Shown here piece by piece: positions 1 to 64,000 of a stretch of 64,000 bases of DNA (positions are counted from its first letter, which is position 1; each line of letters opens with the position of its first letter). The DNA is taken from positions 45,877 through 109,876 of the IMG/VR virus record IMGVR_UViG_3300036800_000175. One strand, 5' to 3'. The position numbers were made by a program, and so were the translations under genes. The notes under the pieces are model-generated. The model worked only from the letters and a program-made list of their open reading frames with translations, was not told where the DNA came from and ran no database searches. Source of the stretch: a virus.

Positions 1-1
1 C

Positions 2-163
2 CTGGCTGCGCTCGGCGCGTTCGGGTTGCACATGGACGCCCACATGCAGGCGGAGTTCCTCACCGGCATCGGGATCGTGCTCGGCCTGGTCCTGCGGCTG
101 CACCAGACCCCCGTCACCCCACCGGCCGTCACCCCACCGGCGGCGGCGCACGCGGCCGGGTGA
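2..163 (+). CDS. 3' end of probable holin / small membrane protein (truncated by window edge)
   Basis: Reads LAALGAFGLHMDAHMQAEFLTGIGIVLGLVLRLHQTPVTPP..., hydrophobic; stop overlaps next start (GTGA); lies upstream of endolysin. Confidence 0.55.
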   Translation: MAALGAFGLHMDAHMQAEFLTGIGIVLGLVLRLHQTPVTPPAVTPPAAAHAAG

Positions 164-468
164 CCGGCTGGCTGGGGCACTGGCTCGGCCTCGACAACGT
201 CGCGGGCCAAATCTACGCCTGGTGGTCCGGCAGCGGGTCGGTGATCCTCCCGTGGATCCTGAACTCCCTCACGGTCGCGGCCCTGTTCTGGTGGCACCAC
301 CAGTGCCACGTCTCCGGGTGCTGGTGGTATGCCCGCCGCACCACGGCGGCCGGTGAACGCGCCTGCTGGCGCCACCATCCCCATCCGCGGCGGACCGCCG
401 CGGATCTGCTCACCGCGCATCACGCCGCTATCCGCGCCGGCACCAACACGAACGGAGGCGCACCGTGA
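160..468 (+). CDS. lysis-cassette membrane protein, hypothetical
   Basis: Hydrophobic segment then C/H-rich tail; GTGA coupling at both ends. Confidence 0.6.
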   Translation: MTGWLGHWLGLDNVAGQIYAWWSGSGSVILPWILNSLTVAALFWWHHQCHVSGCWWYARRTTAAGERACWRHHPHPRRTAADLLTAHHAAIRAGTNTNGGAP

Positions 469-1313
469 CCCTTGCAGGTGTTGACGTGGCGGTCTACCAG
501 GGGACACCCGGCAGCTGGCGGGCGGAGGCAGGCGCGATCGCGTGGGCCGGGGTGAAGATCAGCGAACTGTCATCCGCCGGGCCCTACATTTCCCCGGACG
601 CCGCGGCGGACTGGGCGTATCTCAAGGCCCACGGCAAAGGCCGGGTCGGCTACCTGTTCGGTCACCCCGCCACCGGCCCGGCGGCGACGGTCAGCCTGTT
701 CGCGGATGAGCTCGCCCGCCTCGGCCTGGACGACGGCGACGGCATCGCGCTGGACCTCGAGCAATCCGACGGGCTGCCGCCCGGCCATGTGGCCACCTGG
801 GCGGGGCAGGTCATGGCACAGCTTGAGCATGTGCTGCACCGGACCCCGCTGCTGTACACCTTCCTCAGCTTCGCCCAGGGCGGGAACTGTGCCGGGCTCG
901 GCCGGTACCCGCTGTGGATCGCGGACCCGTCCAGCCCGGCCGGCCACCCGCGGGTACCGGGCCCGTGGTCGGGGTGGGCGATCCACCAGCATTCGATCAC
1001 CGGCAGCATCGACCGGGACGTCGCCGCCTGGGCCACGATGGCCGCGATGCGCGGCGAGCTCGGGAAGAAAGGAACCGCCGTGGCAGGGCAGACGATCGAC
1101 TGGAAGGCTGCGGGCAGCAGCAAGACGCTCGCGGAGCTGGCCGCGGACCGGAAGGTGGGGCCGTCCACGATCCTGCGGCTGACAGCGCAGCACGGGGCGG
1201 GGGGGAAGTTCCCCGGCCCGGTCGCGGCGTGGCTGGACGCGGTATTCACTGGGACGACGGCACCGTCGGCGCCGATCCCCGCGGATGTGGTGCTGCGGGT
1301 GCCTGCCAGCTGA
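465..1313 (+). CDS. endolysin, GH25 muramidase
   Basis: GVDVAVYQG N-terminus, ALDLE, YPLWIA, IDRD motifs of GH25; GGAGG RBS. Confidence 0.85.
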   Translation: MTLAGVDVAVYQGTPGSWRAEAGAIAWAGVKISELSSAGPYISPDAAADWAYLKAHGKGRVGYLFGHPATGPAATVSLFADELARLGLDDGDGIALDLEQSDGLPPGHVATWAGQVMAQLEHVLHRTPLLYTFLSFAQGGNCAGLGRYPLWIADPSSPAGHPRVPGPWSGWAIHQHSITGSIDRDVAAWATMAAMRGELGKKGTAVAGQTIDWKAAGSSKTLAELAADRKVGPSTILRLTAQHGAGGKFPGPVAAWLDAVFTGTTAPSAPIPADVVLRVPAS

Positions 1314-1540
1314 AACGCGCGGTGGGCGGCGTGCGGGGCCTTGCGCGACGGAACTCGGCAGCCGGCTTCACCAGGCTCCGACGAACAACCCTTGCTCCCC
1401 GCACGCCGCTTCGGGACAGTCTGGCCCGTCTCGTCCGCATTGTCTACCTGGTCTGTGACTAACGGTCACAATGGTATGTGTGGCTGATACGGGTGATACC
1501 CGGGGTACAGGTGTGACGGGCCCGGTCGTAACGTTGGGTC

Positions 1541-1792
1541 ATGTCCGGGGAGATCGACCGTTGGAGCGAGACGCCCTACAAGGAGCAGCTCGCCGGGTTC
1601 ATCCGCGCCCAGATCCAGGCCGGTGACCTGCAACCGGGCCAGCAACTCCCCAGCGAACAGCACCTCATGGCCACCTACCAGCTATCCCGGTCCACCGTCC
1701 GCGGTGCCCTTGAGCTACTCCGCGGCGGCGGATGGATCGAAACCCACCGTCGGCGCGGGTCACGCGTCAGCCAGAACCCGCCGCCCCGCTAG
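1541..1792 (+). CDS. GntR-family wHTH regulator (HTH only)
   Basis: QLAGFIRAQIQAGDLQPGQQLPSEQHLM...SRSTVRGALELL...GSRV. Confidence 0.9.
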   Translation: MSGEIDRWSETPYKEQLAGFIRAQIQAGDLQPGQQLPSEQHLMATYQLSRSTVRGALELLRGGGWIETHRRRGSRVSQNPPPR

Positions 1793-1808
1793 CGGCCGCA
1801 AAAGCAAA

Positions 1809-1850
1809 GAGCCCCCGGCAGCGTTCGCGCTGCCGGGGGCTCCCCTTTTT
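1809..1850. terminator. bidirectional intrinsic terminator
   Basis: GAGCCCCCGGCAGCG-TTCG-CGCTGCCGGGGGCTC, T run downstream and A-rich upstream, between convergent genes. Confidence 0.85.
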
Positions 1851-1863
1851 GCATGTGCTGGGG

Positions 1864-2043
1864 TCAGCCGTGGAACATGTCCGGGGACGCCCCGTGGTAC
1901 ATGTCCGGGGACGCCGCCGCCACGACCGGGGCGGAGTTCGCGGTGGCGACGATCGACGGGACCGCCACGGCGGCACCGGAACTGATGGTGCCGGCCACGA
2001 TCATTGTGGCGGCGAACTTTCTCGGGATGCGGGTGATTCTCAT
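1864..2043 (-). CDS. 59-aa secreted pro-peptide with tandem C-terminal cores ASPDMYHG/ASPDMFHG (not in ORF track)
   Basis: MRITRIPRKFAATMIVAGTISSGAAVAVPSIVATANSAPVVAAASPDMYHGASPDMFHG*; GAAGGA RBS; stop just before the terminator. Confidence 0.8.
   Translation of the reverse strand: MRITRIPRKFAATMIVAGTISSGAAVAVPSIVATANSAPVVAAASPDMYHGASPDMFHG
1868..1915. repeat. 24-bp tandem repeat (2 copies, 1 mismatch) encoding the peptide cores
   Basis: CCGTGG(A/T)ACATGTCCGGGGACGCC x2. Confidence 0.95.
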
Positions 2044-2086
2044 CGGGCGGGTTTCCTTCCATCGGGGGGGCCTTCAACGTCGGGGA

Positions 2087-2467
2087 TCATGAGACGGGCC
2101 ACTGCGGTTCCACCAGCGCAGCCAGCTGGGTGAGCCTGCTGCGGCCCATGAGCGACGGCAGCCCGGTGCCCTCAGCGCGGCATGAGTTGGTGGTGATCTG
2201 CCAGGTGCTGCCGAGGTACTCACCGTCGGCTTTGCTCACCGCGGCAACCCCCGCCTCAGGGGCCAGTTCCCGGGCGATGCTCAGCAGGTCAAGGCCCTTG
2301 TCGCGGTCACCGAAAATCAGGGTGAGGATGTCACCCTTGCCGTCGTTGAAATTGATCGCGGCCACATCAATAGGCCGCTCAGCGGTCTCCGACCACCACA
2401 GCGGGCAGACACGCGCCAGACGCGTAAGGGTGCGGTAGACGCTTGCGTCAGCGTCCTGAAAAAGCAT
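2087..2467 (-). CDS. hypothetical protein, likely co-transcribed with the peptide gene
   Basis: 126 aa, GGGGAG RBS, promoter-like TAGACG-N18-TAGGGT upstream. Confidence 0.7.
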   Translation of the reverse strand: MLFQDADASVYRTLTRLARVCPLWWSETAERPIDVAAINFNDGKGDILTLIFGDRDKGLDLLSIARELAPEAGVAAVSKADGEYLGSTWQITTNSCRAEGTGLPSLMGRSRLTQLAALVEPQWPVS

Positions 2468-2681
2468 CGGCTTCTCCCCGTTGCTCCTGTGTGTCTGGCT
2501 GGTACCCTACGTCTGCTTAGTACGATCCGTCTAGGTCCCCGGCGGGTACCGCAGGCTGGCTTCCGGAACGTGACCGCGGAGGTGGGGGGGGGCCAGCTGA
2601 ATCCGGTTACCCGCCGGGTTGCTTAGCGGGTTAGCGTGAAGCAACGGCTTGACCTGAGTCGTTGTTCAAGGGATTGCGCAG

Positions 2682-2723
2682 GAACGCCGCCCGGCCCCCG
2701 CAGCGGGGGGCCGGGCGGCGTTC
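2682..2723. terminator. GC-rich hairpin terminator ending the leftward operon
   Basis: GAACGCCGCCCGGCCCCC...GGGGGCCGGGCGGCGTTC next to stop at 2729. Confidence 0.75.
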
Positions 2724-2728
2724 TTCTG

Positions 2729-2956
2729 CTATGCGCGGGGTACGGCGCCGGGGAGGGCGAGCGCGGCGCGGATCAGCGCCCACGGGCCGTCGCCGTAGCG
2801 GTGCCACACGGTGCCGACATCGGTCGTGTCCCGGGTGACCAGGTACGTGCTGACCGTGCCGGGCGGCAGGCCACTGGTTTCGGTGTTGCTGGTCCGGCGG
2901 ATCACCAGCGTGCCGATCCGCTCATCGTTGACCATGAGCGGGAACCACAGGCTCAC
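2729..2956 (-). CDS. hypothetical protein
   Basis: 75 aa, coupled to upstream gene. Confidence 0.6.
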   Translation of the reverse strand: MSLWFPLMVNDERIGTLVIRRTSNTETSGLPPGTVSTYLVTRDTTDVGTVWHRYGDGPWALIRAALALPGAVPRA

Positions 2957-3417
2957 GGGGAGTCCTGGTCGCTGGTTTCCGGCGTGGCCCCCGATTCCGC
3001 GCCGGAAACCAGCTGATCCCAGTCCACCACCACCGCTGGATCCAGGTCCGGCACCTCACCGGCGATGACGTCGCGGGCCGCGCCGGGGCCGAGCCGCTCG
3101 AGCACGGCGGCGAGCGCCCGGTCATGCCCGGCGTTCGCAGCCGCTACGGTGGCGTACCGCTCCTGATAGTCGTCCAGGTCGTCATCGCCGCCGATGTGGA
3201 CGTCACCGGGCGCGAAGATCATCGTCTCAAAGATGATCGGCACGGTGGATCCCCAGCCGTGGTCGATGCCGAGCCACACGGTAGAGATCGTCCAGCCGCG
3301 CACATGATGGACCGCGACCCGCAGATACTCAAGATCCCCATGCTTGACCGCCCATTCCTCGGGCTCAATGGGCTGCCCATCGCGGTCGTAGAACAGGTGG
3401 TACCGGCCGTAGAACAC
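2953..3417 (-). CDS. conserved phage hypothetical protein
   Basis: ISTVWLGIDH...PIIFETMIF motif of a common phage family. Confidence 0.7.
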   Translation of the reverse strand: MFYGRYHLFYDRDGQPIEPEEWAVKHGDLEYLRVAVHHVRGWTISTVWLGIDHGWGSTVPIIFETMIFAPGDVHIGGDDDLDDYQERYATVAAANAGHDRALAAVLERLGPGAARDVIAGEVPDLDPAVVVDWDQLVSGAESGATPETSDQDSP

Positions 3418-3423
3418 GGGAGG

Positions 3424-3921
3424 TCAGCCGACCGTGGCCACGGCCGCCGCGAGCGTGGCGAGCGTGGCGCAGGTGCTCTTGACGTAGCCGGCGTCCCGGT
3501 ACGCCTCGCCGCCCATCCGGATCGGCTCCCAGCCGTACTCGGCTGCGTCGTGGGCATCCTGGCCGGGCATGACGTCCCAGGTGCCGGCGCAATGGAATCC
3601 CAGCCACCACACCCGGTCGGGCTCGCCCGGGCCGGGGACGTGGCAGATGGTGCGGTCCTCCGGGCCCGGCTCGCACAACCCGGAATAGGTCAGTTCCCGG
3701 TCGCCGGCCCACAGGGGAATTGAGTCGCAGGGCGCCTCAAACCAGGGGTGGCCTTCGGGGACGCCGACGTAGCCGCACAGCGCACCGGACCGGGGGTTGC
3801 GTTTCAGCAGGCACGGCAGGCCGGTGGACTCATCGGCCCACTGTTCCTTGTCGGGCTCACCCATCCACGGGCCGGGTGCCCAGCTGGTTTTGTCGATCGT
3901 GGTCCACGTCCGGTTATCCAC
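3424..3921 (-). CDS. conserved phage hypothetical protein
   Basis: LCGYVGVPEGHPW...ELTYS...WWLGFHCA motif. Confidence 0.7.
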   Translation of the reverse strand: MDNRTWTTIDKTSWAPGPWMGEPDKEQWADESTGLPCLLKRNPRSGALCGYVGVPEGHPWFEAPCDSIPLWAGDRELTYSGLCEPGPEDRTICHVPGPGEPDRVWWLGFHCAGTWDVMPGQDAHDAAEYGWEPIRMGGEAYRDAGYVKSTCATLATLAAAVATVG

Positions 3922-4058
3922 CGCCGGAGCCTCCCCCCGTCTGCGGCGTCTGGCGGAGCCTGCCTACGGGAAAGTCAGCGATGAAGTTACCCGCAGGCAG
4001 GTCCGGTTAACTCAATGTAGCGGGAGGGTGGGGGGCGTGCCCAGCGGAAACGCCAACG

Positions 4059-4286
4059 TCAGCGACGGCGGGCGCGGCGGCGGCGATCCGTCTCAGCGTG
4101 CGCGGCCAGCAGGCCGTACACGGCCAGGAAGACGATCAGCGCGGCCAGGACGGTGATGAGGACGCCCAGCCACAGGGCGGCGATCCACGCCCAGGTGACG
4201 CCACCGGCGGCGAAGATGATCAGGTACAGCCAGCCCGCGCCGGCGACGCGGCGGCGGCGGCGGATGCATGCTCTCACAGCCCCCAC
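4059..4286 (-). CDS. small two-TM membrane protein
   Basis: Long hydrophobic stretch flanked by Arg clusters. Confidence 0.5.
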   Translation of the reverse strand: MGAVRACIRRRRRVAGAGWLYLIIFAAGGVTWAWIAALWLGVLITVLAALIVFLAVYGLLAAHAETDRRRRARRR

Positions 4287-4514
4287 TATACCCGGTCAAG
4301 TTGACCACGTCTAAAACGGCCAACACGGCAACCGGGCGGGCGGACATATCCGAAAATACAGGAGGGGCCAGGGCGGCGGATGCGCATATCCGTCTTCGCC
4401 CGCCCTGGCCCCGCCTGCCCCCCCCGATCAGGACGCACCACCCCGTGCCCGGGTAATGCGACGCCCAGCGTACGGCAAACGATTACATCCCGCGCCCCTG
4501 AGATTACGGATCCT

Positions 4515-5135
4515 TTAACGTGACGGCCTGCCGCGCACCCCGGCCGTATCGCGGCGGCCACCACCGCCGAACCCGGCGGGCAGCGGCGCGCTGCGGGACA
4601 CCACCGCCCGGAACATCGTCATCAGGGCATCCGGGACGTCACCTTCCAGGCCTTCGACGCGCTGCGTGTCGATCCTGTCCTGGCCGCGGGTCTGGAACGC
4701 GGTGAACATGCCCATGCGGGTCATCGCCCACACGGTCCGCTGCTCAACCCGGCCCGGGTGAGCGTACAACCTGCGGCGGTGGGCGGCGCGCTGCGCCCGC
4801 CGGACCGCGGCCTCATCGCTGACCGGGGTGGCGACCGTCCATGTTTCGCAGCGGAACACCACGCCGTGGAACGATTCCGGGGCGAGGGCGACCAGCGCCT
4901 CACGGTACGGCGGTTCAGTCATGTTCCGGGCCAGGCCGGCCAGCACCTGCGCCGGCGGCCCTGACGCCCACACGCACTCCGGGACCAGCGACCGCCCGGA
5001 AATCCGGATCCGGCTGCCGTCGTCGTTGTACATGAAATGCAGGGCGGGTGGCTCATCCCACGCGCGGCGGGCCCGCAGCAGGTCCGCGAGCGCCATGCTG
5101 GTCAGGTCGGCCAGCGCCTGGCGGGACAGTTCCAT
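4515..5135 (-). CDS. hypothetical protein (distant paralog of 10003..10539)
   Basis: Start MELSRQAL; shared motif order WD.P / E.W or ESH / R..HP.R or R...RP. Confidence 0.6.
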   Translation of the reverse strand: MELSRQALADLTSMALADLLRARRAWDEPPALHFMYNDDGSRIRISGRSLVPECVWASGPPAQVLAGLARNMTEPPYREALVALAPESFHGVVFRCETWTVATPVSDEAAVRRAQRAAHRRRLYAHPGRVEQRTVWAMTRMGMFTAFQTRGQDRIDTQRVEGLEGDVPDALMTMFRAVVSRSAPLPAGFGGGGRRDTAGVRGRPSR

Positions 5136-5136
5136 G

Positions 5137-5400
5137 TCAGCCGATGCTCCCCGTGCACGGCTGGGCGGCGAGCTGCTCACTGTAGGCCTGCTCACATTTG
5201 AAACAGCCGGTCCCGCCGAAACCGATCATGTTTTCCACGTCCAGCAGCATCGACGTGTCGTCCCGGGTGCGCGGGTCGGGGATCCGCCACACGGCGGTCA
5301 CGCACCACAGATGCTCAGCAGGCCCGTCCGCGACGGCCAGCCGGGCCAGCAGCGTGCCCCCGTCGGGCGGGTTGTAGGTGCTGTCCAGCCCCCTGATCAT
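5137..5400 (-). CDS. hypothetical protein with CxxC
   Basis: MIRGLDSTY...GCFKCEQ; ATGA coupling. Confidence 0.55.
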   Translation of the reverse strand: MIRGLDSTYNPPDGGTLLARLAVADGPAEHLWCVTAVWRIPDPRTRDDTSMLLDVENMIGFGGTGCFKCEQAYSEQLAAQPCTGSIG

Positions 5401-5710
5401 GTGGCGTCGTCCCACGCCTGCATGGCGTCTTTCAGGCTGTCCGCGATGCGCCGGCCGCCGCTCGAGCGGAGCCGCAACGCGAACACCGGGCACAGTTGCG
5501 CGGCGAGATCCTTCCCCGCGTACGTCATCGCGGTCACCAGCGTCGCGACCGGCATGGCGTCGTCTGAGCGCTGGATCCCGAACGCCGGCACGCTGGACTC
5601 GCGGAGCCGGGCGGGGACACGCACATCCGGTCCCAAGGGCAGGTCGTGCAGAGCATGGCCGGGTCGGAGCCTTCGGCCAGTGCCTTCGACGCCGCCTCAT
5701 AGTTACCCAC
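5397..5710 (-). pseudogene. frameshifted or internally deleted hypothetical gene
   Basis: N-terminus (MGNYEAASKALAEG...CTTCPWDRMC) and C-terminus (...CPVFALRLRSSGG) lie in different frames, junction near 5610. Confidence 0.45.
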
Positions 5711-5738
5711 ACACACCCCCAGTTACGTTAAGCGAGGG

Positions 5739-6017
5739 CTATGTTACCGCGCGTCCCTCCCCGGCCGCGGGATCTCCGGTCAGCGACTTGAGCAGCACCC
5801 GGAACCCGTCGCTCTTGGCCTGGCACGCCAGATGCCAGCCGCAGCGGCCCCGGGTCGCAGCCCGGCACGCGTCGCAGGTCAGGGCTTCCTGCGTGGTGTC
5901 CCACGTTGCGATGGATTCCTCAAGGGATTCCAGGACCTGCGGGAGGGCGTCCCCGGCGACGATGATCGGCACGTTGCGGCCGCGGACGATGACCGTCTGC
6001 TCGATGACTGCGGTCAC
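5739..6017 (-). CDS. hypothetical protein with CxxC...CxxH
   Basis: 92 aa, GGGAG RBS. Confidence 0.6.
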   Translation of the reverse strand: MTAVIEQTVIVRGRNVPIIVAGDALPQVLESLEESIATWDTTQEALTCDACRAATRGRCGWHLACQAKSDGFRVLLKSLTGDPAAGEGRAVT

Positions 6018-6259
6018 GGCGTTTCTCCCTACGGCGGGGGGGACTGCGTTTCCAACGATGCCGTAAATGGGCGAAACCGGCCAGCGACACGCTCTGAACA
6101 GGGACGGTGCCGGCGTGTCATGCAGGTATCCGCAGGCACCTTAGGCTAGGCGACACGCCGCAACGGCGGACACACTGCACGCAACGGTGCCGGCGATGGC
6201 AGGATGACCGGTCAAACCCGGCTGCCAACCTGGCGAACGAACACCGGAGGTTACCCAGG

Positions 6260-6288
6260 AAAAAAACAAGGCCCGCACGAGGCGGGCC
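6260..6288 (-). terminator. intrinsic terminator on minus strand upstream of rep (candidate ctRNA end)
   Basis: Minus strand GGCCCGC-CTCGT-GCGGGCC-TTGTTTTTTT. Confidence 0.65.
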
Positions 6289-6382
6289 CACACACAACTC
6301 CACACAGATCCGGGATCCAGCTAGCTAGTTAGCTTGGCGGCGACGACCTAGCAGGAACCCATCCGAGCAACCGAGGGCTACT

Positions 6383-7303
6383 ATACGCGAAGCCGACTCG
6401 GCTGGTAGCCCTGCGCCCGATTTTCAGCGTGTCGGTTCCCGGCCGGGCACCCCTGTTCCTGCAACCTCCCAGGCCAGATGGCTGCGCCTGGCGGAGGCCT
6501 TCGCCGGCGACGCCCGCGCCGAGCTCCGCGCCGACGCAGCCGCGAACCTGCTGCGCGTCGCCCGGGCGGTCGGGTGGGCCGCCGACTGGCAGACCCTCCG
6601 GACCCGGCCGACGCTCGCCGCGCTGACCGGACGCACGGGGCTCGCCCGGCGCACCGTGCAACGGTGGCTCCGCGTCCTCGAGGACGCCGGGCTGCTCGAG
6701 GTCCTCGAACCCGGCACCACTCCCCGATTCCGGCCCGCGATCCTGCACCGCGGCGAACCAAACCTCGCGCGGGAGTGGGTTCTCACCGACCCGGATGCTG
6801 AGCCTGTGGACGGATCTGGCACCCCCTCGGGTCCTGTTACCTGTAACAGGACCCAGGGAATCGCCCCTACGCAGGCGCGCGAGGCCGGGGACACTGCGAA
6901 ACCCGGAAAATCGCGCCAGCGGCGCGGGTGGCTGACGATCTGCCAGACGCTGCGGGCTCAGAATCCGAACCTGCGGCGCATCCCCGTGCTGCTGCTGCGG
7001 CACATCCTGCGGCCGTGGCTCACCGCCGGGTACACCGCGGGCGATGTGGTGCACGCCCTGGACTGGCGGGCCGACGGCGGCGAGCATTTCTGCACCGACC
7101 GGGTCCGGTTCCCGGCCGGGTGGCTCCGGTCCCGGATGGCCTGCTGGGCTGGCCCCGACGGGGCACCGCTCCCCCCGTGGTCGGCTGTGCTGGCCAGCCG
7201 GCACGCCACTGAGCGGGCGCAGGTGTACCGGGCTCCGGCCGGGCGTGGCAGCGAGCCTCCGGCCGCCTGGCACGCCGCCCGTGCAGCCATGGGTGCCCGG
7301 TGA
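6383..7303 (+). CDS. rep: plasmid-type replication initiator (pLR7/pMSC262-like HTH Rep); true start uncertain
   Basis: Frame open from 6329; AADWQTLRTRPTLAALTGRTGLARRTVQRWLRVLEDAGLL HTH; C-terminal PAGWLRSRMACWAGPDGAPLPP; adjacent to parA. Confidence 0.65.
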   Translation: MREADSAGSPAPDFQRVGSRPGTPVPATSQARWLRLAEAFAGDARAELRADAAANLLRVARAVGWAADWQTLRTRPTLAALTGRTGLARRTVQRWLRVLEDAGLLEVLEPGTTPRFRPAILHRGEPNLAREWVLTDPDAEPVDGSGTPSGPVTCNRTQGIAPTQAREAGDTAKPGKSRQRRGWLTICQTLRAQNPNLRRIPVLLLRHILRPWLTAGYTAGDVVHALDWRADGGEHFCTDRVRFPAGWLRSRMACWAGPDGAPLPPWSAVLASRHATERAQVYRAPAGRGSEPPAAWHAARAAMGAR

Positions 7304-7458
7304 CCCGCCCGGCCAGGCCCGGAAGGGAGCGTGCCCGGGCGGGCGCGCGGGCACGCGCCCGCGCGTATACATCCCCGCGCACCCAGGCGCAAGGGCGCGG
7401 GGCATGTCGCGGACGGGCCCCCGCACGCACAGGAATGCGGGGGCCCGTGCTGGCGCGC

Positions 7459-7884
7459 TCATCCCCCAGCGGGATCGCGCGGCGGGACGTCCACGTCCGC
7501 GTCAGCGGCCGCGGCCGTCAGCAGGCGCTCACCTGCGCCCGCTGCCCGTGCGTCCGCGCATAGGCGCACCCATTCGGCGGTGGCCGCTTCCGCGCGGTCC
7601 CGTGCGGCGGCGGCGGCCCGCGCTGTCGTGCCGAGCTCCCGGCGCCAGCGCCGCTCTAGGCGCTCATCCATGCGGGCGGGGGCCGGTGGGGGAGTGGGCG
7701 CGGGAACGGCCGCGAGCGGCGGCGCTGTAGCGGCTGCGGGCGCTGCGGGCTGATCTGGTGCGGTAGCAGGGGGGTGGCTGCCCGGCGCGGCAGGGGCCGC
7801 CTCAGCGCCGTCGCCCAGCTTGGCGGTGCCGATCTTCCCGAACGCTGCCTCTGCGGCCGCACCGGCGCGCTGGCGGGCCATCAC
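7459..7884 (-). CDS. putative ParA partner (centromere-binding candidate)
   Basis: Coupled directly downstream of parA; flexible N-terminus, helical C-terminus. Confidence 0.5.
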   Translation of the reverse strand: MMARQRAGAAAEAAFGKIGTAKLGDGAEAAPAAPGSHPPATAPDQPAAPAAATAPPLAAVPAPTPPPAPARMDERLERRWRRELGTTARAAAAARDRAEAATAEWVRLCADARAAGAGERLLTAAAADADVDVPPRDPAGG

Positions 7885-8489
7885 GCGGCCGCCGCGTCGC
7901 TGGCCAGTTCCTCGAGCACGCCTGCGTACTCGCCCAGGTCGGCGGGCACCGTGCCGTAACCGAGGGGGTACCGCTCGAGGTTGTGCACCTCAGCGGCCAT
8001 GACCTTGAGGTTGTGGTCGGTCAGCCACGCGCGGGCTAGCCGGCTGCTGCGGGTGCCGGCGCGGATCTTGACCAGCAGCACCTGGGGGTACACCGGGGAC
8101 ACGGCGTCGATCTCGGCGGCCAGGGCGAACGTGTCGGGCAGCTGCTCAAGTTCCATGGGGCTCGGGGCGACCGGGATGAGCAGCTCGTCGGTGATCATCA
8201 GTGCTTTGCGCAGCAACAGGTCGTCGTGGGGGCTGGTGTCGATGAGGATGTCATCGAAGTCGCCGGCGATGGCCTGGATGCTGCGGACCAGGTCGTCCCC
8301 GAACGCGAGCACGGTGACTGACCCGGGCCAGTCTGGGGCCAGGGCTTTCCATTTCAGGCAGGTTTTGTTGGTGGTGTCCTCATCCACGATGAGGACCCTC
8401 CGCCCTTGCCGGGCGAGGGCGAGCGCGAGGTACACGGTGGTCGTGGATTTCGCCACGCCACCTTTCAGATTGCCTATGGTTGCCTTCAT
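7881..8489 (-). CDS. parA: ParA partition ATPase
   Basis: MKATIGNLKGGVAKST deviant Walker A; LIVDED; ILIDTSP; LLIPVAPS. Confidence 0.9.
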   Translation of the reverse strand: MKATIGNLKGGVAKSTTTVYLALALARQGRRVLIVDEDTTNKTCLKWKALAPDWPGSVTVLAFGDDLVRSIQAIAGDFDDILIDTSPHDDLLLRKALMITDELLIPVAPSPMELEQLPDTFALAAEIDAVSPVYPQVLLVKIRAGTRSSRLARAWLTDHNLKVMAAEVHNLERYPLGYGTVPADLGEYAGVLEELASDAAAA

Positions 8490-8582
8490 GTGGGGTAAAG
8501 TACCGCGCCCAATCCTGCGGAGCGCGGACACGCCGGGCGACACACACGAAAAACGACCTAGCCCCATCGTAGAGTTCTGACT

Positions 8583-8888
8583 ATGGCCCCCCAGGCGCGC
8601 ATGACGCTGCCGACCGCGCTGGTGCTCGCCCGGCTCGCGACGGCCGCGCCCGGCGAGCTGTACGGGCGGCAGATCATGACCATGACCGGGCTCCGCGGCG
8701 GCACCATTTACCCGCTGCTGGCCCGCCTCGAAAGCAGGGGCCTGGTCGAATCGCGGCGCGAGACAATCAACCCGGCGAGGGAAGGGCGGCCGCCGCGCCT
8801 GTTCTACCGGCTCACCGACGCCGGGAAGGCTGAGGCGCAGGCCCACGCCACCCGGTACAGCGCCACCTTCACCCCTGGGGAGGGATGA
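8583..8888 (+). CDS. PadR-family regulator
   Basis: LYGRQI...GTIYPLLARLESRGLV...RLFYRLT. Confidence 0.85.
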   Translation: MAPQARMTLPTALVLARLATAAPGELYGRQIMTMTGLRGGTIYPLLARLESRGLVESRRETINPAREGRPPRLFYRLTDAGKAEAQAHATRYSATFTPGEG

Positions 8889-8891
8889 GTC

Positions 8892-9368
8892 TTGGATGCA
8901 GCAGCGATCGGTGAGGCAGCCGACCAGGCGTTCCGGGCCGCGTTCAACGGCGACCGGGAAACAGTCGCGGACCGGCTGGGCGACATTGCGGAGCGCTGGG
9001 GACCGCCCGGGATCCACGCCGCGGTCATGGGCTGGTCCGCGATCACCCTCAAAGCCATGACCGGCGACGGGTTCAATGACCGGGCCGAGTTCTACGCCCT
9101 TGAGGTGACCGAGAACGCCACAGGCAAGACGACCAGCGTCGACCAGATGTACTCCGGGCCCGAACAGCAGGCGATCCAGATGGTCACCCTGTACGGCAAC
9201 CGCGACGACGCCACCTCGATCGCGATGATCAAAACGGCATGCGCGGGCCCGGACTATGGCGCGGGCCTGATGGTCGCATCGGTCACCCTCGCTGCGGAAT
9301 CTGCCCGCAGCCACCTTGAGCAGCACGCCGCGACCTGCCGCGGATGCAATAAGGATCACCCCGCATGA
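8892..9368 (+). CDS. hypothetical protein
   Basis: 158 aa, in operon with PadR. Confidence 0.6.
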   Translation: MDAAAIGEAADQAFRAAFNGDRETVADRLGDIAERWGPPGIHAAVMGWSAITLKAMTGDGFNDRAEFYALEVTENATGKTTSVDQMYSGPEQQAIQMVTLYGNRDDATSIAMIKTACAGPDYGAGLMVASVTLAAESARSHLEQHAATCRGCNKDHPA

Positions 9369-9616
9369 CTGACCGCGATCCGGTTCCGTACCAGGTGACC
9401 CGCGTGTGGACGGTCCTGGCCACCGACGGGCAAGACGCGTTGGACAAGGCCCGGCCGGGGGAGCATCACGACGTGGTCGTCCGACCGATGCCATGCGGTG
9501 ACTGGCCGTTGCCGTGCACCCACAACCCGCAGCACGTCCGCCCCGCCGGTGAGCGCGAGGCGCGGCGCGAGCAAATCCGGCGGGACTTCGCCCCACCGCG
9601 CGAGTCTCCGTCATGA
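9365..9616 (+). CDS. hypothetical protein
   Basis: ATGA coupling. Confidence 0.55.
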   Translation: MTDRDPVPYQVTRVWTVLATDGQDALDKARPGEHHDVVVRPMPCGDWPLPCTHNPQHVRPAGEREARREQIRRDFAPPRESPS

Positions 9617-9780
9617 TCCACGTCACCTACGACGGCGACACCTACTGGCTGCAATGCTTCGCGGACGACCCGGACGCTGAGCACGGCGAGATCATTCACC
9701 CGATAGACGCGGGTGACAGCTGGGATGAGATGGCGGCGAAGGTGGCCGGGCACCGGGCCGAGCACGGGTGCCAATTGTGA
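9613..9780 (+). CDS. 55-aa hypothetical protein (not in ORF track)
   Basis: MIHVTYDGDTYWLQC...HRAEHGCQL*, coupled at both ends. Confidence 0.55.
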   Translation: MIHVTYDGDTYWLQCFADDPDAEHGEIIHPIDAGDSWDEMAAKVAGHRAEHGCQL

Positions 9781-10022
9781 CGGCCGGCACCGGCTGGGCG
9801 GATCTGTGCCCGGCGACCCGCGGCACCGGCCCCTGCATCTGCGCGCCGGGGCCGCCGCTGACCCACTACTGGCACTGCTGGCGTAACCCCGGCCATCACG
9901 CGTGCGCCGTGGCACTGATCGAACGGCAGGCCGCTGAGAATCAGCAACTGACCGGCCAGGTGGCCGCGCTTGAGCGCGCGGCCCGCGACGACAAGGAGAC
10001 TCATGCTGACGCCGCCGAATGA
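9777..10022 (+). CDS. Cys/His-rich hypothetical protein
   Basis: GTGA coupling. Confidence 0.45.
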   Translation: MTAGTGWADLCPATRGTGPCICAPGPPLTHYWHCWRNPGHHACAVALIERQAAENQQLTGQVAALERAARDDKETHADAAE

Positions 10023-10539
10023 GGTGCTCGCCCGCGAGACACGCCGCCTGGTCACGGACATGCACGTTGAGTGGGACGCCCCGCACCAGTTCGTCACCCT
10101 CCACTGGGACGGGAACAAGATCAGTTACGGCGTGGTGGCGTGCATCATGACCGACATCCACCCCACCCAGTACCCGCAGCTCATGGCCGGTTTCGTACGT
10201 GAGCAGTCCCGCCGCCGCGACCTGCCGCCGATGTGCGCCTGCGCCGTCCAGGTCGAATCCCACGGCGTCACAGAGCCCGGCCCGGACGCCAGCGTCGCTG
10301 AGCGTCTCGCGTATGACCGTGACCGGGTCGGCCGGACGTTTCACCAGCGACCCGACGCCATCGAATCAGCCGACGCCTGGTGCGCCGACTCATACGGGTT
10401 CCTGTGGGCCGCCGCCAAACGCCGCGACGATCCGCGCACCATCGTTGAACGGTTCTACAAACCCGGCACTGCGCCAGGTGGCCATCTGATCGCCGCGGTG
10501 CTCGCGGCTGCCCGCCTGCCCGTCGTGGCAGGCAACTAA
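10003..10539 (+). CDS. hypothetical protein (distant paralog of 4515..5135)
   Basis: AAGGAG RBS, MLTPPNEV start. Confidence 0.65.
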   Translation: MLTPPNEVLARETRRLVTDMHVEWDAPHQFVTLHWDGNKISYGVVACIMTDIHPTQYPQLMAGFVREQSRRRDLPPMCACAVQVESHGVTEPGPDASVAERLAYDRDRVGRTFHQRPDAIESADAWCADSYGFLWAAAKRRDDPRTIVERFYKPGTAPGGHLIAAVLAAARLPVVAGN

Positions 10540-10777
10540 CCCCCCCACGGAAGGAAGGACCCCCGATGCTCCGTGTCGTGTCCGCAGTCTTCGTTGCAGG
10601 CTTCATGATCGCCGCGATTGTGTGCGTGATCGCGGGCCGCTGGCCGGAGGGCTTCCTGTTCGCGGCGGTGGGGCTACTCCCGGCAGCCCTGTTCGTTGTC
10701 CAGACGCGTCAATGACCGCCCGCCTGCCCGTCGTGGCAGGCAACTAACCCCCCCACGGAAGGAAGGACCCCCGATGC
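10510..10777. repeat. 60-bp perfect direct repeats (10510-10569, 10718-10777) flanking a small gene
   Basis: GCCCGCCTGCCCGTCGTGGCAGGCAACTAACCCCCCCACGGAAGGAAGGACCCCCGATGC x2. Confidence 0.95.
10566..10715 (+). CDS. 49-aa two-TM membrane peptide (not in ORF track)
   Basis: MLRVVSAVFVAGFMIAAIVCVIAGRWPEGFLFAAVGLLPAALFVVQTRQ*; AAGGA RBS in the repeat. Confidence 0.7.
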   Translation: MLRVVSAVFVAGFMIAAIVCVIAGRWPEGFLFAAVGLLPAALFVVQTRQ

Positions 10778-11268
10778 CCCGGTTCCGAAGGACCGCCCCG
10801 ATGGCCCAGTTCCGCCGCCGCCCGGTTCCCCCAGCCCGGCTAGGCCCCCCGGTGCTGTACGCGGTGCCGATCGACCAGTCTGAGGCGCACCTATTAGTGA
10901 TCGCGCTACGCACCCACGACCGGATGCAGCGCGAACTGTACTGGACACCCGGCAGCGGTCCCTCACACTCCGCCGGGATGGCGGACCGGATCCTGAAAAC
11001 TGCGGGGACAGCGGCCTGCTACGGCCAGCAGGCCATCCCGCTCGAGGTGGCCGACCTCGACTCGCTCCGGTACACGCTGGCCTACTTGCAGGAACAGCAG
11101 CCGACCCAGCCGACCCACGCGCTGGCGCAGCTGCTGAACATGCTGCACGCCCGGTCCGGCATGGCCAGACTCCGCCAGTGGCGGGTCACCTGGTCCGATG
11201 AGGCCGGGACCATGTGGTGGGAAGGCACCCCGCCGCAGCCCGCGCCAGCAGATGGGATCAGCGGATGA
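10774..11268 (+). CDS. hypothetical protein
   Basis: Start and RBS supplied by second repeat copy. Confidence 0.6.
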   Translation: MPRFRRTAPMAQFRRRPVPPARLGPPVLYAVPIDQSEAHLLVIALRTHDRMQRELYWTPGSGPSHSAGMADRILKTAGTAACYGQQAIPLEVADLDSLRYTLAYLQEQQPTQPTHALAQLLNMLHARSGMARLRQWRVTWSDEAGTMWWEGTPPQPAPADGISG

Positions 11269-12014
11269 CCCAGACCACATGGCCGTACAGGGTCGTGGAT
11301 GCCGACAATCAGGGCTGGTACCTCACCCACGACGCCGGCCCGGGCCGGCGCGAAATCTACAGCGCCGGGTACCGGCGCCAGGACCTGCCCGCCCGGAGCG
11401 GGGATGAGCTCGCCGCGACCCGCGGGCCGCTCCGCCCGGTCCTGCCGATCACCGATGAGGATGAGCAGCGGATGCGGGAACTGTTCGCTGAGGCTGGCCG
11501 TAAGGCGGTCGCGACGCTCGCGGCCGCGCTGGACACCGTGTTTGAGCAGCTCCGCGACTCCCGCGGTGGCCTGGGTCACGCCGGCGACTCCTACGCGTAC
11601 GCGATGCGGACGATGAAAGCCGGGCGGGAAGGATCCTGGGAAGCTGAGGCGCTGGACAACGTCATCTACTTCGGCAACGAACTGAACCTCACCCCGGCCA
11701 GCGGCAAACGCGGGCGTGGTTTCCGGGACGCTGCCACCCTCCGCGCGGCCGGCCCGTCGAAACGCGTCAACATGGCCGTCCACCATGAGTTGACCGCGAT
11801 GCTGACCCGGTGGGTCACCGGCCCGGACAGGTACACCGAAGTCGCGGAAACCCTCGCCGCGGTGGTGTCCAGCTACGCCGACGACGCACCGGCTGGCTGG
11901 TACGACGTGGCGGATCAGTGGCTGCAACCCGGCGGGCTGGCCCGTGACTCGTTCGTCAACTGCTACCGGCTGCTGTACTCCCGCAGCCCGCTCCTGGACA
12001 CGAGCCTGCTATGA
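11265..12014 (+). CDS. hypothetical protein
   Basis: 249 aa, ATGA coupling. Confidence 0.65.
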   Translation: MTQTTWPYRVVDADNQGWYLTHDAGPGRREIYSAGYRRQDLPARSGDELAATRGPLRPVLPITDEDEQRMRELFAEAGRKAVATLAAALDTVFEQLRDSRGGLGHAGDSYAYAMRTMKAGREGSWEAEALDNVIYFGNELNLTPASGKRGRGFRDAATLRAAGPSKRVNMAVHHELTAMLTRWVTGPDRYTEVAETLAAVVSSYADDAPAGWYDVADQWLQPGGLARDSFVNCYRLLYSRSPLLDTSLL

Positions 12015-12271
12015 GCGGCTGGGATTGTGAGGCCTACGGCCCGGAAATCGCCCACACCGGCGCCGTGTGTTTCATCGCCGGGGAGCTCGGCAAGCGGGTC
12101 TGCGCCAGCCAGGACGCGTGCCACGAGGTGATAACTGCTGAACGGCAGCGCGTTTACAGCCGGATCAGCGAGCTGGCCGCCCACGGCGACCCGGTGATGG
12201 AAGACGTGGCGGGCGCCATTGGCAGCCCCGGCCAGATTCTCGGTGGCGGGGACGATGGGGATGAGCGGTGA
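12011..12271 (+). CDS. hypothetical protein
   Basis: ATGA coupling. Confidence 0.55.
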   Translation: MSGWDCEAYGPEIAHTGAVCFIAGELGKRVCASQDACHEVITAERQRVYSRISELAAHGDPVMEDVAGAIGSPGQILGGGDDGDER

Positions 12272-12654
12272 TGGCCAGATTCAAGCGGCTCACCGACGCG
12301 GAAGCACGCACGCTTACCCGGTCCGAGATTCTGGACCGCGTCGAAGCTGAACAGCAGTATTGGATCCGCAAGCACAGGCGCGGCATGACCGAAGAGGACG
12401 TGACGGCCGAGCGGGAGTTCAACCGGATCATGTACGCCTACCTGGATCCGATGGCGGGACTAGATGCGCTCCGGGACACGCTGGAAGGCCGCCGGTCGGA
12501 CTACTGGGAGTCGAGACCGGGGGAGGAATCAGCGCCGCCACGCGGCGATATCACCCTCGAAGGCGGCCTCGTCATGGATGAGGGACAGCAGGCCGCCCTG
12601 CGTTACGGGTTGCGTGAAGCGGCGAAGATGGACGCCCGGGAGCGGGACTCCTGA
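12268..12654 (+). CDS. hypothetical protein
   Basis: GTGA coupling. Confidence 0.6.
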   Translation: MMARFKRLTDAEARTLTRSEILDRVEAEQQYWIRKHRRGMTEEDVTAEREFNRIMYAYLDPMAGLDALRDTLEGRRSDYWESRPGEESAPPRGDITLEGGLVMDEGQQAALRYGLREAAKMDARERDS

Positions 12655-12767
12655 TGGCATACAGCGTCGTGGTAGCCGACCTGATGCGCCGCGCCGGCCG
12701 GGCCCTTGACGCCGCGATACGCGCTGCAAGCTGAGGCGGCGCGCTATGAGGCGTATCTGAGGCAGTC

Positions 12768-13208
12768 ATGAGAACCGACCCGGCGCTCGCCCCGGCCGTC
12801 ACCGCTGACCCGCCCCTCGCGGCGCGGCGGGACGCGTCCTGGTGGAACAGCCCGGGTACCGCGTACGTCTACCACGTCGCCACGACGGACATGGCAGCGT
12901 GCTGTTTCCGGGATCAGCCGCTGGCCGAGTTCACCAGCCAGGACGCCGCCAAAGTTCCCGCCGCCCAGCGCTGCCGCCGGCGAGGCTGCGCCACCCGGTG
13001 GCCGGCGGACCCGGGTCCGCTCAAGACGTTCCCGATCCAGATCGCCGTGTTCTGCGACGTGTGCGGCACCGAGGTTGTGCATGACTACGTGGTCCACGAT
13101 CTTATGACCCGTGACCAGAGGCTCGGTGTGGCTCGCACGCACCTGACCCGCAATGAAGGCTGGTCATGCACTCTGGCCGGTGACCTTTGCCCGGGGTGCG
13201 CAACATGA
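12768..13208 (+). CDS. hypothetical Zn-ribbon protein
   Basis: CDVCG and DLCPGC motifs. Confidence 0.55.
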   Translation: MRTDPALAPAVTADPPLAARRDASWWNSPGTAYVYHVATTDMAACCFRDQPLAEFTSQDAAKVPAAQRCRRRGCATRWPADPGPLKTFPIQIAVFCDVCGTEVVHDYVVHDLMTRDQRLGVARTHLTRNEGWSCTLAGDLCPGCAT

Positions 13209-13234
13209 GCAGGTCAGCGGTGGTGGGGGAGTGG

Positions 13235-13498
13235 TCAGTCGGCAGGAGCCAGGTCGCGGGCCGGGCGGATGAACACCGCGAGATAGGCGCCGTCGTCGTC
13301 GGACAGGAAGTCATCGAACTCGCCGGCCTTGGCGCCGTCGATGAATGCGGCCAGTTCAGCGCGGGTGTATCGCAGCTGCGGGCCGTCCGGGTCGCGGCTG
13401 TTGCGCATCGCGATGTTCCCGTCAGGCAGTTCGGCCACCTCAACGCAGTTGCCGTTGTGGGCGCTCCAGCTGGACTTGCGCCAGGAAAGATCATCCAC
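13235..13498 (-). CDS. DUF397 family protein (orphan)
   Basis: WRKSSWS..NGNCVEVA...MRNSRDPDGPQL.YT..E..AFIDG.K.GEFD; GGAG RBS. Confidence 0.9.
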   Translation of the reverse strand: MDDLSWRKSSWSAHNGNCVEVAELPDGNIAMRNSRDPDGPQLRYTRAELAAFIDGAKAGEFDDFLSDDDGAYLAVFIRPARDLAPAD

Positions 13499-13876
13499 GG
13501 GTTGGTGTCTCCGTCCGTACGCCCGGCGGGTGGCCACCCCGGAGTCCCCAGTGTCCCGTTCAGCCGCCTGCGGGGTGGCCCCCCAGGGTGCCGTAGCGGG
13601 ATCAACCTACCGGCTCTGCGGGGCGGGTTGCAGGCGGTTGGCTGCATGTACGGGAAGGTACCTTACGCGCTACGCCCGGCGGGGGACAACCCCTCCCGGA
13701 CCAGGGCAAAAACCGCTAGCTTTACATAATCAACGTTATCGGCGTAAGACAAAGGGGGGCAAACCGGGCACGTCTCGTCTCACCGAACATGTCGTTTGCC
13801 AGCCATCATGTCGCTGTCAGCGCCGTCCCATAGGCTCGCAGGCACCACGTTTGGCCTACGTTTCGGAGACCCCCCC

Positions 13877-14272
13877 ATGGCCACCCTGATGCTCCCCCTC
13901 GAGGTACACGAGCACACCGTCAAATGCGGCACCTGCGGCGGTACCGGCGTCACCGGCGACCGCTACGACATGGAAGCGGGCGAGCACACCCTCACGCTCG
14001 AGGTGATCTGCCCGCAGTGCGGCGGGTGCGGCAACGGCGACCCCGGCCACCGTGACTGCATCGCGGACTGGCACGCCTACCCCGAAGACGTCCTCGGCAT
14101 CGACGGACTGGAACCCCTGATGGACGTCGATGAGATGCCCTGCCCGTCGTGCCAGTCCGGCCGCGGCTGGTACCCGGTGCAGGGTTTCACCGGCGAGGGT
14201 GACGACGCGGAAATACACATCCTGCGGACGCTGTGCGGATGCTCCACGGACCGCCTGGTGCCCGCTGAGTGA
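13877..14272 (+). CDS. CxxCxGxG zinc-finger protein
   Basis: CGTCGGTG, CPQCGGCG, CPSCQSGRG. Confidence 0.65.
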   Translation: MATLMLPLEVHEHTVKCGTCGGTGVTGDRYDMEAGEHTLTLEVICPQCGGCGNGDPGHRDCIADWHAYPEDVLGIDGLEPLMDVDEMPCPSCQSGRGWYPVQGFTGEGDDAEIHILRTLCGCSTDRLVPAE

Positions 14273-14529
14273 ACCTGGCCCTCCCCCGCGCCGACCCGGC
14301 CACCGCGGCCAAAGGCAGCACCAGGCGGCCGCGTGTGCGGCCCGCGCTGGTCACGGTCGCCCTGGACGACGGCACCTGGGCTGAGGGTGAGGTGATCGCC
14401 GTCGCGAAGGACCTGGCCAGCCGCCGTTGGCGGCTCCTGATCCGCTGGTATGACCCCGGCCCGCCCAGGTCGATGCGGGACGACTGGGTCATGCACGACC
14501 CGCCGCTGATCCGCGACCTGGCCGTGTAG
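14269..14529 (+). CDS. hypothetical protein
   Basis: GTGA coupling. Confidence 0.55.
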   Translation: MNLALPRADPATAAKGSTRRPRVRPALVTVALDDGTWAEGEVIAVAKDLASRRWRLLIRWYDPGPPRSMRDDWVMHDPPLIRDLAV

Positions 14530-14589
14530 CGGATCACTACACGCTTACTTCCGCAGGTCAGCGAGTCGTCGAATAGGTCGGCTACCGAT

Positions 14590-14754
14590 CTATCCCGGGT
14601 GGCGCGCGTCGTCAGCGCGTTTGCCTGTGGCAGCCGCGGCGTTGTGCGCCGCCATGACGTCGTCCCACGCGACATCCTCCCCGCGCATGAACGCATCCCA
14701 CAGATGGTCAGCGATGAGCCATGCCGCGGCTTCCTCGCTAGCCTCCGGAGACAT
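14590..14754 (-). CDS. small hypothetical protein
   Basis: MSPEASEEAAAWL..., end of leftward operon. Confidence 0.4.
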   Translation of the reverse strand: MSPEASEEAAAWLIADHLWDAFMRGEDVAWDDVMAAHNAAAATGKRADDARHPG

Positions 14755-14998
14755 TCCCGCCCGCCTGGTCACGGGCCGGCTGGACGTCGACGCCGTGGGC
14801 GGCGAACTCATCCAGGATGTCCCGCTCAGTGTCGCCGTAATGGATGACGATCATGACTTCCGGGCAACCCAGCTGCGCCAGCTCCCGCGGGGAGATCGCG
14901 ACCGGCTGCCCCGCGGTCAGCCGGTCGATGTTCTCCCGGGTAAGGCCGAGGATCACGATCGGCTCACCGAGCCCCGTCCGGCCCGCCAGTTTGATCAT
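14738..14998 (-). CDS. conserved phage hypothetical protein
   Basis: MIKLAG...VILGLTRENIDRL..GQP...IHYGDTE. Confidence 0.65.
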   Translation of the reverse strand: MIKLAGRTGLGEPIVILGLTRENIDRLTAGQPVAISPRELAQLGCPEVMIVIHYGDTERDILDEFAAHGVDVQPARDQAGGNVSGG

Positions 14999-15213
14999 CG
15001 CTGCAACTCCCCTGGGATAAGCCGGTAGTCCGGGCGGTGCGGCGGCAGACCCGGCCGTTGCGTCCGGTACCACCGTTCGTAGACCGCGCGCCTGCCGTCG
15101 CTGACACCAACCTCGCGGGCCGCGTCGACGGGGAGCGCACCCCCGTCGCGGAGCGCCGCATAGGCGGCCAGGCGCAGATCCCGGGCGGCGGGAGCTGGTG
15201 AGAGGCGGGTCAC
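14995..15213 (-). CDS. small HTH-like protein
   Basis: PVDAAREVGVSD..R.VYERW; coupled both ends. Confidence 0.5.
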   Translation of the reverse strand: MTRLSPAPAARDLRLAAYAALRDGGALPVDAAREVGVSDGRRAVYERWYRTQRPGLPPHRPDYRLIPGELQR

Positions 15214-15836
15214 TGCGGCGCCCGGATCCGGGCACCGCAGTTCCCGCACACCCCGCCGGCTGGCAGGCCGGCCGCAGGCTTGGCCAGCAGGAACCCGCAC
15301 GACGGGCACGGGAACTCATCCAGCTTGGGCCGGAACCCCGGCGGGAGGTTGTGGCGGGCCCGCAGGCCCACACCACCCCGGCCGGCGGCCATGACCCGCT
15401 GCATGTGCGCGCGGGCCGCCGGTGGCAGGCTCGCGATGTCACGCTCCCGGGCCACGCCGTGGCCACCGGCCCGGTCCGCTTCGGCCAGCAGGTGCCAGCC
15501 CTGCTCATCGGTGAGGAACCCGCCCTGAGGGACACAGCCGCGGGGGCATTTCATGCCTTCCACGGCGCCCCACACGCGGCAGATCATCGGGCGGAGCTCA
15601 TAGACGGCGCATCTGTGGCCCTCGGTCAGCGCCTCACACCAGTACGTGTCGGCCTGCATCCGCGCCCGCTCGCTGGGCGTGATCTTGTAGCCGGCGTCGC
15701 GGAGCCGCTGCCGTTCCCGGTCAGCCATCTCAACCGGGCCGCAGGAAATCCAGCACGACCCGTCGCAGTCGGGGATCTCAGGGACCTGGTCATACAGGTC
15801 CTGTAGTTCGGCGTCGATCTGGCTGCGGCGGCCCAT
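15210..15836 (-). CDS. YkgJ-like cysteine-cluster protein
   Basis: CDGSC...CGP; C..L.EGHRCAVYELRPMICR.WG; C-terminal Zn ribbon. Confidence 0.75.
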   Translation of the reverse strand: MGRRSQIDAELQDLYDQVPEIPDCDGSCWISCGPVEMADRERQRLRDAGYKITPSERARMQADTYWCEALTEGHRCAVYELRPMICRVWGAVEGMKCPRGCVPQGGFLTDEQGWHLLAEADRAGGHGVARERDIASLPPAARAHMQRVMAAGRGGVGLRARHNLPPGFRPKLDEFPCPSCGFLLAKPAAGLPAGGVCGNCGARIRAPQ

Positions 15837-16123
15837 CAGTTCGGGCCCGCGCCGAGACTGTCCCCGCTCAGGAACGTCACCGTCTTGCCGTGCGCCGCGA
15901 ACAAGCCTTGCAGGTGCTGGGCCAGGTCCACGAGTGCGTCGGGGCCGTCTTCCTCGTCGTAGCCGAAGACGGCGATGCCGCTGCGGGTGCCCGCGACCAG
16001 CATGATGATGCCCCGGACGTCGTCACCGTTCTCCGGGTGTCCGTTGATGCCGTCGACCGCGGCATCGGCCAGCCGGGTGAGCCGTTCCTGCGGCGTCTCC
16101 GTCCGCTCAACGTCGCCGGTCAT
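15836..16123 (-). CDS. hypothetical protein
   Basis: MTGDVERT start, ATGA coupling. Confidence 0.55.
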   Translation of the reverse strand: MTGDVERTETPQERLTRLADAAVDGINGHPENGDDVRGIIMLVAGTRSGIAVFGYDEEDGPDALVDLAQHLQGLFAAHGKTVTFLSGDSLGAGPN

Positions 16124-16650
16124 GCGTCGTCCCGTAGTTGCCGCAGCCGGGTGAACAGCCGTTCGGTGAGCGCCGGGTCGGCGGACGGGAACTCTTCGAG
16201 CGCCCGCACGACCAGCCGGTCCGATTCGGTGGCCTCCGCCGCGGCGAACCACGCCCCCGCCATCTCCCTCGCCGCAGCCGGGGACACGACCCCTTCCCAC
16301 TCCGCCATGGGGCCGCGGCGCAGCAGGACGACCGCCTCACCGCGTTTGGTGGATCCGGCGGGCAGCAGATCCAGAGTGGCCGGGGTGCCGAACCGGGTCC
16401 GGCCGGACGTGGCCAGCAGGTCGGTGGTGAACCCGGCGGCCGTCTGCGCGGGCAGTTTCAGCTTGACGGCGAGCTGCATCATCATTTCCGCGTAGGCGGC
16501 GCAGGTGACCAGGTCGATCGCGGTGCTGCGGATATCGGCCACCGGCGCGTGCCAGCGCTGTGTGCCCCATGTGAGCTCACATGCCGGGTCCGGGCCGCCG
16601 CGGGTGGATGTCACCCAGATCGTGCCGTCATCGTCGTTGTCGCTGGCCAA
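16120..16650 (-). CDS. hypothetical protein
   Basis: 176 aa, GGAGG RBS. Confidence 0.6.
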   Translation of the reverse strand: MASDNDDDGTIWVTSTRGGPDPACELTWGTQRWHAPVADIRSTAIDLVTCAAYAEMMMQLAVKLKLPAQTAAGFTTDLLATSGRTRFGTPATLDLLPAGSTKRGEAVVLLRRGPMAEWEGVVSPAAAREMAGAWFAAAEATESDRLVVRALEEFPSADPALTERLFTRLRQLRDDA

Positions 16651-16824
16651 CGCGTGGCCCTCCCCCCAAGGCTGGCTGAATCGCGACAGCAGGTTAGCAC
16701 CATGTAACTGCGGGTACCTTGCCTTCTGCGGTCAGCCGCGTACCGTCAGGAATCAAGTAGGCACCTCCCGGACGGCTGACCGCCGCGCGCTGAGGTGCCT
16801 CCCGGGCCGTGCCAGGCGGTTTCC

Positions 16825-17115
16825 CTACAGCGCCCCGCCGGCACGGCCCGGCTCTGCGCGGGCTCCCGGTTCCGGGGACAAGGCCTCCGTCGCCTCCCCG
16901 TCGGGGAACGTCAGCCGGATGATTACCTGCTGCGCGTCGTTCACCTCATCCGCTCCCGGCATCCGGCACACCCCCGGGCCTGTGATCTCCGCCGACCAGC
17001 ATTCGCGGCGCGTCGCGGCGTCCAGCATCTGGATCCGGAGGGGGAAGTCGTCCGGACCCAGGTCGTGGAACACCATCTGCTCAGGCCGGGCCGCGTGCGG
17101 CTGCGGCTGCACCAT
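16825..17115 (-). CDS. hypothetical protein
   Basis: 96 aa. Confidence 0.5.
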   Translation of the reverse strand: MVQPQPHAARPEQMVFHDLGPDDFPLRIQMLDAATRRECWSAEITGPGVCRMPGADEVNDAQQVIIRLTFPDGEATEALSPEPGARAEPGRAGGAL

Positions 17116-17515
17116 GGGTTCTCACCCACTCCCAAACGCGGATCGCTTCCTCCCGCGCCGTCAGGCCCGGCGTCTCGTTACTGCCGCCGTAGCAGTGGCA
17201 GCGGCCCTCGAGGTGGGCCAGGGAGCCGATGACACTGCGGAGCGAGCATTCCCGGTGGGCGTGGCGGATCTCCGACCGGCCGGCCGCCAGGATGCACGGC
17301 ATGGCCTGCCCGGAATCCCCCGCAGCCTGGTCGAACACCTCGCCGCAGTGCAGGCACGACTCCCCCACCGGGAACGCCTTGCGCATGTCGGTGAGCAGCT
17401 GGCCGTCTTCGCCGTAACAGATGAACGACCACCACGGTTCCCCGAACCATCCCCAGTTTTCCCGCCGCACCTCGATCGGCAGTTCGTCGTACGGCGTGCT
17501 GATCATCATGGGCAC
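17081..17515 (-). CDS. Cys/His-rich hypothetical protein
   Basis: CLHC...HRECSLRSVIGSLAHL..RC.C; GGGGAGAGG RBS. Confidence 0.6.
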   Translation of the reverse strand: MPMMISTPYDELPIEVRRENWGWFGEPWWSFICYGEDGQLLTDMRKAFPVGESCLHCGEVFDQAAGDSGQAMPCILAAGRSEIRHAHRECSLRSVIGSLAHLEGRCHCYGGSNETPGLTAREEAIRVWEWVRTHGAAAAARGPA

Positions 17516-17571
17516 CGGACCCCTCTCCCCCGTCGGTGCTGGTCAGGCCGCACCAGCCTAGGGCAGGCACG

Positions 17572-17583
17572 GCGGGTACCCGC
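17572..17583. promoter_or_regulatory. perfect palindrome GCGGGTACCCGC in divergent promoter region (candidate operator)
   Basis: Related copies at 2542, 6122, 16710, 55915, 55950, 56549, 56578. Confidence 0.4.
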
Positions 17584-17684
17584 AGTAGAGTTAGGTTACG
17601 TGCCGGTATGCCTGATTCGCGGCCCCGGTCCGTGATAGCCAAGAGGGCGTAGGCCCTCAGGTTCGGACTGGTAAAGGGACCAGC

Positions 17685-18302
17685 ATGGTCAGGCTTCGTT
17701 ACGCGGACATGCCCGGCGGGATCCGCGCCCGCATCAACCGCGGTCACCACCCGGGCCGGGTCACCATCGTCCTCGCCCCGGACATGACGGGGCCGCGGCG
17801 CCGGGCGATGCTCCGCCGGCTGATCCGCAACTCCCGCATCCCCGGCTACGGCCCGCCGCTCCCCGCCGCGGGCGTGTGGGGTGCGCTCGCCTGGGATGTC
17901 GCTGCGGCGAACGTGCGTAACGCCGTGGCTGCGATGCGGCTGCACCCGGCACAGTCGCTGCTGTGCGGCGCGTTCGTCGCCGGGGTGGTGACCTGCTACA
18001 TGATGTTCGCGGCGGTCAGCGTCCAGATCCGCCCTGCTGCACCCGGGCCGGGCGGCCCGCCGCTGATCCCCGTCGCCCGGCATCACCACCGCCGCCGGCC
18101 GGGCCGGCCGGCGGTGTATGTGCCGCCACCGGAACGGGTTGCCATGGCCACGAGCCCGGCAGCCACGGAGGGCCGGCAGGTGCCGTCGCCGCTGACCGCG
18201 ACCGCGGCACCGCAGCCGTCCCCGCCGGTGCCCGCATCGCCGTCGCCCAGCAGCGGGGCGTGCCTGCGACTGGGCCCGGTCGGGGTGTGCGTCGGCGGTT
18301 AG
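17685..18302 (+). CDS. membrane-anchored hypothetical protein with Pro-rich tail
   Basis: One TM segment; isolated opposite-strand gene. Confidence 0.55.
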   Translation: MVRLRYADMPGGIRARINRGHHPGRVTIVLAPDMTGPRRRAMLRRLIRNSRIPGYGPPLPAAGVWGALAWDVAAANVRNAVAAMRLHPAQSLLCGAFVAGVVTCYMMFAAVSVQIRPAAPGPGGPPLIPVARHHHRRRPGRPAVYVPPPERVAMATSPAATEGRQVPSPLTATAAPQPSPPVPASPSPSSGACLRLGPVGVCVGG

Positions 18303-18844
18303 CCTTCGAGCGGGACCGGGCGGACCGGGATCCCTGCCCGGCGGGCCCGGTCAGCGCAGTACGTGGTGCCGTGTGATTCGTGCGGCCTGGGCTCGCCGCA
18401 GCGCCGGTCGGCGCACGGGCCGGTGAACGCGAGACACAGCACCGCGCCGGCTTTGACCATCGCCGCGCTGCGGATGAACCCGCCCTGCCGCGGGTAGCTG
18501 TGCCAGTCCGCCGGGTGCCGCTCCGGCTCAGGCCAGTCCAACTCAAAGGCGGCGACGTCCGCGAGCCAGTCCCCGCCAAGCAGCCGCTTCTGCTGCTCGA
18601 GCGGGAGTTTCTCGGCGTCGTACCATTCGATCACCTTGCGGGGGTCGTCCGGGTCGCGCGGGTCGCACTGGCCATGCACCACCTGGACGGGCCGGCCGTA
18701 CTGGGCGGCGACGGCGGCGAGCTCGCCGCGGACCACCTCATAGGGGCCGAAGTAGCGGGACGCGGTCACCAGCACCCGCACCGGCCCGGCCGGGAGGCCC
18801 GGCTCAAACAGCATCCCGCTGCCGGGCATCCGCACCGGCCTCAC
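18299..18844 (-). CDS. SLOG-family (DUF2493/YspA-like) protein
   Basis: RVLVTASR, VVHGQC, GGD.LA, HPADW, LCLAF, SHGT..C...AR.AGIP. Confidence 0.8.
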   Translation of the reverse strand: MRPVRMPGSGMLFEPGLPAGPVRVLVTASRYFGPYEVVRGELAAVAAQYGRPVQVVHGQCDPRDPDDPRKVIEWYDAEKLPLEQQKRLLGGDWLADVAAFELDWPEPERHPADWHSYPRQGGFIRSAAMVKAGAVLCLAFTGPCADRRCGEPRPHESHGTTYCADRARRAGIPVRPVPLEG

Positions 18845-20547
18845 CGGGCAGCCGCCAGGAAGAACACGTCCGCAGCGCTGACCTCATCGCCGGTGACGTC
18901 GGCCAGGCCGTTGCTGCGGAGGGTGGACAGGTACGACCCGAAGGTGCCGCCGGTGCGCTCAAGCCCGGCCGCTTCCGCGAGCTGGTCACGCGTCAGCGCG
19001 GCCGGGTGGGCGGCCAGCAGCGCGTCCAGCATCAGGCGCGCTCCCGCTTTCAGCGGACCGCGCCACCTCTCGCGGACCTCATCTGCGGTCATCGGCGCCC
19101 CGGGTACGCCGGGTTCCGCGCCGGCGACGGCCAGGCCCTCATGGGTGATGGACACCACCCCCGCGGTTTCGCTGATCAGCCCTCCGGTGCGCAGCGCCGA
19201 GAAGTACGACCCGAAGGTCCCGCCGGTGCGTTTCATCCCGGCCAGCGCCGCCAGCTGCGCCCGGGACACGGTCAGCGGGTACTGGCGGGCGAGCACGCCC
19301 AGCATCCGCCGCGCGCCCGCTTTCAGGCCCGGCGGCCCGTCCGCCGCTGCCGACCGGGTGTACCTGCTGTCGCTCCGCAGCGCGCCGGCCGTGGCCACCG
19401 CCGGCGCGGCCTGGACGGCGGCGGGCCGGGCCGCGCGGGACAACGCCAATTCCAGGCCCGCAGCCGCGTCCCGCAACCCGGTGATGATCTGCTCAACCGC
19501 GGCGATCTCGCCGTGCTGCACGACGGGCACCTCAACCTCACGGGCCGGCTGGGCCCGGACCGCGTTCAGTTCGGCGGACAGCCGGGCGATCTCACGGCGC
19601 AACTCCGGGTCGCCCGCCGCTGGTGACGACGGGGCGGGCGTCTCAGCGTCGGCCTGCGTGAGCAGCCCGGCCATCCGGGCCAGGTCGGCCGGGTCGACGC
19701 GGGCGAACTCGCGGGGCATGATCCGCCGCTCCCCCACCTTCGGCGTCGCGGACGAGTCGAACGTCCGCCGCTTGCGCACCTGGATCCGGGTGAGGATCTC
19801 AAGCCACCCCGGCGACCACACCCACGCCGCGCCGACCGGCAGTTTCGGCAGGCTCGCTTTCAGCTCACGGGCCTGGTCAGGGTCGGCGTGCGCGCTGATC
19901 CAGTCGTCTATCGCCGCGATATCCAGCTTCCCGGTCAGCCGCATCGCGAACAGCACCTCACACTGTGACCGGATGTCCGCGTTCAGCACTGCGGGCCGCT
20001 GCGTGATGCTGGTGCAGCCCAGTCCCTTGACCCGGCCGCGGCGGACCACGTCGTTGTAGGCACCGACCAGGCGGGCGATCTCCCCCCGGGTGTGCTGCGG
20101 CGCGAACATGTCGGCCTCGTCCACGAACAGGTGCAGCGGGTCGCGGTTGTGATCGAACAGCCACTCAAACAGGTCCATGACGAACCGGCGTTGCTGCGTC
20201 TTCGACATGGCTGACAGATCGAGGATGACGGGGATCCGCTCAGCGATGATCAGCTGGGCGACCAGCGCGCCGGACTCCGGGGTCAGGGGCAGGTCGGCGT
20301 GGTCGCCGCCCAGGATCGTGACCGGGAGGCCGGGGCCGGTCCCGTCGGCGCTTGATCGCAGGCCCCACCACACGCCCAGCGGGTCGATGATGCATACCGG
20401 CAGGCCGGCTGTGATCATCTCTTCGGCCATGACCGACGCGGCATAGGTTTTGCCGACCCCGCGCTTCGCAAAGAACAGGAAGGTCTCTGTCACCGCGTCC
20501 AGGGGGAACGCCAGCGAATCGGAGATCCGGAGTTCGGGCGTGCTCAT
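18841..20547 (-). CDS. HerA/DUF87-like P-loop ATPase with duplicated C-terminal wHTH
   Basis: AKRGVGKT Walker A, IIDPLGVWWGL, LFVDEAD Walker B, TQRPA; two LKAGAR...GGTFGSY.S.LR repeats. Confidence 0.8.
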   Translation of the reverse strand: MSTPELRISDSLAFPLDAVTETFLFFAKRGVGKTYAASVMAEEMITAGLPVCIIDPLGVWWGLRSSADGTGPGLPVTILGGDHADLPLTPESGALVAQLIIAERIPVILDLSAMSKTQQRRFVMDLFEWLFDHNRDPLHLFVDEADMFAPQHTRGEIARLVGAYNDVVRRGRVKGLGCTSITQRPAVLNADIRSQCEVLFAMRLTGKLDIAAIDDWISAHADPDQARELKASLPKLPVGAAWVWSPGWLEILTRIQVRKRRTFDSSATPKVGERRIMPREFARVDPADLARMAGLLTQADAETPAPSSPAAGDPELRREIARLSAELNAVRAQPAREVEVPVVQHGEIAAVEQIITGLRDAAAGLELALSRAARPAAVQAAPAVATAGALRSDSRYTRSAAADGPPGLKAGARRMLGVLARQYPLTVSRAQLAALAGMKRTGGTFGSYFSALRTGGLISETAGVVSITHEGLAVAGAEPGVPGAPMTADEVRERWRGPLKAGARLMLDALLAAHPAALTRDQLAEAAGLERTGGTFGSYLSTLRSNGLADVTGDEVSAADVFFLAAAR

Positions 20548-20846
20548 GATGGATGGTCGCTCTCTGGTGTCGCCGTTACGTCGCCCAGGTCTGGCAGCGG
20601 CTCGCCTCTCGATATCCTGCGCAGGCACCGCCGCCAACTGGAATGTGACATAGAGCCCTGTTCGGCATCCCTGAGCGCCATGAGGTGCTGGGCCATCTTC
20701 CGCCGCACATCCCGTTCAATGAGGGGCAACGCGACTTCGAGCGCCATCCTGACTTTGGCCTCTTCGGCGGCTGAGATCCATGCCCCCGAAGCCTCCAATG
20801 CCCTGAGGGATGCGCGTAGGACCCCGCGCGGGAGTTTGTCAGCCAC
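20544..20846 (-). CDS. hypothetical protein
   Basis: Coupled in operon. Confidence 0.5.
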   Translation of the reverse strand: MADKLPRGVLRASLRALEASGAWISAAEEAKVRMALEVALPLIERDVRRKMAQHLMALRDAEQGSMSHSSWRRCLRRISRGEPLPDLGDVTATPESDHPS

Positions 20847-21369
20847 GGGTCACCTCCCCGCTTACCCACTCGATCACGTAGGCCAGCAGGCATTCGTGCC
20901 CGGCGTCGTCTTCGCAGCGGGGGCAGGACAGGATGCCTGTGCACTGCTGGATCTCAGCGCAGCACCCAGCGCACGCCGCCGCCCGGTTGACGTGTTCGTG
21001 GGCGCAGGCGAACGTGATGACCGCGACCGACCGCTCCCCGCAGGCAGTTATGGCCGTGTTGGGCCAGTTGTCGCGGGGGTCGGTGGCGCTCATCATGCAG
21101 GGCGTCAGCCGGGGCCCGGTCACGCGTTCCTTGCGGCCGTCGGGGTGGACGATGTACACCCGGTCCTGGATGCCTAGCGGACCCTGGCCGCCGGCGTTGG
21201 GCTGGGTCCGGTCAAGTTCCTCGAGGCGGCGGAGCGCGTCGGTGTGGGCCGCCTCATAGCTGTCGTAGGCCCGCTGGTAGTCGTAGTCGGTTGCGCCGGG
21301 ATACTTCCCGAGCGGGTATTCCTCAGCGGAGAACGTGTCGTAGCCTTCCAGCCGCCAGACCTCACCCAT
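20839..21369 (-). CDS. hypothetical protein, Cys-rich C-terminus
   Basis: YDTFS.E.YP...QDRVYIVHPDG. Confidence 0.6.
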   Translation of the reverse strand: MGEVWRLEGYDTFSAEEYPLGKYPGATDYDYQRAYDSYEAAHTDALRRLEELDRTQPNAGGQGPLGIQDRVYIVHPDGRKERVTGPRLTPCMMSATDPRDNWPNTAITACGERSVAVITFACAHEHVNRAAACAGCCAEIQQCTGILSCPRCEDDAGHECLLAYVIEWVSGEVTRG

Positions 21370-21598
21370 CGGTTACCTCCCCATTGGCTGCTGCTGGCGG
21401 CGTGCGGTGGATCGTGTAGCCGAGCCGTTCACCCTGATCCAGGCAGGCAGCGCATGCGCCCTTCGGATGCAGATCCCACGACTCCACATAGCCCACGGCC
21501 GGGAGGGACGGGTGAAGGTTGCACGGCCCGCTGGCGGCTTCCCGGCGCATCCCGGTGAGCGCCCCGGTGATCCGGTGCAGATTCCGCACGCCGCTCAC
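21362..21598 (-). CDS. hypothetical protein
   Basis: GTGA coupling; CAAC. Confidence 0.45.
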   Translation of the reverse strand: MSGVRNLHRITGALTGMRREAASGPCNLHPSLPAVGYVESWDLHPKGACAACLDQGERLGYTIHRTPPAAANGEVTDG

Positions 21599-21987
21599 CG
21601 ATCCCCCTCGGCCGTTTTTTGCGGGTCGCGGATCAGGGCGATCACCTGCGGGCGCAGGTCGTTGCGGTCCCGCCGGGTGATCCCTAGCGCATCTGGCCAC
21701 GCCGGGTTGCTGAATATGTTGCCGCCCGCCCCAGGCATGACCCTGGTGGTCAGGTACACGCCCGGAACGGCCCGCAGCGCGGTCTCAAGGACGGCAAGCG
21801 CGTCCAGCGCGGCGGTGGTGTAGAACGCATGCACTTCATAGTGGTCGGCGTCATACGCCGGGCAGCGGCGTTCACGGCGGTCGCGGGGGGTGACGCGGAC
21901 AGCCGCGCTGTGGCCCGGCCAGCGGGGCAACTCGGCCTGCAAGCGGTTCCGCAGCTCAGCGGGCAGGCCCAGCCTGAACGTGGTCAT
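21595..21987 (-). CDS. hypothetical protein
   Basis: MTTFRLG start, ATGA coupling. Confidence 0.55.
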   Translation of the reverse strand: MTTFRLGLPAELRNRLQAELPRWPGHSAAVRVTPRDRRERRCPAYDADHYEVHAFYTTAALDALAVLETALRAVPGVYLTTRVMPGAGGNIFSNPAWPDALGITRRDRNDLRPQVIALIRDPQKTAEGDR

Positions 21988-22436
21988 TGAGTCCCCTGAT
22001 CCCATCCGTTGGCGATGTACAGCAGCGCCCGCCCGTGGCACATGTCCACCTCATCGCCGGCGGGCAGCGGGCACCAGCAGCCCAGATCCTGCCCGGCCAG
22101 CGTCAGCCGGGCCGCCTCAACCAGTTCCGGCTGGTCATCCAGCCACAACAGGTACGCGGTGACGGCGACCAGGGGGGTGACGGGCGGCAGCAGATCATAG
22201 GCGGCGCGCTGTAGGTCGATGCTGACCGGCGGCGTCACATGCGCGAGCGCCCGCTCAACGTAGCCGCGGAGATGGTGGTCGCGGGGAAACATGCGGCGCA
22301 GCCTGAAAGGGTTAGCGAACGGCGACGCCAGCAGTCCCGGGGTATGGCGCCCGACATACACAGCGCCGTCGGGAAGAACCGGGTGGAACAGGTCGCCGGT
22401 GACCGTGACCCGGCGCGGCCGCTGCTGGTCAGACAC
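21984..22436 (-). CDS. DUF4326 family protein
   Basis: AVYVGR...SPFANPF...LAGQDLGCWCP...CHG. Confidence 0.85.
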   Translation of the reverse strand: MSDQQRPRRVTVTGDLFHPVLPDGAVYVGRHTPGLLASPFANPFRLRRMFPRDHHLRGYVERALAHVTPPVSIDLQRAAYDLLPPVTPLVAVTAYLLWLDDQPELVEAARLTLAGQDLGCWCPLPAGDEVDMCHGRALLYIANGWDQGTQ

Positions 22437-22743
22437 CGGGCACCTCCCGACGGGCTTTCTCCCGGTACGCCGCCGCGACCGCCTCAGATACCTCTGGGTC
22501 GGTGAACAGGGCGCGGGAGATGGCCTCGCGGACGTGGTCGGCACACGCCCGGTAGCCGTCCTGGAAGATGGTGGAGCCCGGTCCAATGTCAAGGACGTCC
22601 AGTGCAGCCACAACCGCAGCGAGGAAGCCGGGGAAGAGTTCGGCCGCGATCTGGTGCTCAGTCTCAGCGTCCTGCGGGATCCCGATGAGCGCGCGGACCT
22701 GTTCCAGGTAGTTGGCCACATGGGCTTCCGTTATCTCAGGCAT
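22429..22743 (-). CDS. hypothetical protein
   Basis: GGAGG RBS. Confidence 0.6.
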   Translation of the reverse strand: MPEITEAHVANYLEQVRALIGIPQDAETEHQIAAELFPGFLAAVVAALDVLDIGPGSTIFQDGYRACADHVREAISRALFTDPEVSEAVAAAYREKARREVPGV

Positions 22744-22978
22744 CGGGCACCTCCGGGTCGGTGAACAGGAACCCGTCAGCAGCGTTCGACTCAGCCCGGC
22801 GCTGCATCGCGCCGACCGTGGACAGGCCCTCTACCGGCTCGCCGTACCGCTCAGTCATCGCCTCCGCGAACGCTTCCGCTGAGGCGGCAGGGACACGCCA
22901 CGCCCGGGAGTGCGCTGTCGCGCCGAGCTCACGGCTGCTGGCCGTGATCAGTGAAACCAGCGTCAGGCCGTCAGCCAT
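22736..22978 (-). CDS. hypothetical protein
   Basis: 80 aa. Confidence 0.55.
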   Translation of the reverse strand: MADGLTLVSLITASSRELGATAHSRAWRVPAASAEAFAEAMTERYGEPVEGLSTVGAMQRRAESNAADGFLFTDPEVPDA

Positions 22979-23032
22979 CGGGCTCGCCCTTTTTCGGGTG
23001 CGCCGGACAGTAGTCGAGACGCTCGGTTGCGC

Positions 23033-23614
23033 TCACGGCGCGGTCCGGAGGGTGACTTTGACCGTGCAGCCGTAGCCGCCGGGGTTGGTGCCGGCGAACT
23101 GCGCCCGGTAGCCGCGGGCCCGCAGCCAGGACTCCACAGCGATCGCGTTCCCGCCTGAGTTCAGCCGCAGCAGCACCGCATCCCCGGCCCGGTCAACAGC
23201 GATGAGCGCGTCCGGGGCGTCATATTTGAGCCGGTGCGCGATGGCCCGGCGGGCATGGGCGGCCAGGGCGCGCGTGTTCAGCCGGATCGGGTAGGTCGCG
23301 ACGCGTGTCCCATCGGGACGCCACTCCGGCAGCAGACGGCGGCTCACAGGGCGGCGGTCGGTCCCTAGCCGGGTCACGGCCCTGCGCCAGAGCGCGGTCG
23401 CCGCGTCTTTGGTCACGCCCAGCCGGGCAGCCAACTCCGCCCAGGTGTCCCCAGGATGGTCACGGCGGGCGCACACCACATCCCACGCGGGGGTTTCGGG
23501 TAGCAGCCGGCCGCTGGCCAGCAGCCGCCGGGCCGTCTCCTGATCGCGTTCCGCGGCCCTGGCCTGCCGTCGTACGTTGCTGGCCCGCAGCATCTGTAGA
23601 CGGTCGGTGGTCAC
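23033..23614 (-). CDS. protein with WhiA C-terminal HTH-like domain fused to unknown domain
   Basis: SNVRRQARAA...RRDHPGDTWAELAARLGVTKDAATALWRR resembles actinobacterial WhiA NLRRSARAA...H..ASLEELG...TKDAVAGRIRR. Confidence 0.6.
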   Translation of the reverse strand: MTTDRLQMLRASNVRRQARAAERDQETARRLLASGRLLPETPAWDVVCARRDHPGDTWAELAARLGVTKDAATALWRRAVTRLGTDRRPVSRRLLPEWRPDGTRVATYPIRLNTRALAAHARRAIAHRLKYDAPDALIAVDRAGDAVLLRLNSGGNAIAVESWLRARGYRAQFAGTNPGGYGCTVKVTLRTAP

Positions 23615-24039
23615 CGCTCCGCCTCCGGGGCTACCTCGGCCCACCATGTGCGCGTCCCCGTGTCCGGGTTCGGCTCGACAGCAGCCACTAGGTTGTTTTC
23701 GTCAGCCATGCCGCCCGGTGGCACGGGACCATCACCTGAGTAGACCGACAGTGAGCGCCAGCCCTGCCGGTAGCGGTCCTCAACGACAGCGGCGACGGCG
23801 GCGGGGGTGAGGATCATCCGGCCTTGCACCTGCCCGCCGTGGGAGTTGACGCCCCGCCAGCGGTATGCGGCCTCCCCGGCCGGCGGATGGTTCCTGTTGC
23901 AGCCGACGTCGCCGCAGCCCAGATTCGGATGTGCTCTGACGTGGCCAACTTCGGCGCACCGCTCGCAGTGGCCCGGCAGGCCGACCGACTGGCGTTCTGA
24001 GTTTGAGCCAGCGAACTCATGCGTTGGGTAAGGCACCAT
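23611..24039 (-). CDS. hypothetical protein with duplicated Cys/His N-terminal module
   Basis: N-terminal ~50 aa nearly identical to 24896..25381. Confidence 0.65.
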   Translation of the reverse strand: MVPYPTHEFAGSNSERQSVGLPGHCERCAEVGHVRAHPNLGCGDVGCNRNHPPAGEAAYRWRGVNSHGGQVQGRMILTPAAVAAVVEDRYRQGWRSLSVYSGDGPVPPGGMADENNLVAAVEPNPDTGTRTWWAEVAPEAER

Positions 24040-24042
24040 CTT

Positions 24043-24228
24043 CTAGCCCTTCGGCGGGTAGCCAGGATCGTGGGGGTCGCACCAGGAGATTTGCACCGGC
24101 TGGCCGTCGATGACCATCGACGTGCAGCCGCAGGGGCGGCTGACCATCATCGGTTCCGGGTCAGGTGCGCGGAGCGGGAACGGGAAGTCGGCACCGTCAG
24201 GCATCTGGATCTCGGCCGGTTCGGTCAC
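24043..24228 (-). CDS. hypothetical protein
   Basis: 61 aa, coupled. Confidence 0.5.
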   Translation of the reverse strand: MTEPAEIQMPDGADFPFPLRAPDPEPMMVSRPCGCTSMVIDGQPVQISWCDPHDPGYPPKG

Positions 24229-24554
24229 AGCGGCACCTCCGTGCCGGCCGCGGTCAGGCCGTACTCATCGCGGATGGCCAGATACAGGTCACCGACCCAC
24301 GCGAGATCTGGGTCGGGCCGGTCGGTGAAGTAGGACGCTGACCCGAACCGGCGGCCCACGGTGCCATCTTTCTTGCGCTGTACGCCGGTCACCCAGACGG
24401 AAGCCCGTTCGCCACGGGTCAGCCTTATCTCGATCGTGGTAGGGAAGACGACAGTTTTGCGGCTGTAGCCCTGGATGATGTCGGGCCAGTTGTCACCGTC
24501 GCGCGTGACGGTCAGCGTCCATGTCTCGGTGTTGACCAGTTCGATCTGCGCCAT
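24225..24554 (-). CDS. hypothetical protein
   Basis: 109 aa. Confidence 0.6.
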   Translation of the reverse strand: MAQIELVNTETWTLTVTRDGDNWPDIIQGYSRKTVVFPTTIEIRLTRGERASVWVTGVQRKKDGTVGRRFGSASYFTDRPDPDLAWVGDLYLAIRDEYGLTAAGTEVPL

Positions 24555-24557
24555 CGG

Positions 24558-24899
24558 TCAGTCCTCGACGGCGAGGCGCTCATTGGCCTCAGCTGCGACG
24601 CGCGTGGCATGTGCGATGACGTCCATGAGCGCTGGCACGTACTCCGTGCGGACGCCACCCAGGCCGAGGTTTTCCGGCAGCTCGATGACCGCGAACACCC
24701 CGGGGGCCACCTCGTCAGTCTCGGTGATCTTCACCCACACCTGGGGACGGGTGTCGAACATGGTCAGCCCAGCTGCGGCGTCGCCGCCGTCGAACTGGGC
24801 GAGCACGCGAACCTTGCGGAAACCGTCCAGTTCCCAGCGGATCTTCTCGGCGTCTAGGTCGCGCGACCCGTCGGTGACCCTGATCGTGTAGTTGCTCAT
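24558..24899 (-). CDS. hypothetical protein
   Basis: 113 aa, ATGA coupling. Confidence 0.6.
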   Translation of the reverse strand: MSNYTIRVTDGSRDLDAEKIRWELDGFRKVRVLAQFDGGDAAAGLTMFDTRPQVWVKITETDEVAPGVFAVIELPENLGLGGVRTEYVPALMDVIAHATRVAAEANERLAVED

Positions 24900-25381
24900 G
24901 GGGTTCGGGCCCTCTCATTTTCGGCGGCGGTTTTCATCGCGGCGCTGATCGCGGCGATCACAACCTGTGCCGGGGTGCCAGCGTGGAAGTCGGCAGTCCA
25001 GCGGTTCGACCAGTACGGCACCAGCGACGCCGAGTTCAGGTGGACGCACGGGGCCGGGGCAGCGGGTGCGGGGACCGAATTGCCGCGCGGGTAGACAGCG
25101 ACGGTGATCATCGTGTCCGCGACCTCGCGGAGGTACCAGCGGGCATGAGGCCGGCCGGTGTCCCGTTTCCGGGTGAACCCGCAGGCGGTCAGCATGTCGT
25201 AGATCGGGGCCAGGTCGGTCACTGCCGCCGTTGGATGATCCCGGTCGCAGCCGACGTCGCCGCAGCCCAGATTCTTGTGAGCCCTGACGTGGCCGAACTG
25301 CGCGCACCGCTCACAATGTCCCGGCAGGCCCACCGACTGGCGTTCAGAGTTCGAGCCAGCGAACTTATGTGTCGGATACAT
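24896..25381 (-). CDS. hypothetical protein with duplicated Cys/His N-terminal module
   Basis: First gene of leftward operon; GGAG RBS. Confidence 0.65.
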   Translation of the reverse strand: MYPTHKFAGSNSERQSVGLPGHCERCAQFGHVRAHKNLGCGDVGCDRDHPTAAVTDLAPIYDMLTACGFTRKRDTGRPHARWYLREVADTMITVAVYPRGNSVPAPAAPAPCVHLNSASLVPYWSNRWTADFHAGTPAQVVIAAISAAMKTAAENERARTP

Positions 25382-26042
25382 CTCCGGCGTCTCCCTCCCC
25401 GGGTCGCTTTACCCGGTCAACTTCACCGTACCATAGGATGCGCCTTATCGGGGGCAACCTGGTGCTACCATGATCGGCATGCCGTCCCTGTCGCCCAAGC
25501 AAATCGCTGCGCTCCGCAAGGTGTCCCTGGACACCGTCGAACGTGAGATCCACCGCGGCAACCTGGCCGCCGTGAAAGTCGCCGGCCGGTGGCAGATCGA
25601 ACCGGCCGACGCGGACAAGTGGGTCGCCACGTTCGTCACCTACGCCGCCCTGCGGCAGCCCCGCGGGAAACGCCGCACCTAACAACCACCCGCCCGGCCA
25701 TCGCCCCGCCCAGGCCGTGACAGCCGCGACCGCGGCACCGGGCACCGCGTATTCCTCAGCGACCACGTCCGGGTCCTCCCCCGCCGCGAGCATCCCCGCG
25801 ATCGCGTCGACCACCCGGTGCCGCTGATCCAATCCCCGCCGGCCGCAGATCCCGCACGGGCCGATCCGCGGGAACCACGGGTCTAGCGCGGGGTCGGCGT
25901 GCGCGGCCAGCGCGAGGGCGAGCCGGACCCGGACCTTGTGCGGCCTGCGGGCCCAGTCGGAGATCGTCATGCACCTCTGCCCGGGGATCGCCCCGCAGTG
26001 ATCACAGGACGCGGTCAGCGGATCGACGTCCGCCGGGTTCAC
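25365..26042 (-). CDS. Zn-finger/HTH hypothetical protein; natural end probably near 25680
   Basis: CDHCGAIPGQRC, CGICG, GEDPDVVAEEY; frame runs through the convergent HTH gene. Confidence 0.5.
   Translation of the reverse strand: MNPADVDPLTASCDHCGAIPGQRCMTISDWARRPHKVRVRLALALAAHADPALDPWFPRIGPCGICGRRGLDQRHRVVDAIAGMLAAGEDPDVVAEEYAVPGAAVAAVTAWAGRWPGGWLLGAAFPAGLPQGGVGDERGDPLVRVGRFDLPPAGDFHGGQVAAVDLTFDGVQGHLAERSDLLGRQGRHADHGSTRLPPIRRILWYGEVDRVKRPGEGDAGDVSDT
25470..25682 (+). CDS. excisionase-like (HTH_17) DNA-binding protein
   Basis: LSPKQIA...VSLDTVEREIHRGNLAAVKVAGRWQI. Confidence 0.8.
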   Translation: MIGMPSLSPKQIAALRKVSLDTVEREIHRGNLAAVKVAGRWQIEPADADKWVATFVTYAALRQPRGKRRT

Positions 26043-26407
26043 CAGCCCGCCCCCCCGGGCTGCGGCTGCCACACCCGCCGTGGCCGCTGAGCGTCCCGCA
26101 TGCCGGCGGCGAGTTGGGCGATCCGGGCCCGCGACTTCGCCCCGTACGCGCGGGGTGCCCGTTTCCGCCGCGACCGCCGCGACCGCCACCACAGGTACGC
26201 AGCGACGGCACCGCTGGTCATGTGGATGGCCAGGACCGGCCACTGCTGCGGGGGCAGGAGATCCGCAGCGGCCCCGCCTGCCTCAATCAGTAGCCACAGC
26301 CAGTAGTTCGGCCACACAGGGTGCCTGCGCCTCCGCGCGAGTATCCACGGCAAACCGAGCCCGATGAACGGCCCCCACACCGCCGCGATCACCAGAGACA
26401 CGATCAT
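26039..26407 (-). CDS. membrane protein
   Basis: Three hydrophobic segments, basic tail. Confidence 0.55.
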   Translation of the reverse strand: MIVSLVIAAVWGPFIGLGLPWILARRRRHPVWPNYWLWLLIEAGGAAADLLPPQQWPVLAIHMTSGAVAAYLWWRSRRSRRKRAPRAYGAKSRARIAQLAAGMRDAQRPRRVWQPQPGGAGW

Positions 26408-26646
26408 GATGCCAGCCACCTCGCTGTTAACCCGGCCGCTGGCCGCCAGCGGGTGCACGGCCGCCGGTCCTCCGGGGTGCGCCGCCCTTCCACGGCGGCC
26501 ACCTCCCCCGCGTCCCCCATGCGCCGCAGCGCCTTACGGACCGTGGACGCCGATTCCCGCAACGCGCGGGCGATCTCCGTCGCCGTCAACCCCGGATACG
26601 TCCGCACATGCACGATGATGCGGTCACGCAACGGTTGCGGCGTCAT
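26404..26646 (-). CDS. small wHTH protein
   Basis: PGLTATEIARALRESASTVRKALRRM. Confidence 0.7.
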   Translation of the reverse strand: MTPQPLRDRIIVHVRTYPGLTATEIARALRESASTVRKALRRMGDAGEVAAVEGRRTPEDRRPCTRWRPAAGLTARWLAS

Positions 26647-27284
26647 GCTGGCACCACCTCAAGGGCACGCTCATAGGTGGCGTCCAGTTGCGCCACAGCC
26701 GCCGGCCCCTGCTGTTCGGCCATGTCCCGCAGCAGCGGCAACCCCGACGTGATCGACTCGAGGACCTCAGCCCGGGTCGCCGGCCGGCCGCGGGCGAACC
26801 ACAACGCCTCCCGCGGCTCCCCGATATCGAACAGGCGGCCACCAGCACCGTCGGACCGTTCCCCCCACGCCCGGTACCGGGTGACCCACACCAGAGCCAC
26901 ACCCGGGTTACGGCGGATCATCACCCCCGCCGGCGGCGTCGTGCCCTCCGGCATGCGCCGGTCACGGCGGACCATCTGCGGCGTGTTCAGGAACGGGCAC
27001 GCCAGCGCGGAGTACACCGCGCAGTCCCGGTGCGCCGGCGGCTCCGCGCTGACCCGGTTCACCGCGCACATCGGCCCGATCGTGAACGCCCGGTCCTCCT
27101 GCCGCAGGAACACGATCCCGCAGATCCAGCACACCCGGTGGGCGAGCGCCTGGCCGGCCGCCCCCGGCTTGACGACCCGGAAGTCGGGCTTGCCGTCGAC
27201 CCAGGCCACGAACCACGGGACGGGCCGGCCCACATGATCGCGGGGCAGGCGGGCGATCCGCCCCGGCATGTCCGGGCCCGTCAT
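26643..27284 (-). CDS. conserved phage hypothetical protein
   Basis: GRPVPWFV...PDFRVV...CWICG...IGPMC..NR.S.EPP.HRDCA...ACPFL. Confidence 0.75.
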   Translation of the reverse strand: MTGPDMPGRIARLPRDHVGRPVPWFVAWVDGKPDFRVVKPGAAGQALAHRVCWICGIVFLRQEDRAFTIGPMCAVNRVSAEPPAHRDCAVYSALACPFLNTPQMVRRDRRMPEGTTPPAGVMIRRNPGVALVWVTRYRAWGERSDGAGGRLFDIGEPREALWFARGRPATRAEVLESITSGLPLLRDMAEQQGPAAVAQLDATYERALEVVPA

Positions 27285-27658
27285 CAGGTCACCCCCGCCG
27301 CTGCGGACAGCCGGGTGATCGCGTCGCGGAGCATCGGCAGATGCCAGTGCGCCGGGTCAGGGCGGCCGCGGATCTCATCCGCCACATGGGCCAGCAGGTA
27401 CTGGATGTCTTCCCGCCGGACGATCACGTTGCTGCTCGGTGCTATTGAGGGGACGCCGCTGCCGAGCTCCGTCAGCGCGTGGCGGAACAGCCGCATCACC
27501 TCATCCACCCCGTCGCAGCAGGTCAGGACATTCAGCCCGTTGTTCCCTGTGGCTGCGATGGCGTAATGAGAGTTCTCCGCCAGCGGGATACCGGCGGCCC
27601 GGGCCAGCAGGGCGCGCACCTCACCAACGGTGACGTCTTCCCCCGGTGCTGTCGTCAT
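27284..27658 (-). CDS. hypothetical protein
   Basis: 124 aa, TGATG coupling. Confidence 0.55.
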   Translation of the reverse strand: MTTAPGEDVTVGEVRALLARAAGIPLAENSHYAIAATGNNGLNVLTCCDGVDEVMRLFRHALTELGSGVPSIAPSSNVIVRREDIQYLLAHVADEIRGRPDPAHWHLPMLRDAITRLSAAAGVT

Positions 27659-27814
27659 CAGTCGTCATCCTCCCTGTCTCCGTCCTCAGCGCAGAGCCAG
27701 CCGCCGTGGCCGGTGCTGTAGGCGGCGAGGAACCACGGGCCAAGCATCAGGCGTCACCCCTCAGGATCGTTAGGGTACCTACAGTGACCTGCCGTTCCCT
27801 GCGGACACGGCGCA

Positions 27815-28369
27815 TCAGGCTGTCCCCCGTGCCGCCGCGGTGCGGGCGGCGGCGTACAGCAGGGACGCCATCGACGCGGGCGGGATCGGGTGCACCTCGC
27901 GGAACGGCGCGGCGATGACCTGCTGCAACCGCCACCCGCCGGCCCACCGCCGGGCCGCCAGCAGTCCCCACCCCGGCGGCAGTTCCCCGTCTTTCACGAT
28001 CACCTGGTCAGGGACCGCCAGCCACCAATACGAACACCACCCCATGCAGGCCGCAGCCTTGCCGGGCGTTTTGAGCTCGCGGAGCCAGTCGGCCCGGCTG
28101 ACTTTGACCTCAACGCCGTGGATGGCGCATTTGCCGCTCGCCCAGGTGTCCACGGCGACGAAATCAGCCGTCCTGGCCGACGGGTCACCACGGTCAAAGA
28201 ATCCGCTCTTGGCGCGGACGTGCTCGGCCTTGACGTACTGGGGTTTCGGGACGCCGCCGTTGTGGCTGACGAAGCCGTACCGTTTGTGCAGCAGCTCAAG
28301 CATGTCCCGCTCCGTCAGCGGCCGTGCCGCCAGGACGGGCATGTCGGGGAAGGTGTCCGGTGCGGTCAT
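27815..28369 (-). CDS. MmcB-like PD-(D/E)xK nuclease-fold protein
   Basis: TADFVAVDTW...HGVEVKVSRADWLREL..P.K. Confidence 0.7.
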   Translation of the reverse strand: MTAPDTFPDMPVLAARPLTERDMLELLHKRYGFVSHNGGVPKPQYVKAEHVRAKSGFFDRGDPSARTADFVAVDTWASGKCAIHGVEVKVSRADWLRELKTPGKAAACMGWCSYWWLAVPDQVIVKDGELPPGWGLLAARRWAGGWRLQQVIAAPFREVHPIPPASMASLLYAAARTAAARGTA

Positions 28370-28506
28370 GTCTCTCCCCGCGCGATCTGCTGGGCGCGGG
28401 TGACCACGTCAGCGCGCATCACCGGCCCTGCACACCTGTCAGGAACGACGCCGTTTGCACGGAGGGCAGGGGGGCGGGCTCATCGGGGGGGAACCCGGTG
28501 GTTTCG

Positions 28507-28917
28507 TCAGGCATCGTGCGCGGTCCTTCCGGTTGGGGGGGTTACGCGGCTTCGCGGCGGACGCCAAGGGCCGCGGTAGGCGCACCCGGAGGTGCAGGTT
28601 TCCCTGACGACGACCTGTGTCAGCGGCAGCGAGCCGGTGAGCCGGTCCCAGATCCAGCGGGTCAGGTTTTCGCTGGTCGGGTTGGCCAGGCCAGGTATCT
28701 CGTTGAGGTAGTGGTGATCCAGTTGGGTGTGCAGCGGCGCGAACGCGTCCTTGAGATCCCCGAAATCCATCACCCAGCCCGTGTCCGGTCCGACGGGACC
28801 GCTGACGTGGATCTCCACCCGGTAGGAGTGGCCGTGCAGCCGGGCGCACTTGTGCCCGTCGGGAACATGAGGCAGCCTGTGAGCTGCCTCAAAGGTGAAC
28901 TCGCGGGAGATGTCCAT
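28507..28917 (-). CDS. queD: 6-carboxy-5,6,7,8-tetrahydropterin synthase
   Basis: FEAAHRL...[10 protein letters not shown]...MDFGDLK...LDHHYLN...NPTSEN...RET. Confidence 0.95.
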
Positions 28918-29559
28918 TTACGGGATCCCCAGGTATTTGTGGGTTTGCAGGCTGAGCCGCCACGCGGGGTGCGCGAGGCAGTATTCGACGGCGAGGCGGG
29001 TGTTTTTCTCCCTGTCCGGCCCGTCCATCGGTTGCAGCAGCAGCCGCGGGAACCCGAGATCCTCAAAGACGGCGGGGTCAAGGTCGTCTTGCGGATAGAC
29101 AAGTTTCAGTTCGTCGCCGCGGGTGAGCCGCAGCGTGGTGCCGCGTTTGGGGCTGACACAGATCCAGTCCAGACCGGGCGGCGGGTCCTGGGTTCCGTTC
29201 GTTTCAACAGCGACCTCAAACCCGGCGGTCTGCATCGCGCGGACTGCGGCCTGGTCTAGTTGCAGGAGCGGTTCCCCGCCGGTGCACACCACGAACGGCT
29301 GCACCCGCTCACCCCTCGCCCCGTCCCACGCGGCCGACACCGCGGCAGCCAACTCGAGCGCGGTGGTGAACCGGCCGCCGCCGGGGCCGTCGGTGCCGAC
29401 GAAGTCGGTGTCGCAGAACTGGCAGATCGCACGGTGCCGGTCCCGTTCCCTGCCGGTCCACAGGTTGCAGCTGGTGAACCGGCAGAACACAGCTGGCCGG
29501 CCCGCATGGGTGCCTTCGCCTTGGAGGGTGTAGAAGATCTCTTTCACCCGGTACGTCAC
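28918..29559 (-). CDS. queE: 7-carboxy-7-deazaguanine synthase (radical SAM)
   Basis: [14 protein letters not shown]...[30 protein letters not shown]. Confidence 0.95.
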
Positions 29560-30245
29560 CGCCGGTCACCCGCCAGTGCCGGGTCAGGGATGCCGAGTTC
29601 GGTGAACGCCGCAGCGCGCACACTGCACGCGCCGCACGCACCGCACGGGCCGCCGGGTGCGGGGTTGTAGCAGCTGAGGGTCGGCGTGTAGTCCACGCCC
29701 AGCCTGAGACCGTGCCGGATAATCGCCGCTTTGGTCATGCGGATCAGTGGGGCCCGGATCTGGACGGGGCCGGCGCTGGTCGCCAAGCCGGCCATCTGCT
29801 GGAACGCGGCCAGGTATCCGGGCCGGCAATCCGGGTATCCGTCGTGGTCGCCGGCGTTGACACCGATGAAGATGTCCCGTGCTCCGATGGTTTCGGCCCA
29901 GGCCAGCGCGAGGGACAGGAACACCGTGTTGCGAGCTGGCACGTACGTCGCGTCGATACTGGCGGCCGGCCCGGCGGGCACGTCGGCGGCCGGGTCGGTG
30001 AGCGCGGATCCGCCGAACACGCTGACATCCACATCCAGGATGAGGTGCCGCACGACGCCCTGCGCGGCGGCGACCCGGCCCGCAGCGGCGAGCTCAGCTG
30101 CGTGCCGCTGGCCGTAACGGAAACTCAGCGCATACGGGGCGAAACCTTCGCTGCGGGCGACCGCCAGGACGGTCGCTGAGTCGATGCCGCCGCTGAGCAG
30201 CACCACAGCTCCCCGGATGGCTGAACGCGGCGGGGCAGTGATCAT
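29556..30245 (-). CDS. queC: 7-cyano-7-deazaguanine synthase
   Basis: [28 protein letters not shown]...CGACGAC..R. Confidence 0.95.
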
Positions 30246-31009
30246 GACGCCTCATCCCATAGGAAGCCCTGGTCGCGGGCGGCGAGTTGCTGCCGGGCCA
30301 TGACCTCGTTGAGGCACGGCGGGGCCTGATGGCGCTCGATGCGCTCAGTGAGCACGTCGGCCCGGGTTTCGTTGGTGGCGGGCATGTAGACCCCGCTCGC
30401 CCAGTTCCCGTCGATGCCGATGTTGCGCGCCACGTTCGTTGAGTCAGCCGACGCCATCGGCACGGCGGCGACGATGCGGTGGCTCAGCATGCGCAAGCCG
30501 TGGAGTTTGGTGACCGGCTGCCCGTTCCGGCAGATCGCGGGCAGCACCTTCGGGTCATAGAGGCGTCCAAGGCACTTCGACGGTGCCGACACGTCCCACT
30601 CGGCGGCAGAGCCGAGCGCCACCCGCGGCCACTCACCAGCCAGCCGTACCAGGCGCTCAGGTGATTCGTTCAGGTGCCACACAGGGACGCCGCGGTGGCC
30701 GAACGGCCACGCGGTGAGCAGTTCGTCGTTCTCATCCTCAGTGCCGCCGATGACGTCGGGGATGATGGCCCAGTCACACGCCGGGTGAGCGAGCCACTTA
30801 TCGCACCACCTGTAATACGCCTGCCAGTCCACCGCCTTCCCCTGCTTCCAGAGCGTGAACGCGCCGCAGTCGAGCGCGAACGTCTGGCAGATCGCGGCGG
30901 CCAGTTCGAGTTGGCGCGGCTCAGCGAACGATATGAAGGCGTGCCGGCCACGCCATACCCGGTAGGCACATGTTTCGGGCGTGATCGGGCCGCCGTGGTA
31001 GTGGATCAC
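30242..31009 (-). CDS. TGT-fold protein, candidate DpdA-like 7-deazaguanine DNA transglycosylase
   Basis: ALDCGAF, IPDVIG, KLHGL, SADST motifs recall TGT/DpdA catalytic motifs; coupled to queC. Confidence 0.55.
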
Positions 31010-31635
31010 TACGCTGCCGCCTCACGGCGGACGCCGCACGGCCGGGCTTTCGGGTCGTCCATGTCGATGCCGTCCCACGCGGCGGGAGGCGCGTGACCGT
31101 GCTGGCGGGCTTTCCCCGCAGTGTGATTAGACGGGCCGGGGTGGTTGGCCAGTTCGTCGTAGACGGTGAGTACCCGGGTGGCCATCCGCACCGATACCCG
31201 ATCCACGTAGATCCGCGCCAGCAGCGACCGGGATGAGTAGCCGGCGCGTTCCGCGATCACTGCGCCGGGCCAGCCCATCCGCATGAGGGCCTGCACCCGG
31301 CGCCTGGTCCCGGTCGACGGGACGCCACGCCGGGACTCACCGGCCGGGCGGAGCGGGACCGCCAGGATCGCTTGCTCATTCCGCGCCCGGATCCGCTTGA
31401 CCCTGCCGGTGTACAGGTAGTACAGGTTCGCGGTGCCGGTGACGGCCTCAGCGGCGATCTGATCCCACGTCCACCCGTACACCTCACGCAGCTGCCGCAG
31501 GTGCTCACGGGCCAGCCCGCCACCACGGAGCCCACCCCGGCCCGTGTGCAGCCGGTAGCGGTAGTCAGGCCCGCAGAACCCGTCGGTCTCGCGTGGCCCT
31601 TTGCAGCCGGGCCGGGCGCACGTCGGGGCGGTCAC
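31009..31635 (-). CDS. actinophage HTH DNA-binding protein
   Basis: GWTWDQIA; GTRRRVQALMRMGW; APPAAWD.IDMDDP. Confidence 0.7.
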   Translation of the reverse strand: MTAPTCARPGCKGPRETDGFCGPDYRYRLHTGRGGLRGGGLAREHLRQLREVYGWTWDQIAAEAVTGTANLYYLYTGRVKRIRARNEQAILAVPLRPAGESRRGVPSTGTRRRVQALMRMGWPGAVIAERAGYSSRSLLARIYVDRVSVRMATRVLTVYDELANHPGPSNHTAGKARQHGHAPPAAWDGIDMDDPKARPCGVRREAAA

Positions 31636-32102
31636 GCGGCACCGGCCAGTGTGTTCGCGTCCTGTCCGGCGGCCTGGTCGCGGTCGGTGAGTTCCTGGCA
31701 CTGCCACAGCACCCGAACCTCACCGCCGGCCAGGTCGGCCAGTTCCGCGGCCGCCTCATTGCGCCACTCCCAGCCGACGTCATCCCAGTCAGGCGCGATC
31801 AGCTCATACGCCTCAGCGGCCTGCCGTGACAGTTCCTGGCAACGCGGGCAGTACCCGCCAGTGCTTATGTTGCGGGTCCGGCGGCACCGGACACCCATCC
31901 CGCCCCGGCAACGGCCCTTGACCGGCACCAGCGCCTCAGCTAGCACCCCGACCAGCGGGTGCAGGTCGGTGTCGCCGGTGTGACGCAACGGCGGCGCCGG
32001 CCGCGGCGCGGCGGGTTCCACGCCACACTGATCCGCGATCACATCCAGCAGATCACGGAACAGGTCATCAAGCGACGCCGGGGCCTCACCGCCGGTGGTC
32101 AT
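31632..32102 (-). CDS. hypothetical protein
   Basis: CPRC motif, coupled. Confidence 0.5.
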   Translation of the reverse strand: MTTGGEAPASLDDLFRDLLDVIADQCGVEPAAPRPAPPLRHTGDTDLHPLVGVLAEALVPVKGRCRGGMGVRCRRTRNISTGGYCPRCQELSRQAAEAYELIAPDWDDVGWEWRNEAAAELADLAGGEVRVLWQCQELTDRDQAAGQDANTLAGAA

Positions 32103-32275
32103 GCTGCGGGCTCCCGCCTGGTAGGGCCCGGGCGGTCGGTGATGGTGACGATGCGCCTGCCAGTCCAGCGCTGCCGGCTGGTCGTGATCAGCGGTGCGCA
32201 AGCGTGAGGCTCATACTCGCCGCACGTCTCGCAGATACGCCGGGGGCGGGGCGCGCCGCCCGGGGTGGCAGTCAT
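32099..32275 (-). CDS. 58-aa Zn-ribbon peptide (not in ORF track)
   Basis: MTATPGGAPRPRRICETCGEYEPHAC...; ATGA coupling both ends. Confidence 0.45.
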   Translation of the reverse strand: MTATPGGAPRPRRICETCGEYEPHACAPLITTSRQRWTGRRIVTITDRPGPTRREPAA

Positions 32276-32625
32276 GCTGCGGGCTCCCGCTTCGCGGGCT
32301 GCGGCGTGGATGGTGTCACCCGCGGCCCGGCGATCTTGGCCTCAGCCACCCGGGCGTGAGCGTCGGCGCGGATCTTCGCCGCCGCCTCAAAACCGAGCGG
32401 GTCGGCCTTGCGTACGGTCGGGTCGTTGCACGCCTCGATCAGCTCGCGGGGGTGGGCGTCCTCACGGCCGAGTAGCCGCGACGCGTGGCCGTAGAACTGC
32501 GGCCAGTCCCAGGCCGCGCGGACCTGCGGGTTGGCTGCTGCGCCTTCGAGGGCGCGGGCCCAGTCGGGGCCGCGCATGACGGCGGCGAGGTCGATCAGTT
32601 CACGGTAGGCAGGGTTGATCGTCAT
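32272..32625 (-). CDS. hypothetical protein downstream of initiator (helicase-loader slot)
   Basis: MTINPAYRELID start; ATGA coupling. Confidence 0.55.
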   Translation of the reverse strand: MTINPAYRELIDLAAVMRGPDWARALEGAAANPQVRAAWDWPQFYGHASRLLGREDAHPRELIEACNDPTVRKADPLGFEAAAKIRADAHARVAEAKIAGPRVTPSTPQPAKREPAA

Positions 32626-33638
32626 GAGACTGCGGCTTTCTGGTCGTTCAGGGGGTGGCAGTTCGGGCAGCGCTTGGGGGTGTCGGGCTCTCCGACCCAT
32701 CTGTGTTCCGTGCTGGTGCACTCGCCGCACCACGGCGGCCAGGACCCACGGCCGGGTGGCGCGGCCTGCTGGGCCGCGGCGAGATCCCACCAGTCCCCGT
32801 CGTGCTCGAGGCGGCCGGGTTGCTTGGAATCGCGGCGACGGGCGACGTCGATCATGGCGGGGCGGGCCAGTGCCCAGCCGCGTTCGATGACGGCGGGCCG
32901 GGTTAGGGCGCGGCGGATGGATGAGGTAGGCCAGGCGGGGCGGATCTCCCGGACTTCCGCGATGAGGGCGTCAATGTCGGCGGGGTTGATCCCTTGGAAA
33001 ATTTCCCCCTCCCCCTCCGTTTGGACAGCGGCCATCAGGGGCGGCTGCTTCCATGCCGGCGGGGGGGTAGGGGGGGTTATCTTCTTGTCTTCTCTTCTAT
33101 GGGCGCGACTGTCGCGCGACTTTCCGGCCTGGTTATCCACAACTTGCAGGTCAGGGGGTGGCTGTGGAAAACCCGGCGACCCCAGTTCGGCGGTGTCGCC
33201 GCTACTAGTCGCGGAGGGTGTCGCGCCACTAGTCGCGCGACCTGTAGCGCGACTGTCGCGCGACACTTGAACGTCCCGGGCGTCACGGGCGGCCCGCTCA
33301 GATGCCCGTTTCGCCGCCATCCGTTCCCGGTCGGCCCTGCGTTTCCGCTCAGCCGCGTCGCTCAGGTTCCGTTCCTCATTCCAGATGTCCGGATTGAGCA
33401 GGTAACCCCGGTCTTCCTCAAGCCAGATCTCTTCGCTGACCAGAGCTTTGACCCGCCTGTCCAGGTCCGGGCCCGCGAACCGCGGCACCTGCGTGCGCGG
33501 GATGAAGCCCTGAGACTCTGCGCTGGTCAGGTAGCACATGCTCTCGATCAGCAGCCACCCGGCGCCGGGTGCGCTGTGCTCCGCAGCCTGGACGCATGGC
33601 TGGTCCGGAAGCGACGCGTAGAGGCGGCACCATTCCAT
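32622..33638 (-). CDS. phage replication initiator-like protein
   Basis: MEWCRLY N-terminus, RRADRERMAAKR segment, low-complexity repeat-coded linker, C-terminal CGEC...CPNCHP. Confidence 0.65.
   Translation of the reverse strand: MEWCRLYASLPDQPCVQAAEHSAPGAGWLLIESMCYLTSAESQGFIPRTQVPRFAGPDLDRRVKALVSEEIWLEEDRGYLLNPDIWNEERNLSDAAERKRRADRERMAAKRASERAARDARDVQVSRDSRATGRATSGATPSATSSGDTAELGSPGFPQPPPDLQVVDNQAGKSRDSRAHRREDKKITPPTPPPAWKQPPLMAAVQTEGEGEIFQGINPADIDALIAEVREIRPAWPTSSIRRALTRPAVIERGWALARPAMIDVARRRDSKQPGRLEHDGDWWDLAAAQQAAPPGRGSWPPWCGECTSTEHRWVGEPDTPKRCPNCHPLNDQKAAVS
33077..33266. repeat. iteron-like GTCGCGCGAC palindromes with adjacent AT-rich tract (candidate lytic origin)
   Basis: GTCGCGCGAC at 33111, 33232, 33255; 18-mer direct repeat at 33103 and 33247; degenerate copies between. 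Confidence 0.6.
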
Positions 33639-33746
33639 GCAGTCACCTCCCCCGCTTCTTGTTCAGATAGGGCGCCTCATGCAGGCGCGCTTGCTTCCGC
33701 TTCAACAGCACCATGTGCGCGAGCGTCGCGGCGGTGTCCGTCCCGT

Positions 33747-35315
33747 TCATGCGGCGGCCCCGCGGCTGCTGAGCTCCGGCATGGCCAGCCCGCTCGCCAT
33801 CGCCACCACATGCGCGGCCAGCAACGGCGGCACAGCGTTGCCGACCTGCTCAAACTGCTTCGTCCGCGTGCCCTGCCACGGGTAATCCGGCCTGAACGAT
33901 TGGAGTACCGCGGCTTCCTGGACGGTGATCCGCACAGAGTCTTGGGCGGCCGAGACGGCGTCCTTGGTCACCCACTGGCACCGGGTGTTGGCGGTGATGC
34001 TCACTGCCGGCCCGCTGCGCAGGATCCAGTCCTTGGCCTTCGTGGTCACGGCGTGCGCGGGGCGGGTTGCCGGGTCCATCTCATGAGTGCCATGGGTGCC
34101 GCTGCCCGTGGCTTTCGGCCCGGTCCACGGCTTGCCGAACGAGGTGCGCAGCACCCACCGGCCGCTGTCGCGCTCAGCCTCGAGCAACTCGCGGCCGCGG
34201 GTCGGGAACGGCTCAGCGCCGCCCGTGGACGTCCCCCCGGCGGTCACAGCGGGCCCGGGGCGGCTGGTCGCACCCCAGCCGAGGGCGTCGGCCATCGACA
34301 CCCACAGGGCGCCCCACAGCTGCATGCCTTTGCGGGGGTCGTAGTGGGTCGGTTCGGGCCGGTACACCTTCCGGACGCGGGAGGCGACCAGGATGGCCCG
34401 TTCCCGGGTTTGGGGCACGCCGTAGTCCGCGGCGTTGAGTTTCCCGCACCAGACCGAGTAGCCGCGGGCCCGGAGTTCCCCCGCGTAGACCCGCCACAGC
34501 GGGAGGACTGCGGGGACCTGCTCAAGCGCGACCCATTCGGGCTGGCCGGCGTGGATGTACCGGGCCGGCTCGATCACCAGCGATGCCGACCGGACGGCAG
34601 CCCAGATCTTCGCGGAGCGCTGAGCCCGGGTCGGATGCGCGCTGCTGCCGGCCGACGCGGCCATGTCGCGCCGCAGCCTGGCCGGTGAGCCCCTGCGGGC
34701 CAGCAGCTGGCGTTTCCATCCCGCCTGGTTGTCACGGCGCCAGATGTGCGCCATCAGGTCGGGCTTGCAGGCCAGCGGATGGGGCGCCGGGCGGTCGGCA
34801 CCCCACTTCGACACCCGCAGCGCGTGGGCCATCTCCCGGCGCCGCAGGGCGCGTGTCGTGCGCCCGGCCATGGCGTCGCGGATCCCTGCGGCGAGGATCG
34901 CCGTGACGACGTTCCCCGCCTGGTCGCCGGCCGCGCTGAACGTCGTGCAGGGCGGGGAGTGGACCTGGCCGCGAGTCTTCCCGGCCAGCCGCTCGAGGGG
35001 GAACGTGGCGACGTCCGCGCGGATCGTCGCGTGGCCGGCTGCGCGGCGTGTGGCGCAGGCCGCGGCGTCCAGTTCGATGCCGAGTTCGGGGAGGCCGAGC
35101 ATCCGCAGCCCCTCCGCCCAGCCGCCCGGCCCCGCGCAAGTCCCCAGCGCCTCGATCAGGCCGGGGGTAGCGCCCGGAGGGGCGGCGGGGGACACCTCCG
35201 CCCCTCCGGGCCCGGCCGCGCTCCCCGGGGGAGAGTGGGGATCACGCGCGGCCGGCCCAGCCGCTGCCCGGGTAGTGTCAGCAGCGGCGGCCTGGTGGGT
35301 CTCAACAGCGGTCAT
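33747..35315 (-). CDS. C5 DNA cytosine methyltransferase
   Basis: CAGPGG, SPPCTTFS, LEQVP, YGVPQTRER, LQSF, QVGNAVPP. Confidence 0.9.
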   Translation of the reverse strand: MTAVETHQAAAADTTRAAAGPAARDPHSPPGSAAGPGGAEVSPAAPPGATPGLIEALGTCAGPGGWAEGLRMLGLPELGIELDAAACATRRAAGHATIRADVATFPLERLAGKTRGQVHSPPCTTFSAAGDQAGNVVTAILAAGIRDAMAGRTTRALRRREMAHALRVSKWGADRPAPHPLACKPDLMAHIWRRDNQAGWKRQLLARRGSPARLRRDMAASAGSSAHPTRAQRSAKIWAAVRSASLVIEPARYIHAGQPEWVALEQVPAVLPLWRVYAGELRARGYSVWCGKLNAADYGVPQTRERAILVASRVRKVYRPEPTHYDPRKGMQLWGALWVSMADALGWGATSRPGPAVTAGGTSTGGAEPFPTRGRELLEAERDSGRWVLRTSFGKPWTGPKATGSGTHGTHEMDPATRPAHAVTTKAKDWILRSGPAVSITANTRCQWVTKDAVSAAQDSVRITVQEAAVLQSFRPDYPWQGTRTKQFEQVGNAVPPLLAAHVVAMASGLAMPELSSRGAAA

Positions 35316-35318
35316 CGG

Positions 35319-35822
35319 TCACACGCCGGCCGGGTCATAGGGGGTCAGCGGCATGTCGGCGGGCACGTACAGGGGATGCCACGGCTGGCCGATGCAGGTG
35401 ACGCCAAGACAGAGCAGGGAGACGCCGGCGTCGGCCAGCATCGCGGTGACCTGCTGCGCGCGGCTGCGGCGGATCCCGTGGTTGCCCCACGCGGCGACGA
35501 CCCGCACCCCGGGCTGGCAGTGGGCGCGGATGTAGTCATCGTTGCCGGGCCCGACCGGGTCGGGGTGGCGGGACAGCTCGCGCGGGTTGGTGGCACGGAG
35601 AGCGAACAGGTTGACCACGATCAGCTTGGACGCCCGTTCACGGTCCGCGAAGCCTATGCATCTGCGGGCGGTCGGGTCATTGATGTACCGGCTGGCGGTT
35701 GAGGGGTTCAGCATGATCATCACGAGTGCCGGCCCGTGGCCGGCCAGTTCCCGGGTGAGCTCATAGCGGTACTCGCCGGTGTCGGCCGGGTCATCGAGGG
35801 GGAACAGTGGCTCAGCGGTCAC
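35319..35822 (-). CDS. DUF1643 family protein
   Basis: YRYEL.R, IMLNPSTA...DPT, VNLFALRATNP, AAWG, P.HPLY. Confidence 0.9.
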   Translation of the reverse strand: MTAEPLFPLDDPADTGEYRYELTRELAGHGPALVMIMLNPSTASRYINDPTARRCIGFADRERASKLIVVNLFALRATNPRELSRHPDPVGPGNDDYIRAHCQPGVRVVAAWGNHGIRRSRAQQVTAMLADAGVSLLCLGVTCIGQPWHPLYVPADMPLTPYDPAGV

Positions 35823-36031
35823 CTGGCCGCCGCCTGACTGGCGGCCTCGGTGGCGCGCAGGTCGGCGTATGCGCCGGCGATCGCCTCGAGGCAGGGCCCG
35901 GACGTGGACCAGGCTTTGCCCTGCACGCCGGCGTCTTCGGTACCGAACACCATCGTCCAGCCGCCACGCGGCCCGTCTGTGACGTCGACCTCATCCGCGA
36001 CCGCGGCCGGGATCCGGGGAGCCGCGGTCAT
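35819..36031 (-). CDS. hypothetical protein
   Basis: Coupled in operon. Confidence 0.5.
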   Translation of the reverse strand: MTAAPRIPAAVADEVDVTDGPRGGWTMVFGTEDAGVQGKAWSTSGPCLEAIAGAYADLRATEAASQAAAR

Positions 36032-36222
36032 GGCTGGGTCTCCCACCACGCGTCAGACTCGGCCAGGTCGGCTTCGGTGATGCCCAGGCGCTCGGCCATG
36101 CTGGGCTCATCCTCAGCGGGAACCTCGATCACGCTGGCCCTGCGCGCGTCGTCGCACATCAGGACGCCGCTAAAGCAAGCCTCGGTGAGGCACTCAGAGC
36201 ACACGAGGTGTTTACCTGTCAT
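36028..36222 (-). CDS. small hypothetical protein
   Basis: MTGKHLVCSECLTEAC; ATGA coupling. Confidence 0.5.
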   Translation of the reverse strand: MTGKHLVCSECLTEACFSGVLMCDDARRASVIEVPAEDEPSMAERLGITEADLAESDAWWETQP

Positions 36223-36842
36223 GACGGGCCGTCGGTGCAGTATTCGCAGCCGGGACACGGGCAGCAGATCGCGCAGATGCCGAGCGGCTCGCCCCAGCAG
36301 CCGACTTCGGTCCGCCGGTGGTGGCGCAGCAGCAGGCAACCCCACCACTCGGCCGGCCGCCAGAGGATCATGCCGCTGCCCCACCGCCAGCCGGTGTGGC
36401 AGCCGGTGCAGCCGCCGCCCCAGCTCGCGGAGGTGGATCCGCCGACGCCGAGCATGGCCAGCCAGTGATCTGCCCGGCGGGTGATCCTCCACGACTGCCA
36501 CTTGTGGTGGTGGGAGTGGGCACACCCGGAGTGGGCGGCGGCTTCGGAGTCCCACGCGCAGTACATGCACGGCGCGGGGTAACCCTCGCTGGCGTGGACG
36601 AACGTGACCGGGTGCCCGGCGTCGCATTCGATGCGTTGCAGGCCGGGGATTTCCATGGGGGCGTGGCGGGGGCAGCCAGCGCGGTCGGTGATGGGCTGGC
36701 CGCACAGGTTGCAGGAGAATCCCCAGTCGTGGTAGTCGCAGTCGCAGCCCTCATCGCCGGTGGCGCGGAGGCAGCCGAACAGCTCGAGGTACGGCGGGGG
36801 TGGCGGGCTGGCGGCGGTGGTGGGTGCGGTCATCTCTCTCAT
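36219..36842 (-). CDS. Cys/His-rich hypothetical protein
   Basis: Many CxxC; ATGA coupling with HNH gene. Confidence 0.55.
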   Translation of the reverse strand: MREMTAPTTAASPPPPPYLELFGCLRATGDEGCDCDYHDWGFSCNLCGQPITDRAGCPRHAPMEIPGLQRIECDAGHPVTFVHASEGYPAPCMYCAWDSEAAAHSGCAHSHHHKWQSWRITRRADHWLAMLGVGGSTSASWGGGCTGCHTGWRWGSGMILWRPAEWWGCLLLRHHRRTEVGCWGEPLGICAICCPCPGCEYCTDGPS

Positions 36843-37330
36843 CTCCGTGCTGCGTGTGGTGCTGGGGTCTCCGCGGCCTGTCCAACCCCCCGGTAGACCG
36901 GGCCGCGGAGACCGTCTAAGGGGCCGGCCAGTGCCGGCGGTGGTGGCCCGTCCCACGAGTGCCGGGACAGGCCCTTGGGGTAGGCGTCGGGGAACGCCTC
37001 ATCGGTGATCGCGGTGTGACACGGCCTGGCCACGACCGCCATGTTCGGCGGGTCGGTGATGCTGCCACCGCGGGCGCGGGACAAGATTTCGTGGACGTCG
37101 TCAGCGAGCCGGCCGCAACCGCAGTCGCACAGCGGCGGCGGCTCATACACGGGGAACAGGACGGCGATCACCTTGGCGCGGACCCGGTTTTCCGCCGCCC
37201 GCTTGGCGGACACCGCCCGGATCGGGCCGCCCCGCTCGAGCGAGCTGGACCGGCCGGGCTCCCCCGTCCGCGTCAGCGGGGTGCGGGAGACCAGCGGGAC
37301 GGTGCGCGGCTTCATCGGGGAACGCTTCAC
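36839..37330 (-). CDS. HNH endonuclease-like protein
   Basis: CDCGC...DVHEILSRARGGS..DPPN.....PCH. Confidence 0.75.
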   Translation of the reverse strand: MKRSPMKPRTVPLVSRTPLTRTGEPGRSSSLERGGPIRAVSAKRAAENRVRAKVIAVLFPVYEPPPLCDCGCGRLADDVHEILSRARGGSITDPPNMAVVARPCHTAITDEAFPDAYPKGLSRHSWDGPPPPALAGPLDGLRGPVYRGVGQAAETPAPHAARR

Positions 37331-37737
37331 GACCGGGCCGCCTCCCGGTCCTCATCACGCCATCCCGGGGGTTGCCGGGCGCGGTCGGTGTCGATCGCGG
37401 CGACCAGGCGCCGGGCGGCGAAGTACAGGGCTGTCTCAGCGCGCATGAGTGCGGGGACGGAGTCTTCGGTCATGGCCAGTTCGAGTTCGGCCAGCAGCAG
37501 CGCGAGGGCACGGTGTACCGCGTCGCGGGCGGCAGCGGCGACGCCGGGGGTTTCATGGTCGTCGTCCCGCCAGCCTTTGGGTTGCCGGGCACGGTTGGCG
37601 TCCAGGCAGCGGACCAGCCGCCGGCAGGCGAAGTACAGGGCCGCCTCAGTGCCCCGGTCGCGGGCCAGCAGCAGTTTGATGGAATGACGTTTTACGGTCT
37701 CCCGGGCTGCGATCACCTCACCGCCGACTAGGCTCAT
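37327..37737 (-). CDS. hypothetical protein with internal duplication
   Basis: Two E.ALYFA.RRLV..D..RARQP.GWRD.D units. Confidence 0.6.
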   Translation of the reverse strand: MSLVGGEVIAARETVKRHSIKLLLARDRGTEAALYFACRRLVRCLDANRARQPKGWRDDDHETPGVAAAARDAVHRALALLLAELELAMTEDSVPALMRAETALYFAARRLVAAIDTDRARQPPGWRDEDREAARS

Positions 37738-38822
37738 GCGGCCTCGCCGGTGAGTTCGGTGTACCGGGCTTTGAGGTAGTCGATCAGGGGCTCATGGACG
37801 TCGGGGTCGTGGTCAGTGCACACCGACGTGTCTGGCGGGACCTGCTGGCGCTTGCACTGGGCGACCAGTTTGTTGATGTCGTCGCCACTGGTGGCCAGGC
37901 CGGCGAGATCCGCGATCCGCTGCGCCGCGTCCTCTTCGGTGGTGAGCATGGCGGCCAGATCCTCGATCCGCTCAGCGGCATCCTCCGGCGGGGGCACGTC
38001 GCCGGGATTGGCCCGGTCTGCGAGAGCTGCGGGCAGGGCGCGCTGTTCCGGCACGCCCTTCAACTGGGCGATCAGGCCGGCCGGCCCGGCGGGCAGTTGC
38101 CCTTGAGCGATCTGCCGCATGGACAGGCCGATTTGCAGGCTCAGCACCGGGTACGGGCTGCCGTCATCGGCGCGCTTCCGCCAGTGGATGAACAGCACTG
38201 CCGGGAGGTAGACCCCGCCTTCGCGGGCGATTTCCATCGCCTCACCGGAGTCCGCGATCTCTACGGCAGCGTTTTCGCTGCCGGTGTTGATCCTGAACAC
38301 GCCGGTCATGCCGGGCAGGTCGGGGATGGTGACACTGATGCGGGTCAGCACCTTGCACGCCTGCGGCGGCCGCAACTTGGACAGGCGATTGCGCTCATCG
38401 TGGGCGCGGCGCACCGACGCTGCGTCGGTGGGGTCATCGGCCAGCGGGCACATGCAGGACTTGCCTGAGAGTTCCTCAGTGATCCCGTCGCAGCGGCGCA
38501 GGCGGCGCTGGCCGTCCCACAGTTCCATGCTGGTGTCGACCGGCTGGCCGCGGGCGGGCACCCACACGTCCAGGGCGGTGCGGTCGGTGATGACCTCGAA
38601 GTAGCCCCGGCGCTGCGGCCAGGGGGCGACCGTGCCGCTCTCGTAGTGGGCGGCGACCGCCTCAGCAGTCTGCCGGGTGGGGAGGGTGAACCGGAACGTA
38701 TCGAGGCGGACCGGCTGGCGGCCTTTCTTGCCGGGCACCTCCTTGGAGGTGCCGATACGGATCTCACCGAGCGGGAGACTGCGGCGTTGCAGGCCGAGCA
38801 ACTCAGGGGCACGTATGGGCAT
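37734..38822 (-). CDS. Gp3-like (recombination directionality factor-like) protein
   Basis: LGEIRIG...PVRLDTFRFT...ELW....RRCDG...C.C...CK...R.SV.IPDLPG..GVFR..T.S.NAA.E. Confidence 0.65.
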   Translation of the reverse strand: MPIRAPELLGLQRRSLPLGEIRIGTSKEVPGKKGRQPVRLDTFRFTLPTRQTAEAVAAHYESGTVAPWPQRRGYFEVITDRTALDVWVPARGQPVDTSMELWDGQRRLRRCDGITEELSGKSCMCPLADDPTDAASVRRAHDERNRLSKLRPPQACKVLTRISVTIPDLPGMTGVFRINTGSENAAVEIADSGEAMEIAREGGVYLPAVLFIHWRKRADDGSPYPVLSLQIGLSMRQIAQGQLPAGPAGLIAQLKGVPEQRALPAALADRANPGDVPPPEDAAERIEDLAAMLTTEEDAAQRIADLAGLATSGDDINKLVAQCKRQQVPPDTSVCTDHDPDVHEPLIDYLKARYTELTGEAA

Positions 38823-38828
38823 GGGGGG

Positions 38829-40010
38829 TCACGCCGCCTTCACTTTGGGGGGTTCGTCCGCGAGTCGCAGGCCGTGATCGGCCAGCATGATCCGGATGGT
38901 TTCGATGAGCTTCGGGCCGATGCCCTTGATCGCGAGGACGTCAGCCGGGGTGAACCGGGCCAGGTCCTCAAGTTCGGCGTCCGCTCCCAGTGCTTTGCGG
39001 AGCGGGGCGAGGGCGTGGCCGTAGCCTTCGCTGGCCAGGTCGCACACCCGCGGGCCGGGCAGCGTCCCGTCGGGCCGCAGCGCCCGGATGACCTTCCCGG
39101 GCTTGGCCTTGACTTTCTGCCGGTCACGGAAGATCCCCGCGGCGACCTGGAATCGTTGCCACGCGGCTTCGTCGTCGTCACCGGCGACCAGCATGAGCAG
39201 GTAGCCACCGGGGTATTCGGGCCGCAGGTGCAGCACGGCACCGGCGTCGGACGGCGGGGTCGGGTGCATCTCACGGAGGCGCAGCGCGCATTCGGGCATG
39301 CGCCGGTAGGCGGCGAGTTGCTCTTTCCAGGTCCCTTCCGGGTTCTTCCCTGTTTTGGTGTCGATGCAGAGCACCAGCAGGTTGCCGGGGGACGCGATGA
39401 CCTGCCCGTTGAGGATGGCGTAACCCTCAAGCACGACGATCATGTCGAGTGTGCCGGCGATGCCAAGCGGCTGGTTGTACACCTGCATCTCAGTCGCGAG
39501 GAACCGGGGGTTGAAGTCGTGGACCCACTGGACGAACCCGTCCGCCATGAAGTCAACGACGTCGGTGAGGGGCAGCCATTCGTCGGCGCCCATGTTGTAC
39601 CAGGCGTCGGCCAGATGATCCGGGAGCAGCGGATAGGGGACGGTGGCGCCCTCAGCGCCTGCGGCGGCCCAGTAGATCAGGGCTTCCTGCACGTCGTGGA
39701 TGTAGGTGCCGGCTTCGGCCCGCATCTCGCGGATCCGTTCCGCCTCATCCTTCCCGAGTTGGATGGCTTCGTCGCGGCCCTGGTCGCGGAGGGTCTGGGC
39801 GAGCAAGGTCATGTGGTCGACGGCCCACGCCATCGACACCCCGCCGGACCATTTGACCAGCCACGGTTTCGCGTCGGTGGCACCGATCACGGTGGTGACG
39901 GAGTCGAGCAGTTCCCCGGTCGGCGGGTACGGGTAGTGCCGGCCGTCCCGGTCCTCAAATCTGGCGGCCGGGTCTGCGGCTGGGGGTGCGGCGGTCACCG
40001 TGTCCACCAC
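38829..40010 (-). CDS. PD-(D/E)xK exonuclease with C-terminal HhH
   Basis: SVTTVI, KPWL..W, GTYIH, IAGTLD, IDTKTG, QLAAY; IKGIGPK. Confidence 0.8.
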   Translation of the reverse strand: MVDTVTAAPPAADPAARFEDRDGRHYPYPPTGELLDSVTTVIGATDAKPWLVKWSGGVSMAWAVDHMTLLAQTLRDQGRDEAIQLGKDEAERIREMRAEAGTYIHDVQEALIYWAAAGAEGATVPYPLLPDHLADAWYNMGADEWLPLTDVVDFMADGFVQWVHDFNPRFLATEMQVYNQPLGIAGTLDMIVVLEGYAILNGQVIASPGNLLVLCIDTKTGKNPEGTWKEQLAAYRRMPECALRLREMHPTPPSDAGAVLHLRPEYPGGYLLMLVAGDDDEAAWQRFQVAAGIFRDRQKVKAKPGKVIRALRPDGTLPGPRVCDLASEGYGHALAPLRKALGADAELEDLARFTPADVLAIKGIGPKLIETIRIMLADHGLRLADEPPKVKAA

Positions 40011-40360
40011 CCGGCGGTCAGCGCGGTGAGCGCCTGCGTGGCGTAGACATCTGCGATCTCCGCAGCGACTTCCTGCCGGCCGGGGCAGGTCAGGCCGGGA
40101 TCCACCTCACGCCAGTCCGCCACCCCGGACAGCAGGTCGTCGCGCAGCGCGACCGCCTCAGCGGCCTCTTCCCACCGGATGCGCAGCGCCTCGCCGCCCA
40201 GCGCCGCCCATGCGTCCAGGCAGGTAGCGACATGGCGGGGGGAGCGGGTGCCTTCGACGTAGCCGGCGGCGAGGCTGTCCAGCAGCCCGGTCAGCAGCCG
40301 GTCCCGGGTCCGGTCCGGGGCGTAGACCAGGGTGACCCGTTCGGGGGCGACCGCGGTCAT
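39995..40360 (-). CDS. hypothetical protein
   Basis: 121 aa, coupled. Confidence 0.55.
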   Translation of the reverse strand: MTAVAPERVTLVYAPDRTRDRLLTGLLDSLAAGYVEGTRSPRHVATCLDAWAALGGEALRIRWEEAAEAVALRDDLLSGVADWREVDPGLTCPGRQEVAAEIADVYATQALTALTAGWWTR

Positions 40361-40638
40361 GACGTGCTGCCGGCTGTGGCGGGCGCAGTCTCGCGGAGGC
40401 AGTTAGCGTCGCACCACGCGCGGAGTTTCCCGCCCACCTGATACAGGGCGGGCCGGTCCTCGCGGGCGAAATCCCCGACGATGGCCGGGACGATCAGCGT
40501 CTGATGGTCGGCGCGGGTGTACAGGGCGCGCGGCGGCATCCGGGTCCGCTTCGCCTTGACCGGCGGCGGATCGGCGCGGCCGTCCAGGTAGGCCCACTGC
40601 GGGTGGTCGGCCAGGACCGTTTCCAGGGTGCCGGTCAT
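40357..40638 (-). CDS. hypothetical protein
   Basis: MTGTLETV start, ATGA coupling. Confidence 0.55.
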   Translation of the reverse strand: MTGTLETVLADHPQWAYLDGRADPPPVKAKRTRMPPRALYTRADHQTLIVPAIVGDFAREDRPALYQVGGKLRAWCDANCLRETAPATAGSTS

Positions 40639-40904
40639 GCTGCTGCCGCCTTCCGTGCGTTCATTGCGTCCAGCCGGTCCGCGGCCTGCGTCCACGCGGC
40701 TGCGTGCGCGCGGGCCAGTTCCGGATCGGTGACCCATCCCCAGGACCCGTCCTCGTACTGGAAGTGCACGGCGGGCCGCGGGTCGTTGCGGGGGTGGTCG
40801 GTGAGCAGGGGGACGCCCATCACGGACGGCGGCTGGTAGTGGTAGGCACCGCGCCGGGCGGGGGGTTGTGCCTCCGCCGGCCCGGGGGTGGTGTGTCGTG
40901 TCAC
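40635..40904 (-). CDS. hypothetical protein
   Basis: GAGG RBS, GTG start. Confidence 0.5.
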   Translation of the reverse strand: MTRHTTPGPAEAQPPARRGAYHYQPPSVMGVPLLTDHPRNDPRPAVHFQYEDGSWGWVTDPELARAHAAAWTQAADRLDAMNARKAAAA

Positions 40905-40989
40905 GGGCTGATCGCCTCTGTTTCTGTTAGAATGCGGACCGGCTGATCGCCGGCCAGCCCCGGTCTGAACCACCGGGGCTGCTGCCTTT

Positions 40990-41292
40990 TCAGGCCGCCG
41001 CAGCTCGCTTGGGGGTAGGGGTTTCGGTGGCGGGGCGGGGGATGTCCTGCTGGCGTGCGGGCGGGTCAAGGAGCAGGGATCCGATCTCCAAGCCGAGGAC
41101 CAGCTCGAGGATCGCGCGGCGTGCCGTGCCCGGGTTGGCGCCGGCTTCGATGAGGCCGATGTTCCGGCCATCCACCGGGGCCAGGTACTTTTCGCCGCAC
41201 AGACGGCCTAGGGCCTGCTGTGACAGATTCAGCCGCTTTCGTGCTTCGCGGAGGGCTCCCCCGTCGATCTGGGGGCACTTTGCGAGGGGCAT
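40990..41292 (-). CDS. Cro-like XRE HTH protein
   Basis: LREARKRLNLSQQALG...IGLIEAG; heads the early leftward operon. Confidence 0.8.
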   Translation of the reverse strand: MPLAKCPQIDGGALREARKRLNLSQQALGRLCGEKYLAPVDGRNIGLIEAGANPGTARRAILELVLGLEIGSLLLDPPARQQDIPRPATETPTPKRAAAA

Positions 41293-41299
41293 GCTCAGT

Positions 41300-41385
41300 A
41301 AAGTAGCGCCAAAGAAGCGCCGGCCGCAAGTCCTTCGGCCGGCGCGCCCGGCTCGACCTCAGCGCCGCCTTGGCGCTAAGTTGTC
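41300..41385. promoter_or_regulatory. divergent promoter/operator region of the genetic switch
   Basis: TAGCGCCAA (41304) and TTGGCGCTA (41370) inverted; AGCGCC-N5-GGCGCT palindrome 41361-41377. Confidence 0.55.
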
Positions 41386-41427
41386 TGGCAACACTTCCCC
41401 CGGCATCACCGGAAGGGGCACCCCCCA

Positions 41428-41835
41428 GTGCCAGACACGACCTACAGGTATGCGCGGCTCGCCGCAGAGATGGACAGGGACCGCCGCGCCAACGGCTGGC
41501 GGTGGGCTGACATCGCCGCCCGCGGCGGCCCGTCGGTCGCGCAGCTGCGGGACCTGATGCACGGCCGGACCGGGGAGCTGTACCCGTCCACCATCCCGAA
41601 GATCGCCCGCGGCATGGGCTGGACGGAAGATCACGTCCGCGGGCTCATCGCTGACGCCGACCCGTTCGACGCCGCAGTCACCGCGGCGTCGCGGGAAGTC
41701 GCGGAGGCGTTCGCGGCCCATTTCCGGGGCCAGGACGTCACCCCGGGTGAGATCGACGCGTGGTTCGCAGGTGGTGAGGTGGCGGAGATCGTGACCCGGC
41801 ACGGCCTGGCACGGCCGCGCAGCCGCGAGGCTTAG
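41428..41835 (+). CDS. CI-like immunity repressor
   Basis: RRANGWRWADIAARGGPSVAQLRDLMHG...TIPKIARGMGW; divergent from Cro-like gene. Confidence 0.7.
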   Translation: MPDTTYRYARLAAEMDRDRRANGWRWADIAARGGPSVAQLRDLMHGRTGELYPSTIPKIARGMGWTEDHVRGLIADADPFDAAVTAASREVAEAFAAHFRGQDVTPGEIDAWFAGGEVAEIVTRHGLARPRSREA

Positions 41836-42062
41836 CCGGCGACGCGGAGCCGCTGGCGGGTTCCCCCGCCGTCGTTTTCCCCCCGCTGGGCGTTCAGGAC
41901 GCCGCGGGTGATCGCTTCCACGATCCGCTGATATTCCTCGTCGGGCCGGCGCGGCCGGCGTGGCATCTTGCCGCCCCTGCGGTACCGGACGGCTACGGTG
42001 GCTGCGGCTGCGGCGCAGACGGCGGCCGCGGTCAGTGCCCAGGCGGCCTTTCCTGGCATCAT
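41832..42062 (-). CDS. small membrane-anchored protein
   Basis: N-terminal TM, GGGAGG RBS. Confidence 0.5.
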   Translation of the reverse strand: MMPGKAAWALTAAAVCAAAAATVAVRYRRGGKMPRRPRRPDEEYQRIVEAITRGVLNAQRGENDGGGTRQRLRVAG

Positions 42063-42319
42063 CCGGCGGGGTTTCCCTCCCTTGTGGCGTGTCGCGGGGT
42101 CCGGGCGTCACGGGTGTGTCTGGTGGGACCTGGGGGTTTGAGCCACCCGCAGGCCACTGAGGTTACCCTCAGTTATCAGCCGGTCGCTAGGGGTAGCGGT
42201 GAGTGAGTTATGTCATCCAGGTTAGGTGCAGATGTAGTAAAGGAACCTGGGTTACGGCCGCTATGTGCGGGTAGCGTGCCGCCCATGCGCATATCCCGTA
42301 ATACATAGCGTGGCCCAGC

Positions 42320-42601
42320 GTGACCACCGACCACATTGACCACGAGGGCGAAACGCCCATTTACTTGCAGCTTGCGAACATTCTCCGCCAGCAGATACTA
42401 GCTGGCGAACTCCTGCCACGACGCCCGATCCCCTCTAAGCGCACACTCACCCAACGGCACGGGATCGCCGGCGTCACAGTGGACAAAGCGACCAGGATCC
42501 TCAAAGACGAGGGCCTGCTCAACACAGTGCCCGGGAAGGGATTGTATGTCCGGGCACCCGAAGATCAGGGGGGAGGCGGGGGGACCGGGCTAGTGAGCTA
42601 G
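42320..42601 (+). CDS. GntR-family wHTH regulator (HTH only)
   Basis: PIYLQLANILRQQILAGEL...IPS...TVDKA..ILKDEGL...PGKGLYV. Confidence 0.9.
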   Translation: MTTDHIDHEGETPIYLQLANILRQQILAGELLPRRPIPSKRTLTQRHGIAGVTVDKATRILKDEGLLNTVPGKGLYVRAPEDQGGGGGTGLVS

Positions 42602-42831
42602 CCACGTCCGCCATTCCTCCCGGCCGTGAACGGCGGGGAGGAATGGCGGGCCGCCGGCGTGCCGGCCAGTTGCCCCGCCAGATCGTCCAGAGTCTCCGCC
42701 TGGATCTCCCCGGGGCGCCCCGGCTTATACGCCGACCAGCCCCCCGGGGAGCGGTAAATCCGGTAGCCGCTGGTCTCACGGAGATGCGCCAGCTGCCGGT
42801 CAAGGCGCGACTGCACGGCCCAGGTCGTCAT
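42598..42831 (-). CDS. small hypothetical protein
   Basis: MTTWAVQSR...GYRIYR...AETLDDLAGQL. Confidence 0.5.
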   Translation of the reverse strand: MTTWAVQSRLDRQLAHLRETSGYRIYRSPGGWSAYKPGRPGEIQAETLDDLAGQLAGTPAARHSSPPFTAGRNGGRG

Positions 42832-43112
42832 CAGTGCACCCCGCCGCGGCCGGTCCGCTGATCGTGCACCGGGTCTGCCGCGCGCACACCGCGGCCGGTC
42901 AGCGGCTGGCATAGCAGCCGGGTTTCCGCCTGGCACACCTGGACGCGGAGCTGGTCGCTGATCGCGGCCAGATCCGCCCACGCCGCCGTGATCGCGGCGG
43001 CCGCGGCGGCCGCGGCATCGGGGTCACCCGTCCCGCCCTCCCAGTGGGCCAGGTGATCCCGGAGCGCGCCGACATTGTCTTGCAGTGCGTCAAGATGCCC
43101 GGTGGCAGCCAT
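42831..43112 (-). CDS. hypothetical protein
   Basis: GGGGAGGA RBS. Confidence 0.55.
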   Translation of the reverse strand: MAATGHLDALQDNVGALRDHLAHWEGGTGDPDAAAAAAAAITAAWADLAAISDQLRVQVCQAETRLLCQPLTGRGVRAADPVHDQRTGRGGVH

Positions 43113-43380
43113 CGTGTCCTCCCCTGACGGGAGGGGACTGCGGCGCTCAAAGGCAGATGGCGCGGCCCCCCCGTTCCGTGGGCACGGCTCGAGGGGACCG
43201 CCATTACCGAAGGGTAACCGTCCTGGTCGTCCGCCCGCTGCCTGACCGCGGGGATTACTGCTGCCGTGCCCACGAACAAACCGTAATCAGCCTGCGGCAA
43301 CGTGTACACCTACTCACCCAGCCGCACCCAGAATGTCACCAGCAGGTTAGGCCGACGTACCCACGGTGAGAGCGGGCAGG

Positions 43381-43644
43381 TTAACGTACCTGCCCCAGCC
43401 GCGCATGCGGCCCCGGATGCACGCCACCCCACGGGCAGTGCTGGCAGCAGCACCGGCCCCGGTCATGCACATCCGCGGCGGGGACGATCGCCGCGACCAG
43501 CAGACCGGCCTCAGTCAGCCCGACCGCATGGATGCCGCGCCTGACCACAGCGTCGATCCCGTCGGCCACGCCGGTCACGTCGGCTATCCCGGACGGCTCA
43601 CGGCCGAGCCCGGTCACGTCGACCTGCATCAGGATCTCGCTCAT
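43381..43644 (-). CDS. small protein, weakly Phd/YefM-like
   Basis: ATGA-coupled to glycosyltransferase; VGLTEAGLLVAAIVP. Confidence 0.45.
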   Translation of the reverse strand: MSEILMQVDVTGLGREPSGIADVTGVADGIDAVVRRGIHAVGLTEAGLLVAAIVPAADVHDRGRCCCQHCPWGGVHPGPHARLGQVR

Positions 43645-44399
43645 GCGGCGGCAGACAGGGACATCCCGCTGGCCAGCAGCGCCTGAGCGCGCCGCTTGAT
43701 GATCAGGTTCCGCGCCGGCCACTCAACGGGGTCGGTGTGCGCCGCGTCCGCAGTCATCTGTGCCGGCCATTTCCGGTACAGCATCCCCACGTCGCGGATG
43801 AACCATCCGGTACTGGTCGCGTTCAAAGCCATCATCAGGCCCGTGTCGGCGCCCGCGGGCAGGGCCATCCACCCGCCCAAAGCCATCAGGGCGCCGTACC
43901 GGATGCACATGGTGGCCGGATGGACCTGAGCCCGGTAGCCGTGGGTGAGCCAGTGGCCCAGCACCGCACCCTGGTCAAGCGTCCCGGTCAGTGGGTCGTT
44001 GCCGAAACCGACGGTGGTGCCGTCGGGCATCAGATCCAGCACCCCGCAGGTCGTCCACATCACATGCGGCCGGGCGGCCAGCACCTTGATTTCCCGGTCC
44101 AGTGTGCCGGGGGTGAGCAGGTCGTCGGCGTCCAGGACCTTGACCAGTTCGCCGTCCGCGCGGGACAGTGCCATGTTCCGGGTGATCGCCTCCCCGCCTT
44201 TGCGGCCGTGCCCGACGCTGATACGCGGATCCAGATCGGTGAGGTAGTCCACGACGCCGGTCTGGCCGTCTTCCTGCACGCACCATTGCCAGTCCCACCC
44301 GCGCGGCATGACCTGCGCGGCCAGCGAGTTGTAGGTGTCGCGGATGTGCCCGGCCGCCGGTGCGTGCACGGGGGTAACAACAGAGACGATGCGGGTCAC
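43641..44399 (-). CDS. GT2-family glycosyltransferase
   Basis: VSVVTPVH, VQEDG, TRNMAL, LDADDLL, LGGW...AGAD, YRKW. Confidence 0.9.
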   Translation of the reverse strand: MTRIVSVVTPVHAPAAGHIRDTYNSLAAQVMPRGWDWQWCVQEDGQTGVVDYLTDLDPRISVGHGRKGGEAITRNMALSRADGELVKVLDADDLLTPGTLDREIKVLAARPHVMWTTCGVLDLMPDGTTVGFGNDPLTGTLDQGAVLGHWLTHGYRAQVHPATMCIRYGALMALGGWMALPAGADTGLMMALNATSTGWFIRDVGMLYRKWPAQMTADAAHTDPVEWPARNLIIKRRAQALLASGMSLSAAA

Positions 44400-45211
44400 G
44401 CTGGCCACCTTTGCAGCTGGGTTGTGTAGGCGAACACGGTCCGGTCGCCCGGCAGGATCACCTCTGAATACTCCGCCACGTCCCCCGCCGTGTCGATAGA
44501 CGTTTTCCGGAGCACCAGCACCGATTCGCCATCGTCAAGATCCAGCAGATGCTTTTCGTCGTCGCTCGCCGGCCGGCCGGTGAGCTCGTCGGTGATCTTG
44601 TCGATCTCGATCCCGACGGTGCGGAGTTGATGCATGGTGCCGCCTGGCCACGGTTCGTTGCCGGAGTCCAGCAGGTCAGGGTTCGCGGCGACCAGGTCAT
44701 AGCGCAGCCACGAGGTGACGATGTTCAGCGGCACGTCTTTCGCCTCGCGGACGCTGGTCGCATAGGTGCGGCGCAGCATCGGGGTGCCTTCGGGTATCCC
44801 GAATCGTTCCGCGACATCCCCGGGCGCGGCCGTCATCTCATAGCCCGCAGTGAACAGCAGGTCGCCCATTTCAAGGCCGGTGTCGTGCTCGGTGGCACCC
44901 GTCTCACCCCGCTCGAGCGGCGTGAGCAGCGCCCGGTCCTTTTCCCACTGGTAGCGGGTGGTGTGGTCGCGGCGCACAGGGTGACGCGGGATCCGGACGA
45001 ACGTCCCCCGGCCTTTCTCAGTGCGGATTAGTCCTTCGCCGCGGATGACGTCGATCGCGTGCCGGACCGTGGTCCGCGACACCCCGTAGGCGGCGGCGAG
45101 TTCAGGTTCGCTTGGCAGCTTCTCCCCCGGGCCCAGGTCGCCGCTCGCGATCCGCTCGCGCAGGCCGGCGGCTACCTGGATGTGCTGCGGCCGGTAGTCG
45201 TGTGTGGTCAC
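44396..45211 (-). CDS. GntR/HutC-type repressor with UTRA domain (Kor-like)
   Basis: LPSEPELAAAYGVSRTTVRHA...GRGTFVR plus C-terminal UTRA; divergent from transfer-like operon. Confidence 0.9.
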   Translation of the reverse strand: MTTHDYRPQHIQVAAGLRERIASGDLGPGEKLPSEPELAAAYGVSRTTVRHAIDVIRGEGLIRTEKGRGTFVRIPRHPVRRDHTTRYQWEKDRALLTPLERGETGATEHDTGLEMGDLLFTAGYEMTAAPGDVAERFGIPEGTPMLRRTYATSVREAKDVPLNIVTSWLRYDLVAANPDLLDSGNEPWPGGTMHQLRTVGIEIDKITDELTGRPASDDEKHLLDLDDGESVLVLRKTSIDTAGDVAEYSEVILPGDRTVFAYTTQLQRWPA

Positions 45212-45240
45212 GGACCACAAGTTAACACGCCGGTATGTCT

Positions 45241-45298
45241 ACCTGTCTGAACAGGTTGGCGTGAACCTGTTGACATGTCTGCCAAGTCTGCTTACGCT
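45241..45298 (+). promoter_or_regulatory. sigma70-type promoter with adjacent GntR-type operator
   Basis: TTGACA(45270)-N17-TACGCT(45293); palindrome ACCTGT-CTGA-ACAGGT 45241-45256. Confidence 0.75.
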
Positions 45299-45347
45299 GG
45301 CAACAGCGCAGAACATGGCAGACATGCCTACAGGTTGGAGACAGCCG

Positions 45348-45599
45348 ATGACGGACGGCGCCGGAACCGTAGCCCCACTCCCCCACCTGGGGGAATGGCT
45401 GCCGCCGAAGGAAGTCGCCCCCAAGCTGGGGGTGTCCTGGTCCACCGTCTACAGGCTGATCCGATCAGGTGACCTCAAGGCCCGCCGTATCGGCCGGGGC
45501 CGGGGCACCCTCAAAGTTGAGATCAGCGAGATCACCCGCTACCTGGACAGCGCCGAAACGGCAGCAGCAACTGACCTGCTCACGGCGGTGCCGGCGTGA
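45348..45599 (+). CDS. excisionase-like (HTH_17) DNA-binding protein
   Basis: WLPPKEVAPKLGVSWSTVYRLIRSGDLKARRIG. Confidence 0.85.
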   Translation: MTDGAGTVAPLPHLGEWLPPKEVAPKLGVSWSTVYRLIRSGDLKARRIGRGRGTLKVEISEITRYLDSAETAAATDLLTAVPA

Positions 45600-45916
45600 T
45601 CGCCGTCGGCGCGGATGACCGCGAAGTGATCTTGCGGATCGCGTCCTCAATCACCAGAGCCCAGCACGACCCGATCGAGGTCGTCCGGAACTCAGTCCCG
45701 ATGCTCACCTGGCTCGAGCACGCCACCGATAAGGGTGACCTGGCTCACCGCCTTGAGGCGCTGAACCGGATGTGGTGCAACCTCCCCGACTCCGATGACC
45801 GCGGCCCGGTCCTCGACTCACCCGCCGCGTTCGTCGTCGGGGCGGAGATCTTCTACCTGTTCGCGACCGGAGACCCGGAGATTCCCGACGGCCTGACCGG
45901 CGGTGACGCCGTATGA
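45596..45916 (+). CDS. hypothetical protein
   Basis: GTGA coupling. Confidence 0.6.
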   Translation: MIAVGADDREVILRIASSITRAQHDPIEVVRNSVPMLTWLEHATDKGDLAHRLEALNRMWCNLPDSDDRGPVLDSPAAFVVGAEIFYLFATGDPEIPDGLTGGDAV

Positions 45917-46176
45917 ACCGCGTCTGCCCCCGCGACGGCACCGTCCTTGACGGCGGCCCGGTCGTGTTCTGGTGCTCCGGCCGCGGCCGGGATGTCCACG
46001 GCAGCTGCGCTCCCCTCGCGGTGACGCACGCTCCCCATGATCGCGTGGCGGGCCGGGCATCGGCCACCCCCGAAGCCGGGCCGGCCCGCCACGCCCACGA
46101 ACGCGCGGCCGGGCGCGGGCATGCCCCGGCGCCCGGCCGCGCCTCCCAGCCAGCAGCAGCGGAAGGGGGTGCGTGA
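45913..46176 (+). CDS. small Cys-containing hypothetical protein
   Basis: CPRDG...GPVVFWC; coupled. Confidence 0.5.
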   Translation: MNRVCPRDGTVLDGGPVVFWCSGRGRDVHGSCAPLAVTHAPHDRVAGRASATPEAGPARHAHERAAGRGHAPAPGRASQPAAAEGGA

Positions 46177-46457
46177 TGGCCGACGTCCTCGTCCCCCTGG
46201 ACTCCGTCGGGATCATGCTCGCGGCCGACGACGCCGCGGACGACCGCTGGCAGGAACGCGCGCTGTGCGCCCAGACCGATCCGGAGGCGTTTTTCCCGGA
46301 GAAGGGCGGCAGCACCCGCGAAGCCAAGAAGGTGTGCCGGGCCTGCGAAGTCCGCGTCGACTGCCTTGAGTACGCGCTCGCGCGGGACGAACGCTTCGGG
46401 ATCTGGGGCGGACTGTCGGAGCGGGAACGCCGCCGGATGAAGCGCGAGGCGGTCTGA
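46173..46457 (+). CDS. whiB: WhiB-family Fe-S transcription factor (WhiB/WhiB2-like)
   Basis: WQERALCAQTDPEAFFPEKGGSTREAKKVC..C.V...CLEYAL..DERFGIWGGLSERERR. Confidence 0.95.
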   Translation: MMADVLVPLDSVGIMLAADDAADDRWQERALCAQTDPEAFFPEKGGSTREAKKVCRACEVRVDCLEYALARDERFGIWGGLSERERRRMKREAV

Positions 46458-46458
46458 G

Positions 46459-46992
46459 ATGGGCGCCGCAGCCTTCGTGGGCTCGGCCTTCGTCGCCGGC
46501 ATGGCGATAACCGTCGTCGCGCACGGCGGGATCCCGCTGGCCCACGCCACCAGTCAGGGCGGCCACGGTGCCCCGGCGCGGCCGGCGGCAGTGACGCGGG
46601 CGATCAGCTACGCGTGGGCCCAGGTCGGCAGGCAACCGTACTGCTGGGGTGGGACCGGCGCGTCGTGCCCGAACCCGCCATACCACGGCTACGACTGTTC
46701 CGGCCTGATGTTCAAGGCCTACGGCTTCCCGCCCGGCCTGCGGACCTCGCAGCAGCAGTGGGCTGGCCTGCCGCACGTCCCCGCCAGCCAGGCCCGGCCC
46801 GGCGATCTCGTCTTCGCGCCCGGCAGTGACGGGACGCGGGCCAAGCCCGGCCACGTCGGCATGCTGCTCTCCCGTGACCGCGTCGTGCAGGCGTACGCCC
46901 CCGGCTACCTGGTCAGCGTCACGTCGCTCAGCAACTTCGCTGCCGGCGCCGGCGGGATCACCGGCTTCGCACGCCCCACCGGAGGTGCCTGA
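46459..46992 (+). CDS. secreted NlpC/P60 peptidoglycan endopeptidase
   Basis: PYCWGG, YDCSGL, PGDLVF, GHVGM; N-terminal signal/TM. Confidence 0.9.
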   Translation: MGAAAFVGSAFVAGMAITVVAHGGIPLAHATSQGGHGAPARPAAVTRAISYAWAQVGRQPYCWGGTGASCPNPPYHGYDCSGLMFKAYGFPPGLRTSQQQWAGLPHVPASQARPGDLVFAPGSDGTRAKPGHVGMLLSRDRVVQAYAPGYLVSVTSLSNFAAGAGGITGFARPTGGA

Positions 46993-47132
46993 TGCTCGGC
47001 AAGATCATCGGCTGGATCATCATCATCCTCACCGTCGTGTGGGTCCTCACTAACCCGCATCACGCTGCGGACGTCGTTCACGGCTGGCTCAGCGGGATCG
47101 CGTCCTGGCTCTGGGAGAGGTGGCACCTGTGA
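46992..47132 (+). CDS. 46-aa membrane peptide (not in ORF track)
   Basis: MLGKIIGWIIIILTVVWVLTNPHHAADVVHGWLSGIASWLWERWHL*; GGAGG RBS. Confidence 0.65.
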   Translation: MLGKIIGWIIIILTVVWVLTNPHHAADVVHGWLSGIASWLWERWHL

Positions 47133-47647
47133 GCCGCCGCAGCAGCAGCGGCCGCGGGACGGGTGCCGCTGTCGCGGTGGTGGCCGGGCTGTACCTGTCA
47201 TCCACGATGCACCCCCACGGGTCGCCCGCAGCGCAGCCCCCCGCGCATCATCACCACGACCGCGCCTCCCTGACGTCCATGCCGCAGGGAAACGGGGGGA
47301 CGCCCAGCCAGAACCGGGCGCTCGCGAACGCGATGGCGGCCCGCCGCGGGTGGACCGGCGCGCAGACGCAGTGCCTGGACACGCTGTGGATGGGTGAGTC
47401 CGCGTTCGACCAGTTCAACACCTACCCCAGCCACGACACCTCGCCGTCGACGCCCGGTTCGCAGATCACGACGGCGTACGGGATCCCGCAGGCGCTCCCG
47501 GCGCAGAAGATGGCCGCTGCCGGAGCGGACTGGCAGACCAACCCCCGCACACAGATCAGATGGGGCCTGGGCTACATCCAGGCGACCTACGGCTACCCCT
47601 GTACGGCCCTGAACTTCAAGACCACGCACGGAAACAAGGGCTACTAG
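47129..47647 (+). CDS. lytic transglycosylase-like (SLT-type) protein
   Basis: CL..LW..ES...AYGIPQALP..KM..AG.DWQTNP.TQIRWGLGYI..TYG.PC. Confidence 0.85.
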   Translation: MSRRSSSGRGTGAAVAVVAGLYLSSTMHPHGSPAAQPPAHHHHDRASLTSMPQGNGGTPSQNRALANAMAARRGWTGAQTQCLDTLWMGESAFDQFNTYPSHDTSPSTPGSQITTAYGIPQALPAQKMAAAGADWQTNPRTQIRWGLGYIQATYGYPCTALNFKTTHGNKGY

Positions 47648-47678
47648 CCCACCACCCCCACGAAAGGAAACCCCGTCC

Positions 47679-47864
47679 ATGCAGCACACCGGCTTCAACT
47701 ACTGGATCCACCACGGCAGCGGCGGCGTCATGTTCGGCCTGCTGATCGCATTCCTGGTCCTGGTCGTCATCCCTGTCGCGCTCATCATCGAGGGGCGCAT
47801 GAAGGCCAGCCGTGCTGAGGCCGCCCGCGCCGAGGCCCGCGCCGCCAGCCGCTACGCCGGCTGA
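47679..47864 (+). CDS. small single-TM protein
   Basis: AAAGGA RBS, hydrophobic core. Confidence 0.6.
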   Translation: MQHTGFNYWIHHGSGGVMFGLLIAFLVLVVIPVALIIEGRMKASRAEAARAEARAASRYAG

Positions 47865-47881
47865 CCCACTCTCTAACCGCT

Positions 47882-48289
47882 TTGACACACCCCGTGGAAG
47901 GGCCGGCGACCGTGCCAGACATCACCGACCAGCGGCTGCGGGATCTGCTCCGCCGCCTGCCCGACGTGCCCGACGACCTTGTCTGGCGCGCGGTGCAGGC
48001 GGAGGACAAGATCCGGAAGGCCCTCGCAGGCCCGGAGCCGGACTCGCGGGCAGCACGGAACATCGCCTTGCAGTTCTTGCAGGCCGAGCTCACCAACCGG
48101 CGCAAGGCCGGCCTGATCAGCACATCGCTGATTGAGGTGCAGCTCGCCGGCACGACCCTCGCCATCGGGATCGAGATCCACAACTGGACCCCGGACCGGC
48201 CCGCCGGCCCGTGGCCACCCGGTGGCGGCCAGCTGACGGATGTTTTCTTCCGGAACCTCACTGCAACGTTGGAAGGAGATCAGCAGTGA
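47882..48289 (+). CDS. hypothetical protein
   Basis: In operon, start uncertain. Confidence 0.55.
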   Translation: MTHPVEGPATVPDITDQRLRDLLRRLPDVPDDLVWRAVQAEDKIRKALAGPEPDSRAARNIALQFLQAELTNRRKAGLISTSLIEVQLAGTTLAIGIEIHNWTPDRPAGPWPPGGGQLTDVFFRNLTATLEGDQQ

Positions 48290-49080
48290 CACACGGCCTG
48301 ACCGCGCTGCGGGACCTGGCACACAACAGGGGAAGCAGCGACGCCAGCCAGGCGGCCCCCGGCCCGGGCGCCCCCACCGATGAACTCGCCGCGGAACTCG
48401 CGGCGTCCCGCGAATGGCTGGACCGCGAGCTGGCTGCCTCAGCCGCCGGCGGCACCATGCCACCGCCGCGCCAGCCGGCCCCCGGGCCCGCCCCGGCCGG
48501 GCCGGCCAGTACGGAACCGATCATCCGCCTGCGTGAGGGCCGCAAGATGACAGTCGGGAATGAGGCCCGCGCTGTCGTGGGCCAGGTGTGGCGGCAGGCT
48601 CGCCGGAATCTCCGTGAGATGCGGCACCACCCGGGCGGGATGATCAACGGCTGGCTCGCGGCGCAAGGCCCGTCGGTCGATGACCAGATCGCGTACAAGC
48701 GGGAAAAGCGGTGGGTGCCCCTCGGTCATGACGACGGGGTGGCGGACAAGGCCGGCACCGCGTACCAGACCGTGATCGGTGTCCCGGGTGTGGCGTTCTT
48801 CGGTGCCTGCAAGGCGATCGTCGCCCGGCCGTTCCGGTTCGGGGCCACATTCTTCGCCTGCTACCTGCTCACCGCGTTGACGCTGATCCTCGCCCAGCCG
48901 CGGATCGCCGGGGTGGCCATGCTCATTTGCCTGCCCATCGCCGTGATCGCCGCCCTGATCGGCTTGGAGGGCTGGGCCGCCGCGTCCCGCCGCGCCAGCC
49001 AACCGCAGCCACCCGACGACGAAGACGACGACGAAGCCGAGGACGACGACCCGGCCGGCTACGAACCCCCATCGGAATAA
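48286..49080 (+). CDS. membrane protein (Spd-like slot)
   Basis: AAGGAG RBS; C-terminal TM helices, acidic tail. Confidence 0.65.
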   Translation: MTHGLTALRDLAHNRGSSDASQAAPGPGAPTDELAAELAASREWLDRELAASAAGGTMPPPRQPAPGPAPAGPASTEPIIRLREGRKMTVGNEARAVVGQVWRQARRNLREMRHHPGGMINGWLAAQGPSVDDQIAYKREKRWVPLGHDDGVADKAGTAYQTVIGVPGVAFFGACKAIVARPFRFGATFFACYLLTALTLILAQPRIAGVAMLICLPIAVIAALIGLEGWAAASRRASQPQPPDDEDDDEAEDDDPAGYEPPSE

Positions 49081-49084
49081 GGGA

Positions 49085-49972
49085 ATGATCATGCACGCAC
49101 ACACGGTCGCGCTCGCGGCCAACCACGCCGCCGCGCTGACCCCGCCGCACGCGCACGGCTCCGTCATCGTGCTCGCCGTGCTCGCCGGCGCGGCCGGCCT
49201 GACCCTGTGGGCGTTCAGGTACACCCGCCGGCTGGTGTGCTGGCTGATCGCGTTCGCCGCCGGGATCTGCGCCATCGGGGTCGGCGTGTGGTCAGACGCC
49301 CTGGTCGCCCTGGTCACCAGCGGACCCGGCCAGATCGCGCTGATCGTGATCGTTTTCGCGTCCGGCATCACGTTTTACCTGGTCGCGGTGCATGACGCGC
49401 AAGGCCGCAAGATCCGGCAGGCCAAAAGGAAGCGCCGCAAGGACAAGAAGGACCGCGGGCGCGACGACTACGACGATGACGTCAGCGCGGAACTCGCCCT
49501 CACCGGCGGGAAAGAGATCGTGATCCCGCGGCGCAGCAACACGCTGGATCGCCGCAGCCACCACCACCACATCGGCTCCCCGGCGGTCGCCGCGATCTTC
49601 GGCACGTCGTTTTCCCTGCTGGTGATCACCTTCGGGCTGATCATGACGGACCTGTGGGAGTCGTTCACGTCGCTGGGCAGCACCGTCGCGACCCAGTCCG
49701 GCCGGGCCAGCTCCGGTAAGGCAGCGGCCGCCGCGGTGGCCGGGCATGGCCAGTCGCCCGGTCACATCGTGCTGATCGGCGCGGCGATCCTCATCGCGGT
49801 CCTGTACGGCGGTCACCGGGTCTCACGGCGGATCCACGGCGACAAGAACAAGAACAACGACGGCGGCAACGGCGGCGGTGGCGGCCGGGGCGGCCGGAAG
49901 AAGCGCGGCCGTAACCGTGGCGGCGGCCAGGTGCAGAACAACCGGCCCACGCAGGAACTGGGGTGGCACTAA
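49085..49972 (+). CDS. multi-pass membrane protein (Spd-like slot)
   Basis: About 5 hydrophobic helices. Confidence 0.7.
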   Translation: MIMHAHTVALAANHAAALTPPHAHGSVIVLAVLAGAAGLTLWAFRYTRRLVCWLIAFAAGICAIGVGVWSDALVALVTSGPGQIALIVIVFASGITFYLVAVHDAQGRKIRQAKRKRRKDKKDRGRDDYDDDVSAELALTGGKEIVIPRRSNTLDRRSHHHHIGSPAVAAIFGTSFSLLVITFGLIMTDLWESFTSLGSTVATQSGRASSGKAAAAAVAGHGQSPGHIVLIGAAILIAVLYGGHRVSRRIHGDKNKNNDGGNGGGGGRGGRKKRGRNRGGGQVQNNRPTQELGWH

Positions 49973-49975
49973 CCC

Positions 49976-52018
49976 ATGGCTGGCATGCAGCAGCAGGGAA
50001 GCGAAGCCCGGGTCGTGGAGGCTGAGCATCACGGCCTGCTGGTCCCGTTCTACTGGATGTTCGCCTCCGATGCGACCGTCCTGGCTGCCTCCCTGCTGCT
50101 GCCGTCCTGGCGGCTGCTCATCGCCGCCGTGGCCGCCGCGCTTGCGATCGGCAGGCAGGTCCGGCAGGTCCGCCGGATCGAGGATGAGATAGCGGAGGCC
50201 ACCGGGCAGCCGGTGGTCCGCCACAAGCCACCCATCCTGCGGTGGACGCTCGGCACCCTGTGGCTCCTGATCGCCGCCGCGGCCGGGCTGCGCCTGGTCC
50301 CGCAGGTGGTGATGCAGATCCTGCTGATCATCGGCGTGTACGCGATCGCGGCGAAGCACTGGTCCCGCAACCGGGTGCCGCACGACGCCCCGCACACCCG
50401 CATCATCACCTCTGGTGCCACCGTGATCCTGGACGACGACGACGCCCAGGCCGCACCGCCGCAGGCCGCACCGTTCGCCACCCCACCCGGCCCGCCGCCC
50501 ACGCCGGCCCCGCCGCCGCCCGCACCGGCCCCTGCGGAGAGTTCCTATGTGGTGCCCCGGATGGGCACCCTGGCCGCGGGTGTGGTCGCGGCGGCCCGCA
50601 CCGCAGCCAACGATTCCGTGATCCGGGCGCTCACCGAACTGTTTGACCAGTTCAAGGTGGACGCCCGGGTCACCGGCTTCAAACGCGGTCCGACGGTCAC
50701 CCGGTATGAGGTGGAACTCGGCCCGGCAGTGAAAGTTGAGCGGGTCACCGCCCTGACCAGGAACATCGCGCTCGCGGTCAAGACGGCGGATGTGCGGATC
50801 TTGTCGCCGGTCCCGGGAAGATCCGTGATCGGCATTGAGATCCCCAACGCGGACAAGGACCTGGTCCGGCTGGGGGACATCCTCCGCTCACCCGCCGCAC
50901 TGATGGACCCCCATCCGATGGTTGTGGGGCTCGGCAAGGACGTTGAGGGCCGCACCGTCATCGCGAACCTCGCGAAGATGCCTCACATGCTCATTGCCGG
51001 CGCGACCGGCGCGGGGAAATCCACCTGCATCTACGGGCTGATCACCTCAATCCTCATGCGGGCCACCGTTGAGGACGTCCGGATGATCCTGATCGACCCC
51101 AAGCGGGTCGAACTGGCCATCTACGCCGGCATCCCGCACCTGTACACCCCGATCATCACCAGCGCGAAGAAAGCCGCTGAGGCCCTGGCGTGGGTGGTCG
51201 GGGAGATGGACCGCCGCTACGACGACCTGGCCGCGTTCGGGTTCCGGCATATAGACGACTTCAACGCCGCGGTCCGCGGCGGCAAGGTCGTCCTCCCGCC
51301 GGGCAGTGAGCGGATCCTCAGGCCGTACCCGTACCTGCTGGTCATCGTGGATGAGCTGGCCGACCTGATGATGGTCGCCCCCCGCGACGTTGAAGACTCG
51401 ATCGTCCGGATCACCCAGCTGGCCCGCGCCGCCGGGATTCATCTGGTGCTCGCCACCCAGCGGCCGTCAGTGGACGTGGTCACCGGGATCATCAAAGCCA
51501 ACGTGCCCGCCCGGCTCGCGTTCGGCACCTCAAGCCTCACCGACAGCCGGGTCATCCTCGATCAGCCGGGCGCGGAGAAACTCGTCGGGGAAGGCGACTG
51601 CCTGTACCTGCCGATGGGGGCGAGCATCCCCACCCGGCTGCAAAACGCGTTCGTCACCGAAGGCGAAGTCCGCGACGTGGTCGCCCAGTGCAAGGCGCAG
51701 GGCTCACCGGAATACCGCGAAGACTTCACCACGCCAGACCGGGCGGCCCGGGAAATAGACGCGGAAATCGGTGACGACCTGACGCTGCTCAGGCAAGCCG
51801 CCGAACTTATCATCCGCACCCAATTCGGCTCAACATCAATGCTGCAACGCAAACTCCGCGTCGGGTTCGCGAAAGCGGGCCGGCTAATGGACCTGCTCGA
51901 GGCACGGCAGATCGTCGGACCCTCCGAAGGGTCGAAGGCCCGCGATGTCCTGGTCCGCCCCGACGACCTGACCCAGACGCTCGCAGCCCTGGACCCAGAC
52001 AGTGAAAGGACCACCTGA
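49976..52018 (+). CDS. ftsK: FtsK/SpoIIIE DNA translocase (TraB-like role, host-type motor and gamma domain)
   Basis: [69 protein letters not shown]; N-terminal TMs. Confidence 0.95.
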
Positions 52019-52575
52019 TGGACCACCTGACCATGTGGACCATGGCCCACCGGGCCATGAGCCACCCCGCATGGACCACCCTGGCCGGAGGGACCACCGC
52101 AGGGGCCGGCGTGGGCCACACCGTGGGCCACGCCGCCGGGAGGATCGCGGCCAGCCTGGGTCACGACGCCGTCACCCACCCAAAGTGGGCCGCCGGGGTC
52201 GCCGTAGTGATCGCCGTCGCCGTGTGGATTGGCGTGCGCCGCCGCGGGGGAGCGAGGCGGCGCCCCCCCGTGCGGGTTCCGCATCACGATCATGGCGGCG
52301 GCGGTCCGTGGCTCGGCCTGGGCGTCGCGGTCGGGGCGCTCGTGTTCGTCATCGTGCTGGTGGCCAACTGGAAGCCCGCCACGCCCGTCAGGCACACCGC
52401 CGCGCCGACGCCGACGCCGACGGTGACGCACACGACCATCGTCCAGCACATCACCCACGTCACCCATGTGACCCGCGCGGCCGCCACCCATATCCCCGAC
52501 GGCCTGTGGTGGGTCGCGGGGATCACCGTGGTCGCCGTGGTGGTCATCTACCTCAACCGCCGGAGGTCGTCATGA
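52018..52575 (+). CDS. three-TM membrane protein (Spd-like slot)
   Basis: TGATG coupling with ftsK. Confidence 0.65.
   Translation: MDHLTMWTMAHRAMSHPAWTTLAGGTTAGAGVGHTVGHAAGRIAASLGHDAVTHPKWAAGVAVVIAVAVWIGVRRRGGARRRPPVRVPHHDHGGGGPWLGLGVAVGALVFVIVLVANWKPATPVRHTAAPTPTPTVTHTTIVQHITHVTHVTRAAATHIPDGLWWVAGITVVAVVVIYLNRRRSS
52019..52130. repeat. TGGNCCA heptamer cluster 1
   Basis: 6 perfect copies (52019, 52036, 52043, 52072, 52112, 52124) plus degenerate copies. Confidence 0.85.
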
Positions 52576-53762
52576 CTGACCTGCGAAACCCCTCCCCTCC
52601 CCCGGGGGAGCACCCCTCCCCGGCGGCCGATGCGCATACGCCCATGCGCGCATCCGCGGATGCGCGCATGCGCGCGGGCGCGCGTCAGGATAAGGCAGAC
52701 CCGGCCGAACCGGCCGGAGCCACGCCGGCGGTACCTGAACCCCCCGGGATCGACTGGGTTTCCTCCGCTGGCGGGGCCCTGGTCGGAGGCTTGTGCGCGG
52801 CCCTGACGTGGTCCGGCGGTTACGAGTTCGCCCAGCAATGCGACTGGCCCGCGGCGCTCGCCTGGATCCTGCCGCTGATCACGGACATCTACGCCGGGGT
52901 TGCCCTGTGGATCATGCTGGGCCTGCGCTGGGCCAGCACGGAAACCCGGCACTTCGCCGCCGGATCCACGGTCCTCGCGGTCGCGGCGTCGGTCGCCATG
53001 CAGATCATGTACCACATCCTGCTGAACTCGCCCGGCCACAAGCCCCCCGTGGGTGTGGTGGTCGCCGTGTCGGTGGTCGCCCCGATCATGCTGGCGCTCA
53101 CCGCGCACCTGATGGCCCGGGTCAACGGTGACCGCGGCGAGCTGGTCAGGGCCGCACACCAGGCGCAGGCCCGGCACGCTGAGACGCAACGGGCGGAAGC
53201 CGAGACGCGCGCCGAGACGCAGCGGGCGGAGGCTGCCCGGGTCGCCGCTGACCGTGCCGCCACCGAACGCGCGGCGGCTGAGGCGGACGCAGCCCGGGCG
53301 GCAGCGGCGCGGGCCTCGGGCGAGTTGGCAGTTTGGGAGGCGCAGCGCGCCGCAGCCGCCCGGGAGCGCGCCGCAGCGGATGGGCCACCGATGGGCCACC
53401 CCGCCGGCGTGGACCATGGGCCAGGCACGGCCGGTGGACCATCCGCAGGTGACGTGGACCATGGGCCAGACGGCGGGGTGGACCATGGTCCACCCCCAGC
53501 CGATGGGCCAGACGACGGCGACGACCCCGACGCGGCGTGGACCCTGCCCGACGGTGAACGCGACGAAAAAGGCGACCCCGGCGACATTTACGTCCAGGCC
53601 CGCAACGCGTTCCGGCAAAGCTGCCGCGACGGAAAGCCGCTGAGCCCCCGCGCGATCGCCGCGATGTTCCCCGGCAAGTCCCGCAATTGGGGCAAGACAC
53701 GCATCACCGAAGTCAAGAAAGGGATACACGGGATACGCCTCGCCCGCGCGGCAGGCGAGTAA
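52572..53762 (+). CDS. DUF2637 / Spd-like membrane protein with coiled coil and C-terminal HTH
   Basis: LTWSGGYEFA...AWILPLITD; four TMs; PLSPRAIAAMFPGKSRNWG. Confidence 0.7.
   Translation: MTDLRNPSPPPGEHPSPAADAHTPMRASADARMRAGARQDKADPAEPAGATPAVPEPPGIDWVSSAGGALVGGLCAALTWSGGYEFAQQCDWPAALAWILPLITDIYAGVALWIMLGLRWASTETRHFAAGSTVLAVAASVAMQIMYHILLNSPGHKPPVGVVVAVSVVAPIMLALTAHLMARVNGDRGELVRAAHQAQARHAETQRAEAETRAETQRAEAARVAADRAATERAAAEADAARAAAARASGELAVWEAQRAAAARERAAADGPPMGHPAGVDHGPGTAGGPSAGDVDHGPDGGVDHGPPPADGPDDGDDPDAAWTLPDGERDEKGDPGDIYVQARNAFRQSCRDGKPLSPRAIAAMFPGKSRNWGKTRITEVKKGIHGIRLARAAGE
53381..53510. repeat. TGGNCCA heptamer cluster 2 with 22-bp palindrome
   Basis: 10 perfect copies; GGGGTGGACCATGGTCCACCCC at 53475-53496. 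Confidence 0.9.
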
Positions 53763-53792
53763 ACCACCAAAGGGAGTAGGAGACCCCCCGAA

Positions 53793-54527
53793 ATGACAGC
53801 ACCAGCCGTCCAGACCGTCTATGAGGCATGCGAGGAAATGCTCACCCGCTACACCCCGGTCGCCACCCGCGTCGAAGGACACAACAGGTCGATCGTGATC
53901 CGCGCCGGAGGTAATAGCCACACGTTCTACGTGCTGGCGCAGGACCTGGACGACGGCACCTGCCACCTGTTCCCGTGGTACACCGGGCTGTCCAGGACCA
54001 CCGTGATCACCCCCGGCCTGGATGTCCGCGCCGTCCCCAAGCATGCCGTCCAGCTGCTCAGGCATGGTGTGCCCGTCCCGCAGCACGGGATCGCGTTCGG
54101 CTGGGTTGGCCGTGGCGACCGGGTCACCGCCCTGGTCCCGGTCGACGTTGAGTACCGCCCGGACAAGCCGCTGCCGACGTTCGCTGTGATGCCGCATGAG
54201 GACGCCGGACGCAACGACTGGCCGCCGTTCTATAACGCTGAGGTGTTCGGCCCGGAGATGTGGGAAGCCCAGCGGGCGGGCCGGCTGGTGGTCCTGGACG
54301 ATGCGATCGCCAGCACCGCCCAGAACGTCTCCTGGATCGAGCGGACCGACGGGGAGGCCGCCAGTTACTGTGACGTGGGCACCGATGTCGCCTGGGATGG
54401 GTTCACCATCCCGGCCGGCCGGTACGCCTACTGGCGGCGCCTGCTGTCCCGCGACCGCCGCTGGCCGTCGCCCACCGAACTGCTTGATAACTACACCGCA
54501 TCCGACCTGGCCCCCCGCTTCCGCTGA
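53793..54527 (+). CDS. hypothetical protein
   Basis: 244 aa, AGGAG RBS. Confidence 0.7.
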   Translation: MTAPAVQTVYEACEEMLTRYTPVATRVEGHNRSIVIRAGGNSHTFYVLAQDLDDGTCHLFPWYTGLSRTTVITPGLDVRAVPKHAVQLLRHGVPVPQHGIAFGWVGRGDRVTALVPVDVEYRPDKPLPTFAVMPHEDAGRNDWPPFYNAEVFGPEMWEAQRAGRLVVLDDAIASTAQNVSWIERTDGEAASYCDVGTDVAWDGFTIPAGRYAYWRRLLSRDRRWPSPTELLDNYTASDLAPRFR

Positions 54528-54544
54528 CCCAAGGGGGCCTCCCC

Positions 54545-54856
54545 GTGAGCACGCTGACTGAGACAAGCCCGCCCGCCGCTGAGCGCAGCCCGGCCGGACC
54601 CAGCGTCGGGCCCTGCCGGTTGTGCAAGGCGGTCGCCTACGGGGGCGACGCTGACGGGCCGGTCCACGCGTGCTGCTTCGAGTGGCGGGCCGCGATCGCC
54701 GCCGGGCTGTCCTGCCCGGCGTGCGACGCGGCCCGCCTGTCACGGGCACGCGGCCGGATCGTCCCGCCGCGGCTGCCCCGCAAACTCCCCGACGGCCGGC
54801 CCCTCGTCCCGGGCCTGCCCGTCACCCCGGATCAGGCAGAATCAGCGGCATGCTGA
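54545..54856 (+). CDS. Cys-rich hypothetical protein
   Basis: CRLC, HACC, CPAC. Confidence 0.55.
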   Translation: MSTLTETSPPAAERSPAGPSVGPCRLCKAVAYGGDADGPVHACCFEWRAAIAAGLSCPACDAARLSRARGRIVPPRLPRKLPDGRPLVPGLPVTPDQAESAAC

Positions 54857-54877
54857 CCCTGCAACATCAACGATGAG

Positions 54878-55701
54878 GTGCAGGCCCGCATCTGGAACGA
54901 CTCGCGGCTGCCACCCGGAACCCGTGAGCTCACCCTCGCGATGATGTGGGTGCTGCACCGCGAACCGGAGCATCCGCCGGGCGGCGGGTACTGGCGGCGG
55001 GTCCGTGAACTACTCGGCCGCGCCGGGGTCATCACCCGCGCCGGCCACGGGTGGCGGATTCATGACCTGGTAGCCGGCGACGCACCCCGCTACGACCCGG
55101 GTGGCTATTCCTGGGCGAACGGGTCGTGTGAAGGGCCGCGGGTCCGCCCGTACCGGCCGCGCCGCCCCGCCCAGCAGCCGGATCGCTGCCTGGTGTCCGC
55201 GCATCACCCCCACCTCGGGGACTGCCGCTACACCCAGGTCCACTACGCCGGCGGTGACTTCCTGTCCGGCGGGCATCCGCTCACCGGGACGACCACCACC
55301 CGCCCGGACGGCTGGCCCGGTGAACCGGACCGCGACGACCGGGTGTGCGGCGCGCACGCCACCATCGCTGTCACCGAATACGACATGGTGACCGGGTGGG
55401 AAACGGTCCACTGGTTCTGCACCCGGCACCGCGGCCGGGCCGCCGAAGTGTGAAAACCCAGCTCGCCGCGAAAGGTCAGCCGCCGGATCCGATCCCGAAC
55501 CATGGCGGGCACCTGCCCCGCTACTTCACCGCCGACTGGGCGGCGATCTACGCCCGGCATTGCGGGCTGTCGCTGCGGCCGGGGGCGACGTGCTGGCGGC
55601 CGCCGTATCACGGGCTGAACGCTGACGACTGGCCCGTGCCGGGCCGCACCCCGGTCCCGCGGCGGCCACGCCTGTCCATCGTCACCGCCGACGTCTCATG
55701 A
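54878..55701 (+). pseudogene. hypothetical gene, possibly split by a 2-nt duplication at 55450
   Basis: GAA GTG TG AAA; downstream frame continues KTQLAAKGQPP...GGHLPRYF. Confidence 0.35.
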
Positions 55702-55969
55702 GCGGCCCGGACGCAGCGCCGGGCGGGGACTGCCTGTGTGGCCGCGGGCCCGCGCTCGGCACGCTCGCCATCACATCGACCAGGATGCTGCTGCGGTCGT
55801 CGGGCGGCCACGGCGAGGGCACAGTCAGCGCTCCGCCGGGCGTGGCAGAACGCATCTGAGGCTGAGCGTTGCGCCTGGGCGTCACGCGCCAACAGGCGCG
55901 ACCTGACCTGACTGGCGGGTACCCGGCCACGGACAGCCACGATCCGGTACCGGGTACCCGCCGGACGGG

Positions 55970-56308
55970 TCAGGCCATCGCGGCCTGGCGGGCCTGGCGG
56001 GGCGTGCTCGAATCACATTCGATGCACGCGTAACCCTCAGGCGGCGTCCCGCCGCACCATTCACACGGCAGCGGCGTGATCATCTCCGTCGGCGTCCTGC
56101 CGAAAACCTGGGCCATCCGGTCGACAGTGTCAAGCCCGGTCTGCCGGCCCGCCTCAACCAGGTTGACCGTCGCAGCGGGTTTAGCGGCACCCGGGTTGAA
56201 CAACTCACCCAGTTTCTCCTGTGACCAGCCCCGCGCGTTGCGGAGCTGGAACACGTTGGCGGCGAAGATGCCGGCGCTGGTCGGCTGGGGGGTAGCGTCC
56301 GTGGTCAA
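55970..56308 (-). CDS. XRE HTH regulator with C-terminal Zn ribbon
   Basis: FAANVFQLRNARGWSQEKLG...VEAG...LDTVDRMAQVFG; CEWC...CIEC. Confidence 0.75.
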   Translation of the reverse strand: MTTDATPQPTSAGIFAANVFQLRNARGWSQEKLGELFNPGAAKPAATVNLVEAGRQTGLDTVDRMAQVFGRTPTEMITPLPCEWCGGTPPEGYACIECDSSTPRQARQAAMA

Positions 56309-56657
56309 GAGAATGACCTTTCCCGGCCCCCCGGCGCCGCAGCGCCCCGGGGCCGTTTCCATGCGCAGGCAGGCATCCCCTGGCCTGCGCGAACCTGGGG
56401 TTAGGGCCGGGGCAGGAACGGCCGGCATCCCTGCGGGGAGGGGGGGAAACCCTCCGGGATGGTGCCGTCCCTGCCCCCGGCGAGACGGCACCGGCCAGTA
56501 GCCATAAAGCCACGGCAAGTTACCGCCCTGGGAGCATTCTGGATCACCGCAGGTAACCTGTCCACCCGCATCCACCAGCAGGTACCTGCGAATAACCGTG
56601 GTGTCATGCCATGCTTGCGCCGCCCCCCGCTTTGCCTAGGCAACCCGGGGGCGGATT

Positions 56658-57506
56658 GTGGCGATTCAGCGGCCATGCGCACGACGCGAACGGTGCCGGT
56701 CCGCAGAAACCACCGTCATAGACGGCGAAACCATCACCACCCCAGCGCAAACACCCGGCACATACTGCCGCTCCGACCGGAACCTGATCTACCGCAGCCT
56801 GGCCAGCCTCCCCGAACTGTGGGTCCGCCTGCACCTCGAGCTATCGGTCAAAGCCACCGCGTCCGGCGATAAGGTCGCCGGGTCACGCACCCCGCCCGTC
56901 CCACCGAACCTGGCTGCGGACGCCCTGATGCGCGAAACCCTCACCGTCCTCGCCGCGTGGGATGAGCGGATCCGCACCGCCGCCCACCTGACCCGCCCCG
57001 ACACGCAACTGTCCCGGCTCCGCCGCGACGGCCCGGCGCTGGACGGCATGGTCCGCACCTTGCTCGCCCACCTGGACGGCCTGCTCGCCCTGCCTGCGGA
57101 TGCGATGTGCCGCGCATACCCGATCGACTCCCATGAAGACATCGGCCGTCTCCCCGAAGGCTGCTACGGCCGGTCGAATCGCACCGGCGGATACGCCGAT
57201 GTCGCAGTTGAGCTCTCGGGCGCGGACGCCGGTGAGGATATCCTGCGGCTGCACCACCGGGCCCGCGCGTTCCTGGGTGAGACCCGGATGTGCGAGCGGC
57301 TGGACGTGCCGTGCCCGGGTTGCGACCTGCTCATGCTCGAGCGGCGGCAAGGCTCGGAGTACGCGGCGGAATGCCGCGAATGCGGGCGGCTGCTCACCAC
57401 CCCTGAACTGCATCAGTGGGCCCGGCTGTTCGCCGCCCACCTGGTCGCCGTCGGTGTCGCCACACCGGCCCATCTCGCCGCCGCGGGCATGGCCGCCGCA
57501 TCGTGA
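56658..57506 (+). CDS. conserved actinophage protein with C-terminal Zn ribbon (late-regulator slot)
   Basis: PPVPPNLAA...VPCPGC...ECRECG. Confidence 0.6.
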   Translation: MAIQRPCARRERCRSAETTVIDGETITTPAQTPGTYCRSDRNLIYRSLASLPELWVRLHLELSVKATASGDKVAGSRTPPVPPNLAADALMRETLTVLAAWDERIRTAAHLTRPDTQLSRLRRDGPALDGMVRTLLAHLDGLLALPADAMCRAYPIDSHEDIGRLPEGCYGRSNRTGGYADVAVELSGADAGEDILRLHHRARAFLGETRMCERLDVPCPGCDLLMLERRQGSEYAAECRECGRLLTTPELHQWARLFAAHLVAVGVATPAHLAAAGMAAAS

Positions 57507-59184
57507 CCGCAGCTGAGCCGTTCTGGTCCGACGATCAGGTGACGCTGCATCTGGGTGACTGTTTGGAGGTCATGGCGGGTCTGGACGACGCATCGGTTGA
57601 TGCTGTCGTCACCGACCCGCCGTATTTAGGGCCTTGAGTTCATGGGCCGCGAGTGGGACACCTTCAAGGGCGAGGCGTGGCGCACGGGAGCCGGGCTGAG
57701 CAAGCCGGGACTAGGTCCCCGGCCGACTGCGTGGCCGGCGTTCGGTGGATCAGACTCTGCAAATGCGACCTGCGCGCTGTGTGGCGGCCGGATGCGGGGA
57801 GCCCGTAAGTGCGGCTGCCCAGAACCCGACTGGCGCGTGAAAGGGCGCCCGCTCAGCGAACGCGATAACCGGGCACCGCAGATGCGCGCCTACCAGGCGT
57901 GGTGCGAGAGCTGGGCGGCGGAGTGCCTGCGGGTGCTCCGCCCGGGCGGCCACCTGCTGGCCTTTGGCGGGACGCGGACGTATCACCGGCTGGTCTGCGG
58001 TATTGAGGACGCCGGATTTGAGGTGAGGGACTCGCTGCACTGGATTTACGGCAGCGGGTTCTTACCTGTTCCCGAAATCGCTGGACGTGTCCAAAGCCAT
58101 CGACCGTGCCGCCGGCGCTGAGCGCGAGGTGACCGGCCAGTACGCCAGCCCAGAGGGAACGACGGGGCTGGCCAGCCGCGACGATGAGTTCGGGTTCGGG
58201 CTCGGTGACATGAGCAAGCGCCTGGTCACCGCTCCCGCGACCGAGGATGCCGTCCGCTGGTCGGGATGGGGTAGTGCGCTTAAACCTGCCCATGAGCCGA
58301 TCGTCGTGGCCCGCAAGCCCCTAGCGGGGACGGTGGCACAGAACGTGCTCGAGCACGGCACGGGTGCGCTGAACGTGGACGGCTGCCGGGTGGGGCACGC
58401 CGGCGCAGCTGATCTTGCCGTGTCCCGGGCGAAGAACCCCGGCCGCGGCGACACCGCAACGTCGGACGTGTACGGCGCGGGCCGCCCGCAGCAGTCGGTG
58501 AACGACGCTGGCCGGTGGCCGCCGAACGTCCTGCTCACCCACGCCGCCGGATGCCAGCGGGCCGGGACACGGCAGGTCCGCGGCGGCATGGCATCACCCA
58601 ACAGCGGTGCGATCGGCAGCGGCCAGATCTACCGCACGGCCGCCGCCCGCGCGGATGGTGACTTCGGCGGTGGCTATATCGGCCCGGACGGTACCGAGAC
58701 GGTAGAAGCGTGGGACTGCACGGCTGGCTGCCCGGTGGCCGAACTAGACCGCCAAAGCGGAAGCGTCCGCAGCAGCGGCGTCTACACCCCCGTCGACCAC
58801 GGCCCGAACGGCAACGCTAAGGCCACCAGCTTCCCCGGGCCGGGCGTGCCCGGCAGCATGTACGCCGACGCCGGCGGTGCGTCCCGGTTCTTCCCCGTCT
58901 TCCGCTATGAGGCCAAAGCCAGCGCAGCCGAGCGGCCCCGCAACGCAGACGGCACCGCGCACCCCACGGTCAAGCCCGTCGATCTTCTCGCATGGCTGGT
59001 GCGGCTCGTGACGCCACCGGGCGGGCTGGTGCTCGATCCGTTCGCCGGGTCCGGGACGACCGCAGAGGCGTGCATCGTTGAGGGCTTCCGCTGCGTCCTG
59101 ATCGAACGGGATCCCGCCTACATGGGGCTGATCCGCGCCCGGTTGCGGCGGGGGATCCAGCCAGGCCTGTTCGGTGGCGGCTAG
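57503..59184 (+). pseudogene. N6-adenine/N4-cytosine DNA methylase interrupted by two small insertions
   Basis: GDCL, TDPPY|GLEFMG, YGSG|FPKS, LKPAHEPI, HPTVKP, LDPFAGSGTT spread over three frames. Confidence 0.85.
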
Positions 59185-59516
59185 CCGATGTGGGTCCACC
59201 GCACCGGGTACGTCAGGCCACGGTCAGAGGTGACCGTCATCTCATGGGACTGCCCGGGTAGCAGCCGGGCGAGGACCTCCGTGCCCGCGGTGGCGATGAC
59301 GCGGACTGCGCCCTGATCGTCCAGCGCATCGGCGCCGCTGACGGACCGTTCGATCAGCGAATAGCCGCCGCAGCACTGGAACATGATGACGTCCCGGCCA
59401 CCGCCGGGCAGGTTCGTGCTGATCGACCCGGGCGGGTCCGACGGGGTCATGGTCACCGCTTCCGCCCAGCCGCCCGCGCCGTCCCGCTGGACATCAACCC
59501 GCAAACATGCAGCCAT
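59181..59516 (-). CDS. hypothetical protein
   Basis: 111 aa, opposite strand. Confidence 0.45.
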   Translation of the reverse strand: MAACLRVDVQRDGAGGWAEAVTMTPSDPPGSISTNLPGGGRDVIMFQCCGGYSLIERSVSGADALDDQGAVRVIATAGTEVLARLLPGQSHEMTVTSDRGLTYPVRWTHIG

Positions 59517-59550
59517 GCCGCAAGGGTAGCGGCCCGCACCCCACCCTGAC

Positions 59551-59579
59551 TTGACTCTCCGCGCGTACCCTGTCACGCT
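59551..59579 (+). promoter_or_regulatory. candidate late promoter
   Basis: TTGACT-N17-CACGCT. Confidence 0.5.
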
Positions 59580-59597
59580 GCGTGCGTTAGGACAACC

Positions 59598-59639
59598 ATG
59601 ACCTGAACCCCCCGCGCGGGTTCGGGTCATTTCGCATTT
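59598..59639 (+). terminator. leader hairpin terminator/attenuator
   Basis: ATGACCTGAACCC...GGGTTCGGGTCAT followed by TTCGCATTT. Confidence 0.6.
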
Positions 59640-59645
59640 CCGGGG

Positions 59646-59903
59646 GTGATCACCACGCTGATCACCCGCGGAGACGGCTACATCACCGGCCCCCAAGCCG
59701 CCCAGCTCGCCGGCGTAGACCCGGCCACGATCCGCAAATGGCGGCAACGCGGCCACCTGCGGGCACGCGGCCTGGACGAACACGGCAACCCGCTGTACCA
59801 CCCCGACGACGTCGCCCGCGCCGACAAACACGTCCGCGACAACGGGCTCCGCACCTCCGGGATCGACCCGCGGGCGCTGCGGCAGCGGAAGGCGGCGGCC
59901 TGA
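59646..59903 (+). CDS. MerR-type HTH DNA-binding protein
   Basis: TGPQAAQLAGVDPATIRKWRQRGHL...PLY. Confidence 0.8.
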   Translation: MITTLITRGDGYITGPQAAQLAGVDPATIRKWRQRGHLRARGLDEHGNPLYHPDDVARADKHVRDNGLRTSGIDPRALRQRKAAA

Positions 59904-60283
59904 TGGCCATGTCCTGGTGGCCACGGCCGCAACCATGCAACCACGGCGAGATCCTCACCCAACTCGGAACCATCCAAGAATCACTGCGTGACCTGCACAG
60001 AAAGGCAGACAACCTGATGGCTGCTAGTGACGACATCGCCGCGGCGGTAGCCGCGTTGCAGAGCGAGGAAACCGGCGTCGCCGCGACCGCGGCGGACCTC
60101 ACCACCGCCGCGGCGAACATCCAGGCCGAGCTGGCCGCGCTCGCCGCAGCCAATCCGTCGGTGGACACGACCGCGCTGAACGCCGCCGTCGCCGGCCTGG
60201 CCCCCGTGCAGCAGCAGCTCACGGCCGCGCAGTCCGCGGTGGACGCCCTCGAAACCCCGCCCGCTCCGCCGCCGTCCAGCTGA
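59903..60283 (+). CDS. coiled-coil hypothetical protein
   Basis: Ala-rich heptads; TGATG coupling. Confidence 0.55.
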   Translation: MAMSWWPRPQPCNHGEILTQLGTIQESLRDLHRKADNLMAASDDIAAAVAALQSEETGVAATAADLTTAAANIQAELAALAAANPSVDTTALNAAVAGLAPVQQQLTAAQSAVDALETPPAPPPSS

Positions 60284-60383
60284 TCAACCCCGCGTTCCGC
60301 CGCCCGGGTTTTACCGCTCGGCCCGGGCGGCGGAACACCCCCCTGCATCGGAAACATCCTGGGATACGCAAGGGATCAGACAC

Positions 60384-60854
60384 ATGCCAGCAGCCAACCC
60401 CCTGCGTGACGCGCAGGCCCTCGGCTACCGCGCCCGCGGCTGGACGTATGAGCGCATCGCGAACGAGATGGGCTACGCCAACCGTTCCGGAGCCCAGAAA
60501 GCCGTGGAACGGGCCATGGCTACCGCGGTGCGGGAAACCACTGAGGCGGCCAAGACGCTGCTGCTGGCCGACCTGAACGCGCTCAAGAAAGAAGCGTGGG
60601 GCGTGCTCGAGGCGACCCACATCACCGTGTCGCATGGCCAGGTCGTCAGGATCGAAGGCCCGGACGGTGAGAAAGTCCCCATCCCCGACGATGGGCCGGT
60701 GCTGAACGCGATCGACCGGATCGTGCGGATCGACGCGGAGATAGCGAAGATCTACGGTGCCTACGCACCGACCCGCAGCGAGGTGCTGACCATGGACGCG
60801 GTAGAGGCGGAGATCGTCCGCCTCGAGGCGGAAGTCGGCCGCGCTGCCGACTAG
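60384..60854 (+). CDS. terminase small subunit (putative)
   Basis: RARGWTYERIANEMGY...GA..AV.RA HTH; AIDRIVRI; directly before terL. Confidence 0.7.
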   Translation: MPAANPLRDAQALGYRARGWTYERIANEMGYANRSGAQKAVERAMATAVRETTEAAKTLLLADLNALKKEAWGVLEATHITVSHGQVVRIEGPDGEKVPIPDDGPVLNAIDRIVRIDAEIAKIYGAYAPTRSEVLTMDAVEAEIVRLEAEVGRAAD

Positions 60855-60861
60855 CAGGGCC

Positions 60862-62541
60862 GTGCCTGACCCATTCGCCGCGATGCGGCTGGACCGGCTG
60901 CGGCGACTCCGCGACCTGCAACGCGAGGCCGAGCGGATCAACCGTGGCGTGGCCCGCTACTACGACGACCCGGTCGGGTTCGCCCGCGACTGCATCGACT
61001 GGCACGGCGACGGACTGACCGGCTACCAGCAGGAAATCATCGGGGAACTGCCATCCCGCAAGCGCATCGCGGTCCGGGGTCCGCACGGGCTGGGGAAAGG
61101 GTGCACAGCGTCAGTTGTCATCCTCTGGTTCGCGTTGACCCGCGACGCGGCCGGGGTGGACTGGAAGGTTCCGACCACAGCCGGATCCTGGCATCAGCTG
61201 GTGCAGTATTTGTGGCCGGAACTGCACAAGTGGGCTGGCCGGCTCCGGTGGGATGTGGTCCGCGACGGCCGCCCGTTCTCCCGCGCGAACGAGTTGCAAA
61301 ACCTGAACCTCCGCCTCGCTCACGGCGCCGCGTTCGCCGGGGCGTCCGCGAACGCGGCCCTCATCGAAGGTGCGCACGCCGACAGTCTGCTGTTCGTGTT
61401 CGATGAGGCGAAAGCCATCCCGGCGGGCACGTTCGACGCGTGCGAAGGCGCGTTCTCCGGCACAGGTGAGGCGTTCGCCCTGGCCCTCTCGACACCGGGG
61501 GCGCCGCAGGGCCGGTTCTATGACATCCAGTCCCGCCGCGCCGGTTATGAGGACTGGTACGCCCGCCACGTCACCCTAGACGAAGCCCTCAAGGCAGGCC
61601 GGATCAGCCCGGACTGGGCTGAGCAGCGGGCCCGCCAGTGGGGCAAAACGTCCGCGATCTACGTCAACCGCGTCCTAGGCGAGTTCCACGCCGGCGACGA
61701 AGACTCCGTCATCCCCCTCGCCTGGGCTGAGGCGGCGGTCGAACGGTGGCACGAGTGGGCCGCCGCAGGGAAACCCGATACGGGATTCCCCCGCACGGTC
61801 GGCGTCGACGTCGCAAGGACCGGCCAGGACAAGACGGTGCTCGCGATCCGCAACGGCCCGGTCCTGACGGAGCTGCGGCGGTACACCAAAGAAGACACCA
61901 TGCAAACCACCGGGCATGTGATGGGTGTCCTCGAGGCGGGCCGGGACCGGACCGCGATCGTGGATGTCGTTGGTATCGGCGCGGGTGTGGTGGACCGCCT
62001 GTTTGAGCTCGGCGCGCTGGTCACCCCGTTCAACGCCTCAGGTGCGTCCCGGCAGCGGGATGTGTCTGGTGAGCTCGGCTTCACCAACCTCCGCAGTGAG
62101 GCGTGGTGGTCGCTGCGTGAGCAGCTGGACCCGTCCGCGGGCCCGGATGTGTGCCTGCCCGATGATGAGATGCTGCTGAGCGACTTGAGCGCGCCGCAGT
62201 GGGAGGTCAAGTCGGGCGGGAAAATCCAGGTCGAATCGAAAGACACGATCGCGAAGCGGCTGGGCCGGTCGACGGACGATGGTGATGCGGCGGTGCAGGC
62301 GTTCCACCCGCAATCCCTGCCGCACACGGCGTCGGTGCGGCCGTGGTCGGGTGGCCGGGATCTGGATCGTGTCGCGGCTGGGACCAGGCCGCCGTTCCAA
62401 CGGCCGGAAGACAGGCACCGTGACCCGCTCGCCCCCTCGAGGCGGCCGGATGTGTGGGATGAGGATTCGTTCGCCCCGCAACCCGACGACGGCACCGCCG
62501 GCCGCCGCGGCGAGCGGCCCAACGTCAGGGGGTGGCGATGA
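60862..62541 (+). CDS. terL: terminase large subunit
   Basis: VRGPHGLGK, FVFDEA, STP, RVLGEF, GVDVAR.GQD.TV, DVVGIGAGVVD, GRSTDDGDA. Confidence 0.9.
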   Translation: MPDPFAAMRLDRLRRLRDLQREAERINRGVARYYDDPVGFARDCIDWHGDGLTGYQQEIIGELPSRKRIAVRGPHGLGKGCTASVVILWFALTRDAAGVDWKVPTTAGSWHQLVQYLWPELHKWAGRLRWDVVRDGRPFSRANELQNLNLRLAHGAAFAGASANAALIEGAHADSLLFVFDEAKAIPAGTFDACEGAFSGTGEAFALALSTPGAPQGRFYDIQSRRAGYEDWYARHVTLDEALKAGRISPDWAEQRARQWGKTSAIYVNRVLGEFHAGDEDSVIPLAWAEAAVERWHEWAAAGKPDTGFPRTVGVDVARTGQDKTVLAIRNGPVLTELRRYTKEDTMQTTGHVMGVLEAGRDRTAIVDVVGIGAGVVDRLFELGALVTPFNASGASRQRDVSGELGFTNLRSEAWWSLREQLDPSAGPDVCLPDDEMLLSDLSAPQWEVKSGGKIQVESKDTIAKRLGRSTDDGDAAVQAFHPQSLPHTASVRPWSGGRDLDRVAAGTRPPFQRPEDRHRDPLAPSRRPDVWDEDSFAPQPDDGTAGRRGERPNVRGWR

Positions 62542-62729
62542 GCAACCGCCGTAAGCTGCGCCGCGCCCGCCCGGCCGCCTGGGCAGGATGGCGGCAGATC
62601 GGCACGACCACCCCGGAGCCCGACGCGTTCCGCCCGGCGCCACCTGCGCCCCCAAGGCCGAACGTCGTCTACGGGCCGGGCGAACTGTTCATGGCGCGTC
62701 CTGGCGGCCAATGGCAGAGGATCGGCTGA
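62538..62729 (+). CDS. hypothetical protein
   Basis: ATGA coupling to terL. Confidence 0.45.
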   Translation: MSNRRKLRRARPAAWAGWRQIGTTTPEPDAFRPAPPAPPRPNVVYGPGELFMARPGGQWQRIG

Positions 62730-62730
62730 A

Positions 62731-62964
62731 ATGGCTCCGCCGATCTTGTACACCGCGCTGACCGACCTCAAGGTGTCCAGCATGACCGCGAGTTGGCCAT
62801 GCCCGGCCGGGCATGTGCTGCCGTTGGATCCGGCGAAACCGTCCACCCAGCTGCTGCTAGCCGCTGGATCCATCACGGTCGCCGGGCCCGGCGCGGTTGA
62901 TAACACGACCCCGGCCCGCATGGTCCGCGGCATCCCCGGCATCCGCGTCGCCGTCTCCAACTAG
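62731..62964 (+). CDS. hypothetical protein
   Basis: 77 aa between terL and portal. Confidence 0.5.
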   Translation: MAPPILYTALTDLKVSSMTASWPCPAGHVLPLDPAKPSTQLLLAAGSITVAGPGAVDNTTPARMVRGIPGIRVAVSN

Positions 62965-63065
62965 CACCCATCGCTCATACAGCGGGTCTGTGGTGTCCAG
63001 GCACAGGCAGGTGCAGTCCGGGTCGGCCCACACCTTGCCGCAGCCCAGGCACCGCCACCAGCCCG

Positions 63066-63332
63066 TCATACGGCGGGCCAGCCGTACTGTTCGGCCAGGC
63101 CCGCCAACTCGGCGGCTTTGAGCCCGTGCATCGCGACGTACAGCCGCGGCACCCGCCACGCACCCACGCCGTCCACGCGGATCGGGATGACCGCAGGCAG
63201 GCCGGCGACCACATCCAGGTACGCGTCGCGTGCGTCGCTGCTGAGCTGGTGAACGGCGCCGCATGGGCAGCCGGCTACCGCGACCAGCCGCCCGCCGTCG
63301 TCGTCGTCCGCTCCTACCCCCGTCAGATCCAT
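63066..63332 (-). CDS. hypothetical protein inserted antisense between terL and portal
   Basis: CPCG..H; WRVPRLYVAMHGL. Confidence 0.45.
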   Translation of the reverse strand: MDLTGVGADDDDGGRLVAVAGCPCGAVHQLSSDARDAYLDVVAGLPAVIPIRVDGVGAWRVPRLYVAMHGLKAAELAGLAEQYGWPAV

Positions 63333-63368
63333 GACGCCCGATGATCGCATGACACGCGGGGGGCGAGC

Positions 63369-64000
63369 ATGGCGGACGCCCAGGTAGCCCGGCTGGCGAA
63401 GTTCCCCGACCTGAAAGCCAAAACCCGGAACACGCTGCTCGGCGGCGAGGCAGGCACACAGTTCGACCTGGGTGAGCGGCTGTTCGCCGCCTACGCCGAC
63501 GGCGACGTCCTCGACTACGGCGAGTTCACCGCCCGCGACTACACCACCATGCTGTCCCGCGACGGCCAGGCTGCGGCGATCGAATCGGTGCTGACCCTGC
63601 CGCTGCGGCAGGCCAACTATGCGATCACCCCCGCCAAACACGATCAGGGTGAGGCGGAGTTCGTCCGGTCCGTGATCATGGCACCCGCGACGGCGGGCGG
63701 GATGAAAACACCGTTCGGCACGGTCATCGGGCAGATGACCTCCGCGCAGATCTACAAAAAAGCGTTCTTTGAGAAGGTGTGGGAGCGCCGCGAGTCGGAC
63801 GGCAAAATCGTGTACGCCAAACTGGCGTACCGGCCGCCCGCGACGTGCGAGTTGAAGCGGGACGCGCAGACCGCCGATGAGGACGGGTTCCGGCAGCAGG
63901 TCTGGTTGTACGGCGGTGAACTGCGGACCCGGCATCAGAAAATCCCCGGCTGGGTGGACATCCCCAAAATCCGCTCCTACGTGTATATCCACGGGAAACA
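63369..64000 (+). CDS. portal protein, DUF935-like (truncated by window edge)
   Basis: Open frame MADAQVARL...MLSRDGQAAAIESVLTLPLRQA...AFFEKVW...KLAYRPP after terL. Confidence 0.75.
   Translation, partial: MADAQVARLAKFPDLKAKTRNTLLGGEAGTQFDLGERLFAAYADGDVLDYGEFTARDYTTMLSRDGQAAAIESVLTLPLRQANYAITPAKHDQGEAEFVRSVIMAPATAGGMKTPFGTVIGQMTSAQIYKKAFFEKVWERRESDGKIVYAKLAYRPPATCELKRDAQTADEDGFRQQVWLYGGELRTRHQKIPGWVDIPKIRSYVYIHGK

Follow-up and report, generated by a model that had tools for sequence, protein, structure and literature searches.

The phage genome analysed here carries, on the minus strand at positions 1864-2043, a real gene for a 59-residue propeptide whose homologues lie on the chromosomes of a narrow clade of uncultured soil Actinomycetes, each adjoining the gene for a regulator with a TPR sensor that has no homologue in the phage. 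We think it slightly better than an even bet that the phage propeptide is a host-derived signal mimic, which would act through the host receptor. The evidence is computational throughout, and the hosts are represented by uncultured MAGs. The window, by which we mean the whole 64-kb stretch of DNA that was analysed, was taken from the right-hand end of a 109,876-bp IMG/VR virus record, which CheckV rates as complete.

The propeptide gene (1864-2043, stop codon included) was defined by ORF calling, GC3 and homologues, and consists of a 59-codon reading frame with an ATG start and a Shine-Dalgarno-like GGAAGGA on the same strand at 2054-2060, 10 nt 5' of the ATG. Residues 1-35 (1939-2043, minus strand) form a signal-peptide-like part, in which heuristics recognise an n-region of charge +4, an uncharged run of 26 residues and small-x-small sites at ATA/N, the site noted for this part, and AAA/S. 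Two octapeptides, ASPDMYHG and then ASPDMFHG, stand directly before the stop codon; these putative mature peptides are encoded by two tandem 24-bp units at 1867-1914 (minus strand), for which Tandem Repeats Finder gave a period of 24 bp, 2.0 copies and 95% matches at 1868-1915. Beyond the gene lies a bidirectional intrinsic terminator hairpin (1809-1842) of 15 pairs, 13 of them G-C, which is common to the propeptide gene and the convergent GntR gene. As minus-strand RNA the hairpin has a folding energy of -50.8 kcal/mol (z -5.4, equalled by 0 of 200 shuffles), and because it has flanking A and T runs it can also end the GntR gene. The preliminary description of this DNA had noted the ribosome binding site, the basic N-terminus with a hydrophobic signal-like segment, the twice-repeated eight-residue C-terminal unit with its Tyr/Phe exchange and the gene's own terminator, all of which are confirmed here.

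The gene is short, has overlapping ORFs around it on both strands and encodes a protein that matches no Pfam, NCBIfam or PHROG family, as might be seen for a chance ORF in DNA of 70% G+C. We put the probability of this at practically nil, because conservation excludes it: the frame is kept in about 30 genomes, with a pN/pS of 0.19 in the signal part (codons 1-32 of eight equal-length host genes). The GC3 of 0.90, which is typical for long genes in the same genome, the ribosome binding site and the terminator also argue against chance. An antisense ORF at 1853-2092 (plus strand) was considered as the real gene and rejected, since the minus-strand frame is both conserved in other genomes and under purifying selection.

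A 126-aa ORF (2087-2467, minus strand; GC3 0.79) lies directly upstream across a gap of 43 nt and is probably co-transcribed with the propeptide gene. A G+C-rich hairpin read from the sequence just past the stop of the upstream 75-aa gene (2682-2723, minus strand) and the terminator at 1809-1842 bound these two genes as a cassette. The 126-aa protein, with which the preliminary description had proposed to co-fold the core, belongs to no Pfam, NCBIfam or PHROG family, has no relatives in phages by tblastn, in the related-loci search or in the host clade, and gave no confident fold (predicted pLDDT 42). The convergent gene encodes an 83-aa GntR-type winged helix-turn-helix (wHTH) protein without an effector domain (1541-1792, plus strand; PF00392, E 5e-17), and apart from its place in the locus nothing was found that ties it to the propeptide. 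The phage genome has three such paralogues, with mutual identities of 36-44%; the others are at about 88202-88402 of the whole genome (about 42326-42526 of the window, plus strand) and about 90872-91102 (about 44996-45226 of the window, minus strand). The 83-aa protein has no similarity to the GntR-FCD protein of the host locus, and tblastn found no homologue of the host regulator, amidohydrolase or GntR-FCD protein in the 110-kb phage genome. The record further encodes a GH25 lysin, a terminase large subunit, methyltransferases, an exonuclease, a ParA-type ATPase (region 7881-9626, minus strand) and an FtsK/SpoIIIE-like protein (49976-52018, plus strand; PHROG 1358, E 1e-98). The last two, beside a terminase, are plasmid- or conjugation-like and fit the idea of a phage-plasmid.

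Megablast of window positions 1-6000 against phages and plasmids, tblastn of the propeptide against phage records, a word-index protein search and a related-loci search with the phage lysin all returned nothing, the ESM Atlas gave only leads below 0.9, and five more distant viral records that share a 165-aa neighbour protein all lack the propeptide. The tandem pattern was not found in viral contigs, and neither alignment nor this pattern gave a confirmed relative among metagenome contigs. Four matches of the single-unit DNA pattern in viral contigs were rejected as chance occurrences inside unrelated frames. An exhaustive HMMER search gave one true relative, a 61-aa protein (E 6.5e-11), whose 90% cluster contains five metagenomic members, all with two SPxM[FY]HG units and with the signal part and an NSAPVV spacer in common. 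By manual count, variable positions among these near-identical proteins make up 5 of 16 in the core versus 5 of 45 elsewhere.

A degenerate tandem-motif scan of species-representative genomes produced mostly chance matches and one true match, in a MAG titled 'uncultured Actinomycetes bacterium' (hereafter G001). A profile search of 101 relatives of G001 matched in 31 genomes, about 26 of them convincingly and with one copy each. An even sample of 301 genomes from the same order gave two matches, both inside the G001 clade, so the family is real but narrow. The host homologues are confined to one clade of uncultured soil Actinomycetes, about 30 genomes in all. The preliminary description had proposed a motif search across genomes with a table of neighbouring genes, and this approach indeed recovered homologous cores in a conserved host neighbourhood.

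All members of the family have a well-conserved N-terminal part of 30-45 residues, in which heuristics find an n-region of +2 to +4, 20-27 uncharged residues and small-x-small sites. The C-terminus evolves differently, with a pN of 0.218 in the core vs 0.074 in the signal part. Endings differ by lineage (PNMYYG, PNMYFD, PGMHYG, PSMYHG, PNMFHG, LAMSYG, SKMLYD, PRMTYN, LQMMHD and SRIMLD); a Met is retained, and most lineages also have an aromatic residue at the place two from the end. The core unit is always at the very C-terminus, in 1, 2, 4 or 5 copies. Four tandem C-terminal units (..MSYG) are found in locus L177 of genome G021 and five (..HSRIMLD) in L208 of G020. A terminal unit that is multiplied and differs by lineage is what would be expected if the unit were the released product. 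The unit, which had been put forward as the mature signalling peptide, does behave like one, being hypervariable, C-terminal, present in one to five copies and predicted to bind in a TPR groove.

We viewed 26 short host loci, and 21 longer ones of 10-20 kb with gene maps, and in all of them the propeptide gene is divergent from the regulator gene, the two being 140-460 bp apart. Using tblastn, the LAL gene was placed on one side in 26 of 26 loci, and in 24 of these the opposite flank gave a match to an amidohydrolase or GntR-FCD gene. The regulator is about 946-976 codons long and, by its domain matches, is a LAL/MalT-type STAND protein with an AAA_16 NTPase, a TPR sensor and a C-terminal LuxR HTH. 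In the example at L173:4650-7580 (minus strand) these are PF13191 AAA_16 at residues 39-198, TPR_12, TPR_2 and TPR_MalT at about 400-840, and PF00196 GerE at 910-964. Downstream of the peptide are a convergent amidohydrolase gene, unmatched in at least three loci, and the GntR-FCD gene, while genes for a HATPase_c_2 protein, a mycothiol-dependent formaldehyde dehydrogenase and an MBL hydrolase lie beyond the regulator; these neighbours indicate a chromosomal setting.

Orthologues of the regulator (63-87% identity) are present in 23 of the 28 nearest genomes. The unpublished genome G067 gave only a match at the level of a paralogue, and none of the conclusions depends on it. Five regulator-bearing genomes had been missed by the first propeptide search, and in four of these a family peptide is divergent from the regulator: two peptides are intact, one has five tandem units ending IMLD and one is frameshifted. 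The fifth contig breaks off at the regulator gene. No regulator orthologue with a readable flank was seen to lack an adjoining peptide gene. The earlier remark that no TPR receptor is visible therefore stands for the phage, but the host encodes a TPR candidate beside its own copy of the peptide. As in many MAGs of the clade, frameshifts occur in L137, L140, L142 and L207 and in the regulator genes of L158, L166, L168, L169 and L172; the frameshifted peptide and regulator genes could be long-read assembly errors or real pseudogenes.

We modelled regulator residues 200-905 (alignment A3) in complex with residues 28-57 of the cognate peptide (alignment A4). The model gave ipSAE values of 0.68, 0.66 and 0.68, against 0.01 for the highest-scoring of three controls. 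Among solved complexes 58 of 80 attain this ipSAE mark, as do 2 of 110 mismatched pairs; these counts are only a rough guide because custom alignments were used here. Moreover, solved structures include many TPR-peptide complexes, and likeness to these may account for part of the pass. Partner pLDDT was low (39-42), and at least 46% of contacts recurred between runs. The confident interface in the model comprises exactly the last eight residues, ASPSMYHG, the host equivalent of the unit repeated in the phage propeptide, packed against regulator TPR residues 544-771. Arg544 and Arg547 contact the terminal residue in the model, and the invariant Asn622 contacts the two residues that precede it. 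Arg547 is conserved in all regulators but one; the sole Arg-ending peptide is paired with the sole regulator that has Gly at this contact position. By entropy the interface does not vary significantly more than other parts of the TPR region (p 0.16). Across 14 pairs, however, interface distance follows core distance with r 0.47, compared with r 0.23 for the rest of the protein, and in partial Mantel tests of the 14 pairs the interface retains r 0.42 (p 0.001) and the rest of the protein r 0.01. The host octapeptide is predicted to sit in the TPR groove of the regulator, and the model lends support to such binding.

The host peptide genes are oddly A+T-rich at third positions, with a GC3 of 0.52-0.72 in a clade of about 72% G+C. 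Of 26 host peptide genes, 23 have TTA as codon 13; for comparison, 0.66% of the Leu codons in 267 ORFs of the neighbourhood are TTA. A TTA close to the N-terminus is found in the regulator genes as well, and both members of the pair at L173:4650-7580 (minus strand, regulator) and L173:7950-8123 (plus strand, peptide) contain the codon. Judged from codon usage, the conserved TTA in peptide and regulator genes suggests a bldA-type translational checkpoint over the module. Fixed-position TTA codons recall the control by bldA (tRNA-Leu-UAA) in Streptomyces (PMC2000904, PMC10732093); the host clade may depend on such a tRNA in the same way, and the phage copy differs in having no TTA. It has, in fact, no Leu codon at all. 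Codons ending in A or T account for 8% of the phage copy vs 26-47% of the host copies, and its codon usage is typical of the phage.

Several similarities connect the phage to the G001 clade. Over positions 1864-1981, the last 118 nt of the gene, the phage propeptide gene is 73% identical at the nucleotide level to the chromosomal copy in G001, and for the lysin DNA, identities of 70-83% are seen with genomes of the G001 clade only, not with more distant ones. The doubled SPxM[FY]HG layout occurs, besides the phage, only in the G001 lineage and its metagenomic alleles. At contact positions 548, 580, 581, 584 and 587 the G001 regulator has distinctive residues in common with those of two genomes of MYHG/MFHG type, from which it differs at 662 and 665, and the phage propeptide encodes both the MYHG and the MFHG endings. 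The phage hosts likely lie within the G001 clade, as judged from these similarities. The GH25 lysin gene (623-1021) and a 100-aa ORF (13235-13537, PHROG 10815; match at 13304-13486) show 68-83% DNA identity to chromosomal genes in many genomes of the clade, which helps to assign the host.

The stretch was found almost whole in one soil-metagenome run, its probable source, and partly in runs of two other studies; there was no RNA run among those that carry it. Contigs from the runs of the other studies match the flanking genes, mostly at 80-95% likeness, and none matches the propeptide stretch at 80% likeness. In four other soil runs there is almost no contig depth across bins 1835-2095. Because related-phage contigs keep the flanks without a matching propeptide stretch, the gene appears to be variable or dispensable. 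The related phage (runs X2, X3, X5 and X6) keeps the GntR, 126-aa, 75-aa and 154-aa genes. In one of its contigs, positions 1768 and 2142 are separated by about 507 nt of unlike sequence vs the 373 nt (1769-2141, terminator and peptide gene) in the window; a loose-end 30-mer of this phage was absent from viral contigs.

We hypothesise that the phage gene encodes a Sec-type secreted propeptide that was acquired from, or is held in common with, an actinomycete host chromosome. In the host the propeptide would be exported, cleavage would free one or more C-terminal units of about eight residues, and a freed unit would be taken up again, its free C-terminus then binding the TPR groove of the regulator and so controlling transcription. 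This circuit would be gated by TTA codons in both the peptide and the regulator gene. The phage has the signal gene alone, in a terminator-bounded two-gene cassette and recoded to phage codon usage, with MYHG and MFHG units that match the variants of the nearest host lineages. Infected or lysogenic cells could then secrete a forged host signal, free of the host TTA checkpoint and with two units per precursor. It is possible that the forged peptide acts as an agonist or an antagonist on the host regulator in the same or neighbouring cells, and that through it the phage steers a host programme or flags its own presence. A bolder formulation, to which we give somewhat less than an even chance, is that the clade runs a TTA-gated, Sec-exported octapeptide pheromone read by a STAND/LAL TPR sensor, and that a temperate phage stole the signal gene alone, dropped the TTA and doubled the core.

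The main rival, which we consider unlikely but by no means negligible, is that the product is a non-signalling secreted peptide with a metal-binding, envelope or antagonistic role, merely controlled by the LAL protein in hosts and a moron or passenger in the phage, with that role or none. Divergent pairs of a regulator and its target are common and would equally fit a regulator that only controls a secreted product, and metals are typically bound by residues such as Met, His and Tyr. In related phage contigs the corresponding spot has no such gene or an unlike one, and the variability of the modelled interface is not enriched. Against this, a non-signalling role would leave unexplained the strict C-terminal placement and lineage-specific multiplication of the unit, a complex model with clean controls and a predicted pocket that covaries with the core, as well as a phage copy that is intact, recoded and equipped with its own ribosome binding site and terminator.

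It is improbable, in our judgement, that the phage instead has a self-contained system of the arbitrium or Phr kind, in which the 126-aa or a mini-GntR protein would be a new type of phage receptor steering lysis versus lysogeny. The peptide gene and the 126-aa ORF do form one terminator-bounded unit beside the convergent mini-GntR gene, there are three mini-GntR paralogues to choose from, and phage Rap-Phr and AimR-AimP use secreted C-terminal peptides, some of them duplicated (PMC11343458, PMC10075063). However, the 126-aa protein is without family, relatives or confident fold, the GntR-type proteins consist of a wHTH without a ligand domain and are unrelated to the GntR of the host locus, and the relatives of the peptide are paired with a host TPR regulator, not with either of these proteins. 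Of the arbitrium-like signal first proposed, the genuine secreted-type propeptide with its repeated core holds, but the self-contained phage system is not supported, as no receptor homologue is found in the phage. We give still less weight to a multi-core RiPP precursor, also raised in the preliminary description, whose repeated cores would be modified, for example by aromatic cross-links, and then released. Repeated short C-terminal cores with conserved Met and aromatic residues do resemble multi-core precursors, and an amidohydrolase gene often adjoins the host gene. Yet neither the 16-kb host loci nor the surroundings of the phage gene contain a conserved P450, radical-SAM, YcaO, lanthionine or other maturase, the amidohydrolase is not a constant neighbour, and bacterial RiPP leaders do not usually have a Sec-type signal peptide.

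The closest parallels to the propeptide and its host relatives are the RRNPP(A) systems (Rap-Phr, NprR-NprX, PlcR-PapR, PrgX, Rgg-SHP and AimR-AimP; PMC10075063, PMC9765709), in which, as in the host loci, the gene of a signal-bearing propeptide adjoins that of a cytoplasmic TPR regulator. There the active part is the C-terminal 5-8 residues, as is presumed for the C-terminal unit here; hypervariable cores with pherotype-like diversity are common to both, many Rgg-SHP pairs have the same divergent gene order, and the peptide lies in a TPR groove, as predicted for the host pair. The differences are that the host receptor is a STAND protein of about 960 aa, with an AAA_16 NTPase and a C-terminal LuxR/GerE HTH in place of the RRNPP fold, that the organisms are Actinomycetes and that the phage carries the peptide alone. 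An adjacent TPR receptor, as in RRNPP systems, is present in all host loci examined and absent from the phage. Re-import in RRNPP systems is by an oligopeptide permease, whose genes would not be expected to be linked to the peptide gene. As reconstructed, the host system works like RRNPP quorum sensing yet falls outside the family, because its receptor is a STAND/LAL protein and the phage has none.

Arbitrium (AimR-AimP-AimX) in Bacillus phages offers a likeness in its phage-borne, short, secreted-type propeptide with a presumed C-terminal signal. In our phage, in contrast, no AimR-like or TPR receptor and no AimX-like output were found, the neighbours are an orphan 126-aa ORF and a mini-GntR gene, and the peptide has its homologues in a gene family of the host chromosome. 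The Rap-Phr systems of phages phi3T and phi105 (PMC11343458) resemble it in having two near-identical pheromone units in tandem, but those phages encode the Rap receptor too, whereas here the sole receptor candidate is encoded by the host. VqmA-Phi of phage VP882 and phage LuxR-type receptors (PMC6456758, PMC10426928, PMC7790227) are likewise one half of a host quorum-sensing pair, through which the phage is coupled to the signalling of its host; the present case is their mirror image, with the phage holding the signal gene, and that signal a gene-encoded peptide. The host partner has the layout that defines LAL/MalT STAND factors, AAA_16 followed by a TPR/SUPR sensor and a LuxR HTH. Known ligands of LAL/MalT regulators are small molecules, such as maltotriose for MalT. 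To our knowledge no gene-encoded peptide ligand has been described for such a regulator, and a limited literature search found no report of a peptide-LAL pair.

Signals in Actinomycetes are described as typically small molecules, a statement also made in the RRNPP_detector paper, and gene-encoded peptide pheromones with cytoplasmic TPR receptors are regarded as a trait of the Bacillota (PMC10075063). Peptide signalling is not established in Actinomycetes, and our results suggest a candidate system of this kind there. If this is correct, it would provide a testable peptide-receptor pair in these bacteria, and the STAND/LAL regulators, which are very numerous in antibiotic producers, would gain their first class of peptide ligand. 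A phage with the signal half alone of a host communication pair would mirror the receptor-only phages, and peptide signalling would be tied to control by a rare codon (TTA). The octapeptides are short, apparently unmodified and easily synthesised, which makes binding and reporter tests direct.

Finally, the intergenic regions of the host loci have features of their own. In 14 of 21 loci (L158 and among L166-L185, for example L173:7580-7950) one or more TGCAAnTTGCA palindromes lie upstream of the peptide gene, 295-320 nt from its start, and such palindromes are rare elsewhere in the 16 kb. They may be a candidate operator of the LuxR-type regulator. The phage genome contains no copy of the palindrome and so gives no sign of phage promoters that answer to the host regulator. 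Rfam searches of two host loci found no family. The host 5' leader, which covers about 100 nt ahead of each peptide gene (for example L173:7850-7949), shows very strong conservation (TGCCGGAACGCATGCGCCGGGTTATCCAC ... TATGGAGGCGCC ATG), and across the clade this exceeds the conservation of the synonymous sites of the peptide gene.

Follow-up and report, generated by a model that had tools for sequence, protein, structure and literature searches.

A short DpdA-family protein encoded with queC, queE and queD in a soil actinophage: a probable preQ0 DNA-modification module

Modification of DNA with 7-deazaguanine bases is a major counter-defence of phages. The locus analyzed here, in which a 255-aa protein is encoded ahead of queC, queE and queD, raises the question of what this protein does with the base that these genes would supply, and whether it represents a new type of DNA transglycosylase. 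It lies in a stretch of 64,000 nucleotides (the window), corresponding to positions 45,877 to 109,876 of the 109,876-bp IMG/VR virus record IMGVR_UViG_3300036800_000175, which derives from a soil actinomycete phage with a GC content of 70%. A sequence-only reading of the window had described the protein as the product of an unassigned TGT-fold gene and a candidate new DpdA type, inserting dPreQ0 with the help of host FolE on a temperate phage-plasmid.

Locus organization and preQ0 genes

The 255-aa ORF, queC, queE and queD are stacked on the minus strand with stop and start codons that overlap or abut, and are preceded by a gene to which no function is assigned (positions in the window):

31009..31707, minus strand: upstream gene, 232 aa, function not assigned (phrog_1590, E 7.3e-42)
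30242..31009, minus strand: dpdA-like ORF, putative short DpdA-family transglycosylase, 255 aa, GTG start (phrog_887, E 6.8e-71)
29556..30245, minus strand: QueC, 7-cyano-7-deazaguanine (preQ0) synthase, 229 aa (TIGR00364, PF06508)
28918..29559, minus strand: QueE, 7-carboxy-7-deazaguanine synthase, Cx14CxxC radical-SAM type (TIGR04508)
28507..28917, minus strand: QueD, 6-carboxytetrahydropterin synthase (TIGR03367, PF01242)

The coordinates of the four ORFs and the translational coupling proposed earlier were confirmed by reading the junctions in the sequence: the stop codon of the dpdA-like ORF and the start codon of queC overlap in ATGA, queC and queE overlap in GTGA, and the queD start directly follows the queE stop (TAAATG). 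The stop of the upstream 232-aa gene in turn overlaps the GTG start of the 255-aa ORF (TAGTG), and this gene may therefore open the same transcription unit; its product has no match in Pfam or PADLOC. A promoter and terminator scan of positions 27600-33800 yielded nothing useful. Searching sequencing runs retrieved the sequence only from the probable source soil metagenome, and from no RNA dataset.

The que genes were assigned using the curated equivalog cut-offs of NCBIfam. QueC scores 181 bits against TIGR00364 (cut-off 150.3) and matches PF06508 (E 6.6e-68), QueE scores 344.2 bits against TIGR04508 (cut-off 240; E 2.8e-103), and QueD scores 112.8 bits against TIGR03367 (cut-off 89.25; E 7.5e-33) and matches PF01242 (E 6.9e-38). 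By this measure, the QueC adjacent to the dpdA-like ORF is a true biosynthetic QueC equivalog. As it comprises only 229 aa it has no Gat domain, and since the record also lacks QueF, preQ0 is the expected end product of the pathway. The absence of folE and queF, noted previously for the window, extends to the whole 109,876-bp record, in which folE (PF01227), FolE2 (PF02649) and QueF (PF14489) were not found. A missing folE is unusual when compared to the 2019 catalogue, in which FolE is also present in nearly all phages with QueD, QueE and QueC (PMC6884629), and we count it against the explanation favored below.

The record contains a single ParA-like gene, no integrase and no match to ParB_N. 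The description of the virus as a temperate phage-plasmid is plausible, and peripheral to the question addressed here.

Family, fold and active site of the 255-aa protein

The translation of the 255-aa ORF contains all the motifs reported before (DCGAF, PDVI, LHGL and SADST). The family it matches, phrog_887, carries the label "queuine tRNA-ribosyltransferase" and is also matched by the DpdA proteins of phages CAjan (E 8.2e-96) and PaP007 (E 4.1e-86), and by the homologues of Athena1 (E 4e-89) and 7-11 (E 7.1e-74). In CAjan, deletion of dpdA abolishes dPreQ0 (PMC6884629). The closest cultured relative is found in Vibrio phage Athena1 (AUG84879; 61% identity); identity to the 255-aa protein is 55% for the homologues of SfI, BTP1 and SPN3UB and 34% for that of Salmonella phage 7-11 (E 2e-33), while relatives with 79-83% identity (P0011, P0023, P0029 and others) are encoded on long contigs. 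Supplementary Data 1 of Hutinet et al. (2019) enters all four of Athena1, SfI, SPN3UB and BTP1 under DpdA, as part of the "DpdA-only" group (PMC6884629). Because both phrog_887 and this list already hold relatives, the protein is, to judge from its sequence, a short member of an already catalogued phage DpdA group rather than a new family. Calling the gene unassigned, its family uncharacterised or the protein a candidate for a new DpdA type is hence not supported: the PHROG includes the validated CAjan DpdA, homologues at 55-61% identity were listed as DpdA in 2019, and membership of the described "DpdA-only" group takes away the proposed novelty.

The relationship to DpdA1 was analyzed by hhalign, using a family alignment of 29 sequences (members down to 46% identity) against the DpdA proteins of CAjan, Rosebush, Sour, Megan, PaP007 and Erebus. 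This resulted in a match of 98.6% (E 8.4e-16) over 142 columns, in which the motifs are in register: D47-x-G-A-F aligns with DSGAF, P-D85-V-I-G with LDxIGD, H112 with HFG, H170-G with HG, and D189-S with DSS. The residues D47, D85, H112, H170, D189, S190 and N192 are invariant in all 29 sequences. The first motif reads D-N-G-A-F across the "DpdA-only" family, whereas the window lineage has a cysteine (Cys48) in place of the asparagine. That Cys48 marks a dead enzyme was considered and rejected, as the cysteine is common to nine close relatives, and a serine is found in five family members and in DpdA1.

The 255-aa protein matches no Pfam family at E ≤ 1 and no NCBIfam or PADLOC model, and searching PDB chain sequences with the protein and the family profile gave nothing meaningful. 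This reflects a gap in annotation: the family has thousands of members, with roughly 5,600 homologues, yet is covered by no model in Pfam, NCBIfam or PADLOC, so that most members go under the label "hypothetical".

Where a functional name has been given, in PHROGs and RefSeq, it is that of a queuine tRNA-ribosyltransferase, and the fold and catalytic motifs are common to tRNA TGTs. The protein could accordingly be read as a tRNA-guanine transglycosylase that modifies tRNA of the host or the phage with preQ0 or one of its derivatives, tuning translation during infection. We consider this unlikely, as the tRNA name was acquired by annotation transfer rather than by experiment, the nearest characterised homologues act on DNA, and the 255-aa protein has neither the Zn subdomain nor the tRNA-binding insertions of these enzymes. 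Moreover, no match to the TGT family PF01702 was found in the whole record even at the lenient threshold of E ≤ 10, whereas all 14 control genomes match. Taken from sequence relationships, DNA is the probable acceptor, rather than tRNA or another molecule.

Structural modeling with AlphaFold2 predicts a TIM barrel of eight beta/alpha units (pLDDT 87, pTM 0.85), with the invariant residues each positioned at the C-terminal end of a beta strand. When the model was compared to 48,161 chains (VIA-align), the top three matches were Cap10 (9NTN; Z 15.5, 229 aligned residues), archaeal TGT (Z 14.7) and the bacterial DNA preQ0 insertase DpdA (7UI4; Z 13.7, 213 aligned residues, 16% identity), and a search of a viral structure library returned actinophage DpdAs. 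The modeled structure thus agrees with the TGT fold that had been proposed, and a fold other than a TIM barrel was not seen. However, the Z-scores of TGT-family chains (13.2-15.5) are barely above those of unrelated TIM barrels (up to 13.6), so the fold alone is not proof of TGT kinship. In conjunction with the conserved motifs, the model predicts a Zn-less TIM barrel with D47, D85, H170 and D189 as catalytic residues.

Cap10 is the single best structural match and uses a catalytic His/Asp pair with a similar spacing (H226/D248, compared to H170/D189 in the 255-aa protein), as might be expected if the latter handled a protein-attached 7-deazaguanine (deazaguanylation) or moved the base to another non-nucleic-acid acceptor. 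The lead of Cap10 over TGT and DpdA is nevertheless within 1-2 Z units, and the sequence profile groups the family with phage DpdA1. The neighborhood also argues against such an activity, with a true QueC equivalog accompanied by QueE and QueD; among the 10 locus proteins tested with PADLOC, only QueC has a match, with none for the DpdA-like protein or eight neighboring proteins, and no CBASS was detected. A Cap10-like role is therefore quite improbable.

Genomic context and proposed function

The genomic context of the family was surveyed in metagenome and viral loci related to that of the window. Genes of the que pathway adjoin family members in six or more distinct arrangements, and a gene for a YhhQ-like preQ0 importer adjoins a family member in approximately 30 metagenome loci. 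Outside the enterobacterial/Vibrio prophage clade, que or yhhQ is present within 3 kb in 39 of the 52 informative loci. Within the 18-member clade that contains the window protein (99% support), 15 of 16 informative members are linked to que or yhhQ at this distance, and the syntenic relative L112 carries a YhhQ-like gene instead of queCDE. Two apparent fusions, of QueD (P0247) and of a Dam-like methyltransferase (P0261) to a DpdA-like domain, were counted as adjacency only, because their DpdA domain lacks the first 17-41 residues and they may be gene-calling artefacts. What is new here is modest: an actinophage member of the "singleton" clade that has its own queC-E-D cassette but no folE, and a syntenic relative in which a YhhQ-like importer takes the place of this cassette.

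QueCDE cassettes without insertion enzymes are known to lead to toyocamycin-type metabolites in Actinomycetota (bioRxiv 10.64898/2026.04.15.718813). By analogy, the que genes of the window might serve small-molecule metabolism, supplying a 7-deazapurine nucleoside or a queuosine precursor to the host, with the TIM-barrel gene as an unrelated neighbor. This is very improbable given the overlapping stop and start codons of the dpdA-like gene and queC, the repeated occurrence of family members next to que genes or a preQ0 importer across numerous lineages and gene orders, and the homology of the 255-aa protein to DpdA; in addition, no tailoring genes were seen among the neighbors at the locus.

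Altogether, the four genes probably form a self-contained DNA-hypermodification module, in which DpdA swaps guanine for phage-made preQ0 in the phage's own DNA. A DpdA-type function of the TGT-fold protein, with preQ0 derived from QueD, QueE and QueC and the product of host FolE, is well supported by the fold, the profile homology to DpdA1 with its aligned motifs, and the family-wide linkage to que or importer genes. This part of the sequence-only reading stands, unlike its reference to an uncharacterised family.

As regards DNA as the substrate, the base inserted, the part played by each residue, the contribution of host FolE and the protection against restriction, we infer the following. Host GTP cyclohydrolase I (FolE) would make dihydroneopterin triphosphate, which phage QueD, QueE and QueC would convert via CPH4 and CDG to preQ0. 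After replication, the 255-aa Zn-less enzyme would exchange guanine for preQ0 in double-stranded phage DNA by a TGT-type double displacement, with D189 (paired with H170) as the presumed nucleophile, D47 as general acid/base, and D85 reading the base. The resulting dPreQ0 should shield the phage DNA from host restriction enzymes.

The DNA target and enzyme class could be the same while the outcome differs, with the enzyme inserting or ending with ADG or CDG, or marking a small, motif-specific fraction of the guanines. The only chemically analyzed phage that carries a family member, 7-11 (with the 34% identical homologue), contains 50 dADG per 10^6 nt, a very low level corresponding to approximately 0.02% of G, and no dPreQ0 (PMC6884629). 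DpdA2 enzymes accept preQ0, preQ1 and CDG alike, and the extent of modification differs between subfamilies, from <0.1% to 100% (PMC10516641). On the other hand, an intact equivalog QueC makes preQ0, and not CDG, the accumulating base, and no DpdC-like or amidotransferase gene was recognized among the locus neighbors. Furthermore, CAjan and Rosebush, which combine DpdA with their own preQ0 pathway, are modified at approximately 30% of G (PMC6884629). We therefore judge a different base or a low-level mark to be possible but doubtful, and prefer insertion of preQ0.

Tentatively, and with a similarly low expectation, the short "DpdA-only" clade could be viewed as a distinct minimal transglycosylase with an interchangeable supply (queCDE, YhhQ-like importer or host), of which the product or purpose may differ from bulk dPreQ0 shielding. 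An example could be a low-level motif-specific 7-deazaguanine mark, as hinted at by the dADG of 7-11, and such a mark might serve a plasmid-like prophage in self-identification or in evading modification-dependent defences.

The "DpdA-only" phages are the largest catalogued DpdA phage group and never had a clear functional anchor. The locus and the survey of gene context tie the short clade firmly to a supply of preQ0, from its own queC-E-D, from a YhhQ-like importer or, presumably, in enterobacterial prophages, from the host. The present understanding of these systems is unchanged. For producing dPreQ0 DNA, a Zn-free DpdA of 255 aa together with its three supply genes would offer a compact tool.

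Comparison with known systems

The "DpdA-only" proteins of Athena1, SfI, BTP1, SPN3UB, HK106 and 7-11 belong to the same family as the window protein, have a similar size (approximately 235-255 aa) and the same motifs, and all fall within phrog_887. In these phages the gene stands by itself and preQ0 has to come from the host, whereas in the window it heads its own queC-queE-queD operon. The hosts of the genes differ as well: the enterobacterial and Vibrio members are gamma-proteobacterial prophages, in contrast to the high-GC actinophage described here.

The gene content at the locus resembles that of the DpdA1 phages CAjan and Rosebush, in which dpdA is likewise located beside queC, queD and queE; dPreQ0 DNA is correspondingly predicted for the window phage. 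DpdA1 is homologous to the window protein, with aligned catalytic motifs and CAjan DpdA in the same PHROG, but is longer (306-385 aa, with longer termini) and approximately 23% identical over the core. CAjan and Rosebush encode FolE, unlike the window phage.

Bacterial DpdA (S. Montevideo, 7UI4) has the same TIM-barrel fold, and the window protein has counterparts of its residues Asp95/Phe99, Asp130 and Asp256. The structural Zn site of bacterial DpdA (CXCX2CX22H) and the helical insertion Ins8, conserved across that family (PMC10164549), are both absent from the window protein, including the 128 residues of Ins8; none of its cysteines is conserved throughout the 29 aligned sequences, and approximately 65 residues follow the presumed nucleophile Asp. 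The bacterial Dpd system also comprises the ParB-like ATPase DpdB and dpdC-K; the window protein has neither a DpdB partner nor dpdC-K genes, with no ParB_N match in the 110-kb record and the PADLOC results described above.

Cap10 of type IV CBASS is, like the window protein, a compact TGT-family barrel with a His/Asp pair, but acts on a base linked to a protein and has Cap9 and a CD-NTase as partners, which are not present at the window locus, where the QueC is a biosynthetic one. Bacterial TGT and archaeal ArcTGT (PF01702) share the superfamily fold and the D-x-G-x-F motif with the window protein, which differs from them in having no PF01702 match and no Zn subdomain, in being approximately 120 residues shorter, and in its phage DNA-metabolism context.

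The que operon and its surroundings

The virus record comprises 109,876 bp and is rated complete by CheckV; the window spans its positions 45877-109876 and has a G+C content of ~70%. The four ORFs of the operon lie on the minus strand exactly where the sequence-only reading had placed them.

Genes in and around the operon
35319-35822, minus strand: DUF1643 protein (E 3.7e-39)
33747-35315, minus strand: C5 cytosine DNA methyltransferase, 522 aa (PF00145, E 1.4e-22)
31009-31707, minus strand: gene of unknown function (phrog_1590), its stop in TAGTG overlapping the start codon (GTG) of the 255-aa ORF
30242-31009, minus strand: DpdA-like ORF, 255 aa, GTG start
29556-30245, minus strand: QueC, 229 aa, above the NCBIfam equivalog cut-off
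28918-29559, minus strand: QueE, 213 aa, Cx14CxxC type, above the NCBIfam equivalog cut-off
28507-28917, minus strand: QueD, 136 aa, above the NCBIfam equivalog cut-off
27815-28369, minus strand: MmcB-like / PD-(D/E)XK-type 'DNA repair protein' (phrog_5429, E 6.9e-23; PF06319 sub-threshold)
~8136-8480 (G000:C1:54012-54356 in the whole virus record), minus strand: ParA-like AAA_31 domain in a 581-aa open frame, the sole partition-like gene found

Read from the sequence, the junctions are ATGA (dpdA-like/queC), GTGA (queC/queE) and TAAATG (queE/queD), which together with the upstream TAGTG give five tightly stacked genes. FolE, FolE2, QueF and the Pfam TGT family have no match in the whole phage record, and control genomes do match; the gene content reported from the sequence alone is confirmed. 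The methyltransferase and DUF1643 pair is located 2.7 kb upstream of the operon, and on the downstream side queD is followed, after a gap of 137 nt, by the MmcB-like gene. With these neighbors, the operon belongs to a region of DNA-metabolism genes that includes one more modification enzyme, the C5 methyltransferase, and the phage probably has two different DNA modifications. No tyrosine recombinase, serine recombinase, integrase or ParB_N was matched in the whole record, which, with one ParA-like gene, agrees with a phage-plasmid without amounting to proof.

Two small paralogous genes (23611-24039 and 24896-25381, both minus strand) share a near-identical Cys/His-rich N-terminus (..THEFAGSNSERQSVGLPGHCERCA..GHVRAH.NLGCGDVGC..) and have unrelated C-termini; the 24896-25381 gene had no Pfam or PHROG match.

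Homology, fold and conserved residues of the 255-aa protein

Searches of Pfam, NCBIfam, PADLOC and PDB sequences with the 255-aa protein were all blank, which is why the gene had seemed unassigned. It does match phrog_887 of the PHROGs ('queuine tRNA-ribosyltransferase', E 6.8e-71). The DpdAs of Escherichia phage CAjan (E 8.2e-96) and Salmonella phage 7-11 fall in this PHROG too, as do a protein of Vibrio phage Athena1 and one from a Pseudomonas phage that carries a DpdA annotation. In tblastn, Athena1 is the closest cultured relative (61% identity); SfI, BTP1, SPN3UB and Klebsiella and Escherichia prophages show 52-55% identity, and the matches shade down into the canonical DpdA1, the validated type of phage DpdA, of VpKK5, EC151, Sonali and Megan. 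Phage 7-11 DpdA shares 34% identity with the window protein (E 2e-33). When profiles were compared, the family matched six phage DpdA1 proteins (CAjan, Rosebush, Sour, Megan, PaP007 and Erebus; Megan with two paralogues) at 98.6% probability (E 8.4e-16, 142 columns).

Motifs in the profile-profile alignment (window protein, then DpdA1)
D47-x-G-A-F: DSGAF
P-D85-V-I-G: LDxIGD
H112: HFG
H170-G: HG
D189-S: DSS

In a family alignment of 29 members, down to 46% identity, the residues Y4, H5, G6, G7, P8, D47, G49, A50, D85, H112, G133, S134, H170, R173, D189, S190 and N192 are invariant. Codon 48 (30868-30870) places a Cys at the second position of D-x-G-A-F, where the 383 family sequences with the motif carry Asn (367), Cys (10) or Ser (5); the Cys carriers are the window protein and its close relatives, and DpdA1 has Ser there.

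AlphaFold2 modeled the protein as an eight-fold beta/alpha barrel (pLDDT 87, pTM 0.85), with every invariant residue at the C-terminal strand end. Among 48,161 PDB representatives, the best structural match was Cap10 of type IV CBASS (Z 15.5); next came archaeosine TGT (Z 14.7), then DpdA, which inserts preQ0 into DNA (7UI4, Z 13.7; 16% identity, the highest in the list), with bacterial TGT and QTRT2 lower. As unrelated TIM barrels appear from Z 13.6 downward, the fold search backs kinship with the superfamily without proving it alone. Matches in the viral structure library are the actinophage DpdAs of Mufasa8, Sonali, Megan and Tinciduntsolum. The one pointer to a Cap10-like reaction on a protein-linked base is the lead of Cap10 by 1-2 Z units, and the CD-NTase and Cap9 partners of such a system are absent from the ten proteins searched with PADLOC.

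In bacterial DpdA, Asp95 is the general acid/base, with Phe99 four residues on, Asp130 reads the base and Asp256 is the nucleophile (PMC10164549); the catalytic pair of Cap10 is His226/Asp248. D47/F51, D85 and H170/D189 of the window protein occur in the same order as in bacterial DpdA and Cap10, including the spacing of the H/D pair, and may have corresponding roles. Unlike bacterial DpdA, the family has neither the Zn site nor the Ins8 insertion, as the alignment contains no invariant Cys and the C-terminus lies ~65 residues past D189. tRNA as the target is disfavored by the absence of a Pfam TGT signal and of tRNA-binding insertions.

Linkage to que genes and a YhhQ-like importer

The family comprises 5,625 proteins at E <= 1e-5 (90% identity clusters) and 2,935 clusters at 50% identity (E <= 1e-3). 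Collections of viruses, genomes and metagenomes yielded 185 loci, whose flanks we searched with the Que proteins of the window, with the Que and FolE proteins of CAjan, Rosebush and Sour, and with two YhhQ-like proteins. The que genes adjoin family members in at least six arrangements, and no FolE was found in any que-linked arrangement with these queries.

Arrangements of que genes at family loci
Window and L103 (Bryobacteraceae MAG): dpdA-queC-E-D
L113 (81% identity): queC-E-D-dpdA
L040, L042: queE..dpdA-queC
L134, L135, L137: dpdA-queD, immediately ahead of the large terminase gene
L189: queE-queD-dpdA
L122: queC/queD-dpdA

In the metagenome phage L135 (L135:7447-11010), the short dpdA and queD sit between the small and large terminase genes, a position reminiscent of Rosebush and Sour, where the que cluster is directly ahead of the terminase. 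In Microbacterium phage Megan (L108:670-2543), genes for two DpdA paralogues of 319 and 305 aa lie in tandem, followed by a long QueC-like gene. Two metagenome representatives are apparent fusions of a DpdA-like domain, with QueD (PTPS) in P0247 and with a D12-class N6-adenine DNA methyltransferase in P0261; as their DpdA domains lack the first 17-41 residues, these may be merged gene calls.

In a FastTree phylogeny of 144 non-identical family proteins, positives were counted at any flank length and negatives only with at least 1.5 kb on each side. In the clade of the window protein (99% support), four rows are que-linked, three are yhhQ-linked and one lies on a short contig, and 15 of 16 informative rows are que/yhhQ-linked in the wider 18-row clade. 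A 57-row clade of enterobacterial/Vibrio prophages has no que/yhhQ neighbors; outside it, such a neighbor is present at 39 of 52 informative loci. A role of queCDE in secondary metabolism does not fit this recurrent linkage, nor the overlapping stop and start codons of the operon. The que label changes at least eight times even when only well-supported branches are counted, indicating repeated gain and loss.

At ~30 metagenome loci, a gene for a small YhhQ-like membrane protein directly adjoins the short dpdA.

YhhQ-like genes
L112:7372-8004, plus strand: YhhQ-like gene (phrog_4899)
Also at L111, L117-L120, L123, L124, L126, L128, L129 and L144-L188

The L112 membrane protein shares 32% identity (E 1e-15) with CAjan gp41, a 'putative preQ0 transporter' by annotation, and matches TIGR00697 and PF02592, two models for queuosine-precursor transporters, below threshold. 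Synteny between L112 and the window extends to the upstream C5 methyltransferase and a counterpart of 32622-33638, and the DpdA proteins of the two loci are 82% identical. L112 lacks queCDE within 8 kb and carries the importer-like gene instead, in the place of queC-E-D; in the window phage, queCDE is present and an importer is absent. It is plausible that the enzyme occurs alone in phages of preQ0-making hosts and that other phages bring a synthesis cassette or an importer.

Proposed function and comparison with described DpdA phages

The reading of the operon as encoding a TGT-fold DpdA-type enzyme that uses phage-made preQ0 is sound, on the basis of the fold, the DpdA1 profile homology, the motifs and the que linkage. 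Host FolE would supply H2NTP, which phage QueD, QueE and QueC would turn into preQ0; the short DpdA, acting after replication through the double-displacement mechanism of TGT enzymes, would then put preQ0 in the place of guanine in the phage DNA, and the modified DNA would withstand restriction. As no QueF, amidotransferase or DpdC-like gene was recognized in the record, preQ0 is the expected final base. In CAjan and Rosebush, which have DpdA and the pathway, ~30% of G is replaced by dPreQ0, and CAjan delta-dpdA loses dPreQ0 (PMC6884629). The most serious rival to preQ0 replacement is a product of another kind or at a low level, because phage 7-11 DNA contains dADG in traces only (50 dADG per 10^6 nt; PMC6884629).

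The sequence-only reading had also proposed a new family, which is not borne out. The CDS underlying the best tblastn match, Athena1 AUG84879, is in the DpdA column of Supplementary Data 1 of Hutinet et al. 2019 (PMC6884629), as are SfI, SPN3UB, BTP1, HK106 and 7-11, with all other pathway columns empty; with these phages catalogued, and the protein in phrog_887, novelty is lost. That study described a third group of 76 phages with 'DpdA but no G+ or preQ0 biosynthesis protein homologs'; its similarity network contains a gamma-proteobacterial singleton cluster, and possible functional divergence was left for further work (PMC6884629). YhhQ seems to correlate with the short DpdA clade, unlike the phage groups of Hutinet et al. 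2019, for which no such correlation was reported (PMC6884629). The locus exposes a DpdA family that has no model in general domain libraries. The window protein is a further member of the short 'DpdA-only' phage DpdA clade, a family already known; what is notable is that in this actinophage it comes with a queC-E-D cassette of its own but no folE, and that a close relative has a YhhQ-like importer exchanged for this cassette.

Follow-up and report, generated by a model that had tools for sequence, protein, structure and literature searches.

An FtsK operon conserved in large actinophages is a candidate apparatus for moving phage DNA across membranes

A translationally coupled run of about 18 genes, built around an FtsK-type DNA pump and lying opposite a divergent GntR/UTRA gene, is an integral part of a lineage of temperate, siphovirus-type actinophages of large size (~100-120 kb) and is conserved within it. 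Judging from gene content, we give roughly even odds (about 0.5) that the operon encodes a membrane apparatus for translocating double-stranded DNA that is TraB/Spd-like but was built independently. Phage DNA might then pass from one hyphal compartment or cell to another with no virion involved. An earlier note had called the region a TraB/Spd-like conjugation operon. The make-up and regulatory layout are indeed like those of actinomycete transfer operons (divergent GntR, small HTH first gene, membrane proteins, FtsK-type pump), but the pump is not a TraB and the membrane proteins show no detectable homology to Spd.

The DNA that we analysed, here called the window, is the final 64 kb of a 109,876-bp viral record. 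The phage is known from metagenomic sequence alone. Record start and record end both fall within one portal gene, and host flanks are absent. Because the record begins and terminates inside the same gene, it is a circular permutation of a complete tailed-phage genome, with about 22 codons lacking at the portal junction. Its phage genes include TerL, portal, major head protein, tape measure and endolysin. The features outside the operon that matter here are as follows (window positions).

465-1313: endolysin, away from the operon
7881..8543, minus strand: ParA-type partition ATPase, the sole maintenance gene found (AAA_31 E=1e-18, MipZ, CbiA)
55970-56362, minus strand: convergent HTH_3 gene, right after the inverted repeat that closes the operon
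56658..57506, plus strand: u282, DNA-binding protein (phrog_1568)
60384-60854, plus strand: probable small terminase, by position (matches phrog_645)
60862-62541, plus strand: large terminase TerL (phrog_2 E=5e-29)
63369..63998, plus strand: N-terminal half of the portal, Mu-like (PF06074; phrog_113); the C-terminal half is record bases 1-834

FtsK and terL also share one element in four further records (104-120 kb), of which two have terminal repeats. In these, FtsK lies upstream of a homologous TerL with 53-68% identity to that of the window. The window TerL is also 55% identical to TerL of Streptomyces phage TurkishDelight. The two closest cultured phages do not carry the FtsK module. The nearest cultured relatives and the plasmid matches come from mycelial genera in all cases.

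We found no tyrosine or serine integrase in the 109,876-bp record. Because the integrase of the relatives is absent and ParA is present, the phage is, by its gene content, most likely maintained as a plasmid. This agrees with the plasmid inheritance proposed earlier, since ParA without any integrase fits a plasmid prophage. Yet an FtsK module does not go only with life as a plasmid, because five relatives that have an integrase also carry one.

The operon and its control region contain the following features.

44396..45220, minus strand: GntR/HutC-type regulator, wHTH plus UTRA (PF00392 E=1e-20, PF07702 E=6e-17)
45203..45219: perfect palindrome TGTGGTC-ACG-GACCACA at the GntR start (sequence reading)
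45264..45336: 24-nt inverted repeat, 88% complementary, in the divergent control region
45348..45599, plus strand: excisionase/MerR-type HTH_17, first operon gene, ~83 aa (Pfam HTH_17 E=1.5e-8; TIGR01764)
45596..45916, plus strand: 106-aa protein, coupled by a 4-bp overlap
45913-46176: possible 87-aa ORF after the 106-aa gene
46173..46457, plus strand: WhiB-family regulator (Pfam Whib E=1.3e-26)
46459..46992, plus strand: NlpC/P60 peptidoglycan endopeptidase, predicted secreted or membrane-anchored (NLPC_P60 E=1.3e-12; N-terminal TM/signal)
46992..47132, plus strand: 46-aa single-TM protein
47120..47647, plus strand: transglycosylase-like wall protein (NF052397 76.7 bits; phrog_12661 'transglycosylase' E=5.7e-24)
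47679..47864, plus strand: 61-aa single-TM protein
47882..48289, plus strand: u135, small soluble protein, cassette gene 1 (homologues in 9 loci)
48286..49080, plus strand: M264, cassette gene 2, 3 TM in the window protein (homologues in 13 loci)
49085..49972, plus strand: M295, cassette gene 3, 4-5 TM (5 in the window protein)
49976..52018, plus strand: FtsK, 680 aa, membrane-anchored dsDNA translocase (FtsK_SpoIIIE 208, FtsK_alpha 89, FtsK_gamma 79.5 bits)
52018..52575, plus strand: 185-aa His/Thr-rich 3-TM protein
52572..53762, plus strand: divergent DUF2637-like protein, 396 aa (ATGA overlap start; homologues cover 100% of query)
52632..52683: 8-bp-period array of GCGCATGC, 6.5 copies, partly palindromic, within the 5' coding part of the DUF2637-like gene
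53169-53247: 33-bp coding repeat
53793..55701, plus strand: four further coupled genes (u244, 103-aa Cys-rich, 191-aa, 83-aa)
55902..55974: inverted repeat closing the operon, 32-nt arms, 81% complementary

Every component named earlier is present in one co-oriented run (45.2-55.7 kb): HTH, WhiB, NlpC/P60, a transglycosylase-like protein, membrane proteins, FtsK and repeats. Neighbouring genes either overlap by 1-13 bp or are separated by no more than 31 bp. The run does not end at 53762, as had been assumed; four more genes carry it to 55701. It was also said to lie between an immunity switch and the terminase. The terminase is where it should be, but for the presumed switch region (41-42.6 kb) we find small HTH genes only.

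The divergent regulator at the operon does have GntR and UTRA domains, as the earlier note read it, and is a candidate Kor/TraR-like repressor. It is 33% identical to the GntR of plasmid pSROS01 and 29% to that of pAGRA3207_1, which occupy the equivalent position on both plasmids. As read from the sequence, the palindrome at its start is a candidate HutC/DasR-type operator. The neighbouring inverted repeat contains the repeated half-sites ATGTCTnCC and ACAGGTTGG. For the HTH_17 gene the longest ORF opens at 45204, and the likely true start is the ATG at 45348, preceded by a GGAGA ribosome-binding site.

The pump had been taken for a TraB-family protein. This identification failed: the protein scores 68.6 bits on the plasmid_TraB profile NF041214 (cut-off 800 bits) versus 398 bits on FtsK PRK10263. 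As a control, pIJ101 Tra reaches 38.8 bits on PF01580, versus 208 bits for the phage FtsK, and has neither an alpha nor a gamma domain. By domain content, the phage pump is a true alpha/beta/gamma FtsK. A 3-TM N-terminal domain and a Pro-rich linker precede the alpha, beta and gamma domains, whose motor motifs (Walker A GATGAGKS, Walker B DELAD) are intact. Conservation of the N-terminal TM domain is confined to viral FtsKs. Across the alpha/beta/gamma region, identity to chromosomal FtsKs is 65-76%, and the gamma recognition core is identical to theirs from Streptomyces to Bifidobacterium. Because the gamma domain is of the host type, FtsK would be expected to read host-type polar motifs, which makes a private clt doubtful. 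The phage genome shows neither a polarised octamer nor a KOPS bias. In the tree, phage and plasmid FtsKs group in mobile-element clades (support 0.81 and 0.90). The nearest mobile-element relatives are FtsKs from GntR-controlled operons of small actinomycete plasmids.

The cassette u135, M264, M295, FtsK recurs in at least nine viral contigs or loci. In most of these, u282 and an HTH gene come next downstream, and then the packaging genes if the locus extends that far; in the window, u282 and the HTH gene at 59646-59903 form this conserved link. The N-terminal part of M264 is soluble and carries the conserved motif S..Y..R.WVP; 1-3 TM segments come after it. M295 has conserved His residues and a basic Gly/Arg tail. 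In family profile searches, u135 had no match and M295 fell into no named family. The M295 family comprises 161 representative clusters among 1.84 billion proteins. Neither M264 nor M295 matched the cultured phages of the collection, and searches of the three compared plasmids and of plasmid DNA gave no homologue of either. The membrane proteins had been described as Spd-like, but none of those in the operon has detectable homology to Spd proteins. By these searches, the FtsK partner proteins are new families. Among the other operon genes, the NlpC/P60 protein has homologues in 7 loci and u244 in 3. The transglycosylase-like protein has no Pfam match and carries an aggregation-promoting-factor C-terminal-like domain.

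The gene after the 185-aa protein was thought to encode a DUF2637 protein. A 3-TM gene is there, but the family assignment is weak, as the profile score of 18.9 bits is below the cut-off of 22.8 bits (hmmscan E=0.046). Its ESM-Atlas neighbours are DUF2637 clusters at 0.84-0.86, which is a lead only. The protein combines 3 TM segments with an Ala/Arg/Glu coiled coil and, at its C-terminus, a basic HTH-like tail. Its 3-TM domain has a homologue in the FtsK operon of pVMKU (hhalign 96%). Starts at 52002 or 52644 were rejected, since the ATGA overlap with the upstream stop puts the start at 52572. The GCGCATGC array is the sole short-period array with at least six copies in the whole 110-kb genome, and may be a cis site of clt-like or regulatory kind. 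Neither its position nor its sequence is conserved in relatives.

How could such an operon move DNA? Upon derepression, the wall hydrolases would locally open the cross-wall or envelope. The membrane partners would then position the FtsK hexamer at the opened site instead of at the divisome; placement away from the divisome is suggested because the N-terminal domain is phage-specific. The FtsK motor would finally drive phage or plasmid-prophage DNA, as a double strand, into the next hyphal compartment or an adjoining hypha. If this is true, the phage has a capsid-free route of spread and inheritance.

Alternatively, and rather less probably, the operon may serve segregation or development, with a phage FtsK paralogue and WhiB acting at host septa and no DNA moving between cells. 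DNA of the plasmid prophage or replicating phage may be cleared or pumped into prespore or daughter compartments, Xer-type dimer resolution may be activated through the FtsK gamma domain, or septation may be reprogrammed in favour of phage production. The chromosomal gamma core and the closeness of the alpha/beta/gamma region to host FtsKs fit this reading, as do WhiB in the same operon and SsgA in the equivalent operon of pSROS01. In the current literature, phage whiB, ftsK, parB and ssgA count as genes for manipulating development (PMC10117723, PMC13587820), and faithful inheritance matters because the phage is ParA-maintained. However, two exported wall hydrolases, the phage-specific membrane partners, the replaced N-terminal targeting domain and the Kor-like GntR control, typical of kil/transfer operons, are left unexplained. 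Moreover, integrating relatives need no plasmid segregation, yet retain an FtsK module.

It is improbable that the operon is an envelope module for superinfection exclusion, for blocking incoming conjugative or phage DNA, or for aiding mycelial lysis and release. Wall hydrolases, many small membrane proteins and a position just upstream of late genes would suit such a role, and PHROGs classes phage FtsK/SpoIIIE-like proteins as 'moron/host takeover'. Yet neither exclusion nor lysis needs so costly a device as a complete, highly conserved, ATP-driven dsDNA motor whose gamma domain reads DNA, and the endolysin is a separate gene elsewhere, as noted before.

An assembly chimera, or an AICE or plasmid segment recently inserted and riding along, is very improbable. 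In its favour, FtsK DNA is 74-80% identical to plasmid FtsK genes, the module is missing from the two closest cultured phages, and the region lies between two copies of an 18-bp direct repeat (41120 and 57305) that slightly exceeds the length seen in shuffles. Against it, the right copy falls inside u282, which relatives keep, and the segment has no integrase or rep gene and no break in GC content. From 42 to 62 kb the sequence is tiled, with 0 mismatches and an even depth of ~9-10x, by Logan contigs of the source soil run, and independent contigs bridge both operon borders. With the circular permutation, this upholds the reading as a whole tailed-phage genome. The same arrangement recurs beside homologous terminase genes in independent phage records of other samples, which argues against a separately inserted element; the protein identity of 50-68% across them points to old vertical inheritance.

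The proposed translocation apparatus would work like TraB/Spd transfer and spreading, but with a bona fide FtsK and unrelated partners. In common with TraB/clt/TraR(KorA)+Spd (pSVH1, pIJ101) it has a divergent GntR-family repressor and a translationally coupled operon; on pIJ101 the GntR gene diverges from tra-spdA-spdB. Both have a membrane-associated hexameric dsDNA pump of the FtsK/SpoIIIE superfamily with a C-terminal winged helix, several small integral membrane proteins, peptidoglycan-interacting proteins and a short repeat array near the pump gene. In contrast, the phage pump is an FtsK with alpha and host-type gamma domains, its partners are unrelated to SpdA/SpdB, its wall hydrolases are explicit enzymes and its replicon is a 110-kb tailed phage.

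Closer in pump and layout are pSROS01 (NC_013596), pAGRA3207_1 (NZ_CP059573) and pVMKU (NC_015409), small Streptosporangiales/Micromonosporales plasmids with alpha/beta/gamma FtsKs as in the phage (60-69% amino acid and 74-80% nucleotide identity; shared tree clades). On the first two, GntR lies opposite a small HTH gene, followed by membrane/DUF2637 proteins and FtsK. A BldC-family gene holds the slot of the phage HTH_17 gene on the compared plasmids. A DUF2637-type 3-TM protein and ParA on the same replicon are further likenesses. However, u135, M264 and M295 are missing from the three plasmids, where other large membrane proteins or a T4CP precede FtsK; the plasmid FtsKs also differ at the N-terminus and are longer (811-907 aa). 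We found no experimental characterisation of these three FtsK operons in the literature.

Among phages, Spd homologues on actinophages have been proposed to aid the spread of phage DNA (Thoma 2015, PMC4447253). The Streptomyces plasmid-phage pZL12/phiZL12 (Zhong et al. [quoted passage not shown] It has been described as a singleton (PMC7157519). Going by published descriptions, it is a cultured precedent for phage DNA transfer without virions. The FtsK/SpoIIIE-like 'morons' phrog_1358 and phrog_3551 of cultured actinophages and Bacillus phages have the FtsK-family ATPase in common with the phage (phrog_1358 E=1e-98); a tblastn search with FtsK matched 489 phage records over at most 68% of the query, the alpha/beta/gamma part. 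Those FtsKs are discussed as single development-related genes, whereas here the FtsK gene stands at the centre of a ~18-gene operon under GntR control, together with conserved membrane partners.

Between 45.2 and 55.7 kb a run of coupled plus-strand genes lies opposite a divergent GntR/UTRA gene. An earlier note, made from the sequence alone, had described this region as a TraB/Spd-like conjugation operon inside a tailed-phage genome. All genes that it listed for the run are there and the observation itself is confirmed, but the overall interpretation is only partly supported; the immunity switch that it placed beside the run is putative. The coupled run is real as well, but it had been ended too early: it is about 2 kb longer and stops at 55701.

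Main genes of the record (window coordinates; L002 denotes the start of the record)
465-1313: endolysin
7881-8543: ParA, partition gene
44396-45220, minus strand: GntR/UTRA regulator, divergent from the plus-strand run
60862-62541: large terminase (TerL; phrog_2)
63369-63998: N-terminal half of the Mu-like portal (PF06074, phrog_113)
L002:1-834 (record bases 1-834): C-terminal half of the same portal
In the record: minor head protein and major head protein (the latter phrog_1650)
In the record: tape measure and tail proteins

Neighbouring genes of the run overlap by 1-13 bp or are separated by gaps of at most 31 bp. The 5' part encodes an excisionase-type HTH_17 protein, an uncharacterized protein, WhiB, an NlpC/P60 endopeptidase with an N-terminal transmembrane (TM) segment, a 46-aa TM protein and a transglycosylase-like protein, which has no Pfam match and matches NF052397 and phrog_12661. 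A 61-aa TM protein follows, then a core cassette of four genes (47882-52018): u135, M264 (3 TM), M295 (5 TM) and FtsK (680 aa). The 3' part consists of a 3-TM protein, a 3-TM protein with a coiled coil and four uncharacterized genes; at its end lie an inverted repeat and, convergent to the run, an HTH_3 gene. Two elements stand out in the control region: a perfect palindrome of the HutC type, TGTGGTC-ACG-GACCACA, and an inverted repeat of 24 nt. A divergent GntR-family gene with an intergenic palindrome and inverted repeats is the Kor/TraR-type layout, in which GntR is the predicted repressor.

Judged by its domains the pump is a true FtsK, and not the TraB that the earlier note had proposed. 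It reaches 68.6 bits on the model for the plasmid transfer protein TraB (NF041214), far from the equivalog cut-off of 800, and its best NCBIfam model is FtsK PRK10263 (398 bits). FtsK_alpha (89.2 bits), FtsK_SpoIIIE (PF01580, 208.3 bits) and FtsK_gamma (79.5 bits) all score over their Pfam gathering scores. In contrast, the Tra protein of pIJ101, a TraB-type control, matches with 38.8 bits and in the motor only. The motor motifs of the phage protein are intact (Walker A GATGAGKS, Walker B DELAD), and three TM segments lie at its N terminus.

Across Actinomycetota, chromosomal FtsKs share 65-76% identity with residues ~187-672, and the gamma recognition core of 25 residues is identical in the FtsKs of Streptomyces, Micromonospora, Mycobacterium and Bifidobacterium. 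Residues 1-186, which include the three TM segments and conserved motifs, have matches in viral contigs only. This part has no N-terminal Pfam match, and the divisome-targeting FtsK 4TM domain was not found there. In a FastTree phylogeny of 105 sequences, the FtsK of the window falls into a clade made up only of copies from viral contigs and a plasmid, pSROS01 (support 0.81). A second clade restricted to viral and plasmid copies contains pVMKU and other viral sequences (support 0.90). Both clades are nested within actinomycete chromosomal diversity. Among plasmids, the best nucleotide matches (74-80%) are to sequences from Streptosporangium, Micromonospora, Verrucosispora and Actinomadura.

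The proteins that accompany the pump are largely new. None of M264, M295 and u135 can be assigned to a named family in Pfam, NCBIfam or PHROGs. Neither M264 nor M295 matched cultured phages (tblastn), and M264-M295 DNA matched no plasmid in blastn, nor any of the plasmids compared here. An M295 profile found nothing in 401 sampled Actinomycetes genomes under a strict pre-filter, and an ESM Atlas search with M295 gave no usable match; an exhaustive profile search of 1.84 billion proteins yielded a family of 161 representative clusters. From its alignment, u135 looks like a small, helical protein with little information content. We regard u135, M264 and M295 as new protein families that invariably go along with the pump, and as candidates for a septal DNA channel.

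The 'DUF2637' protein of the earlier note is present, but its gene starts at 52572, where it has an ATGA overlap and where homologues cover its full length, and the family match stays below threshold: 18.9 bits against PF10935 (E=7e-5 per genome; 14.1 bits in hmmscan), with a gathering cut-off of 22.8. Its ESM-Atlas neighbours are DUF2637 clusters (0.84-0.86, 177-183 shared features), and hhalign gives 9% against the DUF2637 protein of pSROS01. By hhalign (96%) the TM domain has a homologue in the pVMKU operon. No homology to Spd emerged in the comparison with SpdB of pIJ101, which gave an hhalign probability of 0.2%. Since this match fails and the partners lack family links, 'Spd-like' is an analogy and not a homology.

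The only short-period array with at least six copies in the genome is an 8-bp array, GCGCATGC x6.5, at 52632-52683, 614 bp downstream of ftsK. Arrays resembling clt sites also occur in some relatives (12-mers in the viral loci L018 and L029, 11-12-mers in pSROS01), with neither unit nor position conserved. Because the gamma domain of the pump is host-type, the 8-bp array is less likely to be a TraB-style clt. Neither strand-polarised octamers nor classical KOPS stood out when the phage genome was searched; the two strands carry GGGNAGGG 15 and 17 times.

In pSROS01 and L018 these arrays precede the FtsK gene and are candidate cis sites. That of pSROS01 (L005:12716-12781; 11-12 bp x5.9) is intergenic and ends ~140 bp before FtsK. 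The two of L018 have 12-bp units and are inversely oriented to each other: GGGTAACAGCCG x5.6 and CGCCGTTACCCC x7.4, at 7290-7356 and 8248-8338. Within the window, a 338-aa gene (32622-33638) contains a 24-bp tandem repeat x2.8 (33200-33264) with an internal 12-bp palindromic unit, TGTCGCGCGAC x4, which could be a partition or origin site.

What might such an operon do? The best reading, to which we give a probability of about 0.5, is a derepressible membrane apparatus that pumps double-stranded phage DNA. Once GntR repression was lifted, exported hydrolases would open the wall. Phage-specific membrane proteins would form a complex with the FtsK hexamer and place it away from the divisome, and the motor would then drive phage DNA, in double-stranded form, into the adjacent compartment of the hypha or into a hypha next to it.

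The main rival is that the operon serves segregation or development at the host's own septa. The gamma domain is of the host type, the run contains a WhiB gene, and opinion in the literature leans the same way, phage ftsK genes being mentioned as development genes (PMC10117723, PMC13587820). Beside this stand the virus-restricted N terminus of the pump and its phage-specific partners, and we consider a role at host septa rather unlikely. The pump combines a host gamma recognition core with a phage-specific complex and wall hydrolases. It may therefore move any DNA with host-type polar motifs, chromosomal DNA of the host no less than the phage genome, across cross-walls or into adjoining hyphae; this wider activity seems to us improbable.

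The record (109,876 bp, of which the window is bases 45877-109876) is classed as viral in IMG/VR with a completeness of 100% (CheckV). It is a siphovirus-type genome with 184 called genes (codon-likelihood gene caller), in which the genes for virion, packaging and lysis form a full set. GC content is ~70% all along, without a break at the operon. The portal gene is split by the record ends; joined directly, its halves are out of frame, and an alignment to the intact portal of L018 shows ~22 codons (~65 bp) to be absent between them. Because the portal halves nearly meet, we infer that the record is a circular permutation of the whole phage genome without host flanks. Going by this alignment, the assembly is a nearly closed circle.

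In a soil metagenome covering 96% of the stretch, Logan contigs tile 42-62 kb with 0 mismatches and an even depth of ~9-10x. Contigs from the source soil bridge both borders of the operon, and relatives 90-95% identical occur in soils of three other studies. An assembly chimera or an inserted AICE is ruled out by the bridged borders, the even depth and the recurrence of the module beside homologous TerL in other viral records. Hence the operon is part of the phage genome and not a passenger. An exact 18-bp direct repeat, CGTGCCGTGCCCGGGTTG, at 41120 and 57305 brackets 16.2 kb including the operon (longest match in 30 shuffles: 16 bp). Both copies are intragenic. As the right copy lies inside the conserved gene u282, which encodes a DNA-binding protein, and no integrase lies between the copies, the repeat is probably due to chance.

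Other genes of the genome deserve mention. The early leftward block contains a second large P-loop ATPase (568 aa; 18841-20547, minus strand). It has matches to DUF87/HerA and to phrog_2666, 'terminase large subunit'-like, and adjoins a SLOG/YspA-like gene (18299-18844). Two minus-strand stretches, 28918-30206 and 30242-31009, hold QueC (E=8e-67), a radical-SAM gene of QueE-like type and, beside them, an uncharacterized 255-aa gene; this is a probable 7-deazaguanine DNA-modification module. Two head-region proteins (L002:8112-9353 and 10303-10959) include domains that are toxin-like or enzymatic: one protein has a match to an ADP-ribosyltransferase phrog, and the other to minor-head phrog_16619 and to kinase/ATPase-like proteins.

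A scan of IMG/VR with FtsK returned 74 loci. FtsK and TerL (53-68% identical to the TerL of the window) occur together in four other records of 104-120 kb: L018, L019 (G007), L031 (G004) and L035 (G005), of which L019 and L031 have terminal repeats. ORF calling and clustering place the u135-M264-M295-FtsK cassette in at least nine viral loci; in four others a 4-TM variant replaces M295. Upstream of the cassette, several loci have GntR, WhiB, NlpC/P60 and a transglycosylase-like gene. Downstream, most loci that reach far enough have u282, an HTH gene, u126, TerS and TerL. The proteins are 25-65% identical, which suggests that they have long been inherited vertically in the lineage. Among cultured phages, the closest in TerL are Streptomyces phage TurkishDelight (55%) and, next, Actinoplanes phage phiAsp2 (53%); neither has the FtsK module. 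A TerL homologue with 55% amino acid identity also lies on a 245-kb linear plasmid of Streptomyces sp. NBC_00464 (NZ_CP107900.1, 62554-64176). This copy is an orphan: IS elements and defence genes surround it, and neither FtsK nor other phage genes are close by.

Members of the lineage differ in how they are maintained. In the present record, searches with PF00589 and PF00239, positive controls included, found no tyrosine or serine recombinase, and no Rep protein was identified. With ParA as maintenance gene and no integrase, its gene content is that of a phage-plasmid. A Gp3-like protein similar to recombination directionality factors (37734-38822, minus strand; PF18897, E=2e-28) is present despite the lack of an integrase. 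Five FtsK-bearing relatives (G004-G008) carry one or two tyrosine integrases each, one of them in G004 between the FtsK module and the terminase. None of the five has a clear ParA homologue: four have none at all, and G008 has one weak match (18.8 bits). Cluster A mycobacteriophages are known for a similar swap of integrase and partition genes (PMC7157519), and by this pattern the phage is probably a plasmid prophage. Since integrase-bearing relatives possess the FtsK module too, the module is independent of the plasmid lifestyle.

The comparison shows that an FtsK-centred membrane operon with Kor-like control has long been retained by a lineage of large soil actinophages, integrating as well as plasmid-type. 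Such retention points to a second, virion-independent step of the life cycle: spread via compartmented hyphae, into spores or into neighbour cells. What is new is the type of module: its pump is a true FtsK of the alpha/beta/gamma type in which the membrane domain has been replaced, its partners form new families, and its hydrolases are explicit. A group of phages of 100-120 kb conserves it, one of which has switched to ParA maintenance.

Mycelial actinomycetes use FtsK-like pumps, not type IV secretion, to move DNA. Systems of this kind escape surveys that look for phage-plasmids and conjugative elements with relaxase and T4SS profiles (e.g. CONJscan, PMC7969092). If the proposed function is confirmed, the line between phage and conjugative element would blur in the main antibiotic-producing bacteria, and the finding would bear on the way in which a phage infection gets past the cross-walls of hyphae that contain it. 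If host-motif pumping is true, infection or lysogeny by these widespread soil phages would lead to capsid-free, conjugation-like gene flow, and the replicating phage genome would pass hyphal compartment barriers. Two points limit the value for now: the phage is uncultured, and the general idea is not new, with pZL12 as one cultured example.

[quoted passage not shown] SpdB2 homologues are found on phiC31 and VWB, with a suggested role in spreading phage DNA (Thoma et al. 2015, PMC4447253). On the Micromonospora plasmid pVMKU (L083:10533-15041) a gene for a T4SS coupling protein lies directly upstream of the FtsK gene; the same pair (coupling-protein cluster c64), an unusual duo of DNA-translocase types, occurs on the viral-classified contig L012. 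Pump and regulator of the phage operon are akin to those of plasmid operons. The divergent-GntR layout is common to pIJ101, pSROS01, pAGRA3207_1 and the phage. In two small plasmids, pSROS01, whose operon includes a DUF2637 protein, and pAGRA3207_1, FtsK ends an operon opened by divergent GntR and BldC-type HTH genes, and the phage has the same architecture.
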